The notes beneath the pieces are model-generated. The model did not search any database and was not told the origin of the DNA. It was given only the letters and a program-made list of their open reading frames with translations. This document shows, in pieces, positions 1-53,635 of a stretch of 53,635 nt of DNA. The translations under genes were made by a program, and so were the position numbers. This stretch comes from Bacilli bacterium. GTDB taxonomy: Bacteria > Bacillota_I > Bacilli_A > RFN20 > CAG-826. The stretch spans positions 1 through 53,635 of the forward strand of contig JAFYAZ010000026.1 in assembly GCA_017540455.1 (NCBI GenBank), written 5' to 3'. The stretch's first letter is position 1; each line of letters starts with the position of its first letter.

Positions 1-2
1 AG

Positions 3-641
3 GTCTTCTCTACCGCCGAAGACAACCAGCCAGCCGTCGACATCATGGTTTACCAAGGTGAAAGACAGATGGCCCACGATAACAAATTACTCGGCCACTT
101 CCAGCTTTCTGGCATCAAACCAGCAAGACGTGGACAGCCAAGAATCGAAGTCACCTTCAGCATTGACGTCAACGGTATCGTCAAAGTCAGCGCCAAAGAC
201 CTCGACACCCAGCAATCTCAGGACATCACCATCAGCGGTTCCAATGGCCTTTCCAAAGAGGACATCGACCGCATGATCAGAGAAGCCGAGGAAAACAAAG
301 AGGCCGATGCCAAGCGTAAAGGCGACATCGAGGTCAAGAACAAGGCTCAGACCTACATTGACCAGATCAACCAGACCTTAGTCGAACAAGGCGACAAGCT
401 TACCCAAGAGCAGAAAGACGAACTCATCAAGATCCGTGACGAAGCTCAGGGCGCTATGGGTGCCAACGACATCGAGAAACTCCGCGAGATCGTCGGAAGA
501 CTCGAAGACACCGCTGCGAAAGCCGCTCAGTACGCTCAGCAAACCGGCGCTAACCCAAACCCAGGAGCTGATGCTTCTAGTGCTGGACAGACCGGTGCCG
601 ACGATGTCGTCGATGCCGATTTCACCGATAAGAAAAACTAA
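3..641 (+). CDS. dnaK: Chaperone DnaK (Hsp70), C-terminal part; 5' end outside window
   Basis: [14 protein letters not shown]...QGER...[15 protein letters not shown] substrate-binding domain; DVVDADF tail; directly upstream of dnaJ. Confidence 0.98.
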
Positions 642-657
642 TCATCATCTACGAGGT

Positions 658-691
658 GGTGGCGTCAAAAACTAGGCGCCACCAGCCTTTT
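658..691 (+). terminator. Intercistronic hairpin between dnaK and dnaJ (terminator/attenuator or mRNA stabiliser)
   Basis: GGTGGCGTC-AAAAACTA-GGCGCCACC followed by AGCCTTTTT. Confidence 0.6.
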
Positions 692-709
692 GTTAAAAAG
701 GAGTAAACA

Positions 710-1846
710 ATGGCAGAGGCAAAACGCGACTATTATGAAGTCCTTGGCGTGTCCAAAAGCGCGTCCAAAGACGAAATCAAAAGCGCCTACCGCAAACTAG
801 CCAAGCAATACCATCCGGATATCAACCATTCTCCTGACGCCCCAAAGAAATTCGAGGAGATTCAGGAGGCCTATGACGTCCTCTTCGACGATTCCAAGAG
901 AAAGCAGTACGACCAGTTCGGACACGCTGCCTTCCAGCAAGGTGGATCGACAGGAGGAGCGGGCAACCCATTCGGTGGAGCTGGCTTCTCAGGCGCCGGT
1001 TTTGGCGATGTCGACCTCAATGACATTTTCTCTAGCTTCTTCGGAGGCGGAAGACGCAGTTCAAGAAGCGCCAGCGGGCCACAGAAAGGAAACGACGTCC
1101 TCATTCAGCGCACGATTTCCTTCATGGATTCCATCAAAGGCACCCATCTTAGCGTCCCTATCACCTACGATGAGCCTTGCTCCCATTGCCACGGCACTGG
1201 TGCAGAGAGCCCAAGCGATATCTCAACTTGCCCATATTGTGGCGGTCGCGGCTACACTTTACATACCCAAAGAACCCTCTTTGGCACTATGCAGACCGAA
1301 GGTCCATGCGAACATTGCCATGGCACAGGCAAAGTTGTCAAAAACAACTGCAAAACCTGTGGAGGCAGCGGTTACAACCGCGTCCATAAAGACCTTGATG
1401 TCAATATCCCAGCTGGTATCAACAATGGCCAGCAGGTCCGCGTCAAAGGCAAGGGCGAAAGAGGCATCAATGGCGGAGAAAATGGCGACTTATACATCGA
1501 AGTCCGCATCAAGAAAGACCCAACCTTCACCCGTGATGGCAATGATATCCACATGGAACTTGAGCTATCCTTCGTCGACTGTGCCCTCGGCGCGAGCTTA
1601 GACGTCCAAACCGTCTATGGCTCGGTTGAGGTCTCAATCCCAGCGGGAACGCAGCCAAATCAGATCCTCAAGCTCAAAGGACAAGGCGTCAAAGACCTCC
1701 GTACCGGACGTCCAGGCGATCAGTTCCTTCACGTGAAAGTCACGACGCCAACGAATCTATCGTCTACTGAGAAAGATTTGCTCAGACAATTCCAAAAAGA
1801 AGAGCAAGCCAAGCTCGGCAAGTGGTGGAACAAAGGTAAAAAATAA
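710..1846 (+). CDS. dnaJ: Chaperone DnaJ
   Basis: J-domain with HPD, G/F-rich region, four CxxCxGxG repeats; SD AAGGAG upstream. Confidence 0.98.
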
Positions 1847-1850
1847 GATT

Positions 1851-1877
1851 AAGGTCTCACAAGGTGAGGCCTTTTTT
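1851..1877 (+). terminator. Intrinsic terminator after dnaJ
   Basis: AAGGTCTCAC-AAG-GTGAGGCCTT plus T tract. Confidence 0.85.
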
Positions 1878-1933
1878 CTTGCTCGTATGCGTGCGAAGGG
1901 GTTATGCTATGTCTTGTATTAAGAAAACTATTT

Positions 1934-2386
1934 ATGCCTACTTGTAGAAATTGCCATCGCACAATCGGAAAATTTGATGCCGACGTTTGCCCATACTGCG
2001 GAACAACCGATCCAATTGATTCTCAGTATCGGACCAAAGATATGACGTCTTTCATCGATCCTCAGAAGCCAAAATCTGGCTTATATAGGAGTAAGAGCCG
2101 CAAGACGGCTGCTTTGCTTTGCATGTTGCTCGGCTTTGCCGGCGCCCATGATTTCTATCTTGGCTATAAGAAAAACGGACTCATCAACATCATCTTTACC
2201 CTTTGTTTCGTCGGAATCATCGGTACTGTGATGCTTGTTCTCAATCTTACCCACGTTATCGAATGGTCAATCCCTGGCGCATATCTTTTGCCATTCGCGG
2301 CCGACTTCCTTTTCCATGTCGGCTATGGCTTACGTTACCTTTTCAAAGACTCCCTTAAAGACGGGAATGGAGTGTTCCTTCGCTAA
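1934..2386 (+). CDS. TM2-domain membrane protein with N-terminal zinc ribbon
   Basis: CRNC...CPYC at the N-terminus; KSRKTAALLCMLLGFAGAHDFYLG is a TM2-domain signature; start moved to ATG 1934. Confidence 0.8.
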   Translation: MPTCRNCHRTIGKFDADVCPYCGTTDPIDSQYRTKDMTSFIDPQKPKSGLYRSKSRKTAALLCMLLGFAGAHDFYLGYKKNGLINIIFTLCFVGIIGTVMLVLNLTHVIEWSIPGAYLLPFAADFLFHVGYGLRYLFKDSLKDGNGVFLR

Positions 2387-2388
2387 AA

Positions 2389-3108
2389 ATGGAACGCTTC
2401 TTCGGCCGAGTCGAAGGGGAGAAGGCCTATATCAGCCCCGACAAAGCACATCATTTAGTGCGTGTTTTGCGTGCGAAAAAGGGCGATAAGGTCGAAATTG
2501 CCGATACCGGTGAGCTTTATCTTTGCGAGATTAAGAACCTTGATCCGCTCGATATCAGCGTCATCGAATCCTTATACAAACCAAAACCTCTTCCTTTCAC
2601 GGTTGTTTTGGCGTTCGCTCTCCTTAAAGGCGGGCATGATGAACTCGTTCTCCAAAAAGGAACTGAGCTGGGCGTAAATGAATTCGTCCCATATATCTCT
2701 AGTCGCACGATCGTGAGACTAGACCAGAAAGACAAAGAAAAGCGCCAAAGCCGTTTCGAAAAGATCGTTCTTTCTTCTTGTGAGCAATGCAAACGTATCG
2801 ATATACCAAAAGTCGACGAGATCTTATCTTTTGATAAGATGACCGATATGAAATTCGACCGTGCTTTCTTCGCTTACGAAGGACTATCGCATGAATCTTT
2901 CAATCTTGCTGCCGAAGCCGCAAAGGTCAAGGAAGGCGAAAGGGTTTTGCTTATCGTTGGTCCTGAAGGCGGATTTGATGAGAAAGAGGTCGCTCTTGCC
3001 ACCAAGAAAGGCCTAACGCCTGTTTCTCTTGGACAGAGAATCCTCCGCGCTGAAACCGCCTCAATATACATGGCCAGTGTCTTTTCATTCTTAGGGGAGA
3101 GTAAATAA
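2389..3108 (+). CDS. rsmE: 16S rRNA m3U1498 methyltransferase RsmE
   Basis: HHLVRVLR, QKGTELGV, EQC, IVGPEGGF and SLGQRILRAETA motifs. Confidence 0.96.
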   Translation: MERFFGRVEGEKAYISPDKAHHLVRVLRAKKGDKVEIADTGELYLCEIKNLDPLDISVIESLYKPKPLPFTVVLAFALLKGGHDELVLQKGTELGVNEFVPYISSRTIVRLDQKDKEKRQSRFEKIVLSSCEQCKRIDIPKVDEILSFDKMTDMKFDRAFFAYEGLSHESFNLAAEAAKVKEGERVLLIVGPEGGFDEKEVALATKKGLTPVSLGQRILRAETASIYMASVFSFLGESK

Positions 3109-3866
3109 TGACCCTCTATCAGCTCTTAGCAGACAACCAGGCGCCAACATCGTTCGATCATGGCGATGAAATGGCTTTCTATAACCGTTATTCCTACAAA
3201 CTATCGGATAACGAGCCTTTTGCCTATCTTTCCAAGATGGTTGACTCCTTTGGGATCATCAGAGCAAATATCGTTTTACGCGCCATCATGAACAAAGAAG
3301 AGATTGAGAAGGAATTTTTCGCTCATTCAAAACTCCTTGAAAAGAACCCAGACCTCACTCCGATGAAGGAGTTCATGGACAACGTCACCAGCACCTTGCC
3401 TTATCTTGAGGTTGGTGGTGAAAAGATCTATGTTCCGATTTTCCCATCTTCCTTGGCGTCCATCTATACGAACTCCTACGAAAAGCTATCTGTCCCGCCA
3501 TACAAGAAACTGCTTAAGGATTACGAGGCCGCTCTCATCGATCCGTTTGACTATTATGGCCCAGCCTTGTATGACTCATATTTCACCAAACTTGTTATCA
3601 TCCGTAAGACTGAAAAGTCGATGGCGGCTTATGATTACGATGCTGAATGCATCTATTTCATCAACGAAGAAGGTAGGCTTGACGCCAAGATTGCCTTATT
3701 CGACAAAGGCTTAACAAAGCCATTAAAGAACCATATGATTCCACGCATCCAGAAAGTCGTTGATGCGTATTACGAAAACGACAGAGATAAGATGCTCAAT
3801 GTCCTTTTAAAGGAAAAGCTAATCTCTGACGCTCTCAGGAAAAAGGCTGACGAGAAAAAGAAATGA
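3108..3866 (+). CDS. Hypothetical protein (252 aa, soluble)
   Basis: Long ORF overlapping the rsmE stop and mtaB start; no motif recognised. Confidence 0.8.
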   Translation: MTLYQLLADNQAPTSFDHGDEMAFYNRYSYKLSDNEPFAYLSKMVDSFGIIRANIVLRAIMNKEEIEKEFFAHSKLLEKNPDLTPMKEFMDNVTSTLPYLEVGGEKIYVPIFPSSLASIYTNSYEKLSVPPYKKLLKDYEAALIDPFDYYGPALYDSYFTKLVIIRKTEKSMAAYDYDAECIYFINEEGRLDAKIALFDKGLTKPLKNHMIPRIQKVVDAYYENDRDKMLNVLLKEKLISDALRKKADEKKK

Positions 3867-5143
3867 AGTTCTTTGTTTTTTCTCTTGGCTGCAAAGTTAA
3901 CTCCTACGAGAAAGACGCCATAAAAGAAGCCCTCATCCAGAGAGGCGACGAAGAGGTGTCTAAGCCTGAAGAGGCTTCTTTGATCGTTGTTAATACCTGT
4001 TCAGTCACGGCAACAAGCGATCAAAAATCCCGTCAGCATATCCGCAAATTCAGAAGACTGTCGCCCGACGCGACCATCGCTGTCATGGGTTGTTATTCAG
4101 AAGGCCACCTAAGTGAAGCTGAGACTCTCGGGGCTGATATCATCATTGGAACCTCAAAGAGAGATAAGCTTCTTTCCTATATCGACGAGTTCCAAAAGAA
4201 CCACAAGAAGATCGTCGATGTAACTTATCTGTCTAGAAAGAAGATATACGAAGAATTGCCTTCGAGTGCTTTCACGAATAACGCCAGAGCCTACCTCAAA
4301 ATCCAGGATGGATGCGACAAATTCTGCTCTTATTGTCTTATTCCGTTCGTTAGAGGAAACTCCCGTTCAAGAGCCAAGGAAGACGCTTTGAAAGAGGCAA
4401 AAGCCTTAGTCGATAAAGGTTATCAAGAGCTTGTTCTTACCGGCATAGAGGTTGGTTTCTATGGCCTAGATCTTTATGGCAAGGAATATGGTTTAGGCGA
4501 ACTTGTTGAGGACATCATAAGAGAGAATCCAACTCTTAAGAGGCTTCGTTTATCGTCGATCGACATCAGCGAGATTTCCGACAAGCTTTTCGAAGACTTC
4601 AAAAACTACCCAGCTTTGATGCCTCATCTCCATTTATCTCTTCAGTCCGGTTCAGACAGTGTCTTAAAGAGAATGAAGCGCAACTATACGACGGCTGAAT
4701 ATTTTGAGAAAGTCTGCATGCTGCGTGATATGTGTCCGGACATCGCTATCACAACCGATATAATCGCCGGCTTCCCAGAAGAAACCGAGGAGGAGTGGAA
4801 AGAGACCATGGATTTTGCAAAGAAATGTGCCTTTGCCGAGATTCATTGCTTTGCCTACTCTCCACGTAAAGGAACGGCGGCCGTTAAGATGAAACAAGTC
4901 GACAGCGCAACCAAAGATAGAAGATCCCATGAGTTGCTAGCGCTTTCCCGCGAACTCAGGGATAAATATGAAAACAAATTCTTTGGACAGGAAATGGAAG
5001 TCCTTTTTGAGGACTATGACGAGAAGAAAGGCTATGCCTACGGCCATACCAAAAACTACCTTCTCGTTAAGAAAAAGAGCGATCATTCACTACAAAAAAC
5101 CTTCGGCCCAGTTCTTTATGATGAGAGCAGTAGAGCCGACTAG
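3863..5143 (+). CDS. mtaB: tRNA t6A37 methylthiotransferase MtaB (radical SAM)
   Basis: LGCKVN, NTCSVT, GCY and KIQDGCDKFCSYC (CxxxCxxC); conserved dnaJ-rsmE-mtaB context. Confidence 0.93.
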   Translation: MKFFVFSLGCKVNSYEKDAIKEALIQRGDEEVSKPEEASLIVVNTCSVTATSDQKSRQHIRKFRRLSPDATIAVMGCYSEGHLSEAETLGADIIIGTSKRDKLLSYIDEFQKNHKKIVDVTYLSRKKIYEELPSSAFTNNARAYLKIQDGCDKFCSYCLIPFVRGNSRSRAKEDALKEAKALVDKGYQELVLTGIEVGFYGLDLYGKEYGLGELVEDIIRENPTLKRLRLSSIDISEISDKLFEDFKNYPALMPHLHLSLQSGSDSVLKRMKRNYTTAEYFEKVCMLRDMCPDIAITTDIIAGFPEETEEEWKETMDFAKKCAFAEIHCFAYSPRKGTAAVKMKQVDSATKDRRSHELLALSRELRDKYENKFFGQEMEVLFEDYDEKKGYAYGHTKNYLLVKKKSDHSLQKTFGPVLYDESSRAD

Positions 5144-5248
5144 CGTTTTTCTTCGATAATTGCCATTATTTTTTAATCAGTGTAATGAATTCCATATAAG
5201 GTGCTATCGGCACTTTACGGATTTTTTATGACATTGACCAAAAATAAT

Positions 5249-5276
5249 TTGACTAACGTAGGTTCTTCTTTATAAT
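5249..5276 (+). promoter_or_regulatory. SigA-type promoter of rpmF
   Basis: TTGACT-N16-TATAAT; SD AAGGAGG at 5291-5297. Confidence 0.75.
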
Positions 5277-5305
5277 TATCCCAGTCCAACAAGGAGGATC
5301 GAAAA

Positions 5306-5491
5306 ATGGCAGTCCCGCAGAGAAGAATTGGTAAAACCGCTAAAAGAAAAAGAAGAACTCATTTCAACCTCGCAGCCCCAGCTTTGGTTCAGTGCAGCCA
5401 CTGTGGTTCAATGGTTAGACCTCACCACGTTTGCCCAGAATGTGGCTACTACGATGGTAAGGATATCCTTCACCTCAAAAAAGGCGAATAA
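5306..5491 (+). CDS. rpmF: 50S ribosomal protein L32 (Zn-binding form)
   Basis: MAVPQRR...KRRTH; CSHC and CPEC pairs. Confidence 0.97.
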   Translation: MAVPQRRIGKTAKRKRRTHFNLAAPALVQCSHCGSMVRPHHVCPECGYYDGKDILHLKKGE

Positions 5492-5507
5492 TCTGTCTTG
5501 AGTTAAC

Positions 5508-5535
5508 GGGTGCTCTTAATCGGGCGCCCTTTTTT
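5508..5535 (+). terminator. Intrinsic terminator after rpmF
   Basis: GGGTGCTC-TTAATC-GGGCGCCC plus T tract. Confidence 0.8.
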
Positions 5536-5565
5536 ATTACTTAAAAAAGACTTAGAATTATATCC

Positions 5566-6567
5566 ATGAAAGTTCTTTTGTATTTTGAAGGGCAAGAAGC
5601 CATCAAAACGAGCGGCATCGGCCGTGCTTTAAGCCATCAAATCAGAGCTCTTGAAAGCCAGGGCATCGAATATACCCTTAACCCAAAGGATGATTTCGAT
5701 ATCGCCCATATCAATACCCTCTGGGCCAAAAGCGGTGCCGTCTTGAGAAAATGCAAGAAAAAGGGTATCCCAGTCATCGTTCATGGCCATTCAACCTTTG
5801 AGGATTTCAGAAAATCCTTTAAGGCCTGGCAGCTCGTCGCACCTTTTTATAATTCGCGCATCAGGCGCATGTACTCACGCGCGGACCTTGTTATTACGCC
5901 AACCCCATATTCCAAAGGTCTTATCGAAGGATATGGCTTCGTTAAAAAAGTTATAGATATCTCTAATGGAATCGATCTTCAGGAATATGCTGAAAATCTC
6001 GATGCCCAGAAAGCTTTCAGAGAGAAGTTTGGCATTAAAGAAGGCGAGAAATTCGTCATGGGTGTCGGCTTCCCGTTCGAAAGAAAAGGAATCCAGGACT
6101 TCTTTGAAGTCGCTAGATCATTCCCTGATGTTAAATTCATCTGGTTTGGAGCTCTTCAGAAGATTCTGACCAACCATAAAGTCAAAGTCTGGGTTAAGAA
6201 CCGTCCAGCTAACGCCATCATGGCCGGATACTGCAAAGGCGACCTAATTCATGGCGCATATCAGCAGGCGACATGTTTATTCTTCCCATCATTAGAAGAG
6301 ACTGAAGGCATTGTCGTTTTAGAGGCTTTAGCCAGCCATTGCCCTCTTGTTGTGCGTAATATTGGCGTTTATGAACCCTGGCTCAAAGACGGGGTGAACG
6401 CTCACATCGAAAAAGATAACGAAGGCTTCGTCAAAACCATCGACTCTTTGCTCAAAAACGGTGAGAACAAAGCTATCCTCGATGAAGGCTATAAAGTGGT
6501 TGAGGCGAGAACCCTCGAGATCGTTGGAGGCAAATTAAAAGAGGCTTACGAGAGCCTCCTTAAATAG
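5566..6567 (+). CDS. GT4 glycosyltransferase, probably a glycolipid synthase (CpoA-like)
   Basis: SGIGRALSHQ, HGHSTFEDF and FFPSLEETEGIVVLEALAS (EX7E) motifs. Confidence 0.85.
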   Translation: MKVLLYFEGQEAIKTSGIGRALSHQIRALESQGIEYTLNPKDDFDIAHINTLWAKSGAVLRKCKKKGIPVIVHGHSTFEDFRKSFKAWQLVAPFYNSRIRRMYSRADLVITPTPYSKGLIEGYGFVKKVIDISNGIDLQEYAENLDAQKAFREKFGIKEGEKFVMGVGFPFERKGIQDFFEVARSFPDVKFIWFGALQKILTNHKVKVWVKNRPANAIMAGYCKGDLIHGAYQQATCLFFPSLEETEGIVVLEALASHCPLVVRNIGVYEPWLKDGVNAHIEKDNEGFVKTIDSLLKNGENKAILDEGYKVVEARTLEIVGGKLKEAYESLLK

Positions 6568-7524
6568 TTATTTGAGCCACGCTCTTTCAAGCAATGCACA
6601 ATAGCTTCTTCCTTTTTCCGGAAGAGGCTTTTTTAGATTCTTGACCTCTTTCCATTCGGTCTTTACATTCTTCAAGTAAGTCTTGGTAGCGCCGTACTTC
6701 TTGTCGAGCGATAAATCAAAGAGAAGCGATAAATAAGAACGGAATGTTGTCTTCTTGAAGGCTTCGATAAGCGACTTATCTGGATTCTTCTCGAGATAGC
6801 TTCTAATGAGGGCAAAGACCCAGAGATGTCTTTCAGCACGGTCGGTGCGGTGGACGCTCATCGCGCTAGTTGGAACGTTCTTGTAGTAATAGTAGAGAGG
6901 GTCTTTGATGCAGACGACCTTCTTGCAATAAGAGAGCATTGAGATGCAGAAAGCGACATCCTCAAACATGTCTTTATGATCGGAAAGGAGAAGCAACGGT
7001 CTCTTTTCGATGATTTCTCTCTTCCACATCTTGGTCCAAAGAAATCCGCGGAACGACATGTCCCAAAGGAACGCGGTGATTGTCTCTTTGGTGTTATATG
7101 TTGCGCTAGAGGAGAAGGAGAAGGCTTTCTCTTTTTCCTTATCATCGACTTGATAAAAAGAGCAATTTACACAGTCAGCGCCGGTGTTTCTCATCGTTTT
7201 CACGAGAGTGGATAAGCAATCATTCCTTAGCTTGTCGTCAGCGTCCATGAAATAGATGTAGTCGCCTTTGCTATCGAGTATGGCTTTCCAACGGGAAAGA
7301 GCCTGGCCCATACGGTATGGCTCGGTATGGACTTTTATCTGATCTGGGTATTTCTCAGCGTATTCTTTGGCTAAGACCAAGCTCCCATCACCAGAATCGT
7401 CGATGCCCATGATAAGTTCGGTTGGTTCGCTAAAATCCTGGTTGAGGAAGGAGTCGAGGGCTCTTTCCAAAGTGTCTCTGTTCCTAAAGACAGGCATGAT
7501 GACGGAAACGACTGGTTTGTTCAT
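6568..7524 (-). CDS. GT2 glycosyltransferase
   Basis: VSVIMPVF, DDSGDGS, YIYFMDADD (DxD) and FED motifs; start set at ATG 7524. Confidence 0.88.
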   Translation of the reverse strand: MNKPVVSVIMPVFRNRDTLERALDSFLNQDFSEPTELIMGIDDSGDGSLVLAKEYAEKYPDQIKVHTEPYRMGQALSRWKAILDSKGDYIYFMDADDKLRNDCLSTLVKTMRNTGADCVNCSFYQVDDKEKEKAFSFSSSATYNTKETITAFLWDMSFRGFLWTKMWKREIIEKRPLLLLSDHKDMFEDVAFCISMLSYCKKVVCIKDPLYYYYKNVPTSAMSVHRTDRAERHLWVFALIRSYLEKNPDKSLIEAFKKTTFRSYLSLLFDLSLDKKYGATKTYLKNVKTEWKEVKNLKKPLPEKGRSYCALLERAWLK

Positions 7525-7579
7525 GCCGTAATGATAGCATATAAAACAGTCACTTAAGTGACTAAAAATTTGAAAAAGG

Positions 7580-7607
7580 TTGCAAAACACCTAGACTTCG
7601 ATAGAAT
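7580..7607 (+). promoter_or_regulatory. SigA-type promoter of rpsU
   Basis: TTGCAA-N16-TAGAAT; SD GAGGTG before ATG 7639. Confidence 0.6.
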
Positions 7608-7638
7608 AATGAAGCACGAAAGAGAGGTGAATCCGATC

Positions 7639-7815
7639 ATGCCAGTCAAAACAGTTCTTCGCGAAGGCGAAAATCTCGATGAGGCCTTACGTCGTTTCAA
7701 GAGAAGCGTCAATAAGAGCGGCATTCTCCTCGAATCAAGAAAAAGAGAGTTCTATCTCAAAACCGGCCTTCGTAGAAAAATGAAGTCCGAAATGGCCCGC
7801 CGTAAAAAGTGGTAA
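7639..7815 (+). CDS. rpsU: 30S ribosomal protein S21
   Basis: [17 protein letters not shown]...RKREFYLK. Confidence 0.96.
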
Positions 7816-7821
7816 AAATCA

Positions 7822-7850
7822 TCCCTCAGCAAAATGAGGGATTTTTTATT
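7822..7850 (+). terminator. Intrinsic terminator after rpsU
   Basis: TCCCTCA-GCAAAA-TGAGGGA plus T tract. Confidence 0.85.
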
Positions 7851-7855
7851 ACGAG

Positions 7856-7894
7856 TTTCTGAAAAAACGGATTTCCAACTCTATATGGTAAGTG
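7856..7894 (+). promoter_or_regulatory. Putative alternative-sigma promoter motif, copy 1
   Basis: TTTCTGAAAAA-N12-CTCTATAT-GGTAAGTG; same blocks and spacing as the copy at 22084-22122. Confidence 0.55.
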
Positions 7895-9100
7895 ATGGGA
7901 ATTTTTGTTTATCAGGGAGATGAGGAAGGCTGTGGCCTTGCCACCCTCAAAATGCTCCTCTTGGATCTGACCAAGAAAAAAGGCTATCGCTATCTGACTT
8001 CGGAGAAAGAGACGGATATCTCATTAGAGGATATCCGGCATATTGCTTTCAAAGAAGGCGTCGACATCAAGTGGAAGCGGGCATCTTCTAAGGAAGAATT
8101 GCTCTTAGCCACGAGTTTTCCTTTACTCATTCTTTTAGAAGGAAGCAACAAAGGGCATCTTGTCTACTTAAAGAAAGGCACGAAGAAGAAATTCCTGGTT
8201 TATGACCCTGCCATTGGCAAGAGATGGGTGAAAAAGGAGGATTTCATTAAGGATTTCTCATGCGTGTATGGTGAGCCCGTTCTCTTTAGCGTCGAGAACT
8301 GTCCTTACACAAAGCCGAAGATCTTTTCAAAAAAGGGGTTCTTCCTTAGTTCGCTCACATCTTTACTTGGAATCGCATCGCTTTATTTCGGCCTCTATTT
8401 ATTAGGCAATGAGGATTCCTATATCGTTGTCGCTATTCTGCTTTCTTTATACGGATTACTGAGTGTTGGATCACGATTGATCAATGGTTTTTTCAGCCGA
8501 AGGTTCGATAAGCGGTGGCTCAAATACGTTCCTTCAAATTCGAAGAAGAAACTCGCTAAAAATTACGAGCGTTACTATGCTTTCAAGAGCTCAACCTTCC
8601 CAGCGGTCATGACGATTGTTGAGGGGGTAAGCGTCGTCTTTGGTCTTTCGTTCCTCTTTGGGCTCAATGACCCTTATTTCTATGTGTCCGCTATCGGGCT
8701 AAGCATCTATCTTGCGCTAGAAAGCGGCATTTTCAGAAAGAAGGTCGTCAAAAAGAAGGAATCGCTTGTCCTTGCCGAAGAAAATCTCCTTCAAGGCAAA
8801 GACAACATCCGAGAACAGCTCAAGAAGATGAGCTCAATAAGCAATAAGGCCTTTCAAATTGGGGAAGGTGCAACATATGTTCAAATCATCTATATGGCGG
8901 TGGCGATTGGCCTCGCGTTCATCCCTTCGATGATGAGTGAGAACTTCACGTTGAACTACTTCCTTTTCCATTTCTTTGGCCTCTTGGGACTTGGTCAAGG
9001 CATCAGGTCCCTCCTCAATTTCTTCGAGAACCGTTCCGAAAGAGAAAGAGCCTATATCTATTTCTTAGACAATTTCGTAAAAAAAGAAGACTCAAGATAA
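7892..9100 (+). CDS. Peptidase C39 domain membrane protein (PCAT-like N-terminus plus TM region, no ATPase domain)
   Basis: YQGDEEGCGLATLKM (Q...CG), GHLVYL and VYDPA give a Cys-His-Asp triad; about 6 hydrophobic segments; no Walker A or ABC signature; start is GTG 7892 or ATG 7895. Confidence 0.8.
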   Translation: MMGIFVYQGDEEGCGLATLKMLLLDLTKKKGYRYLTSEKETDISLEDIRHIAFKEGVDIKWKRASSKEELLLATSFPLLILLEGSNKGHLVYLKKGTKKKFLVYDPAIGKRWVKKEDFIKDFSCVYGEPVLFSVENCPYTKPKIFSKKGFFLSSLTSLLGIASLYFGLYLLGNEDSYIVVAILLSLYGLLSVGSRLINGFFSRRFDKRWLKYVPSNSKKKLAKNYERYYAFKSSTFPAVMTIVEGVSVVFGLSFLFGLNDPYFYVSAIGLSIYLALESGIFRKKVVKKKESLVLAEENLLQGKDNIREQLKKMSSISNKAFQIGEGATYVQIIYMAVAIGLAFIPSMMSENFTLNYFLFHFFGLLGLGQGIRSLLNFFENRSERERAYIYFLDNFVKKEDSR

Positions 9101-9138
9101 TTTTATCTTGGGTCGTCATGTGCTAAAGTATTGCCGAT

Positions 9139-9603
9139 ATGGAAGTTGTATTTGATAACCCTTACGGAAAAGAATTCGATTGGCTTAACGAGAGGTACTC
9201 GGAAATAACCAAAGCCGCATTCTCTTACCTTGATGTGAAAGAGAATTACGAAATCGATGTTTCTCTCGTCGATGATGAGACGATTCATCAGATAAATAGG
9301 GACTATAGGAACGTTGACCGCGTTACCGACGTCATCTCTTTTGCCTTCAATGATGATAAGGACCCAAACGACCAAATCAACTCCTTAGAGGTGCAAAAGA
9401 TGTTAGGAGAAATCCTCATCTGTTTGCCTCAGGCCAAACGCCAAGCAGCCGAGATTGGAAATACCCTTGAGCGTGAACTCTCATTCCTTTTCACGCATGG
9501 GCTTCTCCATTTGCTTGGCTATGACCACATGACACCAGAAGACGAAGCTATAATGTTCCCTCTTCAAGAGAAGATTCTTGGCCTCGTAGGAGATAAAAAA
9601 TGA
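9139..9603 (+). CDS. ybeY: rRNA maturation endoribonuclease YbeY
   Basis: INRDYR, TDVISF and HGLLHLLGYDH motifs. Confidence 0.97.
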   Translation: MEVVFDNPYGKEFDWLNERYSEITKAAFSYLDVKENYEIDVSLVDDETIHQINRDYRNVDRVTDVISFAFNDDKDPNDQINSLEVQKMLGEILICLPQAKRQAAEIGNTLERELSFLFTHGLLHLLGYDHMTPEDEAIMFPLQEKILGLVGDKK

Positions 9604-10484
9604 AAGTCGGATTCGTATCAATTCTCGGTCTTCCAAACGTTGGGAAGAGCACTTTAATAAACGCTATTCTTTCAAAGAAAGTTTCGATCGTCACTTGCAA
9701 ATCGCAGACGACCCGCGACGCTATCATGGGCGTCTATAATGAGAAAGACCTCCAGATTGTCTATATCGACACTCCAGGGCTTTTCCCTGGCGATGAAGCC
9801 CTTTACCAGATGATGGAGAAGAGCGCCCGCAGATCCATGTCCGGCGTTGATGTCATCCTTTACGTCATCGACTCTACTTCGAAGAATTACTCAAAGGACG
9901 AGGAAACCCTTGCCTCAATCAAGAGCGACGCCCCAATCATCCTTCTTTTCAATAAGATCGATGATGTCAGGGTTGAGCAGATGGAAGCACTCCTTGCCCA
10001 TTACAACGAGAAGTATCCAAACTACGAAAAGATTCAGATTTCCGCTAAAACCAACTTTGGTTTGAAAGATATCAAAAATGCGGTGGTGGCTCACCTTTCC
10101 GAAGGACTTCCATATTATCCGGAAGACGTTATCACCGATAAAGACAAGCCATTTATGGCCAAAGAAGCCATCAGAGAAGAGCTTCTCCGCTTCTTGAAAG
10201 ATGAGATTCCTCACGAATGCGCAGTTGAGGTCACTTCTTTCGAAGAGAAAGACGGCGGAATCTTCATCAAAGCCACGATCGTTTCCGAAAAAGAAGGCCA
10301 CAAGGCCATCATCATTGGAAAAGGCGGCGATATGATTAAGAAAATCTCCATGAGCGCTCGTCACAACCTCGAGAAGATGTGGCGTTCCCATGTCACGCTC
10401 ATCTGCCGCGTCGAATGCGTCCCTGGATGGAGAAACGATCCTCGCAAACTCCAGAAACTAGGATATGGCAGAAAAGACGATTAA
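9600..10484 (+). CDS. era: GTPase Era
   Basis: GLPNVGKST, QTTR, DTPG, NKID and KH-domain IIIGKGG. Confidence 0.97.
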   Translation: MKVGFVSILGLPNVGKSTLINAILSKKVSIVTCKSQTTRDAIMGVYNEKDLQIVYIDTPGLFPGDEALYQMMEKSARRSMSGVDVILYVIDSTSKNYSKDEETLASIKSDAPIILLFNKIDDVRVEQMEALLAHYNEKYPNYEKIQISAKTNFGLKDIKNAVVAHLSEGLPYYPEDVITDKDKPFMAKEAIREELLRFLKDEIPHECAVEVTSFEEKDGGIFIKATIVSEKEGHKAIIIGKGGDMIKKISMSARHNLEKMWRSHVTLICRVECVPGWRNDPRKLQKLGYGRKDD

Positions 10485-11184
10485 GAACATCGAAGGCATC
10501 GTCCTTCGTTCAACCCCATATAAAGAAAGTGACGCCATGGTCAATGTTTTGTCGCATGACGGTCTCTTTTCTTTTTTAGGCAGGGGTGTTCAAAAGAACA
10601 TCAGCAAGAACTTCGCTTCCTGCCAACTTCTCTCCAAAGCCAAATTCTCATTGGTTGAACAAAAGAACGGTGGGTATGCCCTTTCAGAGAGCGAGGTCAT
10701 TTCCTTGCCTGATGGCAAAGGGGATTTGACGAGATTAGCCATTTTTAGCTTCCTTAGTGAGGTCAGCGTCAAGCTCATCTCAGAAGAAGAGGCTGGTCAG
10801 ATCTATCCTTGGCTTTGCCAAACCATGGATTTGCTCAAAGAGCCAGGCAAAGAAGCATCCAGTGCGTTGATTTACCTATGCCATTTGTTATCCGTCATTG
10901 GCTACGGTTTAGAGGTCAATGAGTGTGTCACGTGTGGCAAAAAAACCAATATTGTTGGCGTTTCCTTTAGAGATGGTGGCTTTGTTTGTTCCGATTGTGC
11001 CTCGCCTTCTATGAAGATGACACCAAGAAACCTCAAGATCCTCAGATTCTGCTTCAAATGTGGACTTGAGGATGCCTTAAGGGTCAGCTTTGAACCTAAA
11101 GAAAGCCTTTCTTTATTAAAGAACCTTATTAGTTACGTTGAAGATTTCACGGGCGTCAAAGTCAGAAGTCTTGAGTTGCTTTAA
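10465..11184 (+). CDS. recO: DNA repair protein RecO
   Basis: [15 protein letters not shown]-terminus; CVTCG...GGFVCSDC zinc finger; era-recO-glyQS context. Confidence 0.92.
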
Positions 11185-11228
11185 AAACCACTTTAAAATC
11201 AAAAGTGTTCACTTATAAAGGGTTGACT

Positions 11229-11257
11229 TTGATATTTGTCAACCCCCATATTATACT
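11229..11257 (+). promoter_or_regulatory. SigA-type promoter of glyQS-dnaG-rpoD
   Basis: TTGATA-N17-TATACT. Confidence 0.65.
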
Positions 11258-11297
11258 AGGCTCTCGTAGAGAGAATTTTTTATTCGAAAGGATTGAT

Positions 11298-12677
11298 ATG
11301 GCAAACAAAAACTCATTTGAGAAAATCACGACCCATCTTCAACAGACCGGTTATGTTTTTCCAGGTTCACAAATATATGGAGGCTTATCCAACAGTTGGG
11401 ACTACGGCCCATTAGGCGCCGAGCTCAAGAAGAACGTCCGTGAGGCATGGTGGAAGAGATTCGTTCAGGAATCCCCAACCAACGTCGGCATTGATGCTGG
11501 CATTCTTATGAACCCACGCGTTTGGGAAGCCACCGGTCACGTCACGACCTTCAATGATCCAATGGTCGACTGCAAGGCTTGCAAAGCCCGTCACCGTGCC
11601 GATGAACTCATCAAATCCGAATTCCCAGATGCCGATGTCGATAACATGACCTTCGAGCAGATGGATGAATTCATCAAAGAGCATGACGTTAAGTGCCCAG
11701 TCTGCGGAAAGGCTGATTTCACTCCAATCCGTAAGTTCAACATGATGTTCAAGACCCACATCGGTGTTACCGATGACAGCAGCAGCGTCGTCTACCTCCG
11801 TCCAGAGACCGCTCAAGGTGTCTTCGTTAACTTCAAGAACGTCCAGCGTACCCAGAGAAAGAAGCTCCCATTCGGTATTTGCCAGACTGGTAAGAGCTTC
11901 CGTAACGAAATCACCCCAGGGAACTTCACTTTCCGTATCCGCGAGTTCGATCAGATGGAAATGGAATTCTTCTGCAAGCCAGGAACCGACCTTGAATGGT
12001 TCGCTTACTGGAAGGATTACTGCCTCAAATTCGTCGAAAGCCTTGGACCAAAAGCCGAAAACCTTCGCTTCCGCGATCATGAGCCAGCCGAGCTTGCTTT
12101 CTACTCCAAAGCCACGACTGACGTCGAATATGATTTCCCGGATCTCGGTTGGGGAGAAATCCTCGGTGTCGCCGACAGAACCGACTATGATTTGAAGCGT
12201 CACCAGGAATACAGCAAAGAGGATATGACCTACTTTGATCCTGAGACCAACGAGAAATACATCCCTTATGTCATCGAACCATCCATGGGTCTTGATCGAC
12301 TCATGCTCATGGTCATGATGGACAGCTACGATGAGGAGACCTTGGAAGGTGGCGACATCCGTACCGTCATGCACATCCTCCCAGCTCTTGCCCCATACAA
12401 AGTTGCAGTTCTCCCATTATCCAAGAAGCTTGAAGACAAGGCTAAAGAAGTCCTTTCCGTCCTCAACAAGCATTTCCAGGTTACCTATGATGTCACCGGT
12501 TCAATCGGCAAGCGTTACCGCCGCCAGGACGAAATCGGCACCCCATACTGCGTAACCGTTGACTTCGATACTCTTGAAGACAACACCGTCACCATCCGCG
12601 ACCGCGATACCATGCAGCAAATCCGCATGCCTATCGACGAGCTCGTCAAACATTTCGAAGACAAATTCGTATTCTAA
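11298..12677 (+). CDS. glyQS: Glycyl-tRNA synthetase, alpha2 type
   Basis: [40 protein letters not shown] and [15 protein letters not shown] motifs. Confidence 0.97.
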
Positions 12678-12699
12678 GTTCGCTTAAAGGAGGCAATTG

Positions 12700-14523
12700 A
12701 TGGCCTATTCACCTGAACTCATCGACGCATTATTGGCCCAAACCGATATCGTCGATGTCATCAAGGCTTACATCCCGGTTACCAAAAAGGGTCGCAACTA
12801 CATGGCCCTTTGTCCTTTTCATGATGACAAGCACCCAAGTTTGTCCATCTCCCCAGAGAGACAAATCTTCAAATGCTTCGTCTGTGGAACAGCCGGAAAC
12901 GCCATCACATTTGTCTCCAAATACGAGAAGATTTCTTATGGCGAAGCTGTCCGTAAGGTAGCCGATATTGTCGGCTTCCATGACGACAGACTCGAAAAAG
13001 AGGCCTTTGTCCCCAAGAAAGACCTAACTCTTGAACCTTTATATAACTGCATCAATGACTTGCAGAAGTTCTATGAGTACGACCTCAGCATCCCTGAAGG
13101 CAAGATAGCGAAAGATTACCTTGCCGAAAGGAACATCGACGAGGCACAGGTAAAGAAATACAAAATCGGTTATTCCTTAGCCGATGGCCGAAAGACCATC
13201 GAGTTCTTGCTCGCCCATAACCATTCCCTCAAGTCAATTGAGGACATCGGCATTGCCTTAGCGAGCAATAACGCCAAAGACGCTAACGCCGGAAGACTTA
13301 TCTTCCCGTTATGCGATCCAAATGGCCAGGTCGTCGGATTCAGCGCTCGTAAGCTCAAGAAAGAGCAGGATCCGAAGTACGTCAATTCTCCTGAGACCCC
13401 AATCTTCCATAAAGGAAAGATTCTCTATAACTACCATAACGTCAAAGGAATCACCCGCCATGAAGGCTATGTCTACGTCCTTGAAGGATTCATGGACGTC
13501 ATGGCTCTCGACAAAGCAGGAATTCCTAGCGCCGTCGCCCTTATGGGTACCGCCTTATCATCTGACCAAATCGCATTATTAAGGAAACTTAACTGCGAAA
13601 TAAGGCTTTGCCTTGATGGTGATGCCGCCGGCCAAATTGGCATGATGAAGATCATCACTCAGCTTAATGCTGCCGGCTTGCAATACCGTTTGGTCAGCAA
13701 TCCTAACGATCTACGCGACCCAGACGACATTCTCCAAGAAAGCGGTCCTGAGGCCTTAAAGGAAGCCATGTCCCATCTTGTCGATGCGATGGACTTCCAA
13801 ATTAACTATTACCTCAACGTCAAGAAACTTGAGACACCTGATGAACGCCGCAAAGTCATGCTTTACTTCATTAGGTTCCTCAGAAATGTCCCGGCGGGAA
13901 TCGACCGTGATAACTACATTGCCAAACTCTCAAAAGCGACTGGCTATGAGATGGAGGCAATCAGGTTTCAAATCAACCGAAAGATCGTCAGCAAAGAGGA
14001 CGAAGAGGAGGCGAGCATCGCCGTTGATGAACTCGACTTCTCAAGACTCCACCCTGAAAAACTCCTCCAAAAGAGGCTTCTTAGGGCGGAACGACAGGCT
14101 CTCTACTATATGCTTAACGAGATGAGTGCAGTCAAATACTTCGAAGATAAGATCGGCAATTTCTATACATCGGTCTACAACCAGATCGCCAACTACATCG
14201 TCGATTACCAAGAGTCGCGAAAGGAAAGCGTTACATTGCCGTTGCTTATCAACGATATCTCGAACGCCAACGATGAAGACGCTGATACGCTTATCAGCCG
14301 TCTGACCGAAATATCATCTGAACGTTATTACCCGCCTTACACTGACCAAGGGATGCAAGAGGTAATCAGCGTCATCAAAGACGAGAAAGACAAGATATTC
14401 GATCGTGAGCAAACCACCAAAGCCATATCAAGGAAAGATGCCGACCCTCATCAGATCGGCGAAGCCCTCAAAGACTTTGCTGCCAGACAAAGAGAGCGAC
14501 TCAAACGAAATAAAAAAGATTAA
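12700..14523 (+). CDS. dnaG: DNA primase
   Basis: CPFHDD...CFVC zinc finger; [17 protein letters not shown] and DPD TOPRIM motifs; SD AAGGAGG. Confidence 0.97.
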
Positions 14524-14542
14524 AGAAAGGAAGCAAAACCCC

Positions 14543-16081
14543 ATGCCAAAGAAAGAAAAACAAGAACTTGCTGAAGAGAAGAAAACCAAGAAGTCTCCTG
14601 CTAAGAAAGCAGCCAAAAAGAAAGCCGAGGATGATGCTTTCGAATCTTTTGACGCCGGATTCAACGACGTCGATATCGATGATTCTGAGGATTCTGGCAT
14701 TGATAAAACCTTAGAAGCCATCAAGAAACAATTCATGAAAAAGGCCAAGTCCAGCGGCTCGGTCAACCAAGAAGAGCTCATGGATGTCGCTGCGAAACAC
14801 GATATCAGTGAGAACGACCTAGAGCGCCTCATCGCTTACTTCAGCGAGAACAATGTTAAAGTCATCACTGATGAAGAAGAAGCCGAAGATGAAGACATCG
14901 ATCCATCGATGCTCGATCTCGAAAAAGCCAACCGCGAAGCCGAAGAAGAAATCGATGACGTCGATATCGATGAAACCGATCAGGAAATCGCTAACATCGA
15001 TGACAGCACGATTGATGAGTTCGCTAGAGTCCAATCCGGCGACGTCAAAGTCAATGACTCCGTCAAGATGTACCTCAAGGAAATCGGCAAGGTCCGCTTG
15101 CTTACCGCCAAAGAGGAAACCGAGCTCGCCGAAACCATCAAACGTGGCGAGGCTGCAAAAGAACAGTACGACAAGAGAATCGCCCACAAGGACGAGGAAT
15201 TAGCCGCTCTTAAGGCCAAATGTGAGGCCGAAGGGCTCGATCTTAGCGTTGAAACAAGCAAGCTCGAGGCCGACTTAAGAGGCCTTTACTACGAAGGTGA
15301 GGAAGGCGTTAACGCTAAGAACCGCTTAATCACCGCGAACCTCCGTCTTGTCATCGCTATCGCCAAGCACTACGTTGGCCGTGGCATGCATTTCCTTGAT
15401 CTGATTCAGGAAGGCAACATGGGTCTTATCAAAGCCGTTGAGAAATTCGACTACACCAAAGGTTTTAAGTTCTCGACCTACGCCACTTGGTGGATCCGTC
15501 AGGCCATTACCCGTGCCATCGCTGACCAAGCCAGAACCATCCGTATCCCAGTTCATATGGTTGAAACCATCAACAAGATGACCAGGGTTCAGCGTCAGCT
15601 TGTCCAAGAACTTGGCAGAGACCCAACACCAGAGGAAATCAGCAAGAAGATGGAAGGCGCTCTCACCCCAGAAAGAATCCGTGAAATTCAGCGCATCGCT
15701 CTTGAACCAGTTTCCCTTGAAACTCCAATCGGCGAGGAAGACGATTCCCACCTTGGCGATTTTATCGAAGATAAAGAAGTCCAATCCCCAGAGGAATTCA
15801 CCACAAAATCCCTCTTAAAGGATGAACTTTACGAAATCATGCACGATTTAACCGACCGCGAAGAAAGAGTCCTCAGACTCCGCTACGGCCTTGATGACAA
15901 CCGTCCAAGGACCCTTGAGGAAGTTGGCAAGGAATTCGGTGTTACTCGTGAGCGTATCCGTCAGATTGAAGCCAAAGCTATCAGAAAGCTCCGCCATCCA
16001 ACGAGAGCTAAGAGACTTGGCGACTATCAGGACGCTTATTACCCAGAGGGACCAGATACCCATTCCAAGGGCAATAAATAA
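14543..16081 (+). CDS. rpoD: Primary sigma factor RpoD/SigA
   Basis: [42 protein letters not shown] and TRERIRQIE motifs; start set at ATG 14543. Confidence 0.97.
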
Positions 16082-16102
16082 CCTTTATTCGACACAAATA
16101 CG

Positions 16103-16783
16103 ATGAAAAAGCTTTCTAACAGGTTGTTAAAACTTGCGGAATACGTTGTTCCAGGTTCTTTCGTCGCAGATATCGGAAGCGACCATTGTCTGCTTCCGAT
16201 TTTCTTATGCCAGCAAGGATTGGTAGCCGGAGCCTTCGCCGTCGATAACAAAAAAGGTCCTTACGGAAGAATGGTCGAGGCAATTAAAGAATCAGGGTTA
16301 GAGGAAAAGATCTCTCCTTCGCTCAGCAACGGCATCGAAAAGTTGGACCCAAGATGCGACACCATTGTCTTAGCTGGTATGGGTGGTCGTTTAATATCAG
16401 AAATTTTGACTAGCCATAAAGAAAGATTGGAGAACATCAAATATATCTTGGTTGATGCCCATACAGACCTTGAATTCGTCTATGATGTTCTAGCTTCATT
16501 GGGCTATGAGATCGAAATGAGCGAGTTCCTCATAGATAAAGACAAACCGTATGACATAATGCGGTGGACGAAGGCTGCTACAAAACCATCCTACACAAGC
16601 CTTGAGAAGAAGTATGGATACTTTAACGTCCAGCAGCCAAACAAGGCTTGGAGAGATTATTATTCGAGGCAGATAGAGATCAGCGAGAACATCAAAAAGG
16701 TTCTTCCTAAGGATTCAGGCAAAATTCAGGAATTGGAAGCCCAAATCAGCGAGATAAAAAACATATTAAAAATAGGCGATTGA
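16103..16783 (+). CDS. trmK: tRNA m1A22 methyltransferase TrmK
   Basis: LSNRL, ADIGSDH and LAGMGG motifs; sigA-trmK context. Confidence 0.92.
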   Translation: MKKLSNRLLKLAEYVVPGSFVADIGSDHCLLPIFLCQQGLVAGAFAVDNKKGPYGRMVEAIKESGLEEKISPSLSNGIEKLDPRCDTIVLAGMGGRLISEILTSHKERLENIKYILVDAHTDLEFVYDVLASLGYEIEMSEFLIDKDKPYDIMRWTKAATKPSYTSLEKKYGYFNVQQPNKAWRDYYSRQIEISENIKKVLPKDSGKIQELEAQISEIKNILKIGD

Positions 16784-16802
16784 TATTTCATTCGCCTATT
16801 TT
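16769..16802 (+). terminator. Hairpin terminator overlapping the trmK stop
   Basis: AAAATAGGCGA...TCGCCTATTTT inverted repeat. Confidence 0.65.
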
Positions 16803-16930
16803 GATAGTTTCATTACATTTCATTTGATAGATAAGTAGTTGTGCTTAATGAAAATTCTTCCAAACTACTAACTAACAACTAGGTTAAAACTAACGCCTTT
16901 CTAAACGACTGGAACGATTTTTCGCTGAAA

Positions 16931-17803
16931 TTAGACCTTTTCAAGGTAGGCTTTAACTTCCTCAAATTCCCTTAATCCAGTCGATGCTCCGCTGATCAAA
17001 GCGGCGTGTTTTGATTTCTTAAGGAAAATCTTTTTAAGGTCCTCGACATCAAGGCATCTGAGCACGACAGCCTTTGGATATTTGGCTGTAGCAAGGTCAT
17101 ATAACTTCATGGTGTTGTTGCTGGTTTTGGAACCCATCACTATATAAAGATCTATATCGCTTGGAGCGGTGCAAATGGCACTTTGTCGTTTGTCTGTAGC
17201 ATCACAAACCCTTGCAGCGACGTCGATTTCAGGAAAATGGTCTTTAAGTAAGGAAACTGATTCTTTCATCTCTTCAGTTCCCATGGTTGTTTGGGAGACT
17301 AAAAGTGGATTTTTGACGCTTATTTGAGCAAAATCGAAGGATTTTTGAGGTTCATAGAGGAAAATTTTGGATTCGTCGATCTTAAGAGTGCCTTCAGTTT
17401 CGGCATGACCGGCTTGTCCGATGTAGATGACCTCGCCGCCTTCCATAATCCTTTTCTTAATAAGAGTGGAATTGGCTCTTACGAAAGGACAGGTTGCGTC
17501 ATATCTAATTAATCCTTTAGCTATTGCTTTCTCGTCGAGGTGAGGATCGTGGCCATGGGCAGAAAATACGATAATATCGCCCTTTTTAAGCGTATCAATC
17601 CATTCAGAAAGGCTCTTTTTGCGTTCATCTAAAATGATGAAACCGTCTTTCTCAAGGTCGCTGATAACTTTCTCGTTGTGAACAAGGTTCCCGAGAATAT
17701 AAATAGGCTGGTTCGGGTGTTCTTTCTTGGCTTTGTAAGCATGATCAAGAGCTCTTTGAACTCCTGCGCAGAAGCCGTGGGGATTTATCACTGTGACCTT
17801 CAT
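16931..17803 (-). CDS. ispH: HMBPP reductase IspH (LytB)
   Basis: GFCAGV, VHN, SAHG, DATCPFV, GHAE, QTT, VCDAT and SNN motifs. Confidence 0.95.
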   Translation of the reverse strand: MKVTVINPHGFCAGVQRALDHAYKAKKEHPNQPIYILGNLVHNEKVISDLEKDGFIILDERKKSLSEWIDTLKKGDIIVFSAHGHDPHLDEKAIAKGLIRYDATCPFVRANSTLIKKRIMEGGEVIYIGQAGHAETEGTLKIDESKIFLYEPQKSFDFAQISVKNPLLVSQTTMGTEEMKESVSLLKDHFPEIDVAARVCDATDKRQSAICTAPSDIDLYIVMGSKTSNNTMKLYDLATAKYPKAVVLRCLDVEDLKKIFLKKSKHAALISGASTGLREFEEVKAYLEKV

Positions 17804-17865
17804 GGCTTTAATTATCACTCCTATATGATGCGAATAAAAGGAACTTCCTCTATAATAAACTCATT

Positions 17866-19227
17866 ATGAGTTTCAAATCGTTTAACCTCTCGCAACAATT
17901 AACAAACGCCTTAGCCAAACTAGGGTATATAGATCCGTCACCAGTTCAGAAGGCTATTATCCCAAAAGCCCTCCGTGGTGTTTCTTTGCTCGCACAGAGC
18001 GAAACCGGCAGTGGAAAGACCCATGCTTTCCTTATTCCTCTTATCGAAAAGATCGATATGAACCTCAATAGGCCACAAGCCATCGTTATTTCTCCAACAA
18101 GAGAGTTAGCCAGGCAGACCTATGAATTCGCTTTCGAGTTCACTCGTTTCTTCCCAAAATTCAAAGTCCGTCTTTATTCCTCGGAGAGCGATGTCAGCGA
18201 TAACGTCGAAGGAAAAAGCGTTCCTCCTCAGCTGATCATCGGCACCCCAGGAAGGCTTAAAGACCTTCTTATCACCAAACACATCTTCTTCTTAGGCAAC
18301 ATCAAACGCGTTGTCCTTGATGAAGCCGATATGCTTTTAGATATGGGATTCTTCGGTGATATCGAAGATATATTTGCCAACTTAGAAGACCCTCAGACAA
18401 TGGTATTCTCCGCAACCTTAAAGCAGAATCTCAAGGATGAGCTTCTCAAATTTGTAAGAAGCGATTTCCAATTTGAAAACGATAATGTTCAGACAGCGTC
18501 GACTGTTAAACACCACCTCATCGACATCAAACACATCGGCGAGAGCGCTGCTTTGCTTGCTTTCCTAAAGATCAGGAAACCATATCTGGCGATTATCTTT
18601 GCCTCAACGGTGGAGAAGGTCAACCAAATCAATAAGTCTCTGAAAGAGAACGGTTTCGACACGATCTATTTCACCGGTTCATTGGATGACCGTTCTAGAA
18701 AGAAAGCTCTCCGTCAAATTAAGAGCAACACTTGCAGCATCATCGTTGCCAGCGACATCCTTTCCCGCGGTTTAGACATCCCTGATGTCAGCGACGTCAT
18801 TTCCGTCGATCTTCCAAACGATTTAGAGTTCTACCATCATCGTGCAGGACGTACTGGAAGATTCGGAAAGTCCGGTGATTCCTGGGTTTTCTTCAATGCT
18901 GACTCTGTCAGTGGACCAATCGCTCTTCAGAAAGAAGGCGTTAAGTTCGATTACTTCTCCTTAAAAGGAAACGAGCTTAAACCAGAGACCCTTGGCCCAA
19001 GTGAGAAGCGCAAAATGACCAAGAAGAAAGAACTTCCTGAAGCCGAGATGAAAGACATCAAGATCGCCAAGGCTCTTTCGAGAACCAAAGGCGTTGAGCC
19101 AGGCTACAAGAAGAAAAAGAAAGAGGCCATCGACAAGGTTAAGCGCAAATACCGTCGAATGGCCATTAGAAACAGCGTTCGTAAACAGCTAGATATTTCT
19201 TTTAGAAATAACGATGATGAGGATTAA
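17866..19227 (+). CDS. cshB: DEAD-box RNA helicase (CshB-like)
   Basis: TGSGKT, PTRELA, GTPGR, DEAD, SAT and HRAGRTGR motifs; basic tail PGYKKK. Confidence 0.88.
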   Translation: MSFKSFNLSQQLTNALAKLGYIDPSPVQKAIIPKALRGVSLLAQSETGSGKTHAFLIPLIEKIDMNLNRPQAIVISPTRELARQTYEFAFEFTRFFPKFKVRLYSSESDVSDNVEGKSVPPQLIIGTPGRLKDLLITKHIFFLGNIKRVVLDEADMLLDMGFFGDIEDIFANLEDPQTMVFSATLKQNLKDELLKFVRSDFQFENDNVQTASTVKHHLIDIKHIGESAALLAFLKIRKPYLAIIFASTVEKVNQINKSLKENGFDTIYFTGSLDDRSRKKALRQIKSNTCSIIVASDILSRGLDIPDVSDVISVDLPNDLEFYHHRAGRTGRFGKSGDSWVFFNADSVSGPIALQKEGVKFDYFSLKGNELKPETLGPSEKRKMTKKKELPEAEMKDIKIAKALSRTKGVEPGYKKKKKEAIDKVKRKYRRMAIRNSVRKQLDISFRNNDDED

Positions 19228-20270
19228 CGATTAATTTCCTCGATGAGGGCGTCATAAGCGTCCTCATCTTTTACTTCACGGACAGTCTCGCCTTTACGGA
19301 AGATGACCCATTTGCCTCTTCCTCCAGCGATGCCGATGTCAGCGTGTCTTGCTTCGCCTGGGCCGTTAACGATGCAACCCATGACGGCGACAGTTTTATA
19401 GATTCTCTTTTCTTCAAGGTACTTCATGACCTTTTTGGCAAGTGGAATGAGGTCGACAGCGGTTCTACCACAGGTAGGGCAGCTGATAAATGTTGGCCAG
19501 TCTTTCTTTAAGCCGAGATCATGGAGAAGACGCGATGCCGCCAAAACTTCTTCCTCAGGGTCTTCGCTAAGGGAAATCCTGATTGTGTCTCCGATTCCAT
19601 CTAAAAGGAGTGGGGAAAGACCCGCTGCAGAGCGAATCAAGGAAATGTCTTTTGGACCAGCTTCAGTGATACCCAAATGAAGTGGATACGGGAAATAATC
19701 TGAGGCAAGTTTATAGGCTTCTATTGTCTCCTGGACATCGCTTCCCTTTAAGGAAATGACGATATCGTGGAATCCATACTTTTCAAGCATGGCTACGTGC
19801 TTTTTCGCACTTTCAAAGAGCCATTCGCCTTTGATTTTTTCTTTTCCGAAGTAAATGGTTTTATCAAGGGAGCCACCATTGACTCCGACACGGATGGCGG
19901 CGTGTTTCTCCTTGGCTTTGTTAACGACTTCTTGGACGCGTTCTTCGCTTCCGATGTTTCCAGGATTAATCCTGATGGCGTCAACACCGGCGTCCAATGC
20001 GGCTAAAGCCAAGCGATAATCGATATGAATGTCTGCAACTAAAGGAATAGAGACTCTCTTTTTGATCTCTTTGAAGGCTTCGGCATCCTCAAAATCGAGG
20101 ACGGAGCAGCGCATCAGCTCCGCACCAAGTGCAGCGCATCTGTTAATTTGTGCCGAGACTTCCTCGATCTTGGATGTCTTAATAGAGCACATCGACTGAA
20201 TGATTACGTGGTCGCTTCCGCCAATGGATATTTGGCCTATTTGGATTTTTCTCGTCTCATTCCTTTTCAT
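19224..20270 (-). CDS. ispG: HMBPP synthase IspG (GcpE)
   Basis: IQSM, PLVADIH, RINPGNIG, LHLGITEAG, SCPTCGR and MGCIVNGPGEA motifs. Confidence 0.97.
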   Translation of the reverse strand: MKRNETRKIQIGQISIGGSDHVIIQSMCSIKTSKIEEVSAQINRCAALGAELMRCSVLDFEDAEAFKEIKKRVSIPLVADIHIDYRLALAALDAGVDAIRINPGNIGSEERVQEVVNKAKEKHAAIRVGVNGGSLDKTIYFGKEKIKGEWLFESAKKHVAMLEKYGFHDIVISLKGSDVQETIEAYKLASDYFPYPLHLGITEAGPKDISLIRSAAGLSPLLLDGIGDTIRISLSEDPEEEVLAASRLLHDLGLKKDWPTFISCPTCGRTAVDLIPLAKKVMKYLEEKRIYKTVAVMGCIVNGPGEARHADIGIAGGRGKWVIFRKGETVREVKDEDAYDALIEEINR

Positions 20271-20368
20271 ATATGAAACATTTTAAACATTTTTGTGGTT
20301 TTATTGTAGATAAATTGGCTGGTCTATGATATTCTTAGCCTCGCACGAGAAAGTGAGGGGAACAATTT

Positions 20369-20530
20369 ATGGCCATCAGCAAACGTGATCAAGTGATTCT
20401 TGCCTGCACCGAATGCGGCGAGCACAACTATATTACCGACCGCAATAAGAAGCTTCATCCTAACAAGATGGAAAAAATGAAGTTTTGCAGACGCTGCAAT
20501 AAAATGACACTCCATAAGGAATGCAAATAA
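20369..20530 (+). CDS. rpmG: 50S ribosomal protein L33 (Zn-binding form); not in the ORF track
   Basis: Own translation: MAISKRDQVILACTECGEHNYITDRNKKLHPNKMEKMKFCRRCNKMTLHKECK; SD GAGGGG. Confidence 0.96.
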   Translation: MAISKRDQVILACTECGEHNYITDRNKKLHPNKMEKMKFCRRCNKMTLHKECK

Positions 20531-20555
20531 ATAAGGCAATTGCCTTATTTTTTTT
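20529..20555 (+). terminator. Intrinsic terminator after rpmG
   Basis: AAATAAGGC-AATT-GCCTTATTT plus T tract. Confidence 0.75.
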
Positions 20556-21194
20556 ATGAAAATCGAGAGATTCAACATTGGGGACGATTATGTCTGCAAC
20601 ATGTATATCGTCGGCGAAGAAGGCGAGCCATGCATTGTTGTTGATCCAGGTGCTGACCCTAACAATTTCATTGAGAAATACGTTAGGAAACACCATAACG
20701 GACAGATAGCCGGATTCCTTTTGACGCATGGTCACTATGACCACATCGAAGGGCTAAGGCTCTGCACCATGCAAGCGCCTGTCTACGTCCACCTTCTTGA
20801 GGAAGAGTTTTTAGTTGAGCCAGCCTACAACCTTTCGCTCGATTTCCTCGATCACCTCTATATAAGAGGCCTTAAGACAAAGCTCTTTATCGACAAGGAT
20901 GTCCTTAATATCGGCAATTACGAAATCAAGGTTATCCATACGCCATTCCACACGAGGGGAAGCTCTTGTTTCTATTTCGAGAAAGAACACGTTCTTTTCT
21001 CGGGAGATACGCTCTTCCATCTAAGCATCGGAAGGACGGATCTCATCACCGGAAGTAACAAAACCGTCGAAAGCAGTTTGCAGAAACTTGTGGTTTTGCC
21101 TCCGGAGACAAAAGTCTATCCAGGACACGGTCCATCAACCACGATTGGTGATGAATTACGACTCAATCCATACCTAACGAGGTTAAAAAAGTAG
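20556..21194 (+). CDS. MBL-fold metallo-hydrolase (glyoxalase II/YqgX-like)
   Basis: THGHYDH, HTPFHTRGS, FSGDTLF and YPGHG motifs. Confidence 0.92.
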   Translation: MKIERFNIGDDYVCNMYIVGEEGEPCIVVDPGADPNNFIEKYVRKHHNGQIAGFLLTHGHYDHIEGLRLCTMQAPVYVHLLEEEFLVEPAYNLSLDFLDHLYIRGLKTKLFIDKDVLNIGNYEIKVIHTPFHTRGSSCFYFEKEHVLFSGDTLFHLSIGRTDLITGSNKTVESSLQKLVVLPPETKVYPGHGPSTTIGDELRLNPYLTRLKK

Positions 21195-21249
21195 ATACTT
21201 TACAAATCTTGGTATAGAATACCATAGTCAAAATTAAGGAGATTTTAGA

Positions 21250-21807
21250 ATGAACGTTACAGAATTACGCCCTGGCAACTATTTCGAAGATGAAAACACC
21301 CTTTATCAAGTTATCGACATCCTTCTCAACAAAACCGCTATGAGAAAGATGGTTGCTAAAGTCAAAGTTAGAAATGTCCGCACAGGTGCCATCACCGAAC
21401 TTGCCCGTAACTCCGGTTACGACGTTACCCTTGTCAGCGTCGACAAGAAACAGATGCAGTACCTCTACGATGGTGGAACTACCTTAGTCTTCATGGACCC
21501 AGATACCTACGAGCAGGTCGAACTTCCAAAGACCGGACTCGAGCGTGAGATGGGCTTCCTTGCTCCAAACGGCTTCGTTACCATCAACGCTTACGAAGAA
21601 GAAATCCTTGGCATTGAGCTTCCAGCCAAAGTTGCCCTTGAGGTCACCGATTGTGAGCCAGGCGTCAGAGGCGATACCGTCACCAACGGCGGATCCAAAG
21701 ATGCCACCCTTGAAACCGGTCTTAAGATCAGAGTTCCTCTCTTCATCGAGAAGGGCGAAAAGGTCATGGTCGACACTGCCACTGGCAAATACGATAAGAG
21801 AGCCTAA
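21250..21807 (+). CDS. efp: Elongation factor P
   Basis: QYLY, FMD, PGVRGDT, LETG and VPLFI motifs; SD AAGGAG. Confidence 0.96.
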   Translation: MNVTELRPGNYFEDENTLYQVIDILLNKTAMRKMVAKVKVRNVRTGAITELARNSGYDVTLVSVDKKQMQYLYDGGTTLVFMDPDTYEQVELPKTGLEREMGFLAPNGFVTINAYEEEILGIELPAKVALEVTDCEPGVRGDTVTNGGSKDATLETGLKIRVPLFIEKGEKVMVDTATGKYDKRA

Positions 21808-21809
21808 AG

Positions 21810-22034
21810 ATGCTACAACTCGATGTTTGGGTTTTCGTCCTTTCGTTGATTGGTGTCCTCATCGTCGGTGGTGTCGCAGGTTTCTTCCTTGCTCGTTACC
21901 TTATCAAAAAGAATCTCGAGAAGAACCCTCCAGTCACTGAAAAACAGGTTCGTGCTATGTATGAACAAGGCGGCCGCAAACTCAGCGAAAAGCAAGTTCG
22001 TGCCATCATGCACTCAATCAACAAGAACAGATAA
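21810..22034 (+). CDS. YneF/UPF0154 family small membrane protein
   Basis: N-terminal TM helix, then KNPPVTEKQVRAM...GRKLSEKQV. Confidence 0.88.
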   Translation: MLQLDVWVFVLSLIGVLIVGGVAGFFLARYLIKKNLEKNPPVTEKQVRAMYEQGGRKLSEKQVRAIMHSINKNR

Positions 22035-22049
22035 TTTCTTAAAAAATAG

Positions 22050-22078
22050 AAGAGTCACAAATTTGTGGCTCTTTTTTT
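22050..22078 (+). terminator. Intrinsic terminator after efp-yneF
   Basis: AAGAGTCACA-AATT-TGTGGCTCTT plus T tract. Confidence 0.85.
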
Positions 22079-22083
22079 AACTT

Positions 22084-22122
22084 TTTCTGAAAAATCCATT
22101 TTTCTTCTCTATATAGAAAGTG
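22084..22122 (+). promoter_or_regulatory. Putative alternative-sigma promoter motif, copy 2
   Basis: TTTCTGAAAAA-N12-CTCTATAT-AGAAAGTG; matches 7856-7894. Confidence 0.55.
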
Positions 22123-22372
22123 GAGAGGGATTCGAGTCAGCTTTTCTCGGCCGAGTATCGTTGCCGTTTGGCGGCGACAAAGCGTCTCGATGAATATTCC
22201 CTGTAATAGCTAATCACTATCGCAGTATCCGCTTGCAAGCGGTCTGGGCTTAAGAGACCTCCTAGCTCTTGAGCTTGATTACCGCGTTGCCTCTTCTTGT
22301 TCTTGTTATCGAGCGTACTCTTTAAAGGGATGTGCCCTGAGATGTCGAAACAAGAGAGAAGAGGTGCGTGGA
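22121..22372 (+). ncRNA. Candidate structured non-coding RNA of unknown family
   Basis: Five consecutive hairpins whose non-canonical pairs are mostly G-U on the + strand; lies between a terminator and the separate promoter of the next gene. Confidence 0.55.
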
Positions 22373-22383
22373 CCATATCTTCT

Positions 22384-22392
22384 TGGTATAAT
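22384..22392 (+). promoter_or_regulatory. Extended -10 promoter of a leaderless hypothetical gene
   Basis: TG-G-TATAAT, 7 nt before ATG 22400; no SD. Confidence 0.6.
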
Positions 22393-22399
22393 TTCATTC

Positions 22400-22858
22400 A
22401 TGAAATACAACCCTTGGAGAACTTCGCAATCATATAGCTTCTATCTAGTTAGCGTTTTGTATATCGCTAGCTTGGTGGTTGTGTTTTTGTTAGATCTTCT
22501 TACCAGCACCCCGATTCTTTGGGCATACGTAGTGGTATCTACGCTAGGGGAGCTGTACTTTTTGGTTATGTTCTTCGCCGACTGCCTTACCTATTGGAAA
22601 GGACACTGTCTCATCATCACAGACCAAGAACTAACGTTCTACGACGAAATAAAAAAGGAGAAGGTCAAAGTATCAATCGATAGCCTTCTGGAATTCAAAT
22701 ATGAGAACAGAGGAAAGATCTATTTCGTTTATAAAAAACATGGCAGAAATGAACATTCCTGTATAGCTCAAGTATTCACAAAAAAAGAAAGAGCCTTCTT
22801 AGATTCAATTATCGCGACCATTTACGAAAGAGACGCTAAGGTCAACCTTCATAACTAA
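22400..22858 (+). CDS. Hypothetical membrane protein (2 TM helices plus a small beta-rich cytoplasmic domain)
   Basis: Two hydrophobic helices followed by CLIITDQELTFYD...KIYFVYK; has its own promoter and terminator. Confidence 0.7.
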   Translation: MKYNPWRTSQSYSFYLVSVLYIASLVVVFLLDLLTSTPILWAYVVVSTLGELYFLVMFFADCLTYWKGHCLIITDQELTFYDEIKKEKVKVSIDSLLEFKYENRGKIYFVYKKHGRNEHSCIAQVFTKKERAFLDSIIATIYERDAKVNLHN

Positions 22859-22872
22859 AGTGTTTATCGAAA

Positions 22873-22903
22873 AAAATGTGCGGCAGTGGTTGTCGCACAT
22901 TTT
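22873..22903. terminator. Bidirectional terminator between the hypothetical gene and plsY
   Basis: AAAATGTGCGGCA-GTGGT-TGTCGCACATTTT. Confidence 0.8.
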
Positions 22904-22935
22904 AATTATCAGAAAACTAAATATCTACTAATTAA

Positions 22936-23664
22936 TTACTTCCATTCGAGAGGCTTTTCTTCGCCTTTCTTGATACGCTCAATGTTTGAAGCATGACGGA
23001 TAACGAGAAGCACATAAACGATAACTTCGGCAACGAGCATTTCCCATCCGATGCAAACGCCGCCAACTAAGCCGAGATCCCAAAGGATGATTTTGAAGAA
23101 CGCTCCTCCTCCGATGATGATATCAAGCAAATAGAAAAGTCCGCTGATGCCGATGAGGATGGCTCCTGAAAGGAGAGAGGCCTTGGACATGACTTTCTTA
23201 AAGACAACAAGGAAGACAGTGAAGAAGACGGCTAAGGAAATAATGAATCCAAGCCAACTTGATCCGCCGAAGATAGCCATGAAGCAGGCAACGGCCTTCC
23301 CACCTTTGAATTTAAGCCATGGTGAGAAGCAGTGGCCAAAGGCAGCAGCGACACAAACTAGATAGTTATAAAGAACGCCATTATCGAACAAATCAGCAAG
23401 ATTGATTGGGCCAAAGCGAAGGAAAAGCCAAACTGTCCAGAAAGCAAAGACGGTTTTGGCGATATCAAGAACCATGACAAGGATACCGACCTTCTTGCCT
23501 AAAACACGGCCAGAATTGGTTCCGCCGGAATTGTGTGATCCATAGTCACGCGGATCGACGCCAAAAAAGAGTTTTCCGACAATGACACCGGTAGGAATGC
23601 TACCAACAAGGAAGCCCCAAATGAGACAGCCTAAGACGACAAGAATATTCAATAAGATGTTCAC
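22936..23664 (-). CDS. plsY: Glycerol-3-phosphate acyltransferase PlsY
   Basis: GSIP, GSHNSGGTNSGR, GHCFS...FKGGKAVA and RHASNI motifs; divergent from parE. Confidence 0.93.
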   Translation of the reverse strand: MNILLNILVVLGCLIWGFLVGSIPTGVIVGKLFFGVDPRDYGSHNSGGTNSGRVLGKKVGILVMVLDIAKTVFAFWTVWLFLRFGPINLADLFDNGVLYNYLVCVAAAFGHCFSPWLKFKGGKAVACFMAIFGGSSWLGFIISLAVFFTVFLVVFKKVMSKASLLSGAILIGISGLFYLLDIIIGGGAFFKIILWDLGLVGGVCIGWEMLVAEVIVYVLLVIRHASNIERIKKGEEKPLEWK

Positions 23665-23730
23665 GGTTCATCCTCTCTTCAAAATGTGCCTATTATTTTG
23701 ATAATAGCCCTACTTTTTTAAAAGCAAGTT

Positions 23731-23739
23731 TGCTATAAT
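23731..23739 (+). promoter_or_regulatory. Extended -10 promoter of parEC
   Basis: TG-C-TATAAT, 44 nt upstream of the parE ATG. Confidence 0.55.
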
Positions 23740-23783
23740 ACACTACAACAGACGTATTAATATCTCCAGCATTATTTAGATTT

Positions 23784-25715
23784 ATGGTCGACACAAAATA
23801 CACTGCTAACGACATTGAATTATTATCGGAGCTTGAAGGTGTCAGGAAACGCCCTGGCATGTACATCGGTTCTACCAACTTAAATGGATTACACCACCTT
23901 GTGTGGGAAGTTATAGACAACTCGGTTGACGAAGCGGTCAACGGCTACGGTAAGAAAATAACCGTCACTTTGATGAGGGACGGATCTTTAACCGTCGAAG
24001 ACGAAGGCCGTGGTGTCCCGGTCGATATTCACAAAGAATCCGGAATCCCAGCCGTTCAACTTATTTATACGACCCTCCATAGCGGTGGTAAGTTCAACAG
24101 CAAGAACTATAAGACCAGCGCTGGTCTTCATGGCGTTGGCGCGACTGTTGTTAACGCTTTAAGCGAATTTGTCGAGGTCACCGTTTACCGTGACAATCAA
24201 ATCAGTCAAATCACTTTTGCTAACGGGGGTCGTTTACAAACACCTCTTCACGTCATCGGTTCTACGAACAAACACGGAACTACCGTCCGTTTCAAACCAG
24301 ACCCATCTATTTTCCCTAATACAAAATTCAGTTATGAAACAATCGCCTCAAGACTCGAAGAAAAGAGTTATCTTTTAACCGGCGTTCATTTCATCATCAA
24401 AGACCAAATCACCGGAAATACTCACGATTACTATACCGAACACGGTTTACGTGAATATGTCCAAACCTTAACCATCGACAAAACGCCTATGGCGGATGTT
24501 ATCGACATGAGCGATAACTCCAACCCAATTCAGGTCGACATTGCTATGAGATGGTGTGTTGGTGACTATGGCGAGAACATCTATAGCTATGCTAACGATG
24601 TCAGAACCGCTGATGGTGGCACCCATGAGACCGGATTCAAAGGCGCATTAACCAAGATCATCAATGACTGGGCAAGCGAAAACGAACTCATCAGAGGCAA
24701 TCAATCTATTGATGGCAGCGACATCCGCGAAGGGCTTACCGCCGTTATCTCAGTAAAAGTCCCTGAAAACAAACTTGAATACGAAGGACAAACCAAAGGC
24801 AAACTTGGAACGCCAGAAGCGACCGCCGTTGTCAGCAACGCTTTAGCGAACTTCATGCCTTACTATCTTACCGAGCATAAAGACTTTGCTGTGGCTCTTA
24901 TCAAGAAGTGCGCCCAAGCCAAGGAAGCTCGTGAGGCTGCCCGCAAAGCTCGTGAGGCCGCTAGGGGAACCAAGAAGAAAGTTGCTGAAATGATCATCAG
25001 CGACAAACTCGCCAGCGCTCAGAGCAAAGACTACAAGAACAACGAGCTATTCATCGTCGAGGGTGATTCCGCAGGCGGAACCGCCAAGAAAGGCCGCGAC
25101 AGAAGTCATCAAGCCATCCTTCCATTACGTGGCAAACCTTTAAATACTCATAACGTTTCCAACCAGGAAATCATCGATAACCTCGAATTCTCGACCCTCA
25201 TCCAGACCATTGGCGCTGGATTCGGAGATGAATTCAATCCTGACGCGAGCCACTATGGAAAGATCATAATCATGACCGATGCTGATACCGACGGTGCTCA
25301 CATCCAAATCCTTTTGCTCACGTTCTTCTACAACTACATGAAGCCTCTCATCGACCGCGGAATGGTCTATATTGCTCAGCCGCCTCTTTATCGCGTGTAC
25401 AAGAAGAGCGATACGAAGAAACACATTTTCTGCTGGAGCGATGAGGAACTTGAGAAAGCAAAACAGAAGATTGGTGCCGGATACGGCATCAACAGATATA
25501 AAGGTCTCGGCGAAATGAACGAAGATGAGCTAGCTTTAACCACAATGAATAAAGCGACCCGTGTGCTTTGCCGAGTCATGATCGATGATTCTCTTGTCAC
25601 CGAAAAGCGTATCGAAACCCTCATGGGCAAAGACAGCGCTCCACGCTGGGCTTGGATTCAGGAGAACGTCACGTTCAACGAAAAAGACGAGTTTATTAAA
25701 GAAGTGAAGAACTAA
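23784..25715 (+). CDS. parE: Topoisomerase IV subunit B
   Basis: [34 protein letters not shown] and YKGLGEM motifs; plsY-parE-parC context. Confidence 0.92.
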
Positions 25716-25717
25716 CC

Positions 25718-28345
25718 ATGGCCAGAAAGAAGATTGAAGAACCAATAATCCAAGAAAACATTATTTTTGGCCCGCTTGACGAGTTAATGGGCGCTAAATT
25801 TGCTATTTACGCCAAAGATGTCATCCAAGATCGTGCCATTCCTGATGCCAGAGACGGCTTAAAGCCAGTTCAGCGCAGGATCGTTTACGATATGTGGAAC
25901 ACCGGCAACACCATTGATAAGCCAACCAAGAAGTGTGCTCGTATCGTTGGCGATGTTTTAGGTAAATACCACCCACATGGCGATTCCTCCGTCTATGAAG
26001 CATTAGTTCATATGTCCCAGGACTGGAACGTTCGTTATCCTTTGATTGATTTCCAGGGTAACAACGGTTCTATGGACGGCGATAGTGCAGCTGCCTATCG
26101 TTACACCGAAGCTAGATTGAGCGCCATTTCTAATGAATTAGTCGCTGATATCGACAAAGAAACGGTGGACATGGAGCTTACCTTCGATGACACCTTATTT
26201 GAACCAACGGTTCTCCCTGCCCAATTCCCTAACCTTCTCGCTAACGGATCTGAGGGTATTGCCGTTGGTATTTCAACCTCGATTCCTCCTCACAACCTCC
26301 GTGAGTTAACATCCGCAATCGTTTACAGGATCAAACACCCAGAGTGCATCGTTGATGACCTCATGAAGTTTGTCCCTGGCCCAGATTTCCCAACTGGTGG
26401 CATCATTTTCAAATCAGCCAGCTTAGAGGACATCTATAGAAAAGGCCGTGGCAAAGTCATCGTAAGCGGCAAAGCCGACATCGTTAGCGATGGCAAAGGC
26501 GCAAGCCAAATCATCATCTCCGAGATTCCATTCCACGTTAATAAATCAGTCTTAGTCAAAGCCATCGATAAGATTTGCCATGATAAGACAATCCCTGGCA
26601 TCCTCGAAGTTCGTGATGAGAGTGACAAAGAAGGCCTTAGAATCTCAATCGACCTCAAGAACGATTGCAAACCTGAAGCCGTCTTGGCCTATCTCATGAA
26701 CAAGACGCAGCTTAAAACATCGTTCAGCGCTCAAGTGGTGGCCATCGTTGATGACAAGCCAAAGACATTGGATCTTCTTTCTTACTGCGATTGTTACATC
26801 CAGCATCAGCTCGACGTTATCACCAGAAAGAGTCATTTCCTTTTAAACAAGTACACTTTCCGCTTACAGATCGTCGAAGGCCTTATCAAAGCCATCAGCA
26901 TCCTCGACAAAGTAGTTGAGGTCATCAAAGGCAGCCACGACAAAGCGGATTCGAAAGAGAACATCCAAAGAGAGTTCGGTTTCACCGAGCCTCAGGCAGA
27001 AGCCATCGTCATGATGCCTCTCTATAAGCTTTCCCATACCGATATTAAGGTTCTCCAAGATGAGAACATTAAGCTCAACGAGGACATTGCTTACTTAAAC
27101 GGCTTATTGAGCGATCAAAGCAAGCGGGAAGACGTCATCATTGAAAATCTTAAGAGCATTTCTAAGAAGTACTCAGGAGAACGTCTTACTGAGATTCGCG
27201 AAGAAGAAACGACAACAACCCTCAACAAGCGCGACCTTATTGCCAAAGAAACGGTCAAGCTCGTTGTTACCAGAGACGGTTATATCAAACGTTCATCCCT
27301 CAAATCCTGGAAAGGATCCGGTGGACAGAACGGCGCCAAAGCTGGCGTTAAGACCGGCGACTCATTTGTCTTTGATGGCGAATGCGAGACAACCGACTTC
27401 ATCCTTGTATTCACTGAGCAGGGCAATTACCTTTACATCCCTGTCAACGAAGTTAAAGAGGCTAAGTGGAACGACGAAGGATATCACGTCAACAACCTCG
27501 TCAACCTCGCTTCGAACGATCATCTCGTTGCGGCCTTTGCCGTCCGTCACTTCAGACACGATCTCTTCATGATTCTTCTTTCGAGGAACGGTTCCATTAA
27601 GAGAATCCGTCTTGATTCTTTCCCGGTCGTCAGACGCAGCAAACCAATTCCAGCAATCAGGCTTGAGAAAGGCGATTCCCTTGTTGGCGTCACTTATTCT
27701 ACAGGCGACAGCAATCTCTTCATCACAAGTGAAGATGGTCGTGCTGCTTTCTATAACGAAAATGAAATCTTCATCAGCAATCCAAAGAGTCGCGGCATGA
27801 AAGCAGGCTCCTTTGGAGGCAAACCTCTTGCTGGCGTTCTTGCTTTCAATCAAGACGATAAAGAGAACAAGATACTCGTTGTCACCGACCGCGGATCTAC
27901 TAGAGTCTTCGATACCAACCATATCAACCTGCAGAAGAGGCTCCATAAGGCGAATACCTTCTTCAATATGTTCAAGAAGGAACCTCACCGCGTTGTCTTT
28001 ATCTCAAGGACAAACGGACAAGTCCCTCCATACACCATTGAAGCGGTTTTGAACGATGGCACACGTTATGACATCGTGTTCCCTGACTTCTATTTGACTC
28101 CAACAGACAGATACGCAAAGCGTCCTGACTCTTTCCCGGCCAAGAATCGTATAGAATTTGTATCGAAGGATAACTCGAACTCATATCTTATCGACGATTC
28201 TATCCAATCATTTGAGCCAGCTCTCCCTCCGATAGAGGAAGAACCGGAAGCTCCAATCCAGGAGAAAGAGGAAAAACCAGTCGTTTATGAGGAAATGTCC
28301 CTATTCGACGACATACTTAACTTTGAGGACGATAAGAAAGAATAA
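25718..28345 (+). CDS. parC: Topoisomerase IV subunit A
   Basis: [19 protein letters not shown] and AAYRYTEAR motifs; no clear GyrA box; follows parE. Confidence 0.92.
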
Positions 28346-28866
28346 TGAAAAAGACACCAAATTGGTTCCCGACATACCGTGCTAACTCAATCTTCGAGAT
28401 ACCACTCTCTTTCTATGCCGAACACGGAATCAAGGTCGTTCTCTCTGATTTAGACAATACGCTCGACGACTACAGGGTCCAAACCCCAAGTCCAAGAACC
28501 CGCGAACTCATCGAAAACCTTAAGAAGGCTGGGATAGAGTTCTATATCGCTTCCAACAACACCTCCAAGCGCGTCTCGGTTTATGCTGAGAGCCTTGGAA
28601 TCAAAGTCTTTTCAGGATTAATGAAGCCTTTCAGCGGACCGCTTAAGAAGCTAATCCAAAAGGAAGGATTCAAAAAAGAAGAAGTTGTCCTTATCGGTGA
28701 TCAAGTTCTTACCGATGTCAAAGCTGGAAACGGAGCGGGAATCATGACGATTCTCACCGAGCCAATCAGCAAAGGGGATATCATTTGGACAAGATTTAAT
28801 CGAGTTTTTGAAAAAAGGAAAAGAAGAAAGATTCTCTCTGAGACCTATAATTTAATTGGGAGGTAA
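28345..28866 (+). CDS. yqeG: YqeG family HAD IIIA phosphatase
   Basis: DLDNTL, SNN, KP and IGDQVLTDV motifs. Confidence 0.9.
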   Translation: MKKTPNWFPTYRANSIFEIPLSFYAEHGIKVVLSDLDNTLDDYRVQTPSPRTRELIENLKKAGIEFYIASNNTSKRVSVYAESLGIKVFSGLMKPFSGPLKKLIQKEGFKKEEVVLIGDQVLTDVKAGNGAGIMTILTEPISKGDIIWTRFNRVFEKRKRRKILSETYNLIGR

Positions 28867-28870
28867 AACG

Positions 28871-30046
28871 ATGAGCATCATCACATCCGTCCGCCGCTGT
28901 TACAGCTGTGGCAAAGTCCTTCAAGACAACGATCCAAGAAAAGAGGGTTACATCGAACCTGCGACTTTGCTCTCGCTTCATGCAAGTGACATGATTCTTT
29001 GCCGTGAATGCTATGAGGCACTTCATCAGAATGAAGCACCGGCAGCCGCTGATGTCTCTGATGAATTCTTAAGCATGCTTAGAGACGCCAAAAAAGAAGG
29101 CGCCACAATCGTTTACCTCGTCGATTTGATTTCCTTTGAATGTTCATTCAACAAGGAAGTCCTCGATTTAATCGTTGATCTCCCGGTCATCATCATCGCC
29201 AGCAAATGGGATTTGATGCCAAAAGATACAGAAGTAGAACATACCAAAGAGTATGTCGCTCACCGTTTCAGAGCCGAAGGCTTCAAGAAAGCCAAAGCAA
29301 CCGACGTCATCCTTCTTGATTACAACAATTCCGCCGATGCGACCCTTGCGTCTGGAATGATCAAAAAGAAGCGTCAGGGGAAGAACGTCTACGTCATCGG
29401 CGCAAAAGGAGCTGGCAAGAGTGCCTTCCTTACAAGCTTCCTCAGGCAATTTAAGAACACTTCCAATCGCGGAATTTCGATTGGAGCTTATAAAAACACC
29501 TCTCTTGAGGTTTGGCAGATCCCTCTTGATGACAATTCCTACATCTATGACACTCCAGGTACCGGCGTTAAGAACTCCTTGCTTGGACAGATTAACTATC
29601 CAAAAGAAATCGTCATCACGAGTAGGTTAACCCCAAGAAAACAAAACGTTGCCCTAAATGGCAGCTTGTTCATCGGATACATCGCAAGGATCGATCCTAT
29701 CAAACTCGCTTCCGATAAGAAAAGAGTCTCTTTCACCTGTTACTTTGCACCTAAAGTAGCGCTCAAAGCCATCTCTCCGAAAAATGACATGACCGCTTTA
29801 TTCCATAAATACATCAAAAATAAAGCCCTCAAGCCGCATGTGTTCTGGTTCAAATGTCAGAATGACGCTGACGTATTTGACTTTGAGTTAGAAGAGAACG
29901 GCCCAAGAGATATCGGTATCGCCGGTCTTGGTTGGGTCTCGTTCGAAGGCACTAAGGGCGATGTCTTCAGAATCTATGTTCCTAAGAACATCGGTGCCTA
30001 TGCATCGCGCGCGAAAATCATTAAGAAAAAAGAAGGAAAGAAATAA
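28871..30046 (+). CDS. yqeH: Circularly permuted GTPase YqeH
   Basis: CYSCG...CREC zinc finger; SKWD (G4) precedes GAKGAGKS (G1) and DTPG. Confidence 0.88.
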   Translation: MSIITSVRRCYSCGKVLQDNDPRKEGYIEPATLLSLHASDMILCRECYEALHQNEAPAAADVSDEFLSMLRDAKKEGATIVYLVDLISFECSFNKEVLDLIVDLPVIIIASKWDLMPKDTEVEHTKEYVAHRFRAEGFKKAKATDVILLDYNNSADATLASGMIKKKRQGKNVYVIGAKGAGKSAFLTSFLRQFKNTSNRGISIGAYKNTSLEVWQIPLDDNSYIYDTPGTGVKNSLLGQINYPKEIVITSRLTPRKQNVALNGSLFIGYIARIDPIKLASDKKRVSFTCYFAPKVALKAISPKNDMTALFHKYIKNKALKPHVFWFKCQNDADVFDFELEENGPRDIGIAGLGWVSFEGTKGDVFRIYVPKNIGAYASRAKIIKKKEGKK

Positions 30047-30048
30047 AG

Positions 30049-30345
30049 ATGCTCTCTCCGAAAAACCGTGCATACCTTAAAGGCCTAGCCAACCATTTGA
30101 AGCCATCACTCAACATTGGCAAAGGCGATATTGATCAAACGCTCTTAGAAGTCTTAGATAAAGCCCTAGAAGCACATGAATTGGTTAAGGTTCGTGTTTT
30201 AGAAACGGCTTCTTCGACTTTTGAAGAGATTTCTGATTCTCTTTGTGAAGGGACCGGCGCCCAATTTGTTGGCAAGACAGGGCATATCATCACCCTTTAC
30301 CGCGAAAGCAAGAAGAACAAAACAATCGTACTTCCTCATAAATGA
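30049..30345 (+). CDS. yhbY: YhbY/CRM RNA-binding protein
   Basis: LKGLANHLKP..IGK, HELVKV and GHIITLYR motifs. Confidence 0.9.
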   Translation: MLSPKNRAYLKGLANHLKPSLNIGKGDIDQTLLEVLDKALEAHELVKVRVLETASSTFEEISDSLCEGTGAQFVGKTGHIITLYRESKKNKTIVLPHK

Positions 30346-31475
30346 ACGATAAGGTAATCATTTACGGCGGCAGTTTTGACCCGCTTCATAACGGACATGT
30401 AGAGATTGCTAAGGCAGCATCAGACTTTTTAGGCTGTCCTCTTTTATTTGTTCCAGCGAAAAACGCGAGATGGAAGGATAATGACGCAAGTCCAAAAGAC
30501 CGTCTTACCATGTTAAACATTGCTTGCGAAGAGCTGAACAAGAGCGACAAACGTTTTTCAGTCTCTAGTTACGAGATGGACATCCCAGGAGACGGACCAT
30601 CCTATAGCGTCGACACTGTCGTTCATTTCAAAAAAGAATATGAGACGGTCTACTTCCTTATCGGAGCGGATCAAGTCAATCAGTTTGAGAAATGGAAAGA
30701 CCCGGATGTCATCGCTTCGAATTCGCAGATCTATTACGTACCAAGACATGGATATCCGTTAAACGAAGAAAATATAAAACGCTTTAATATGAAGGCTTTG
30801 CCTTTTAAAGAGCACGAAGTCTCAAGCACAGACATCCGTGAGATGAAATCAATCGATTATCCTGATTACATCAGACACTATGTCGAGGCCAATGGTTTAT
30901 ATTTCATCAAAGGCTTGGCCAAATACTTGAAGAAAACGCGTTTAGAACATTCCATTCGTGTCGCTAACGTCGCGCTGGACATAGCAAGAAGCAACGCTAA
31001 GACGCTTGACCCATTGAAGACGTACCAAGCGGCCATGCTCCATGACATCGGCAAATATGTTCCGGATAACGAGTCAAAAGAGATAGTCACAAGAGAATAT
31101 TCTAAAGAATATGCCGAATATCCATATTGGGCTCTCCACCAATGGGTAGGGGCGTATCTGGCCGAGAAAGAATTCGGCATCAAGGATAAAGACATCCTCG
31201 ACTCAATCGCATATCACTGCACAGGAAGAGCAGAAATGGGTCCTCTTGAGCAAACAATCTATAGCGCGGATAAAATTGAGCCAGGCAGGGGATATAACTC
31301 TTCTGACCTAATTAACGGATGTCTACGCGATTATCACGAAGGCTTCTTAGGCGTATTAGCCGCCAATAGAATCTATTTAGCAGAAAAGACAAAGGACACT
31401 CCTCATAACAACAGTTGTCCGCTAACCGAAGAAAGCTATATCTATTTTTTAGATAAAAAGAAAGGAACGAATTAA
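30342..31475 (+). CDS. nadD: NadD nicotinate-nucleotide adenylyltransferase fused to a YqeK-type HD-domain Ap4A hydrolase
   Basis: GGSFDPLHNGH, IGAD and VSSTDIR (NadD); then RLEHSIRV, LHDIGK, H..GA, HCTG and ADKIEPGR (YqeK). Confidence 0.92.
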   Translation: MNDKVIIYGGSFDPLHNGHVEIAKAASDFLGCPLLFVPAKNARWKDNDASPKDRLTMLNIACEELNKSDKRFSVSSYEMDIPGDGPSYSVDTVVHFKKEYETVYFLIGADQVNQFEKWKDPDVIASNSQIYYVPRHGYPLNEENIKRFNMKALPFKEHEVSSTDIREMKSIDYPDYIRHYVEANGLYFIKGLAKYLKKTRLEHSIRVANVALDIARSNAKTLDPLKTYQAAMLHDIGKYVPDNESKEIVTREYSKEYAEYPYWALHQWVGAYLAEKEFGIKDKDILDSIAYHCTGRAEMGPLEQTIYSADKIEPGRGYNSSDLINGCLRDYHEGFLGVLAANRIYLAEKTKDTPHNNSCPLTEESYIYFLDKKKGTN

Positions 31476-31792
31476 TGGCTTATCCTAAATTAATTAAAGA
31501 AACAAAAGAACTACTCGAAGATAAAAAGGGAGAAGACATTAAAATCATCGATGTCAGGCAGAGAACGCCTTTCACGGACTATTACATATTAGCAACGGCG
31601 CCAAACATGAGAGCTATAGGCGCGTACGCGGACGCATTAGAAGACTTCTTTCAGGAAAGAGTCGAAGATCTACGACAGAGCGAAGGCCAACCAGAGTCGG
31701 GATGGGTATTAGTGGACGCTGGTGAAGTTGTAGTGCATCTCTTCTCAGCTGCAAAGCGTCAAGAAATGAACCTAGAAGACTTGTTCAAGTAG
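31475..31792 (+). CDS. rsfS: Ribosome silencing factor RsfS
   Basis: DKKGEDI, DYYILAT and WVLVDAGEVVVHLF motifs. Confidence 0.94.
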   Translation: MAYPKLIKETKELLEDKKGEDIKIIDVRQRTPFTDYYILATAPNMRAIGAYADALEDFFQERVEDLRQSEGQPESGWVLVDAGEVVVHLFSAAKRQEMNLEDLFK

Positions 31793-31812
31793 CCTTAGTT
31801 AAAACAAAAGGG

Positions 31813-31849
31813 AAGACCGTCACAGAAGTGCCACAAACGGTCTTTTTTT
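31813..31849 (+). terminator. Intrinsic terminator after rsfS
   Basis: AAGACCGT...ACGGTCTT plus T tract. Confidence 0.7.
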
Positions 31850-32038
31850 CTTGCTAAAAATTAAGGACATATAGCGGTTTCATTGACAATATTACAATTT
31901 AATTTTTGAGATACCATATTTAAGGCTAAAATTAGCGGTGGAAGAAGATCGTCAATTTTTAAAATTTCGCAAAAATGTATTTAAAAATATTGTGTTTTTA
32001 GTACTCGCTTTTCACACTCCACTTCCGAAAATACTATT

Positions 32039-32066
32039 TCTTCGCATAATAGCCTTTATGTTAACT
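32039..32066 (+). other. dif chromosome dimer resolution site
   Basis: TCTTCGCATAA-TAGCCT-TTATGTTAACT has the 11-6-11 layout and resembles E. coli GGTGCGCATAA-TGTATA-TTATGTTAAAT; lies at the gene-strand switch next to xerD. Confidence 0.9.
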
Positions 32067-32405
32067 AAAAGATATATAAAAAGGCTTTTATCCTTACTTA
32101 ATATGTAATTTAGAAATTTATAGAATTTCTTTATCCACCTAATTTTTGAGTTTTTCACATGGTTTTAAAAACTACTAAATAACTACTTTGTAAATCTACT
32201 AACTATTACTTTCAAAACACAGTGTTTTTGATGGCTTGAAAATGACGCCTAAAATATTCGTAAAAAAGGTCAATTTCTTAATTCGTTTTTAAATTGACAA
32301 TACCTTGCAAGGGCTTTCATTATTCCTGAATTTTAGGTGAAACAGTTATTTACAAATGGCCTTTCCTTTTCCTGTTTCTAACATGCTGGCGACCATTAAT
32401 AGAGA

Positions 32406-32438
32406 AAAGACATCCCCACTTTGAGGAATGCCTTTTTG
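32406..32438. terminator. Probable terminator downstream of xerD
   Basis: AAAAGACATCCCCA-CTT-TGAGGAATGCCTTTT imperfect hairpin with A/T tracts on both sides. Confidence 0.5.
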
Positions 32439-32515
32439 TTTTTTTGTCTGTTGCCCCTTTTTCCTTATTTATATATGCGCGATCAATTCTAAATATGAAC
32501 GCTTTTTCATATTTA

Positions 32516-33397
32516 TTATTTTCTTGAGCTATATCTGTCGTAAGCAGACACGATTCTCTTCGTTGAGACTTGAGTATAAACCTGTGTTGTTGAGATCTTG
32601 CTGTGTCCTAACATTTCCTGGACGGCTCTTAACTCGGCGCCATTTTCTAAAAGATGCGTTGCGAAGCAATGTCTTAATGTATGCGGCGAGATTGCGTCAT
32701 CAATCCCGGCCGTCATTGCGTAATGTTTGACCTGTTTAAAGAAATAGATCCTCGAAACCGGACGGCCTTGCCTGTTTAAGAATAAATAATTCGACGCATG
32801 ACCAGGATTCTTTTTCCTAACGCCGTCGATATACTTGGATAAATACTCTAAAGCAAACGACGAAACAGGAACACTACGCTGTTTGTTCCCTTTTCCAAAT
32901 ACGGTAATGACTTTTCCTGGGAAATCGACGTTTTTGAACTGAAGGCCGATTAATTCGCTTACACGAAGACCCGTGGCATACATAACCTCAAGCATTGCAC
33001 GATCCCTTTGACCGCTTTCCTTTGTCATATCTGGAGCTTCTAATAACGCTTCGACATCCTCATTGGATACAACCAAAGGCAACTTCTTGTCTTTCTTTGG
33101 TTTTTCGAATTCTGGAATATCTGCTTCTATGAGCCCTTCTCCAACCAAAAATGTAAAGAAATTTTTCAAACAGCTGTAACGCCTAAGAATCGTCGATGCT
33201 GCCTTATTATCTTCTCCCTCTTTTTGAATGAATTCTGCGATCTGCTGAATCATCAAATCATCGGTAGTCTTTGTTTCATTGAAATAATCTAAGAATAACT
33301 TAAGGTCTTCCTTATAGTTTTCTATGGTCGTCCTCGAAACGCCTTTCTCTACTTGGAGATGCTGCAAAAACAATGAAATAGCTTCTCTAATTTCCAT
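32516..33397 (-). CDS. xerD: Tyrosine recombinase XerD
   Basis: RDRAMLEVMYATGLRVSEL, GKGNKQR and SPHTLRHCFATHLLENGA...LGH...TTQVY (complete R-K-H-R-H-Y set). Confidence 0.92.
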   Translation of the reverse strand: MEIREAISLFLQHLQVEKGVSRTTIENYKEDLKLFLDYFNETKTTDDLMIQQIAEFIQKEGEDNKAASTILRRYSCLKNFFTFLVGEGLIEADIPEFEKPKKDKKLPLVVSNEDVEALLEAPDMTKESGQRDRAMLEVMYATGLRVSELIGLQFKNVDFPGKVITVFGKGNKQRSVPVSSFALEYLSKYIDGVRKKNPGHASNYLFLNRQGRPVSRIYFFKQVKHYAMTAGIDDAISPHTLRHCFATHLLENGAELRAVQEMLGHSKISTTQVYTQVSTKRIVSAYDRYSSRK

Positions 33398-34571
33398 TTT
33401 TCTTTAACGCCTCACTAGCGATCATGACCACCTTTTTATTGGCTTTCCTATTTAATGAATCGATCAATACCTGGGTTTTGTCTTCTTCATAGTCGCTTTC
33501 TTCAAACAACGACATCTGAGCGTTCCTGTCTTTAAAAGGAACCAGATTGCCCGCGGTAACCCCGACTAAACGGATTAGTTTTCCTGAATAGTTATCTGCA
33601 AAAAGCTTTTTAGCCATCTTTGAAATATCATCAGCCTCAAATACAGGCTCCATTAGATTCAAAGACTTTGAACTCGCCTTGAAAGTATAGTCCTTTACAT
33701 TTACGACCAATCTTTTACATTTTTTCTTCTCTTTTACGAGACCATCGCTGACTTCTTGAGATAAGGATTCAATAACTGTTTTGATTTCATCGTAGTCGTC
33801 TGTGTCTGTCATGAAGGTCTGACTATGTCCGATGGATTTTGGATCAGGTCTTTCTGGATTAACGATGTCATCGCCGTATCCGTTAATGCTCTCCACATAG
33901 TAATCGAACCTTTTTTTAAAGTATTTCCTCATGTCAGGCTCGTTCTCGGTAATTTCATATGCAAAATCGCCAATCGTGTTGATTCCTTTGCTTCTCAAAA
34001 AGGCTGCGGTTTTCTTTCCAATGCCGAAAAAGTTATCTATTGGGAGAGGATAAAGCATCTTTTTGATGTCCTTTCTCCTTATTACTGTGATTCCCATAGG
34101 CTTTTTCATGTCAGAAGCCATCTTAGCAAGAAATTTCGTTGGCCCTACACCTATAGAACATTTCAAACCGATTTGTTTTAAAAGATCCTGTTGTAAGGAA
34201 ACAAGCTTAGCCATTGGGTCTTTTTCTTTTGTAAGAAGCGATGTCATATCTACAAAGCCTTCATCAATCGATGCGGCTTCAACCAAAGACGAATAATTCT
34301 TTAGAAATCCGAAAAACGAACGGGACAGCATCTCATAATACGCATAATCCCCAGGAAGGAATATTCCATTGGGACAAAGCATCCTTGCTTCACCAATAGG
34401 CATCGCCGAACGAACTCCGTATGATCTTGCTTCATATGAACATGTTGAAACAACGCCACGAGGTCCTAGGCCGCCAACAATTACCGGTTTCCCGGCATAT
34501 TCTGGGCGACGGATCTGTTCAGCCGTAGCAAAGAACGCATTTAAATCTACGTGAATGATTATTTTGGCCAC
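33387..34571 (-). CDS. dinB: DNA polymerase IV (Y family)
   Basis: HVDLNAFFA, SYEAR, SIDEGF, LAKMASDMKKP and RLVGV motifs; C-terminal clamp motif QMSLF; GTG start. Confidence 0.95.
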   Translation of the reverse strand: MAKIIIHVDLNAFFATAEQIRRPEYAGKPVIVGGLGPRGVVSTCSYEARSYGVRSAMPIGEARMLCPNGIFLPGDYAYYEMLSRSFFGFLKNYSSLVEAASIDEGFVDMTSLLTKEKDPMAKLVSLQQDLLKQIGLKCSIGVGPTKFLAKMASDMKKPMGITVIRRKDIKKMLYPLPIDNFFGIGKKTAAFLRSKGINTIGDFAYEITENEPDMRKYFKKRFDYYVESINGYGDDIVNPERPDPKSIGHSQTFMTDTDDYDEIKTVIESLSQEVSDGLVKEKKKCKRLVVNVKDYTFKASSKSLNLMEPVFEADDISKMAKKLFADNYSGKLIRLVGVTAGNLVPFKDRNAQMSLFEESDYEEDKTQVLIDSLNRKANKKVVMIASEALKKNGN

Positions 34572-34597
34572 GTAGATATTTTATTTTATGTATTCCG

Positions 34598-34610
34598 TTA
34601 TGTTAACTAA
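34598..34610 (+). repeat. Isolated XerD-arm copy (13-bp direct repeat of dif 32056-32068)
   Basis: TTATGTTAACTAA is identical to the dif right arm plus flank; no XerC arm on its left. Confidence 0.7.
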
Positions 34611-34611
34611 T

Positions 34612-36468
34612 TTATAGAATTTGTTTGATGACAGAATCGATATCCAAACCAAATTCTTTTTCCTGTTCTGCAATTGTCGCGTGCTGGACGTAAACATTTG
34701 GAACGGCAAACGTTTTGATTAAACCTTTGAAACCTTTTCCCATCAATGTGGCTTTTAAGGTTTCAACGAAGCCAGATTCAGTTCCATATGAATCATAAAC
34801 ATATACTTTATCCATCTTTACAATTTCATCGACATCATCTGACAAAGGCAAAAGCTTGATCGCCATGATCATTTCGCCTTGATAACCTTTTTCTTTTAAG
34901 GCGTTTAATAATTCTCTTCCCTTAGGACCAACGGCTATTACAGCTTCGTTTGATTTCTTTACATTTTCTAATATAACCCACGGTTTCACCTCAAATGAGG
35001 TTCCGTCATTTTCTTTACATTTGAAAAGAGTGTGCGGATATCTGATAGCAACGATTCCATGTCCTTTTTCCATAGAATATTCGATCAGACCGCGCATTTC
35101 CTGCGTGGTCGAAGGCATATAAAGGTTGGCTCCCGGAATTGATTTCAAATAAGCTTCATCATAGATGCCCATGTGGGTTTCGCCATCTTTTCCAACAAGA
35201 CCGGCTCTATCGATAAGAAGAGTCAAATCGGCGCCCATTCTTGCGCAATCATGCAGAATTTCATCATATGCTCTCTGCAAGAATGTCGAATAAACGCAGG
35301 CAATTGGATGCATTCCGGCCAAATAGGTAGCACCGGCCATCGTCAAAGCGTGTTCCTCGGCAATACCTACATCGATACATCTATCAGGATATGCTTCAAA
35401 AGCGTCTTCAAGATGGCTTCCTTTGATCATGCCCGGGCAAATAAGCAAGGCATCATCGTGTTTTCCCATCTGTTCTTTAACTATATCGCCAACTAAATGA
35501 GGCCATGAACAATAGTCAGGGTGTTGGTTCTTTGGCTTTCCAGTCTCAATCTCAAAAGGTGTTACGCCATGCCAATAACCGGTTTTGTCCGTCTCGGCTG
35601 GTTCGTAGCCTTTTCCTTTGGTCGTATAAACATGGAAAATAACAGTCTTGGTCGCGTTTTTCGCGCGCTTAAAGGCTTTATCGAGCATCTTTATGTCATG
35701 CCCATCGTATGGGCCCATATAAGTGAATCCGAGGTTATCGTATAAAGTAAACGGAACCAAAAGACGCTTGATACCGTTCTTTAGGCTATAGCTGCATCTA
35801 TAAAACCAGCGGCCAACCGCGTTTTTCTCCAAAGCGTTCTTATATTTGTTTTTGAAGGAGTTATAACCCTTAGCCGTAGAAATACGACGGAAGAAACGAC
35901 CGAAGCCACCAACCGGACGGGAAATGGACATGTCATTATCGTTGATGACGATGATCATCTTTCCAAAACGTCCTGCGATATGGTTTAACGCTTCAAAAGA
36001 AAGGCCATTAACCAAGGAGCCATCGCCAATTACTGGAACAATGTAATAATCCTCTTTCTTAATATCGCGAGCCACCGCAAACCCCTCTGCGGCAGAAAGC
36101 GAAGTCGAAGAATGGCCTGATTCATAACAATCGTACTCAGACTCATCCATGCGCATGAAGCCTGAGACACCTTCTTTGGAATTGAGGTTATCCAAACTGC
36201 GACCGGTAAGAATCTTATGCGTATAGGATTGATGCGAAACATCGAGAATAAGCTTATCTTTTGGGAAATCAAAGTTGCGATGCAAGGCAACAGTCAGCTC
36301 GACTACACCTAAGTTAGAGCTAAGATGTCCACCGTATTCCGACGTTGCCCTGATGATTTCTTGTCTGATGTCCTGGCAAAGCAAAGCCAAAGACTCGCGT
36401 TTCAAACCTTTGACAACGCTTGGATCCTTAATGGTTTTTATGTCGATGTGCTCGATTTCTTTTGCCAT
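34612..36468 (-). CDS. dxs: 1-deoxy-D-xylulose-5-phosphate synthase
   Basis: GGHLSSNLGVVELT, GHSSTS, IGDGS...NDN, GIAEEHA, YSTFLQRAYD and DRAGLVG motifs. Confidence 0.96.
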   Translation of the reverse strand: MAKEIEHIDIKTIKDPSVVKGLKRESLALLCQDIRQEIIRATSEYGGHLSSNLGVVELTVALHRNFDFPKDKLILDVSHQSYTHKILTGRSLDNLNSKEGVSGFMRMDESEYDCYESGHSSTSLSAAEGFAVARDIKKEDYYIVPVIGDGSLVNGLSFEALNHIAGRFGKMIIVINDNDMSISRPVGGFGRFFRRISTAKGYNSFKNKYKNALEKNAVGRWFYRCSYSLKNGIKRLLVPFTLYDNLGFTYMGPYDGHDIKMLDKAFKRAKNATKTVIFHVYTTKGKGYEPAETDKTGYWHGVTPFEIETGKPKNQHPDYCSWPHLVGDIVKEQMGKHDDALLICPGMIKGSHLEDAFEAYPDRCIDVGIAEEHALTMAGATYLAGMHPIACVYSTFLQRAYDEILHDCARMGADLTLLIDRAGLVGKDGETHMGIYDEAYLKSIPGANLYMPSTTQEMRGLIEYSMEKGHGIVAIRYPHTLFKCKENDGTSFEVKPWVILENVKKSNEAVIAVGPKGRELLNALKEKGYQGEMIMAIKLLPLSDDVDEIVKMDKVYVYDSYGTESGFVETLKATLMGKGFKGLIKTFAVPNVYVQHATIAEQEKEFGLDIDSVIKQIL

Positions 36469-36508
36469 GTATAAATAACTTAAAAACTACTAATAATTAA
36501 CTTAAATG

Positions 36509-36700
36509 TTATTGCTTATCTTTGATAACTTGAATTTTTGTCTCCGCTTCGTCTAAGGACTTCTGCAGATCTTTAATTAAGGAGTTTCCTTCCTCATAAA
36601 GCTTCATAGCATCTTCTAAGGAAAGGGTTGTGTTCTCGACTTTTTCGACAATCTCGTTTAAACGAGTTAGTTTTTCTTCGAAAGCTTGTTTCTTTTCCAT
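36509..36700 (-). CDS. xseB: Exonuclease VII small subunit
   Basis: FEEKLTRLNEIV...LSLEDAMKLYEEG. Confidence 0.93.
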   Translation of the reverse strand: MEKKQAFEEKLTRLNEIVEKVENTTLSLEDAMKLYEEGNSLIKDLQKSLDEAETKIQVIKDKQ

Positions 36701-36705
36701 AAGGT

Positions 36706-37905
36706 TTACTCCTTGGAGGTGACTTTAGACGTTATTGTTCCATCTTTCAATACGCTTTTTAGCGTGTCACCCTCTGCTATTTGTTTTACAGATGTAACAA
36801 TGTTACCTCTTTCATCCGTCGTCATGGAATAGCCGCGGTTAATGACATTACGTGGATTTAATGCGTCTAGCCTAGACGACAATGAATGGACTTGATTCCT
36901 AGACATCTCAAAGAGATGACCTAAAGACATTTCTAAACGCTTTGACAGCTGCTGAACTTCTTCCTTAGCTTTTGCGTAGTTAGAAGATGGATTCTTAAAG
37001 AATGGTCTGGCGCTAAGAGAGTTAAGTTGATCCCTTTTCTTTGAAAGGAGATTCTTCATAGCGGTGTTAAGCGCATCTTCTGAACCAAGCAAAATGGCTC
37101 TTATCTCTTGCTGATCTGGGGTTGCAGCTTCAGCTGCCCCTGTCGGCGTGCTGACTCTTAAGTCTGAGACATAATCGATCAATGTGGTGTCTATTTCGTG
37201 TCCTACCGCAGAGATGCAAGGGATGGTACAAGCGTATAGTTCTCTGGTTAGAGCCTCGTCATTAAACGCGCTAAGGTCCTCATTTGAGCCGCCGCCGCGT
37301 GCGATGATTAAAATATCGATTTCAGTCGTTTCCGCTCTCCTGAGGGCCTTTAAGAGCTCTTTCGGGGCATCCTTGCCCTGGACAAGCGATGGAAAAACGA
37401 GAATTTCGCATAAAGGCCAACGTCTGGAGATGTTTTTGATAAGGTCAGCCTCTGCGGCGCTCTTGTCCCCTACAATCAAACCAATGCTCTTAGGGAATTC
37501 AGGGATCGGCTTCTTATGGGAAATATCAAACAAGCCTTCGGCCTGGAGTTTCTTCTTGAGCGCCTCAAGAGCCAGCAGAGCGGCCCCCTGACCGAACTTT
37601 TCGAGAGTTTTTACCGTAAAGTTATAGCGGCCTCTACCGACATAAACGCTCACAGAGCCTAACGCGATAACCTCATCTCCGTTTTTAGGTTCGAACGGCA
37701 AATACAGGTAGTTATCACCCCAAAGGATGCATGGAATCACGCTTTTCTTCTCGTCGACAAGATCAAAGAAAAACCCGGAGTTATAGCTTTTCCAGTTGCT
37801 AATCTCTCCTTTAACGTAAACGTTATGTAATTCCTCATCACCATCTATCTTGGATTTGATGAGGGTGTTAAGAGCTGTGACGCTGAAATACTTATTCTGT
37901 TCCAT
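36706..37905 (-). CDS. xseA: Exonuclease VII large subunit
   Basis: VKGEISN, ARGGGS.EDL, SAVGHEID and TPTGAAE motifs. Confidence 0.95.
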   Translation of the reverse strand: MEQNKYFSVTALNTLIKSKIDGDEELHNVYVKGEISNWKSYNSGFFFDLVDEKKSVIPCILWGDNYLYLPFEPKNGDEVIALGSVSVYVGRGRYNFTVKTLEKFGQGAALLALEALKKKLQAEGLFDISHKKPIPEFPKSIGLIVGDKSAAEADLIKNISRRWPLCEILVFPSLVQGKDAPKELLKALRRAETTEIDILIIARGGGSNEDLSAFNDEALTRELYACTIPCISAVGHEIDTTLIDYVSDLRVSTPTGAAEAATPDQQEIRAILLGSEDALNTAMKNLLSKKRDQLNSLSARPFFKNPSSNYAKAKEEVQQLSKRLEMSLGHLFEMSRNQVHSLSSRLDALNPRNVINRGYSMTTDERGNIVTSVKQIAEGDTLKSVLKDGTITSKVTSKE

Positions 37906-38321
37906 TAAGCCAAAACCTTATCCAGGATCGCATTAACGAATTTATAGTCGTTATCGGACAGATACTTCTTGGCCAACTCAACCGAAACGTTGATGATGAT
38001 GGCTTTATCTGTTTTCTCGACACTGTAATAAGACTGGCAATAGGCAAGCAAAAGCAAAGCTTGCTCGAGAAGGTTAAGACGATCGAACGTCCACTTTCTC
38101 ATGTTCTTCTCAAAAATTGGGATGATCTCTTGGTAATGTTTGACCATGGCCAAAACCATTTCCTTAACAAAAAAGTCACTATCTGCAAAAGACTTTTCGG
38201 TTAAACCGCTGACGATATCCTCGATTGGAGCTGGTAACTTCGCTTGGGAATAGGTCAGAACATCATAAATCGCGAAGAGCGCGACTTCATGAGCTTTGTT
38301 GCGAGATAGTGTTTTTTCCAT
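37905..38321 (-). CDS. nusB: Transcription antitermination factor NusB
   Basis: WTFDRL, IINVSVELAKKY and KFVNAILD motifs; SD AGGAGG. Confidence 0.92.
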   Translation of the reverse strand: MEKTLSRNKAHEVALFAIYDVLTYSQAKLPAPIEDIVSGLTEKSFADSDFFVKEMVLAMVKHYQEIIPIFEKNMRKWTFDRLNLLEQALLLLAYCQSYYSVEKTDKAIIINVSVELAKKYLSDNDYKFVNAILDKVLA

Positions 38322-38387
38322 AAAGATCAAGCCTCCTAATAAAGGCGTCTTAGTTTATCACATCTATTGAAAAGGGAAAGAGGAAAC

Positions 38388-38418
38388 AAAAAGGGCGCCG
38401 CCATTTTTGGTAGCGCCC
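38388..38418 (-). terminator. Terminator after the Asp23-family gene
   Basis: On the - strand GGGCGCTACCA-AAAA-TGGCGGCGCCC followed by TTTTT. Confidence 0.7.
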
Positions 38419-38444
38419 ACTATTACTTATGTAATCTTTCTTGC

Positions 38445-38840
38445 TTATGAAGCCTTAGCCTTCTTTTTGGAAGACTTCTTTGCCGGCTTCTCTTTTGAGA
38501 CGCGAATCTCAACCGAGACAGGGACGGTCTCACACATCATGGAGACGCTGTTGGAAACTTCTTCCTGAATCGAAGTGCAAAGATCTGCGATGGCGGTGAT
38601 GTTATCTCCCACCACAACATCCAACATGAAATCCACACGGCCATCCTTCTTGAAGAAGGCTTTGACCGGACGAACTGCTGAAATGATGTTGCCAAGGCGG
38701 GTAAGCGCTTCTCCGTAGTTATTGATCTTAACGTGTTGGAGATTATTGCTCGCGATGGTGACGATGTTCTCGAAAGCTTTACGAGAAATACCCATCTTTC
38801 CAGCTTGCTGGTAATTGTTGAGATAGTAGAAATCGCTCAT
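38445..38840 (-). CDS. Asp23/Gls24 family protein (YqhY-like)
   Basis: GKMGISRKAFENIV...IQEEV..SV.MM; position upstream of nusB-xseAB matches yqhY. Confidence 0.65.
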   Translation of the reverse strand: MSDFYYLNNYQQAGKMGISRKAFENIVTIASNNLQHVKINNYGEALTRLGNIISAVRPVKAFFKKDGRVDFMLDVVVGDNITAIADLCTSIQEEVSNSVSMMCETVPVSVEIRVSKEKPAKKSSKKKAKAS

Positions 38841-38878
38841 GAAATTATTGTACTTAAAACGTTGATGCAAAGGAAGTA

Positions 38879-40852
38879 TTAGGCAATAAGTTTGGCAATC
38901 TTGGCCGCGACTTTCTCAGCGGTGAAGCCACAGACATCCATAACTTCGTCAGCTGGAGCGCTGTAGCCGAATTCATCCTGAGAGATGACGTTGTCGGCAT
39001 ATTTGTACCAGGAGAGTCCGCTTAACATCTCGATAGCAACACGCTTAGCTTTTGGAAGGGTGATGATAGCATCCTTCTTTTCCTGTGGGAGCTTATCGAA
39101 ACGCTCGCAGCTTGGCATGGAGATGACGCTGGCTTTGATGCCTTTCTCTTTGAGAAGAGCGGCAGCATCAAGGGCAAGGCCGACTTCACTGCCAGAGGCG
39201 ATGAGTTCAAGATCGGCTTTCTCTTCCTTCTTTTCGACGTAAGCACCATCGGCAACGGTCTTGAGAGAAGACTTTTCGAGGTTGCGGAGGTTCTGACGGG
39301 AAAGGATGAGACAGACTGGGTGATCTTTGGTCTCGAGAGCTAAACGCCAAGCGGCGAAGCACTCTTTGGTATCGGCTGGACGGATTACCTCGACGCCTGG
39401 GATGCTTCTGAGAGCAACAAGCTGTTCGATTGGTTCGTGGGTTGGGCCATCTTCGCCAACGGCGATGCTGTCGTGGGAGAAGAGATAAATGGCTGGTAAG
39501 TGTTGGATGGCACTCATACGAATGGCGTTCTTCATGTAGTCGCTGAAGACTAAGAAGCAGCCAACATAGGTGGTTAAACCACCGTGGAGTAAGATACCAT
39601 TTTGGGCAGCAGCCATGGCGAATTCGCGGATACCCCAGTTAACGTTCTTGGCGGAACGGTGTTCGGAATCGAAACCTGGGTCGCCTGGGATAGCAGTCTT
39701 GACACTGGAGGCAACGTCAGCACTTCCACCAAAGGTGAATGGGATGTTGGCAGCGACTTCGACGAGCATACGGCCACTGGAATTACGGGTGGCTTCTGGT
39801 TTCTCGGCGACGGATGGATCAGCGAACTTGAAGCCAGAGATGTCGCGTTTGAATGCGGCCTCGAAGACTTTCAACTCCTCTGGGTGAGCTTTGCCATAGG
39901 CAGCATAAGCAGCCTTATAATCGGCATAGGCTTTGGCACCACGCTTGCCAAGGTTCTCGTCGAACTCAGCGTAGGTGGATTCTGGAACGGTGAATGGAGG
40001 GAAATCGAAACCAAGGGCTTTCTTGGTGGCAGCGCCTAATTCCTCTCCTAAAGGAGAACCGTGGGTGGTGTGGCTTCCGGCTTTTGGAGAACCATAACCG
40101 ATGACGGTGTTGATAAGAATCATGGTTGGAGCGTCGCAATGCTTGCGGGCTTCAGTTAAAGCGGCGTCGATCTCGTCGAGGTCGTTGCCATCTTTGACTT
40201 CGAGGACATTCCACTGCATGGCTTTGAAACGAAGGATCTCGTCTTCGGTCATGGAGTTGCTGGTTGGACCATCAAGGGTGGAAGTGTTCTTATCATAGAT
40301 AAGGATAAGCTTGCCAAGCTTCTGCATGCCGGCAAGGGAGATAGCTTCCTGGGCAATACCTTCTTCTAAGCAGCCATCGCCACAGAGACAGTAGGTAAAG
40401 TGATTCATGATCTTCTCGCCTTCAGCGTAGGAAGCACGAATCTTTTCTTCGGCCATAGCCATACCAACGGCTTGGGCAACGCCCTGTCCTAAAGGACCGC
40501 CGGTGGCATCAACGCCTTTGGTCCAGCCAAATTCTGGGTGGCCTGGGGTCTTGGAGTTGAGCTGACGGAACTGTTTGATGTCATCAAGGCTGACTTCGTA
40601 ACCGGCGACATGGAGCATAGCGTAGAGAAGAGCGCTGTTATGTCCGCTGGAGAGAACGAAGCGGTCGCGGTTGATCCATTCTGGATGCTTTGGATCAGCG
40701 ACAATGTGGTTCTTATAAAGAACATAGAGGGCTGGAGCGATATCAAGCGCCATGCCTGGGTGGCCGCTGTTGGCCTTGTTGATCTCGTCAATTACGAGAG
40801 CACGGATGGCGCTGACTGCGAGCGCATCCTTTTCATTGAAGTGACTAATCAT
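38879..40852 (-). CDS. tkt: Transketolase
   Basis: SGHPG, RDRFVLSSGH, TPGHPE, GDGCLEEG, GIREFAM and HDSIAVGEDGPTHEP motifs. Confidence 0.97.
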   Translation of the reverse strand: MISHFNEKDALAVSAIRALVIDEINKANSGHPGMALDIAPALYVLYKNHIVADPKHPEWINRDRFVLSSGHNSALLYAMLHVAGYEVSLDDIKQFRQLNSKTPGHPEFGWTKGVDATGGPLGQGVAQAVGMAMAEEKIRASYAEGEKIMNHFTYCLCGDGCLEEGIAQEAISLAGMQKLGKLILIYDKNTSTLDGPTSNSMTEDEILRFKAMQWNVLEVKDGNDLDEIDAALTEARKHCDAPTMILINTVIGYGSPKAGSHTTHGSPLGEELGAATKKALGFDFPPFTVPESTYAEFDENLGKRGAKAYADYKAAYAAYGKAHPEELKVFEAAFKRDISGFKFADPSVAEKPEATRNSSGRMLVEVAANIPFTFGGSADVASSVKTAIPGDPGFDSEHRSAKNVNWGIREFAMAAAQNGILLHGGLTTYVGCFLVFSDYMKNAIRMSAIQHLPAIYLFSHDSIAVGEDGPTHEPIEQLVALRSIPGVEVIRPADTKECFAAWRLALETKDHPVCLILSRQNLRNLEKSSLKTVADGAYVEKKEEKADLELIASGSEVGLALDAAALLKEKGIKASVISMPSCERFDKLPQEKKDAIITLPKAKRVAIEMLSGLSWYKYADNVISQDEFGYSAPADEVMDVCGFTAEKVAAKIAKLIA

Positions 40853-40915
40853 GTAATTCTCCTTAGTAGATTTTTAGTCAATTTATAGTTTCATTAATAT
40901 TCTAAAGAATATTAT

Positions 40916-42649
40916 TTACTCCTTCTTTAATTCGATACCAACAGTATCGAGTGCCTCTTGGCTAACGCCAGCTGGGGCTTTGGACATAGGATCCACGGCC
41001 TGAAGGTTCTTTGGAAATGCCTCAACATCGCGGATGTTATCAGTTCCAGAAAGGATCATGGACAAGCGGTCAAGACCAAGAGCGAATCCACCGTGTGGCG
41101 GCGCGCCATACTTGAAGGCATCGATGAACCAGCCGAACTTCTTAGCAACGTCTTCATCGGATAAACCGAGAAGTTTGAAGATCTTCCACTGGGTATCGTG
41201 GTCATAGATTCTTAAGGTTCCACCGCCGGCTTCGTATCCGTTGATGCAGATATCGTAAGCATAGGCGAGAACTTTCTCTGGATCGGTATCAAGATAATGG
41301 AGATCCTCGTCGCGTGGACGGGTGAATGGGTGATGCTCAGCTGTGTACTGATCTTCGGTTCCTTCGATTTTATCGAACATTGGGAAGTTGATGACCCAAA
41401 GGAGATCGTAGGTTCCTGGCTTGATTAAGCCCATTTCTTTGGCGAAGCGGGTTCTTAATGCACCAAGACCGAAGTCGACATCACGGCGATATGGTGAGCC
41501 AGCGAATAAGATGAGATCATCCTCATTGAGGGCTAAGGTCTCGATTAATTCTTTCTGAGCGGCTTCATCCATGAACTTGGTGAACGAACCATTTAAGGCT
41601 CCACCATTGTATTTAAGGGACATAACGCCCTTAAGACCGAACTTTCTGGCCTCGACCTGTAGTTCGTCGAGGACCTTACGGCTCGTCTCGGTAGCGTGGT
41701 TAGGAATGACGATGGCACGGATGTATTTGGCATCGTCGAAACCAGCAAAGCTGGTTTTCTTCATGATGGCGTAGACATCTTTTAAGGTTAAGCCATAACG
41801 GGTGTCTGGCTTATCGCTGCCATAAGTGTCCATGGCATCCCAATAATTGATACGGCGGAGAGGAAGTTGGACGTCAAAGTTAACGATTTCTTTGAAATAT
41901 CTCTGAAGCATTCCTTCGCAGAGGGTAAGGATGTCATCTTGTTCCATGAAGGAGCACTCAACGTCGATTTGGGTGAATTCAGGCTGACGGTCAGCGCGTA
42001 AATCTTCGTCACGGAAGCATTTTGCAATTTGGTAATAACGCTCGATTCCACCGATCATAAGTAACTGCTTGAAGAGCTGTGGGGATTGAGGAAGGGCATA
42101 GAAAGAACCGTGGTGAAGACGGGATGGGACGATGTAGTCGCGCGCGCCTTCTGGAGTAGCCAAGTTAAGGATTGGGGTCTCCACTTCCAAGAAGCGGTTC
42201 TTATCAAGGTATTCGTGAGTAAGTTGGACGATCTTGGCTCTGACGCGGAGACGGCGTTGCATCTCTGGGCGGCGGAGATCAAGGTAACGATACTGGAGAC
42301 GGGTTTCCTCCAAAGCGTCGGTCTTATCTGCGATTATGAAAGGCGGGTTCTCGGCCTTGTTGACCACTTTAAGCTCTTTGACGATGATTTCGATCTCGCC
42401 AGTAGGAAGTTTTGGATTTGGCACCTCTTTCTTTGAAACGGTGCCGGTGACAGAAATGACATACTCGTTTCTGACGTCAGGGACTTCGACCCCTTCTTTG
42501 ATCATGAGCTGGACGATACCGGTGTTGTCGCGTAAGTCGATAAACTCGATGGCGCCGAGTCTTCTTCTGGTTGAAACCCAGCCAACAAGCTTTACTTCGC
42601 GGCCAACGTCAGATAAACGTAGCTCGCCATTGTAATCTGTTCTTTCCAT
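40916..42649 (-). CDS. aspS: Aspartyl-tRNA synthetase
   Basis: FIDLRD, RYLDLRR, YALPQSPQLFKQ, FRDEDLRADRQPEF and PPHGGFALGLDR motifs. Confidence 0.97.
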   Translation of the reverse strand: MERTDYNGELRLSDVGREVKLVGWVSTRRRLGAIEFIDLRDNTGIVQLMIKEGVEVPDVRNEYVISVTGTVSKKEVPNPKLPTGEIEIIVKELKVVNKAENPPFIIADKTDALEETRLQYRYLDLRRPEMQRRLRVRAKIVQLTHEYLDKNRFLEVETPILNLATPEGARDYIVPSRLHHGSFYALPQSPQLFKQLLMIGGIERYYQIAKCFRDEDLRADRQPEFTQIDVECSFMEQDDILTLCEGMLQRYFKEIVNFDVQLPLRRINYWDAMDTYGSDKPDTRYGLTLKDVYAIMKKTSFAGFDDAKYIRAIVIPNHATETSRKVLDELQVEARKFGLKGVMSLKYNGGALNGSFTKFMDEAAQKELIETLALNEDDLILFAGSPYRRDVDFGLGALRTRFAKEMGLIKPGTYDLLWVINFPMFDKIEGTEDQYTAEHHPFTRPRDEDLHYLDTDPEKVLAYAYDICINGYEAGGGTLRIYDHDTQWKIFKLLGLSDEDVAKKFGWFIDAFKYGAPPHGGFALGLDRLSMILSGTDNIRDVEAFPKNLQAVDPMSKAPAGVSQEALDTVGIELKKE

Positions 42650-42663
42650 TTTTTCTCCTTTCC

Positions 42664-43977
42664 TTAATGTTCTTCGCAGCAATGATCGTGATGATGGTGA
42701 TGTCCTTCGTGGAAGGCTTTATCGAGTTCTTCCTGAAGGTTCTCTAGGGAGATCTCCTTCTGCTCTTGGCTCTGGAGATTCTTGATCTTAAGGATGCCTT
42801 TGGCCATTTCTTCTTCGCCGACGATAAGGGCGAATTTGGCTTTTAAGTGCTCAGCTTTCTTGAACATAGCGCCGAACTTAAGAGCGGCCAACGGGGTCTC
42901 GGTTGAATAACCGAATGAGCGGCAAGCCATCGTGATTTCGAAGGCAGCATCGAGGACTTTGTCTCCAACAGGCATGACATAGAGGTCAACGCCCTCTTCG
43001 ATGTGGTCGAGAAGATGGCTGTCTTCCATGAGGCTATAGACGCGTTCCAAACCCATGGCAAAGCCAACGCCGGCCAAATCAGGTCCGCCAAGACCTTTGA
43101 TGAGTCCGCCATAGTGACCACCGCCGCAAACTGCGCCGTAGTCTTTGTTTTCTGGGCTGGAAAGGTGAATTTCGAAGACGACTTCGCTGTAGTAATCAAG
43201 TCCGCGGACAAGATTCTCATCGATTTCGTAATCGACTCCCATCGCATTGATGATATTTAAAGTTTCGTAGAAGCGCTTCTCGCTGGCTTCGCTGAGATAA
43301 TCTTTGATTCTTGGAGCGCCTTTGGCGATTTCCTGGTCGTGCTCAACTTTGCAATCGAGGATGCGAAGAGGATTGAGTTTGATACGCTCTTTGCAATCGT
43401 CGCACATCTCATCGAGATGCTCGCTGAAGTATTTGACCAAAGCTTCGCGGTAAGCGGCTCTGGTTTCGTTGTCTCCGAGGGAATTGATCTTAACTTTGAC
43501 GTTCTCAAAGCCAAGCATCTGAAGGGCGCTGACAGCTAAGCAAATGCACTCAGCATCGGCCCTTGAGCTATCTAAACCGACTTCTTCGACACCGAATTGG
43601 TGGAATTGGCGGTAACGGCCAAGCTGTGGTCTTTCATAACGGAAGGCTGGACCTTGGTAATAAAGTTTGAGAGGCAAATCCCCTGCATAAAGTTTGTTCG
43701 AGATGATGGCACGCATGACGCCGGCAGTGAATTCTGGACGGAGGGTAATGCTCCGGTCACCTTTATCAAGGAAGGTGTACATTTCCTTGCGAACGATATC
43801 GCTGCCTTCGCCCGTTCCGCGAGCAAAGACTTCGGTGTATTCCATCGAAGGCACGATTATTTCCTTATAACCGTATAATTCGCAAGCCGCTCCTAAAACG
43901 GCCTCAATGTAACGCATGCCGATGGCTTCTTTGCCATAGATGTCGTGTGTACCTTTGACTGGCTGATAATTTGGCAT
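42664..43977 (-). CDS. hisS: Histidyl-tRNA synthetase
   Basis: KEMYTF, LRPEFTA, FRYERPQLGRYRQFHQFG, LVRGLDYY and GFAMGLER motifs. Confidence 0.97.
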   Translation of the reverse strand: MPNYQPVKGTHDIYGKEAIGMRYIEAVLGAACELYGYKEIIVPSMEYTEVFARGTGEGSDIVRKEMYTFLDKGDRSITLRPEFTAGVMRAIISNKLYAGDLPLKLYYQGPAFRYERPQLGRYRQFHQFGVEEVGLDSSRADAECICLAVSALQMLGFENVKVKINSLGDNETRAAYREALVKYFSEHLDEMCDDCKERIKLNPLRILDCKVEHDQEIAKGAPRIKDYLSEASEKRFYETLNIINAMGVDYEIDENLVRGLDYYSEVVFEIHLSSPENKDYGAVCGGGHYGGLIKGLGGPDLAGVGFAMGLERVYSLMEDSHLLDHIEEGVDLYVMPVGDKVLDAAFEITMACRSFGYSTETPLAALKFGAMFKKAEHLKAKFALIVGEEEMAKGILKIKNLQSQEQKEISLENLQEELDKAFHEGHHHHHDHCCEEH

Positions 43978-43990
43978 GTAACTTTCCTTT

Positions 43991-46231
43991 CTATTTCATG
44001 ACGCGTTCAACGTTGTAAACGCCTTTGATTTCGAGAATTGTTTGGAAGACCTGTAAGATTGTAGCACTATCGCTCACATAAATGGTGAGGTTGACTACGT
44101 CATTCATCGTTTTTTCCATTAAATGGATCTTTAAGTCGGTGACAAGGACACCTCTTGTTGAGAGGGCGCCCATGATATCGACAAGAAGATTCGGACGGTC
44201 GTTGGCGTAGATCCTAACAAGTGCCGGGAATTTCGATGTGACACCTAAATCAGGATTCCAATGAACATCGATGAGACGTGGTTTTCCTTTGGAAACGTTG
44301 GCACAGGACGTCCTATGGACAACAATACCTTTGCCGTTGACGACGTAACCGACGATGTCATCTCCAGGAACAGGCGTGCAGCACTTCGCCAATGAAATGG
44401 CGACATTATCGACGCCATTGACCAAAACCGGCGTTTTGGAATCGGTTTTGACAATTGAAACGAGGTTGGGTTTGGAACTCCTCTTACGCACATGCAAGAA
44501 ATCGACGATGGCAAGAGGCGCTGGGTTTCTGTTGGCGACAAGTTCGTAGAGACCTTCCAGGTTCTTGGCGTTGTAATGTTCAAGGGTTTTCGGGTCGCTA
44601 AGGAGTTTTTCCATCTCCCCTGGACCGATATCTTGCTGACTGAAGGCTTCAAGGCAGCTTTCGCGCCCTTTGGTGATAAGATCATCACGTAAGAAGTCGT
44701 TCTTCTTCTGAATGAAGCGTCTGATATGGGCTTTGGCAGAGGATGTTTTAGCGATCTCAAGCCAGGAATCATTCGGTCCTGGCGCGTTTTTGGCAGTTCT
44801 GATTTCGCAGACATCACCTGTCTTTAGGACAGTAGACAAGGCGGCGTTAGCGCCATTGACGACGGCACCGATCGCGCTTTCTGCGACTTTCGTATGGATG
44901 CGGTATGCGAAGTCAAGGACGGTCGCACCGGCTGGAAGGTCGATAACCTTACCTAACGGAGTGAAGACATAAACATTCGCGTTGAAGACGTCGTGTTCCA
45001 AGGCCGCGATATAGTCTTTGGCGTCGCTGGTTTCGTTTTCGGCACTCATAGAGACGAAGTCACGGAACCAATGGAGCTTTTCTTCGATGTCACGCTGTTC
45101 TTCTTTAGCATTATAGTGCTCGCCTTCCTTATATCTCCAGTGTGCGGCAACACCGCTTTCAGCGACCTCATCCATCTCTTCTGTCCTGATTTGGACTTCG
45201 TAGATGTTGCCATCACCCGAAACGATTGTCGTGTGGAGCGACTGATAAAGGTTTGGCTTCGGCATGGCGATGTAATCTTTAAGACGCCCTGGGACCGGTT
45301 TGTATGTAGCGTGGATGATACCGAGGATGGTATAGCAGTTCATGACACTGTCAGTGATGATACGAATGGCCAAAATATCGTAGAGCTCATCGAAGTTATA
45401 GTGCTTCAGATACATCTTGCGATAAATCGAATAGATCGACTTAATACGGGACTCCATGCGGAACTTGATCTTGTTGTCGAAGAGAAGGTCAGCGATACGT
45501 TTCTGAAGCGCATCGAGTGAGCCTTGGCGGTCCGCTTCCCTTGCATTAAGCAAAGCAAGGATCTCGTTGTATTTGGTCGGCTCTAAATATTTAAGGGATA
45601 AGTCTTCCATCTCGCTTTGCATCTTGTAGATACCAAGACGATGGGCGATCGGAGTGAAAACATCGAGCGTTTCTTTAGAAAGCGCCTGTTGTCTTTCGGG
45701 CTTAAGCGCATCGAGGGTGCGCAAGTTATGGAGACGGTCAGCAAGCTTAACGATGATGACACGGACATCTTTCGCCATACCAAGGAAGATCTTACGATGA
45801 TCTTCGGCTTCGAAATCCTGCTCGGTCCTATGGGAGAGCTTCATGCGCTGAATCTTTGTCAAAGAGTCGACGATAAGCGCGACGTCAGGCGTGAATTCAC
45901 GCTCAATATCCTGAATTGTTGCATCAGTGTCTTCGACAACATCGTGAAGAAGACCGGCCGCAATAGTCTCAGGACCGCACTGGAGCGAGGCTAAGATATA
46001 AGCGACTTCGATTGGATGCTGGATATAAGCTTCACCGCTCTTACGGAAAACACCTTCGTGTTTCTTCGCAGCGAAAAGATAGGCTCTTTCGATCATATCC
46101 CTATCTTTTGGATTCTTAATATAAGTGAAATAGAGCTCTTTGACATCGTCAAAAGAATGCATAGGATAGCCGCCATTAGGCAGTAAAACCTTGCTTTCTT
46201 TCGTTATTTTGGACTCAACTTTGTTATCCAT
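43991..46231 (-). CDS. relA: Bifunctional (p)ppGpp synthetase/hydrolase Rel
   Basis: RKSGEAYIQHP, LHDVVED, KLADRLHN, KDYIAMPK.N.YQSLHT and EVQIRT motifs; TGS and ACT regions; start uncertain (46231 preferred). Confidence 0.95.
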   Translation of the reverse strand: MDNKVESKITKESKVLLPNGGYPMHSFDDVKELYFTYIKNPKDRDMIERAYLFAAKKHEGVFRKSGEAYIQHPIEVAYILASLQCGPETIAAGLLHDVVEDTDATIQDIEREFTPDVALIVDSLTKIQRMKLSHRTEQDFEAEDHRKIFLGMAKDVRVIIVKLADRLHNLRTLDALKPERQQALSKETLDVFTPIAHRLGIYKMQSEMEDLSLKYLEPTKYNEILALLNAREADRQGSLDALQKRIADLLFDNKIKFRMESRIKSIYSIYRKMYLKHYNFDELYDILAIRIITDSVMNCYTILGIIHATYKPVPGRLKDYIAMPKPNLYQSLHTTIVSGDGNIYEVQIRTEEMDEVAESGVAAHWRYKEGEHYNAKEEQRDIEEKLHWFRDFVSMSAENETSDAKDYIAALEHDVFNANVYVFTPLGKVIDLPAGATVLDFAYRIHTKVAESAIGAVVNGANAALSTVLKTGDVCEIRTAKNAPGPNDSWLEIAKTSSAKAHIRRFIQKKNDFLRDDLITKGRESCLEAFSQQDIGPGEMEKLLSDPKTLEHYNAKNLEGLYELVANRNPAPLAIVDFLHVRKRSSKPNLVSIVKTDSKTPVLVNGVDNVAISLAKCCTPVPGDDIVGYVVNGKGIVVHRTSCANVSKGKPRLIDVHWNPDLGVTSKFPALVRIYANDRPNLLVDIMGALSTRGVLVTDLKIHLMEKTMNDVVNLTIYVSDSATILQVFQTILEIKGVYNVERVMK

Positions 46232-46273
46232 AACAAGTTGATTATACTCCAATAGAATAGATTCTAAACAAGT

Positions 46274-47821
46274 TTAGAAGGTCTTTTCGCACAAAATATC
46301 TAAACTGCGCCTTCCCCTAAACTCATTTATTCTGAAGACGCATAGCAGATCGACTTTATCTTCCAAGTCAAACGAATCCTCATTGATTCCGAATGAAAAT
46401 AGCCTGACATCGGAGGCAAGCTTAACGGATAAATATCTGCCTTCTTTGATGTATGTGAATGTTTTTGGGTCTAAGTCTTTTAGTAGAAATTTAGGAGTTT
46501 CCCAGCAAAAACCAAATGGACCAAAAGTTTCGATTAAACGGTAACTTTGCATGTTACATTCGCTTAAAAGCAATGAAATGCTGTTTTGTTTCTTTGGAGA
46601 CAGTTTATTCTTCAAAGCTAAGAAGAGCATATCCTTCTTAAAAGCGTCAAAATCTTTCTTGTTGATGCTGACCCCTGCCGCAAACGGATGACCGCCTTTA
46701 CTGAGCAAAGGAACCCTAACATCATCCAAAGCTTTTACGACGTCAAAGCCTTCTTCACTTCTTAAAGAGCCAACAAGAACATCTGGGTTCTTATTCATCT
46801 CTGAGAAAACGCAAACTGGCTTTTTATACATGGCGAGGAGTTTTGAGGCGAGAAGACCGTTAAGACCTTCAGGCATATCCGCCTTCACGATGATGGCGCT
46901 GTCGTTCTCGTTGATCTCGATTGTTTCCTCTGCTTCTTTAGTGACTTCTTTTCTTCTCTCGTTCACGTCATTCAAATAACGCGCGAGCGCGCCTCTGTCC
47001 GCAAGATCGTTGGCAAAGTAATGAAGGAGCCTATTGACCTCAGTTCCTTTTTCCAGTCTTCCCACCGCATTGATCTTTGGGCAGATTTCCATTTGGAAGG
47101 TTGAGACGTCGAAGTGACGTTTATCTGTGAGCAATGTTAAAACCTCAGGCGGTTCTTTGTTGATAATGTCTAACATCAGTCTCACGAGTTCGCGGTTATG
47201 GCCTCTAATAGGCATCATGTCGCTTATTGTTGAGATCGCGCCAAGGACGAGAAGATAATTGTCGACCTTTCCTAAGAGAGCGACGCTAAACAAGAAAGAA
47301 AGATATCCGGCGCTTATTGGGTATTCTCCGTAGGAGAGTGTATCAGGATGGATGACGATATCGCATTCCGGCTTCACGTCATCAAATTCATGGTGATCGA
47401 GAATAATGACTTCAACGCCAAGCTCTTTGGCACATTTAAGCGCATCATGGGCCGTGACGCCATTATCACAAGTGAAGATAAAGGAGAATCCTTTAGCGGC
47501 GATTTTCTTGACGTTCTCGACAGTCAATCCATAACCATCTAGATATCTCGAAGGAAGATAACCGCTGGCATCGATTCCGAATTCCTTAAAGGATCTAAGC
47601 AAGATTGAGGTACTGCAAACGCCATCAGCGTCATAATCGCCATAGATAAGGACTTTCTCATGAGAGTCACGGGCTTTGAGCAAACGCTCAATGGCCTTTT
47701 TGACTATTGGATGGTCGTCGATCAAAGGGATTGAACGAAAAGAAGGAGGAAGTATGAGTTTCTCATACTCCTCCCTCGAAAGACCGTAGTAATTGAGCAA
47801 ACGCTCGAGCAAGCCTTCCAT
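46274..47821 (-). CDS. recJ: ssDNA exonuclease RecJ (DHH family)
   Basis: GDYDADG, GYGL, DNG, DHH, INAVGRL, GSLRS and GGHPFAAG motifs; secDF-recJ-rel context. Confidence 0.92.
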   Translation of the reverse strand: MEGLLERLLNYYGLSREEYEKLILPPSFRSIPLIDDHPIVKKAIERLLKARDSHEKVLIYGDYDADGVCSTSILLRSFKEFGIDASGYLPSRYLDGYGLTVENVKKIAAKGFSFIFTCDNGVTAHDALKCAKELGVEVIILDHHEFDDVKPECDIVIHPDTLSYGEYPISAGYLSFLFSVALLGKVDNYLLVLGAISTISDMMPIRGHNRELVRLMLDIINKEPPEVLTLLTDKRHFDVSTFQMEICPKINAVGRLEKGTEVNRLLHYFANDLADRGALARYLNDVNERRKEVTKEAEETIEINENDSAIIVKADMPEGLNGLLASKLLAMYKKPVCVFSEMNKNPDVLVGSLRSEEGFDVVKALDDVRVPLLSKGGHPFAAGVSINKKDFDAFKKDMLFLALKNKLSPKKQNSISLLLSECNMQSYRLIETFGPFGFCWETPKFLLKDLDPKTFTYIKEGRYLSVKLASDVRLFSFGINEDSFDLEDKVDLLCVFRINEFRGRRSLDILCEKTF

Positions 47822-50559
47822 TAATCGTTGATGCCGATGAAGATGGCTTCTTCTGGTTCGCTGCCTTTGCGGCGGTTGTTCTTTTCGTTAGCGCGTCTTT
47901 CTTCCTGCGCTTTCTTGCGGCTAGCAGCGACGGAATCGCTAGCTCTCTTGATGTAGACGCTAAGGAATTTGCTAGCTGGAACAAGGGTGAAGAGTGTCGC
48001 GGCAACCGCGAAGGCTAAGCCAAGGAGAGCGCCGACGAAGATAATGGCGTATTCACGTGGTCCGACGACGGCAAGAGCTAAGCAAAGCGCAGCCATGATC
48101 GAAGAGAACACGATGATCTCAAAGGCTTCTTCAGCATTGGCTTTGACAAGGCAGTTGTTCTTGAACTCAAGAGCGGTCTTATCACGCTCACGGGAATCTT
48201 TGACGATTTCCTTCGCTCTGTTAAGAGTGAAGAGAGCGACGTATAAGGCAGCCAAAGCAGCCAAAGCGGCTCCAATTGAGGCAAGTGGGGTGACTGGGAG
48301 TCTTGTGAGAGCGAAGAATCCAACGGTCAAGACACTTGAACCAAGCGAGATGACAGAGGAAACGAAGGCACGGGCAAGACCGAATCTGAAGATAAGATAG
48401 ACAAAGGCGATCGCAACACCAACGCCAAGTCCAAGGTAAACGGTTGCAAGGTTTGGAGTTCCGGCCTGGTAGAAGACGGTGTTGGCACTAGCGTAAACGC
48501 TATTGTCAGCAGTGAAGGTATCAACGGCTTCTTTAACGGCCTGGTTGAGGCTGTTGAAGGTAGTTCCGTTAACGGTGAACGTCTTAGAAGTGTCCTTCTC
48601 ATCGAAGTAAACGCTGAGAGGGATCTCGAAATTGTAAACAGTGTAAGTAATCTCATCCTCGTTGAGATAGACCGATCTAGTCTCAAGGGTGATGTCTTCT
48701 TCGGTGGTAAGCTCTCCAATGCTCTTCTCGTTGTATTCGATAAGAGAGAGGAAGTCATCCATGATCTGCTGTTTGTCAGCAAGCTTCTTGGTGGAGAAGG
48801 ACTCGCTGTTAATCCAGTATTCGACGTTGATCGAGGTTGTGTTGTCATAGGCACCGCTGTAGTTGAAGGCACCGATGGTCGCGCTCATGACGGAGACACC
48901 GGCGATGGCGGCGACAAGAAGAGCAAGAGCGCCAATCATGAATGGCTTCTTGTGCTTCTCGAAGTCTTTGTTAGCAAGAGCACCATAGTAAGACTGCTTC
49001 TCATCTTTTAAGGCATTTGGAACCTTGGTTGGGTCAACACCAAAGAAGGCTTTGAGATGTTTTTCGCTGTCTTGGTCGTTAGCAAGTAACCAGCCTTCGA
49101 TGCGGAGAAGGATAAGGTTAAGGACTAAACCAAAGGCGGAAGTTAAGGTAAGGGCAAGACCAAGATTTCCGATGGTTGAATGGACGAAACCATAGAGGCA
49201 AACACCAATAACGATGGAGATGACGGAGATATCAAGAGTTGGCCAGAGGGCTTTCTTGGAAGCTTCCTGGTGGGCTTTCTTGAGGGTGCGTCCTTCATAT
49301 AGCTGCTGTTTGACTTTGTGGAAGTAATAGATTCCGCCAAAGGCAGTAACGATCGCGCCAAGACCGAAACCGGCAAGAGCGCCGATACCGAATTGAGCGC
49401 TGAAGTAAGCGAATAAGAGGATAGCGGCTTCAACCGCAACCGCTGCATTGCCAAGAATGGCAACGGCGCCGAGGCGATAGAAGACGGAGATGATCACGAT
49501 TCCAATGACCAAAGCAACAAGAGAAGCAATGGCGCTAGGACCGAAGTTGATGGAGAGATGCCAATCACCGGCACGGGTGAGTGGGTCAACGCCTGCGGTC
49601 ACGACGCTCGAATAAGCGAAGGTGACATCGTAGTTGTATTCTTTGGCGTTGAGAATATCGCGGTAGAACTTAGCGGCTTTGTAAGCAGCGTTAGCTTTGC
49701 TAGGATCGTAGCTGCCGTCTTTGATAGCGGCGCTCGATGGGATGAGCTGAAGCTTCTTGTAGTTGTTGTCGGAGTCGGCGGTATCGACATACCAAGCGTT
49801 GGTGGCGTCTTCGCCGAAGAGAAGACGGGCAGCCATGTTTGGAGTGTAGTCTTCGGTGCCTTTGTTCTGAACGGCAGCGTAGCTATCGGCTTCTTGTTTA
49901 TGATGCCAGAGGACTAAGAGGCAGGACTTACCTGGAGTGGTAACGTTTCCTTCATCGTCTTTTTCCTCTTGGACGGTATGATCGGTGCAGAACTTGATAA
50001 GCTCATTGAGCTTTCCGTTCTCACCCTGGAAGGTCTCTTTGATCGGAACGGTAACGACTGGGACGGTGTTGACGTAAGTGATCTCAGCGTTGGTTCCTTC
50101 TTCGAATAAGCCATTGTCAGCGAAATCGACGCTGTTTGGAGCTTCGGTCATGGCATCTTCGTCGGTGGTACCGGCTTCGACGGTGACGTGCTGTCCACTA
50201 TAGCTTAAATAAGTCTGAAGATAATTGTACTCGACTTCGTCGCTGCCCTGAGTACGGACAGAAACCTTGATGGTGCTGTAACCTTCTTTGGCAACGGTCG
50301 CATTGATATCCCAGAACTCGAGACGATCCTCGATTTCCTTGGCGACTTCGTTGACGGCGTAGTAGTTATCGTCTTCGACATAGGTGTCGGTGCTGACACC
50401 TTCATAGGTACTACCCTTGTCTGAAATACGGAAATATAAATCCTTGCCGCTTCCATAGGAAACGTCAGTATCCATTTTGCTCAAAGACGAGGTGATGGTC
50501 GCGCCAACACCAAGGAGCAAAGAGGCGCCAAGGAACAAATAGGCTAATGTTCTCCGCAT
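47821..50559 (-). CDS. secDF: Divergent fused SecDF protein-export membrane protein
   Basis: TM1 + large extracellular domain + 5 TM, twice (RND-like 12 TM); FYRLGAVA, YLIFRF and ALWPTLD segments; ruvB-secDF-recJ context; SD GGAGG. Confidence 0.8.
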   Translation of the reverse strand: MRRTLAYLFLGASLLLGVGATITSSLSKMDTDVSYGSGKDLYFRISDKGSTYEGVSTDTYVEDDNYYAVNEVAKEIEDRLEFWDINATVAKEGYSTIKVSVRTQGSDEVEYNYLQTYLSYSGQHVTVEAGTTDEDAMTEAPNSVDFADNGLFEEGTNAEITYVNTVPVVTVPIKETFQGENGKLNELIKFCTDHTVQEEKDDEGNVTTPGKSCLLVLWHHKQEADSYAAVQNKGTEDYTPNMAARLLFGEDATNAWYVDTADSDNNYKKLQLIPSSAAIKDGSYDPSKANAAYKAAKFYRDILNAKEYNYDVTFAYSSVVTAGVDPLTRAGDWHLSINFGPSAIASLVALVIGIVIISVFYRLGAVAILGNAAVAVEAAILLFAYFSAQFGIGALAGFGLGAIVTAFGGIYYFHKVKQQLYEGRTLKKAHQEASKKALWPTLDISVISIVIGVCLYGFVHSTIGNLGLALTLTSAFGLVLNLILLRIEGWLLANDQDSEKHLKAFFGVDPTKVPNALKDEKQSYYGALANKDFEKHKKPFMIGALALLVAAIAGVSVMSATIGAFNYSGAYDNTTSINVEYWINSESFSTKKLADKQQIMDDFLSLIEYNEKSIGELTTEEDITLETRSVYLNEDEITYTVYNFEIPLSVYFDEKDTSKTFTVNGTTFNSLNQAVKEAVDTFTADNSVYASANTVFYQAGTPNLATVYLGLGVGVAIAFVYLIFRFGLARAFVSSVISLGSSVLTVGFFALTRLPVTPLASIGAALAALAALYVALFTLNRAKEIVKDSRERDKTALEFKNNCLVKANAEEAFEIIVFSSIMAALCLALAVVGPREYAIIFVGALLGLAFAVAATLFTLVPASKFLSVYIKRASDSVAASRKKAQEERRANEKNNRRKGSEPEEAIFIGIND

Positions 50560-50676
50560 AATAATCCTCCAACCAATTGCACTGCACAAAAAAATTGTGT
50601 TTAGCAAGCGTTTATAAGTCTACCCCATACGCGAGCGTACGCACAAGAGAAAAAGACACTTTTAGGCCAAATAGCA

Positions 50677-51705
50677 TTAAAAGAGTGACCAATCATGGGT
50701 GATTTTCAGGTGATCGTAGGCCTTGGCGGTCGCTTCGCGGCCGCGAGGTGTTCTATTGATAAGGCCAATCATCAAAAGATATGGCTCATAAACGTCTTCC
50801 AAATTAGTGACTTCTTCGCCAATGGATGAGGCGATGCTCTCTAAGCCAACTGGGCCTCCATTGAAACGCTCAATGATGGCTTTGAGGTATTTGATATCAA
50901 CATCATCGAGACCAAGGTCATCGATCTTAAGAGCTTCGAGCGCTCTGTTTGCAAGATCGACATCGATTCTGTTAAGCCCTTCAAAAGAGGCGAAGTCGCG
51001 GACTCTCTTGAAGATACGGTTTGCGATACGCGGGGTTCCGCGACTTCTTTTGGCTAAGAGCTCCACTGCTTTTTTATCGATCGGCATTCCGAGAACCTTC
51101 GAGGTTCTTTCGATGATTTTGCCAATTTCTTCTTCATTATAGAAATCTATCTTTGCACTGATTCCGAATCTGGCGCGAAGAGGCGAGGACAAATCGCCGG
51201 CGCGTGTGGTTGCGCCTACAAGCGTGAACGGAGGCAAGGCCATGTTAAGGGATTTCGCAGCTCCGTCCCTGTTGATCATGATGGAAAGCTGGAAATCTTC
51301 CATCGCGCCATAAAGGACTTCCTCGACTTGTCTTGGAAGCCTATGGATCTCATCGATGAAAAGGATGTCGCCTGGCTCGAGGTCACATAAAATGGCGGCT
51401 AAATCTCCGCTTTTCTCAACTGACGGGCCATTGACGACACGGATGTTGCCACCCATTTCATTAGCGATGACGTATGCCAAGGTGGTCTTGCCTAAACCAG
51501 GCGGACCATAAAGCAAAACATGGTCGAGGCACTCTTCTCTTTTCTTCGCGGCGCCGATAAAGACGCTGAGGTTCTTTTTAAGGGCATCCTGACCAACATA
51601 TTCTTTAAGGTCCTTTGGACGCAAAGTGATGTCGGTCGCGTTGTCGCCGCTTTCTCTTCTAGCGTCAAGAAGGCGCTCGGATTCTTGCTTTTCGCTCTTT
51701 CTCAT
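50677..51705 (-). CDS. ruvB: Holliday junction helicase RuvB
   Basis: [32 protein letters not shown] and RTPRGR motifs. Confidence 0.98.
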
Positions 51706-51707
51706 AA

Positions 51708-52271
51708 TTATTTGAGTTTCTTGAGGGCTTTGCGGAGAACCTCTTCGTTAGAGAGTCCTGGCTCATTGATCGAGGCAAGCGCATCATCGATGGCTTTGAC
51801 TTTGAAGCCAAGGGCTTTGAGGCCTTCCCTCACTTCGTCATATTGATTTGGATTGGCTTTGGAACCACCGCCCATATCGGCGAGTCTGCCTTTGAGATCA
51901 AGAATGATCTGGGCTGCGGCTTTTGGCCCGATGCCAGGAAGCTTTTTAAGGAATGTTGTGTTATTGGCGGCGATGGCTTTCATGAGGTCGTTAGGATTGG
52001 TCGCGCCTAAAGCCACGATGGCGGTCTTAGGTCCAATGCCTTTGACTTCGATAAGCGATTCGAAAGCCTCTTTCTCTAATTTGTCTTTGAAGCCGACAAG
52101 GTAATGATCGTTCTCATTGAAGACCTCGTGGACATAAACGGTCGCTTCCTCTTCGTAAGCAAAATCCGAAGTACGGGCAACCAAAAGCTCGTAGGCAATG
52201 CCGCTAGGCAAAGCGATGGCGACGCTTTCTTTGTCGATATTGACGATTTTTCCAGTGAATGAGTAATACAT
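51708..52271 (-). CDS. ruvA: Holliday junction DNA-binding protein RuvA
   Basis: VKGIGPK and LPGIGPK HhH motifs; ALGFK domain III; upstream of ruvB. Confidence 0.96.
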
Positions 52272-52274
52272 TAT

Positions 52275-52370
52275 CTAGTGGTAAATTGCGATGAATAGTA
52301 AGAAAAGGAGAAAGCAGACAGCGACCGCCACTAAAGCGAGTATCGGAATCAGCAATTTATTTTCTTTCAT
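52275..52370 (-). CDS. Putative 31-aa single-TM peptide; not in the ORF track
   Basis: MKENKLLIPILALVAVAVCFLLFLLFIAIYH; TATAAT 6 nt upstream; stop 3 nt before the ruvA ATG. Confidence 0.6.
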   Translation of the reverse strand: MKENKLLIPILALVAVAVCFLLFLLFIAIYH

Positions 52371-52407
52371 CGACTAATTATACAGGAAATTATGATGGCT
52401 TGATATA

Positions 52408-53634
52408 TCAAGTCGTGTAATCGAAGACGAAATCGTTGATCTGAACTTTATCGCCATCCTGGGCGCCGACTTCCTCGAGTCTTTGCTCGATGCCGATGTT
52501 ATCAAGATAACGGATAAGACGGACGATGCCTTCATCGGTTGTCGTGTTGATGAGGGCGGCGTCGCGTTCGACTTTCTCGCCTTTGATGATCCAGCCGTTT
52601 TCGCCACGGAGAATCTGATAATCGGATTTTCCTTCGATCTCGCGGGCATCATAGACCTTCATCTTGGTGGTCTCGTTGACGCCTTTGATTGGGAATTCCG
52701 GAGTAGCTTCGATGAGTTCGATGGCTTTCTTGAGAAGCCTATCGACGCCTTCGTGGGTAAGGCTCGATAAAGCGATGGATTCGAATCCGAGTTTCTTGTC
52801 GAATTCTTTCTTGAGGTCTTCCGCCCCTTCCATATCCATCATGGAAGCAACGACGATCTGAGGACGCTGCTCCAAGAAAGCGTTATAGGCTTTGAGTTCT
52901 TCGTTTATGGCAAGGTAGTCCCGGTATGGATCTCTTTCGCCAGACATGGAAACGAGATGGATGAGAATCCTTGTTCTTTCGATGTGGCGTAAGAATTGGA
53001 TACCTAAACCTTTACCTTCATGAGCGCCTTTAATAAGGCCTGGCATATCGGCGAGGACAAAACTTCTGCCGTCTTTGAGATAGCAAACGCCAAGGTTTGG
53101 GACCAAGGTGGTGAATGGGTAATCTGCTGTTGGGACGTTGGCTTTGCTAACGACATTAAGGAAAGTCGATTTGCCAACGCTTGGGAAACCGATCAAACCG
53201 GCATCGGCTAAAAGCTTGAGTTCAAGGATGAGTCTCTTCTTTTCGCCCGGGTGTCCGTTTTCGGCGATGCGTGGGATTCTATGGCGGGATGATTTGAAGC
53301 AAGCGTTGCCTCTTCCGCCACGTCCGCCTTTGGCGACAAGGACCTTCTGGCCCTCTTCTTTGATGTCGGCCAAAACACGGCCAGTCGCTTCTTCGGTGAC
53401 GATGGTGCCGACTGGGACTTCGATGGTGACGTCCTCAGCGTTATGGCCATACCTCATCGTCTTCATTCCTTTTTCACCGTCTTGAGCGATGAATGTTCTG
53501 GAATGACGGAAATTGTAAAGGTTGTTTAGGTTAGCCTTTCCAAGGAAATAGATGGAGCCACCACGGCCTCCGTTTCCTCCGTCAGGCCCGCCTTTCGCGG
53601 TGTTTTTGTCACGAAGAAAAGAGATGCAGCCATC
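52408..53634 (-). CDS. obgE: GTPase ObgE/CgtA; 5' end outside window
   Basis: GGRGGRGN, LELKLLADAGLIGFPSVGKST, YPFTTL and DMPG motifs; OCT domain. Confidence 0.97.
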   Translation of the reverse strand, partial: DGCISFLRDKNTAKGGPDGGNGGRGGSIYFLGKANLNNLYNFRHSRTFIAQDGEKGMKTMRYGHNAEDVTIEVPVGTIVTEEATGRVLADIKEEGQKVLVAKGGRGGRGNACFKSSRHRIPRIAENGHPGEKKRLILELKLLADAGLIGFPSVGKSTFLNVVSKANVPTADYPFTTLVPNLGVCYLKDGRSFVLADMPGLIKGAHEGKGLGIQFLRHIERTRILIHLVSMSGERDPYRDYLAINEELKAYNAFLEQRPQIVVASMMDMEGAEDLKKEFDKKLGFESIALSSLTHEGVDRLLKKAIELIEATPEFPIKGVNETTKMKVYDAREIEGKSDYQILRGENGWIIKGEKVERDAALINTTTDEGIVRLIRYLDNIGIEQRLEEVGAQDGDKVQINDFVFDYTT

Positions 53635-53635
53635 G

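Follow-up and report, generated by a model that had tools for sequence, protein, structure and literature searches.

A two-block promoter motif and a probable competence regulon in an uncultured Bacilli bacterium from the rumen

Two copies of one motif, the first upstream of a gene for a protein with a C39 peptidase domain and the second upstream of a structured RNA, lie in the 53,635-nt stretch of DNA that we analyzed (hereafter, the window). They belong to a genome-wide class of sites that we regard with high confidence as the promoters of a competence regulon, and we infer that these promoters are induced during competence. Taken as a whole, the best explanation is probably a promoter class that serves a late-competence regulon and is read by an alternative sigma factor, likeliest a SigH/ComX-like one. 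This would chart the competence regulon and its promoter, and supply a candidate master sigma factor, for a large uncultured group of small-genome rumen Bacilli, and expressing the candidate sigma would be the usual route to transformability once such bacteria are cultured. Among the papers listed by a full-text literature search on competence in Erysipelotrichia and Mollicutes, none concerned this lineage.

Two copies of the motif in the window

The motif, TTTCTGAAAAA-N12-CTCTATAT, occurs as two exact copies on the + strand, at 7856-7886 and 22084-22114 (31 bp each; Table 1), and a search of the whole window with up to 3 mismatches returned no further match. Shuffled sequences gave a mean of 0.05 matches, and 0/100 shuffles contained two; the two copies are not due to chance. 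In both, AAGTG follows after three variable bases (7890-7894 and 22118-22122). A sequence-only reading of this DNA had described two shared blocks, a spacer of equal length and an AAGTG end, and this description was borne out. It had also placed a terminator before each copy, with no TTGACA/TATAAT match nearby. Indeed, a terminator-like hairpin with a T run lies directly 5' of each copy, at 7821-7842 (after rpsU) and 22048-22075 (after yneF), and a consensus scan found no TTGACA/TATAAT-type (sigma-70-type) promoter around either one. The -10 region can be set against the primary sigma consensus in two registers, TATATG, which lacks T at position 6, and CTATAT, which lacks A at position 2; judged by sequence, the primary sigma factor fits neither.

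Alignment of six to seven related genomes showed fixed blocks separated by variable spacers at both sites. At copy 1, the TTT, G and AAAAA of the upstream block are invariant in six genomes, and two inner positions vary. The gene downstream of copy 1 encodes a 401-aa protein, of which residues 4-122 match Pfam Peptidase_C39 (E 2e-14). Its ATG adjoins AAGTG, 8 nt after TATAT, and has no Shine-Dalgarno (SD) sequence, a leaderless design. On its 3' side lie ybeY and era, both assigned by Pfam, and a recO-like gene, assigned from its N-terminal sequence rather than by Pfam.

Table 1. Features around the two motif copies in the window
Feature	Position	Strand	Remarks
rpsU intrinsic terminator	7821..7848 (hairpin 7821-7842 + T run)	+	rpsU is Ribosomal_S21 by Pfam
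Copy 1 upstream (-35 region) block TTTCTGAAAAA	7856..7866	+	exact match; 6-genome alignment
Copy 1 variable spacer, 12 nt	7867..7878	+	differs among 6 aligned genomes; length kept within 1 nt
Copy 1 -10 region block CTCTATAT	7879..7886	+	TCTATAT invariant in 6 genomes
Copy 1 AAGTG, predicted transcription start region	7890..7894	+	invariant in 6 genomes; start placed from geometry only
401-aa protein gene, N-terminal C39 peptidase domain and hydrophobic segments	7895..9100	+	Pfam Peptidase_C39
Intrinsic terminator 3' of efp-yneF	22048..22078	+	EFP and UPF0154 by Pfam
Copy 2 upstream (-35 region) block TTTCTGAAAAA	22084..22094	+	TTT(C/G)nGAAAAA kept in 7 genomes
Copy 2 variable spacer, 12 nt	22095..22106	+	varies among genomes
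Copy 2 -10 region block CTCTATAT	22107..22114	+	CTATAT invariant in 7 genomes
Structured non-coding RNA, about 250 nt	22120..22371	+	first helix from 22122, last helix ends about 22371
TGGTATAAT, extended -10 element, ordinary promoter for primary sigma	22384..22392	+	7 nt before ATG 22400
152-aa membrane protein gene, leaderless start	22400..22858	+	no Pfam family

A genome-wide class of sites upstream of DNA-uptake genes

A matrix scan of the 1.16-Mb genome identified 16 sites scoring at least 30; the final matrix placed 15 sites at 30 or above, versus 0 in a reversed-sequence control. The class consensus is TTTTCnGAAAA-N12-CTCTATAT-N3-AAGTG, followed by an SD and ATG or by ATG directly. The fixed spacing is real, because GAAAA-N15-CTATAT occurs 11 times genome-wide, versus 0-2 times at each of eleven other spacings tested (N8-N19) and once at N15 in the reversed-sequence control. 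All sites but one (15/16) precede a gene or RNA in the correct orientation, and the remaining one is antisense within a gene. A mobile repeat or MITE was ruled out, because the copies share neither flanks nor spacers and related species carry them at orthologous positions. There is good reason to regard the motif as a promoter class, rather than a repeat or an operator.

Sites lie before dprA (DprA TIGR00732, E 9e-61), comFA-comFC (a ComFA-like helicase and ComF), comEA-comEC (ComEC TIGR00361, E 5e-49), and two pilus-like operons, one with a gene for a TadA/VirB11-like ATPase and the other its paralogue. No ComG-type operon was identified, and the operon with the TadA-like ATPase stands in its place. 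Further sites precede ABC transporters, small membrane peptides, an ECF-type sigma gene and, within the window, the C39 peptidase gene and the structured RNA. At recA, only the -10/start/SD part is present, with the upstream block lying 9 nt out of place, and the matrix score is 10. The genome scan, which the sequence-only reading had proposed as a check, thus supports its suggestion of a small regulon, possibly for competence, since the targets of the 16 strong sites are mostly DNA uptake genes together with both window targets. When transcripts without an ORF were compared with one another by blastn, no similarity was found at E values up to 0.01.

The sites are kept in related genomes. Four related species have 7-8 pattern matches each, versus 0 in the control, and the remaining 36 genomes of that search have 3 or fewer each. 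Across the genus, a related form of the motif occurs upstream of dprA (29 regions) and comFA (30 regions), for example TTGTCC-N18-CTTTAT-ATAAGTG, the form in the genome analyzed here being TTTTCn-N18-CTCTAT. We propose that the holoenzyme of an alternative sigma factor would recognize the upstream block TTTTCnGAAAA (core TTTTCn) together with the -10 block CTCTAT, then AT, 18 nt further on. Transcription would start about 6-8 nt after the -10 block, within the conserved AAGTG, and transcripts would begin almost at the SD, or at the start codon itself in the case of the C39 gene. The approximately 16 members would then make up this organism's late-competence regulon, which serves DNA uptake and processing.

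Two other ways of reading the site have to be weighed. First, the start could lie upstream. The streptococcal cin-box, TACGAATA, differs from the consensus found here and contains a GAAT-type element. TCnGAAAA could by analogy be a ComX/SigH-type extended -10 (like TACGAATA or GAAT), and CTC-TATAT-AAGTG-GAG a conserved 5'-UTR hairpin that masks the SD in all mRNAs of the regulon until opened by a factor. The best sigma candidate is SigH-like and nGAAAA resembles the GAAT of SigH/ComX -10 boxes (listed in PMC4754846, table 2), which would put the start upstream of CTCTATAT; moreover, most sites have a hairpin that encloses the TATAT region and pairs the SD, and such hairpins are found throughout the order. 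However, GAAA is absent from 5/12 of the TTGTCCG-type comFA promoters, which read TTGTCCGTTTT. The C39 gene and, by our own reading, 8/30 comFA upstream regions have no SD and a start codon 8-10 nt after CTAT, which fits leaderless mRNAs and not a 30-nt leader. At copy 2, an RNA-library contig begins at 22120, not near 22100, and the first helix of the RNA begins at 22122. We consider an upstream start highly improbable.

Second, a dimeric activator of ComK-, CRP- or TfoX-like logic could bind the palindrome TTTTC-n-GAAAA at the -35 position and recruit the primary sigma factor to a weak -10, TATAT(G/A). The block is a 5-1-5 inverted repeat, formally a palindrome, located where class II activators bind, and the late competence genes of B. 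subtilis are described as following such an activator plus primary sigma logic (PMC3486894). Yet its conservation is one-sided, with GAAAA in 14/16 sites (the others have GAACA and GAACG) and the mirror C in 9/16 by our own count, and in the rest of the genus TTGTCCG is followed by AAAT or TTTT, which makes no palindrome. The -10 defects at positions 2 and 6, one in either register, also argue against primary sigma, and no ComK gene was found in a PF06338 search of the genome (92% complete; best E 0.086, below the cut-off). An activator of this kind is improbable.

Candidate sigma factors and comparison with known systems

The sequence-only reading had left the reader of the motif as either an alternative sigma factor or an activator. 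It is quite likely that an alternative sigma factor, rather than an activator working with primary sigma, reads the motif. The best candidate is a very divergent SigH-like protein of 236 aa on contig C13, whose gene lies directly after a SpoU/RlmB-type methylase gene (rlmB); based upon sequence comparison, we give it an even chance of being the reader. A 19-member profile of the candidate picks up PDB 3mzy, 'sigma-H factor', at E 8e-6; individually, 10/19 members match PRK08295/SigH-type NCBIfam models, all below the curated cut-offs; the candidate itself is below every curated family cut-off. In five motif-bearing species, RpoD alone exceeds the Sigma70_r2 cut-off, and in 3/5 a sub-threshold match is the 236-aa protein. 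It is present in 49/61 genomes of the genus and was not found in the other 12/61, which include two motif-bearing genomes, G056 (96% complete) and G011. In the ESM Atlas, the candidate has the look of a divergent sigma-70 family protein only, with neighboring clusters that include UviA-like and SigH-named ones. A region-4 match on contig C4, considered as a possible sigma, was rejected as ylxM, located between ftsY and ffh.

Alternatively, an ECF-type sigma factor could read the motif: the 164-aa C1 protein, the C35/C10 pair, or the C19 protein. Each of the four is clearly a sigma-70 r2/r4 protein. ECF sigmas typically regulate their own genes, and TTTTGC-N18-CTCTGT lies upstream of the C1 gene (matrix score 35), so that the C1 protein might read the motif instead of being one of its targets. 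This site is present in G002 too, but the -10 before the C1-type gene there is CTCAGT. The C35/C10 and C19 types occur in 26/61 and 33/61 genomes of the genus, respectively, and a search of the 12 species with TTGTCCG-type comFA promoters returned neither, save for 31%-identical paralogue matches in G042 and G047; five of those 12 have no ECF-type match whatever. The C35/C10 and C19 types are thus too patchy to be genus-wide readers, and an ECF-type reader is on the whole unlikely. Like ECF (group 4) regulons, the regulon here is small, has a two-block promoter, and includes one ECF-type sigma gene with a motif-like site and a possible partner gene 3' of it (a serpin-domain gene, not a known anti-sigma). 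In contrast to ECF systems, the motif is not accompanied everywhere by the ECF-type sigmas of this genome. ECF promoters usually carry AAC at -35 and CGT at -10, neither of which the motif has. The likeness to ECF promoters (TGAAAC) that had been remarked on from the sequence alone holds only loosely, and the best candidate is SigH-like, not a classical ECF sigma.

A SigH-like reader would have precedents. The late competence genes here (comE, comF, dprA and pilus genes) share one non-primary promoter, as in SigH/ComX-type regulons. ComX (SigX) of streptococci and SigH of S. aureus, L. sakei and Listeria are likewise described as fast-evolving alternative sigmas of the SigH group that switch on comE, comF, comG-like genes and dprA (PMC3486894, PMC3364868, PMC4754846), though the sigma here is a candidate. 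According to PMC3364868 and PMC3486894, Firmicutes that do not sporulate have highly divergent SigH-like factors, which are encoded in the cysS-nusG region and switch on competence genes; our candidate gene lies in an equivalent neighborhood, after the rlmB/yacO-type methylase gene. The promoters differ, however: our consensus, TTTTCnGAAAA-N12-CTCTATAT, stands against AGGAWWT-N11/12-CGAAT, and it does not match the Listeria SigH promoters given in table 2 of PMC4754846 (AAAGGATTT-N11-GGCGAAT).

A second parallel is sigma-20 of M. genitalium and M. pneumoniae. PMC4446450 and PMC6105099 describe this factor (MG428) as too divergent for standard domain models, with a proven M. genitalium promoter, TTGTCA-N18/19-ATTWAT, and short leaders (PMC4446450), and with a regulon that includes several ncRNAs as well as MG_390, a peptide exporter of the SunT type. 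Both systems have two-block promoters with a long spacer (here TTTTCn-N18-CTCTAT, in the genus TTGTCC-N18-CTTTAT), an ATG 7-26 nt after the promoter, and a small regulon for recombination and gene transfer. They differ in that the regulon here is centered on DNA-uptake genes (comEA-EC, comFA-FC, dprA and the pilus-like operons) and that of Mycoplasma on recA and ruvAB; recA here is without the full motif, and the -10 sequence differs. By analogy, the mycoplasma sigma-20 system may be a reduced version of a more widespread competence-type regulon, which would share promoter architecture and unusual members, namely a C39/SunT-type protein and ncRNAs.

Possible fold-back at the promoters, and the structured RNA

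The promoter spacer is complementary to the SD region of its own gene; therefore, read-through transcripts would be untranslatable. We tentatively suggest that the translation of competence genes may be licensed by the transcription start site, in an order-wide design that takes in the structured RNA and the C39 peptidase and links to mycoplasma sigma-20, a proposal we hold at somewhat below even chances. The variable spacer would be an anti-SD arm tailored to the 5' UTR of each gene, such that read-through transcripts fold and hide the SD or AUG, and transcripts from the competence promoter, without this arm, are translated. For genes without an SD, the leaderless start would have the same effect. 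A crude count, with an SD-like word at 47% of the first ATGs of long frames versus 7% of internal ATGs, shows only that SDs are widely used in this genome. Fold-back inhibition of the IS10 transposase mRNA was reportedly described by Davis, Simons and Kleckner in 1985. There, as would be the case here, a promoter of its own sits inside an inverted repeat, and only transcripts from outside carry both arms and hide the ribosome-binding site. Whereas IS10 protects a single transposase gene, the putative design here would form part of numerous promoters within a single regulon, with a leaderless start elsewhere. If true, this would be a simple way to silence costly DNA-uptake proteins despite read-through transcription.

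The RNA downstream of copy 2 represents a new family of structured RNAs, and its regulatory context is defined. RNAalifold predicts 84 pairs for 22120-22371; in 32/84 both sides change, and pairing holds in 95% of cells; the RNA is present in 8/78 genomes of the genus. Rfam gave 0 matches in the window at the gathering score and none within 22120-22390 up to E 10, which speaks against a known family (tmRNA, RNase P, 6S, raiA and the like). The sequence-only reading had predicted a +1 a few nucleotides after CTCTATAT. A metatranscriptome contig spanning 22120-22279 starts 6 nt after it, a weak hint in favor of that prediction, as the RNA-library data are assembled contigs of one run, in which depth and uncovered parts are uninformative and of which we used this contig only. 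Beyond the RNA, TGGTATAAT is invariant in the 6 genomes that cover this position, and G017 has TGTTATAAT there. This ordinary promoter, with TATAAT, 7 nt and then the ATG of the membrane protein gene, has the same leaderless geometry as the C39 gene.

A two-block site class in the window and across the genome

The promoter-like motif upstream of the C39 peptidase gene and the structured RNA is present in the window as two exact copies, the only matches even with up to three mismatches, and none of 100 shuffles contained two. Both copies continue, after three variable bases, into AAGTG. The sequence-only reading had described identical blocks around a variable spacer of fixed length, placed behind terminators and without a TTGACA/TATAAT match, and this description holds: a terminator-like hairpin lies directly 5' of each copy, and a promoter scan found no sigma-70-type promoter near either. 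By Pfam, the genes 5' of the copies are rpsU, efp and yneF (UPF0154), and those 3' of the C39 gene are ybeY and era. The C39 stop codon is followed, after 38 nt and on the same strand, by ybeY, era and a gene assigned as recO-like from its N-terminal sequence only; the motif might also boost expression of this recombination mediator.

The window is contig C47 of a genome (G000; 1.16 Mb, 48 contigs, 92% complete) that holds a dozen similar sites when mismatches are allowed. Using a position matrix seeded with 12 sites of at most three mismatches and iterated three times, we found 16 genomic sites scoring at least 30, with a clear gap below them; the final matrix gave 15 sites at 30 or more and 22 at 25 or more, and none at 25 in a reversed-sequence control. 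Because the matrix was trained on its own matches, the plain pattern was counted as well: GAAAA-N15-CTATAT occurs 11 times in the genome, versus 0-2 times at each of eleven other spacings (N8-N19) and once in the reversed control. The sites share a consensus of TTTTCnGAAAA, 12 variable bases, CTCTATAT, three variable bases and AAGTG, usually followed by GAGG or GGAGG and then, 6-9 nt on, by ATG. Of the 16 sites, 15 point toward a gene or RNA, and one lies antisense within a 560-codon frame.

Further copies thus exist, and the conservation in relatives that the sequence-only reading had looked to is also found. With up to one mismatch, the pattern occurs 11 times in G000, 7-8 times in each of four species of the same genus (control, 0), and at most three times in the other 36 of 41 genomes. 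Across six aligned genomes the C39 site varies in its spacer and in the three bases preceding AAGTG, and TTT, GAAAAA, TCTATAT and AAGTGATGGGAA are invariant; at the RNA site (seven genomes) the blocks are likewise fixed and the spacer variable. The genus is broad, with DprA identity down to 36-55%, and across it a related form of the motif recurs upstream of dprA (29 regions) and comFA (30 regions), most clearly as TTGTCCG, 17 more bases and CTTTATATAAGTGAAGGAGG in 12 comFA regions. Since TTTTCnGAAAA is a palindrome, it could instead be bound by an activator. We consider this unlikely: by hand count, conservation is one-sided (GAAAA in 14 of 16 sites versus the mirror C in 9), the genus-wide form is not palindromic, and the -10 element combines A at position 2 with T at position 6 in neither register.

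Coordinates of the motif copies and associated features
Feature	Contig (locus)	Positions	Strand
Terminator-like hairpin, C39 site	window	7821-7842	
Motif copy, C39 site	window	7856-7886	+
C39 gene	window	7895-9100	+
ybeY, era, recO-like gene	window	9139-11184	+
Terminator-like hairpin, RNA site	window	22048-22075	
Motif copy, RNA site	window	22084-22114	+
Structured RNA	window	22120-22371	+
Leaderless promoter box	window	22384-22392	
152-aa membrane protein, with its promoter	window	22384-22858	
Paralogous operon	C1 (L009)	~14500-18013	
Paralogous operon	C35 (L007)	33274-35134	
60-aa membrane peptide	C30 (L004:301-538)	52640-52880	
Motif and candidate small RNA	C25 (L005)	~44380-44540	-
Motif and 29-aa peptide ORF	C15 (L010)	~5900-6340	-
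Antisense motif copy	C46 (L013)	25351-25404	
recA upstream region	C20	~1310-1370	
Repeated sigma-gene start	C43 (contig end)	26628-26741	
Repeated sigma-gene start	C35 (contig start)	26-139	

Probable transcription start and proposed fold-back of the promoter arms

The start of transcription could be placed in two ways. We favour CTCTAT as the -10 element, with the start within AAGTG. Alternatively, nGAAAA could be a SigH/ComX-like -10 element and the remainder a 5'-UTR hairpin, a reading less favoured for several reasons. The C39 gene starts, with no Shine-Dalgarno (SD) sequence, at an ATG 8 nt beyond TATAT, and 8 of the 30 comFA regions (by our reading) likewise have the in-frame start codon 8-10 nt beyond CTAT and no SD. 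This is the geometry of a promoter downstream of the window RNA, where TGGTATAAT is followed after 7 nt by ATG (22400); its box is invariant in the six covering genomes, the arrangement recurs in genome G017, and it is undoubtedly a leaderless primary-sigma promoter, serving a membrane protein without a family. GAAA is missing from 5 of the 12 TTGTCCG-type comFA promoters, and the first helix of the window RNA starts at 22122. A 160-nt metatranscriptome contig spans exactly 22120-22279, a weak hint given that it comes from assembled contigs of a single run. Finally, the two-block architecture matches the experimentally proven sigma-20 promoter of M. genitalium (PMC4446450). Together, these observations lead us to favour CTCTAT as the -10 element.

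The promoter spacer is not neutral. We compared arms at the 16 sites, taking 16 nt before TATAT and 26 nt after, and found that a site's own arms pair better than swapped ones (mean duplex -10.5 versus -7.7 kcal/mol for 240 chimeras; permutation p 2e-4), and the native partner came top at 7 of the 16. This pairing takes in the SD and, at some sites, also the start codon. Folding of the regions upstream of dprA (29 species) and comFA (30) gave the same hairpin around the -10 element from differing arm sequences (for example, GCCTCCTT/AAGGAGGC versus ACCTCCTT/AAGGAGGT); leaderless comFA regions such as those of genomes G018 and G076 fold weakly (-3.4 and -2.8 kcal/mol). In other families of the order (loci L256-L284), many dprA upstream regions carry a perfect 7-10-bp hairpin, CCTCC-TAT...ATA-GGAGG, with both an AT-rich loop and the SD inside it, and the fold-back design seems, from these sequences, much wider than the genus.

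If transcription starts after the -10 element, the promoter's own transcript would lack the 5' arm, which would then be confined to read-through RNA and would make such RNA untranslatable. We infer that read-through transcripts may be silenced by fold-back. This would resemble the fold-back inhibition of IS10.

Targets of the sites and the structured RNA

The motif targets are a late-competence gene set. Sites precede dprA (then topA and trmFO), comFA-comFC (then secA and prfB) and comEA-comEC-holA, as well as two paralogous operons, two ABC/FtsX transporters, a 128-aa protein without a family (adjoined by an Hsp20 gene), a 126-aa protein with a weak nuclease-like match, a 60-aa membrane peptide, a 164-aa ECF-type sigma gene on contig C1 (then serpin-domain and LuxE-like genes), the C39 peptidase-domain protein and the structured RNA of the window, and three more loci without an obvious ORF. 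The small regulon suspected from the sequence alone, possibly in a competence, signalling or stress module, is supported by the sites before dprA, comFA-comFC, comEA-comEC, a sigma gene, the C39 gene and the RNA.

The proteins of the paralogous operons have no Pfam families. The C1 operon encodes a TadA/VirB11-like ATPase (NCBIfam TIGR03819, E 4e-35) and the other runs off the contig end; the two may replace the comG pilus. The 60-aa single-pass peptide, encoded behind a motif copy just 5' of rplU, is conserved out to genomes G015 and G017; its C-terminus, PGGWxFxW(N/D/E), is fixed and the motif always lies upstream. We speculate that it is a pilin-like subunit, or a signal-peptide precursor cleaved after GG by the C39 protein. 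On C25, the ~150 nt after the motif contain no credible ORF and end at a hairpin that also belongs to a convergent gene; this locus, which has no Rfam match, gives the regulon a second small-RNA candidate. On C15, an SD-bearing ORF for a 29-aa hydrophobic peptide is followed by a unit that ends in GCTGACTAAATAAAAAGAGC and is present three times; these copies may be small peptide genes in tandem. The C46 copy, a good match 236 nt before an amine-oxidase gene and also present in genomes G004 and G012, could be a promoter, antisense or internal, or else a chance site held by coding constraint. Upstream of recA, CCCTATATATAAGGTGGAGG plus ATG forms the downstream half of the motif, and the TTTACGGAAAA block is displaced upstream by 9 nt; recA might be a member that is weaker or under different control.

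The structured RNA of the window has no Rfam match. It is 79-99% identical in six related genomes, with 84 consensus pairs, and a covariance model finds it in 8 of 78 genomes of the genus, one of these being a divergent copy in G017 with the same surroundings (yneF, terminator, motif, RNA, TGnTATAAT, leaderless membrane ORF). Among seven sequences, in an alignment whose fitting to the covariance model biases it toward structure, 32 of the 84 pairs show changes on both sides, and pairing is kept in 95% of cells; none of 500 shuffles reached this covariation, and slid controls gave 4-9 pairs. No terminator separates the RNA from the next promoter. As a member of the regulon, the RNA most likely acts during competence.

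Candidate sigma factors and known systems

Besides rpoD, in the window, the genome has four ECF-type sigma genes; a region-4 match on contig C4 was rejected, as the gene is ylxM. No ComK gene was found in this 92% complete genome. In five species with TTGTCCG-type promoters, RpoD alone exceeds the Sigma70_r2 cut-off, and in three of them a sub-threshold match lies in a ~200-aa gene adjoining an rlmB-like gene. Its G000 counterpart, a 236-aa protein encoded directly after the rlmB-like SpoU methylase gene, belongs to a type present in 49 of 61 genomes of the genus and fast-evolving (21-35% identity outside the close clade). A 19-member profile matches PDB 3mzy, 'RNA polymerase sigma-H factor' (E 8e-6); the commonest specific NCBIfam matches are PRK08295/SigH-type (10, 7, 6, 5 and 3 of the 19 members), all below cut-off, and the ESM Atlas places the protein among divergent sigma-70 clusters. 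Published work on non-sporulating Firmicutes (PMC3364868, PMC3486894) describes SigH-like sigmas that diverge strongly, are encoded in the cysS-nusG region and switch on competence genes.

An alternative sigma, one of the two kinds of reader that the sequence-only reading proposed, is the probable one. The SigH-like protein is the likeliest candidate, and we give it about an even chance of being the one that reads the motif. Against it, the motif is unlike the known SigH promoters in table 2 of PMC4754846, and the protein was not found in 12 of the 61 genomes, two of them motif-bearing. The ECF-type sigma on C1, whose own gene has a motif-like site upstream, could be the reader instead; we regard this as unlikely, even taken jointly with the C35/C10 pair and the C19 type. 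The C35/C10 and C19 types are patchy in the genus (26 and 33 of 61 genomes).

In both architecture and membership, the closest known system is the sigma-20 regulon of M. genitalium, with promoter TTGTCA-N18/19-ATTWAT, starts just downstream and ATG 7-26 nt after the promoter (PMC4446450, Table 1). Its members (PMC6105099) include recA, ruvAB, MG_390 (sunT, with a putative role in secreting peptides) and several induced ncRNAs, and sunT and the ncRNAs are mirrored here by the C39 gene and RNA of the window. The ComX and SigH competence regulons are similar in function but differ in promoter sequence; our full-text literature search turned up no publication on how competence is controlled in this lineage.

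Two further observations concern the C35-type sigma gene. A conserved palindrome, CATATCCTTGATATG, lies ~60-75 nt upstream of it (loci L035-L038) in genomes G056, G012 and G002, with a variant in G011, and looks like an operator for a separate regulator. In addition, contig C35 begins with a sigma gene whose first 38 codons are found again at the end of C43, and the two contigs probably join there.

Follow-up and report, generated by a model that had tools for sequence, protein, structure and literature searches.

A probable new structured RNA encoded beside a small membrane protein gene in a clade of uncultured rumen Bacilli

What is encoded in the spacer behind yneF in this uncultured Bacilli bacterium, part of which is richer in G+C than the rest, and is its product an RNA in its own right or the leader of the gene that follows? 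The window analysed here, i.e. the whole 53,635-nt stretch of DNA, is contig C47 of a genome assembly (G000) of 1.16 Mb that is 92% complete, and the public runs containing it are ruminant-gut, rumen and digester metagenomes. A first-pass annotation, made from the sequence alone, had proposed a stand-alone small RNA of several hairpins located between yneF and plsY. This placement is wrong, as the RNA is flanked by yneF and by an unannotated 152-aa ORF that the annotation had overlooked, and plsY, taken there to be the next gene, lies beyond that ORF on the opposite strand. The order is thus MBL-fold hydrolase, efp, UPF0154 (yneF-type), RNA, 152-aa ORF and plsY, and the features at the centre of this study are the following.

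21810-22034, UPF0154 (yneF-type) gene
22048-22075, + strand, intrinsic terminator of efp-yneF (12-pair stem, 4-nt loop, T-tail)
22087-22115, + strand, promoter-like motif of the RNA, recognised by eye (-35-like CTGAAA at 22087-22092, 17-nt spacer, -10-like TATATA at 22110-22115)
22120-22383, + strand, structured RNA of about 264 nt, as defined by MFE fold, RNAalifold consensus, covariance model and pair counts
22384-22392, + strand, extended -10 element (TGgTATAAT) of the gene that follows, whose ATG comes after a further 7 nt
22400-22858, + strand, gene of the orphan 152-aa protein, with two predicted membrane helices and a PH-like domain
22936-23664, - strand, plsY

The terminator scan places the yneF terminator directly ahead of the RNA, where the first-pass annotation had assumed it, and this terminator, with stem and T-run conserved in the homologues, is the upstream limit of the RNA unit. 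Folding of 22115-22380 gives a minimum free energy of -98.9 kcal/mol on the + strand, compared to -80.6 +/- 4.9 for shuffled sequences (z -3.75, none of 200 shuffles as good), and of -78.9 on the minus strand (z -2.40, 3 of 200 as good). The RNAalifold consensus of four homologues contains 89 pairs, and both it and the MFE fold include every stem that had previously been drawn by eye. The helix at 22132-22136/22186-22190, earlier regarded as a possible closing helix, is real and lies within the longer P3, and the fold contains three helices missing from the earlier list, P1, P2 and P4. The resulting architecture is a five-branch body made up of the following elements.

22122-22126/22378-22382, + strand, P1, 5 bp, closing the whole molecule
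22127-22200, + strand, 5' domain (P2-P5)
22127-22131/22196-22200, + strand, P2
22132-22144/22179-22190, + strand, P3
22146-22148/22153-22155, + strand, P4
22158-22164/22171-22177, + strand, P5
22201-22209/22217-22225, + strand, P6
22229-22233/22238-22242, + strand, P7
about 22246-22258/22265-22275, + strand, P8-9
22259-22264, + strand, P9 loop, which with its flanking letters reads ACCUCCUAG
22282-22371, + strand, long bulged hairpin (P10-P12), its 5' arm rich in pyrimidines, its 3' arm (GAAGAGGUG) rich in purines and Shine-Dalgarno-like
22282-22320/22339-22371, + strand, P10-11
22326-22329/22335-22338, + strand, apical P12

BLAST finds full-length copies of the element in three of 60 relatives, at 98, 84 and 81% identity. 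A covariance model built from four close sequences (R1), which was the sole model used for all searches and is weak for distant homologues, detects the RNA in eight of the 78 genomes of the genus, one copy (G067) being cut by a contig end and another (G017) being divergent at 46.8 bits. A ninth carrier, G015, is recognised by synteny. None of 139 sampled genomes from other genera of the order contains a match to R1, the RNA has no match in the phage and plasmid collections, and it is present at all six metagenome loci found via the neighbouring protein; including these, it is present at all 14 loci searched. All homologues belong to a single clade within one genus of uncultured rumen/gut Bacilli; in the rest of that genus yneF is followed by next to no spacer or by a long one that contains neither RNA nor ORF. 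Two such RNA-less spacers between yneF and plsY, of 457 nt in G085 (L077:1723-2179) and 363 nt in G008 (L074:1126-1488), contain no R1 match with filters off, no Rfam match and no ORF of at least 70 aa.

The homologues preserve the pairing. In the 14-row alignment A6, 97.5% of 1058 cells pair, compared to 44-52% after a shift of the partners by 1-3 columns, and 33 of the 89 pairs change on both sides, a count which none of 500 shuffles reaches (mean 7.0), many of these double changes being contributed by one divergent row that was aligned by the model itself. When the 12 distinct rows without this divergent one are recounted, 63 pairs are invariant, 11 show one-side changes, nine are compensatory and six are only disrupted, and such counts of change overstate the independent events because the homologues are close kin. 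In the same 12 rows 36 of 178 paired columns vary, compared to 40 of 83 unpaired columns. Compensatory change among homologues, named in the first-pass annotation as the check on its fold, is thus found in nine pairs among close kin, and the divergent homologue has the same architecture. The strand is indicated by the G-U pairs, which make up 113 of 963 paired cells when the divergent row is left aside and would be A-C mismatches on the other strand; this share fits a + strand RNA and bears out the bias that had been noticed by eye.

Conservation of the fold extends further than that of the letters. Among close kin nucleotide identity is 82-98% in the RNA, 73-87% in the membrane protein gene and 78-91% in plsY, and at greater distance the protein genes can still be aligned but the RNA no longer shows sequence similarity. 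In G017 the architecture is complete, with the closing helix in other letters, and G015 has at the same place a structured spacer of 370 nt (z -4.21). Both retain the long hairpin, the palindromic hairpins and, in different letters, the closing helix, of which three sequences occur across the lineages; the nucleotides outside helices are kept in neither. The best-kept piece across lineages is the purine 3' arm of the long hairpin, its purine tract being conserved in six homologues, and this hairpin is the sole part of the most distant homologue, G015, that matches R1 (11.1 bits, E 0.003, model positions 178-254). Over the four rows of alignment A3 the P9 loop never varies; in G017 a pyrimidine-rich loop takes its place, and in G015 it has no clear equivalent. 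Together with its flanks (ACCUCCUAG) the P9 loop has what we take to be a resemblance to the anti-Shine-Dalgarno sequence at the 16S 3' end.

The element matches no known RNA. Against Rfam 15 (4227 models) the whole window gives no match at gathering score, and a search of 21950-22550 at E <= 10 with permissive filters returns nine weak rows, of 13.8-28.1 bits against cut-offs of 36-100, all on the yneF terminator region (21979-22199) and none centred on the RNA. No OLE RNA row is seen in this search at E <= 10, and the homologous loci L058 and L061 likewise show nothing in the element at E <= 0.1. The comparison with Rfam that the first-pass annotation had suggested therefore finds no matching family, and its statement that hallmarks of tmRNA, SRP RNA, RNase P RNA, T-box and 6S RNA are missing agrees with model searches, ARAGORN, fold and distribution. 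A tmRNA, with its tRNA-like ends and tag frame, is ruled out, ARAGORN finding none in the window or in the source genome and tmRNAs of about 400 nt (121-129 bits) being located elsewhere in G076, G012, G017 and G015, four relatives that carry the RNA or its syntenic counterpart; the incomplete G000 assembly is the one from which tmRNA is absent. Identity with RNase P RNA or SRP RNA is ruled out by the presence of both at other places in G000, a type B RNase P RNA on C44 (188.6 bits) and a small SRP RNA on C7 (61.2 bits). The gene for RNase P RNA is located at the end of a contig (G000:C44:3-269, model positions 16-309), and two more partial matches with overlapping model positions occur at a contig start (G000:C20:6-135), which suggests an assembly break or a strain mixture. 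A T-box is rejected, there being no T-box row at E <= 10, no terminator after the RNA and an orphan membrane protein as the product of the downstream gene.

The 6S RNA model (RF00013) has no match in G000 at E <= 10 and none at E <= 1 in G076, G012, G017, G015 and G085, among them a 99%-complete one-contig genome, so the genus either has no 6S RNA or has a form invisible to the model. The element itself is not identified as 6S RNA, since it has no model match and five branches, and occurs in only eight of the 78 genus genomes by model and one by synteny. A protein-coding gene or pseudogene is also ruled out, as the 14 rows share no reading frame, their longest frames differing in strand and phase; an 86-aa minus-strand ORF of G000 is broken in other homologues, which are separated by indels of 1-3 nt. 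The element is unnamed in the titles and opening abstract lines of the papers that a full-text search on rumen and intergenic structured noncoding RNAs brought up, though supplementary motif lists might contain it. It is very probable that the locus encodes a real and new structured RNA on the + strand.

What, then, is the relation of this RNA to the gene behind it? The 152-aa protein has no Pfam family at E <= 0.01, and its AlphaFold2 model (pLDDT 80.9) shows two long membrane helices, a five-strand sheet and a C-terminal helix. The best Foldseek matches in the PDB are talin-F3, PH and PTB domains, at a weak E of 4e-3 or worse, and its language-model look-alikes, which serve as leads only, are membrane-anchored bacterial PH-domain families. 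Nothing marks the protein as RNA-binding, in that by our own count its soluble domain is not markedly basic. The family is very small, with 16 proteins in a collection of 5.8 billion, and among 1.84 billion representatives two 50% clusters match at E <= 1e-30 and three representatives at E <= 0.001, the third being a 752-aa protein at E 2.8e-4. The protein is encoded in eight of 78 genus genomes and, outside the genus, in none of the order sample (0 of 186) or the family sample (0 of 347), and has no match in the phage collection. In all seven genomes with a full-length RNA match the protein gene is directly downstream, and the eighth genome bearing the protein is G015, with its structured spacer at the RNA's place. 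Wherever the DNA permitted a check the RNA is never found without the protein gene. RNA and gene are one two-part insertion kept together, and the protein gene would have arisen or arrived with the RNA in this single clade of uncultured rumen/gut Bacilli.

Despite this linkage, RNA and gene each appear to be preceded by a promoter. The promoter-like motif ahead of the RNA, already pointed out in the first-pass annotation, is conserved in six homologues from three lineages as an upstream GAAAAA and a TATA(T/A), with a spacer that varies. The TATAAT of the next gene is invariant in six homologues from three lineages and stands 6-7 nt from an ATG or GTG, the letters between them varying. A scan for the two-hexamer consensus flags neither of these + strand promoters, both being recognised by eye and by conservation only. 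The 5' end of the RNA was guessed from the spacing to the promoter and from a single RNA-library contig that starts at 22120, and the 3' limit given is the end of P1 (22382), which in three lineages falls 1-8 nt before the ORF promoter. The earlier view that the RNA ends just before a separate promoter of the next gene agrees with this limit, the TGgTATAAT beginning at 22384. Between the two the terminator scan finds no terminator, and read-through from the RNA promoter into the ORF is therefore expected. There is no Shine-Dalgarno sequence near the ATG of the ORF, the purine tract of the long hairpin ending about 33 nt upstream.

A -10 element this close to a start codon is a recurring layout in G000. 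At ten of the 29 TGnTATAAT sites a start codon follows at a distance of 5-9 nt, and nine of these ten open an ORF of at least 60 aa, compared to a baseline of 27% of all ATGs. Seven of the eight other such ORFs have Pfam domains, namely CYTH, Exo_endo_phos (from residue 4), MutS2/Smr, acyltransferase, C39-like peptidase, flavodoxin-like and a weak PTS_EIIB. Under a less strict criterion, 55 of 293 TATAAT sites are followed at 5-9 nt by the ATG of a long ORF, and Shine-Dalgarno sequences are found at 363 of 760 long ORFs against a background of 15%. The nine TGnTATAAT genes, with the box 6-8 nt before the ATG, are located as follows.

22384-22402 of the window, + strand, gene of the 152-aa protein
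G000 C3:9505
G000 C3:7639-7660, - strand
G000 C7:11384-11405, - strand
G000 C16:33107-33130, - strand
G000 C22:2401
G000 C25:27285-27307, - strand
G000 C30:33109
G000 C30:38618

With its own leaderless-type promoter, a layout that recurs at eight other genes, and no Shine-Dalgarno sequence, the neighbour is most likely translated from a leaderless mRNA that starts after the RNA. Given this separate promoter the RNA is probably not the leader of that gene, as the first-pass annotation had also judged.

Metatranscriptome contigs give a weak hint that the RNA is expressed. Two RNA libraries from two studies contain parts of it at depths equal to or above that of efp, one contig (X15) covering 22120-22279 (160 nt) at depth 12.9, compared to 7.1 on efp, and another (X16) covering 22173-22330, but such contigs come without strand, start or end information and may reflect DNA carry-over. 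The RNA is uncovered in two of the four RNA runs (X18 and X19), and 22054-22114 and 22359-22602 are uncovered in every run, although contigs cannot show absence. In X16 loose ends occur at 22189 and 22242, and since the overhanging letters are those of the G012-type RNA variant, more than one species' version of the RNA is present in that sample.

Two short elements of the fold are perfectly self-complementary.

22146-22155, + strand, P4 word, 10 nt (CUCGGCCGAG)
22229-22242, + strand, P7 word, 14 nt (CCGCUUGCAAGCGG)

The P4 word takes the forms CCCGGCCGGG, CUUGGCCAAG and ACUUAGCUAAGU at the same place in homologues and remains perfectly self-complementary in every lineage despite these changes of letters, its four central 'loop' letters included, which go from GGCC to AGCU in G015. 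The P7 word is invariant in all 12 A6 rows that cover it, divergent G017 among them, and none of the five pairs of helix P7 ever varies. At the P7 place G015 has, as judged by eye, a near-palindrome with a self-complementary 6-nt loop, in which pairing is kept via G-U, a mismatch in DNA. Perfect words of this kind occur at 0.25-0.43 per RNA in shuffles (P 0.002-0.07 per homologue). A 3-bp tetraloop hairpin does not need self-complementary central letters, whereas an intermolecular duplex or a DNA site for a dimeric protein would, and the two elements may permit pairing with a second copy of the RNA. Natural RNA homodimers formed by palindromic pairing and kissing loops are documented (PMC12990946). 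RNAcofold gives dimer gains of -18.9, -16.1 and -15.9 kcal/mol, compared to about -11 +/- 3 for shuffles; being only about 2 sd beyond these, the gain is too weak to serve as support, and a domain-swapped dimer can be drawn for any RNA that folds on itself.

How the RNA works can be considered in the light of these data. We lean towards a functional RNA that is distinct from its neighbour's mRNA leader. An RNA gene of about 265 nt would be transcribed on the + strand from a sigma-A-type promoter of its own, directly behind the terminator of yneF, and its product would fold into a compact body with its ends paired by a helix that stops one base before the next promoter, from which the orphan two-helix PH-like protein would be made on a leaderless mRNA. 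The RNA would act as a folded molecule in its own right and not as a 5' leader. An alternative with a minor but appreciable chance of being correct is that the region is a long structured 5' leader or cis-regulator of the ORF, riboswitch-like or protein-binding, which controls how much of the ORF message is made or translated; in a variant of this idea transcription over the leaderless promoter might silence that promoter. An RNA strictly linked to a downstream gene is, in general experience, most often a cis-regulator, and this one has not been seen without its ORF where that could be checked, has a closing helix that ends within 1-8 nt of the ORF promoter in three lineages, and is separated from the ORF by no terminator, so that transcripts from the RNA promoter should reach it. 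The conserved Shine-Dalgarno-like arm, held by the pyrimidine arm, also resembles a sequestering helix. Against a leader stand the invariant TATAAT 6-7 nt before the start codon in six homologues, in a layout present at eight other genes, and the position of the purine tract, which ends about 33 nt upstream and leaves no Shine-Dalgarno sequence within reach of the ATG. Moreover, the region contains no terminator/antiterminator pair, and, in contrast to riboswitch ligand pockets, its unpaired nucleotides are not conserved in G017 and G015. The earlier proposal of a stand-alone small RNA is accordingly retained in part: the conserved promoter-like motif favours it, while the lack of a terminator before the ORF and the constant company of the ORF do not.

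It is distinctly unlikely that the RNA is a trans-acting base-pairing sRNA, whose P9 loop (ACCUCCUAG) would pair with the ribosome-binding sites of mRNAs and which would be linked to its neighbour by history only. C-rich-loop sRNAs of Bacillota of the RoxS/RsaE type do pair with ribosome-binding sites, this organism uses Shine-Dalgarno sites, the RNA has a promoter-like motif of its own, and the loop is invariant in close homologues and pyrimidine-rich in G017. But with about 265 nt and 89 pairs the molecule greatly exceeds typical base-pairing sRNAs in size and intricacy, it has no terminator hairpin with a U-tail, and the loop is without a clear equivalent in G015. Very little probability attaches to the idea that the conservation reflects no RNA function at all, being due to DNA-level sites such as palindromic operators or promoter architecture, or to recent descent of inserted DNA. 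The two best-kept elements are indeed perfect DNA palindromes and the homologues are close kin of very narrow distribution, yet at least nine pairs are compensatory among these close kin, the closing helix is maintained in three sequences, G-U pairs (113 of 963 cells) occur on the + strand alone, variation is lower in paired than in unpaired columns, the RNA region is more conserved than the flanking protein genes, and the second palindrome of G015 pairs (by eye) through G-U, a mismatch at the DNA level. Hardly credible, finally, is a very divergent housekeeping RNA that Rfam has missed, 6S RNA being the only one not found in the genome. Although RF00013 finds no 6S RNA in G000 or five relatives and the 5' and 3' ends of the RNA pair, this reading is largely refuted by distribution, as only 8-9 of the 78 species of the genus carry the RNA; relatives without it also have no detectable 6S RNA, and it therefore fills no 6S gap. 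Its body is five-branched, unlike a rod with a bubble at its centre, and G000 has RNase P RNA and SRP RNA at other loci, as four RNA-carrying relatives have tmRNA.

For the favoured functional RNA separate from the mRNA leader, the most likely role would be that of a partner or regulator of the accompanying membrane protein, by analogy with OLE RNA, which is about 600 nt long and occurs in hundreds of species, and its protein OapA. Here too an ornate non-coding RNA lies next to a small membrane protein gene, in this case as known from adjacency and co-inheritance. The commonest immediate downstream neighbour of OLE RNA is a small membrane protein gene, and OapA, a protein of four membrane helices, binds OLE and brings it to the membrane (PMC12265935); OLE RNA is further described as forming homodimers (PMC12990946). 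The present RNA differs from OLE in its size of about 265 nt, in its restriction to one clade of one genus and in having no Rfam OLE match at E <= 10, and the 152-aa protein, modelled with a PH-like domain behind two membrane helices, would differ from the four-helix OapA. A specific partnership between RNA and protein is accordingly a tentative suggestion drawn from this analogy. More speculative still, and improbable as it stands, is a miniature counterpart of the OLE particle in which the RNA would dimerise via its two self-complementary elements and would be held at the membrane by the two-helix PH-domain protein, both having been born or acquired together.

Other known RNAs share single traits with the element. 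Like the orphan motifs that came from comparing intergenic regions (raiA, ARRPOF, ROOL and the 224 candidates of one survey) it is long, intergenic, G+C-richer than the rest of its spacer and made of covarying helices, but none of those families, as in Rfam 15, matches it. The survey lists 224 structured RNA candidates (Weinberg et al. 2017, PMC5737381), and ARRPOF is a 255-nt RNA that dimerises through kissing loops (PMC12990946). In size class and in the pairing of its ends the element is like 6S RNA, which is undetectable in the genus, and it differs in its branched architecture and in its patchy distribution within the genus. A typical 6S RNA has a rod-like fold with a central bubble and is present throughout a lineage. 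As with riboswitches and structured leaders, the element is directly upstream of one always-linked gene with no terminator between, but unlike them it is followed by that gene's own leaderless-type promoter, has no expression platform and does not conserve its unpaired nucleotides at a distance.

If these interpretations are correct, uncultured Bacilli of the rumen have yielded a new family of structured bacterial RNAs of considerable size, and OLE/OapA would be joined by a second instance of genetic coupling between an ornate RNA and a small membrane protein. What such pairs do could then be tested in a far smaller system (265 nt and 152 aa), whose importance is limited by its narrow occurrence, in a single clade of one genus, and by the organism being uncultured.

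The leaderless TGnTATAAT genes, which are common in this organism, matter for annotation. The stretch 22342-22399 is where this shows: public calls of the neighbouring protein (P0001-P0011) give 164-204 aa and start inside the RNA, e.g. at an ATG within the long hairpin's 3' arm, while the conserved part of the protein begins MKYNPW; for want of a Shine-Dalgarno site these starts are likely over-extended. An N-terminal extension of the ORF through 22364-22399 was considered and rejected, as the phase from the upstream GTG to the conserved ATG or GTG differs between genomes (36 nt in G000, 35 nt in G012). At the other end of the gene, between it and the convergent plsY, an inverted repeat seen by eye at 22868-22900, with a stem of about 7 bp, an 11-nt loop that is beyond the limit of the terminator scan, and flanking A- and T-runs, looks like a two-way terminator.
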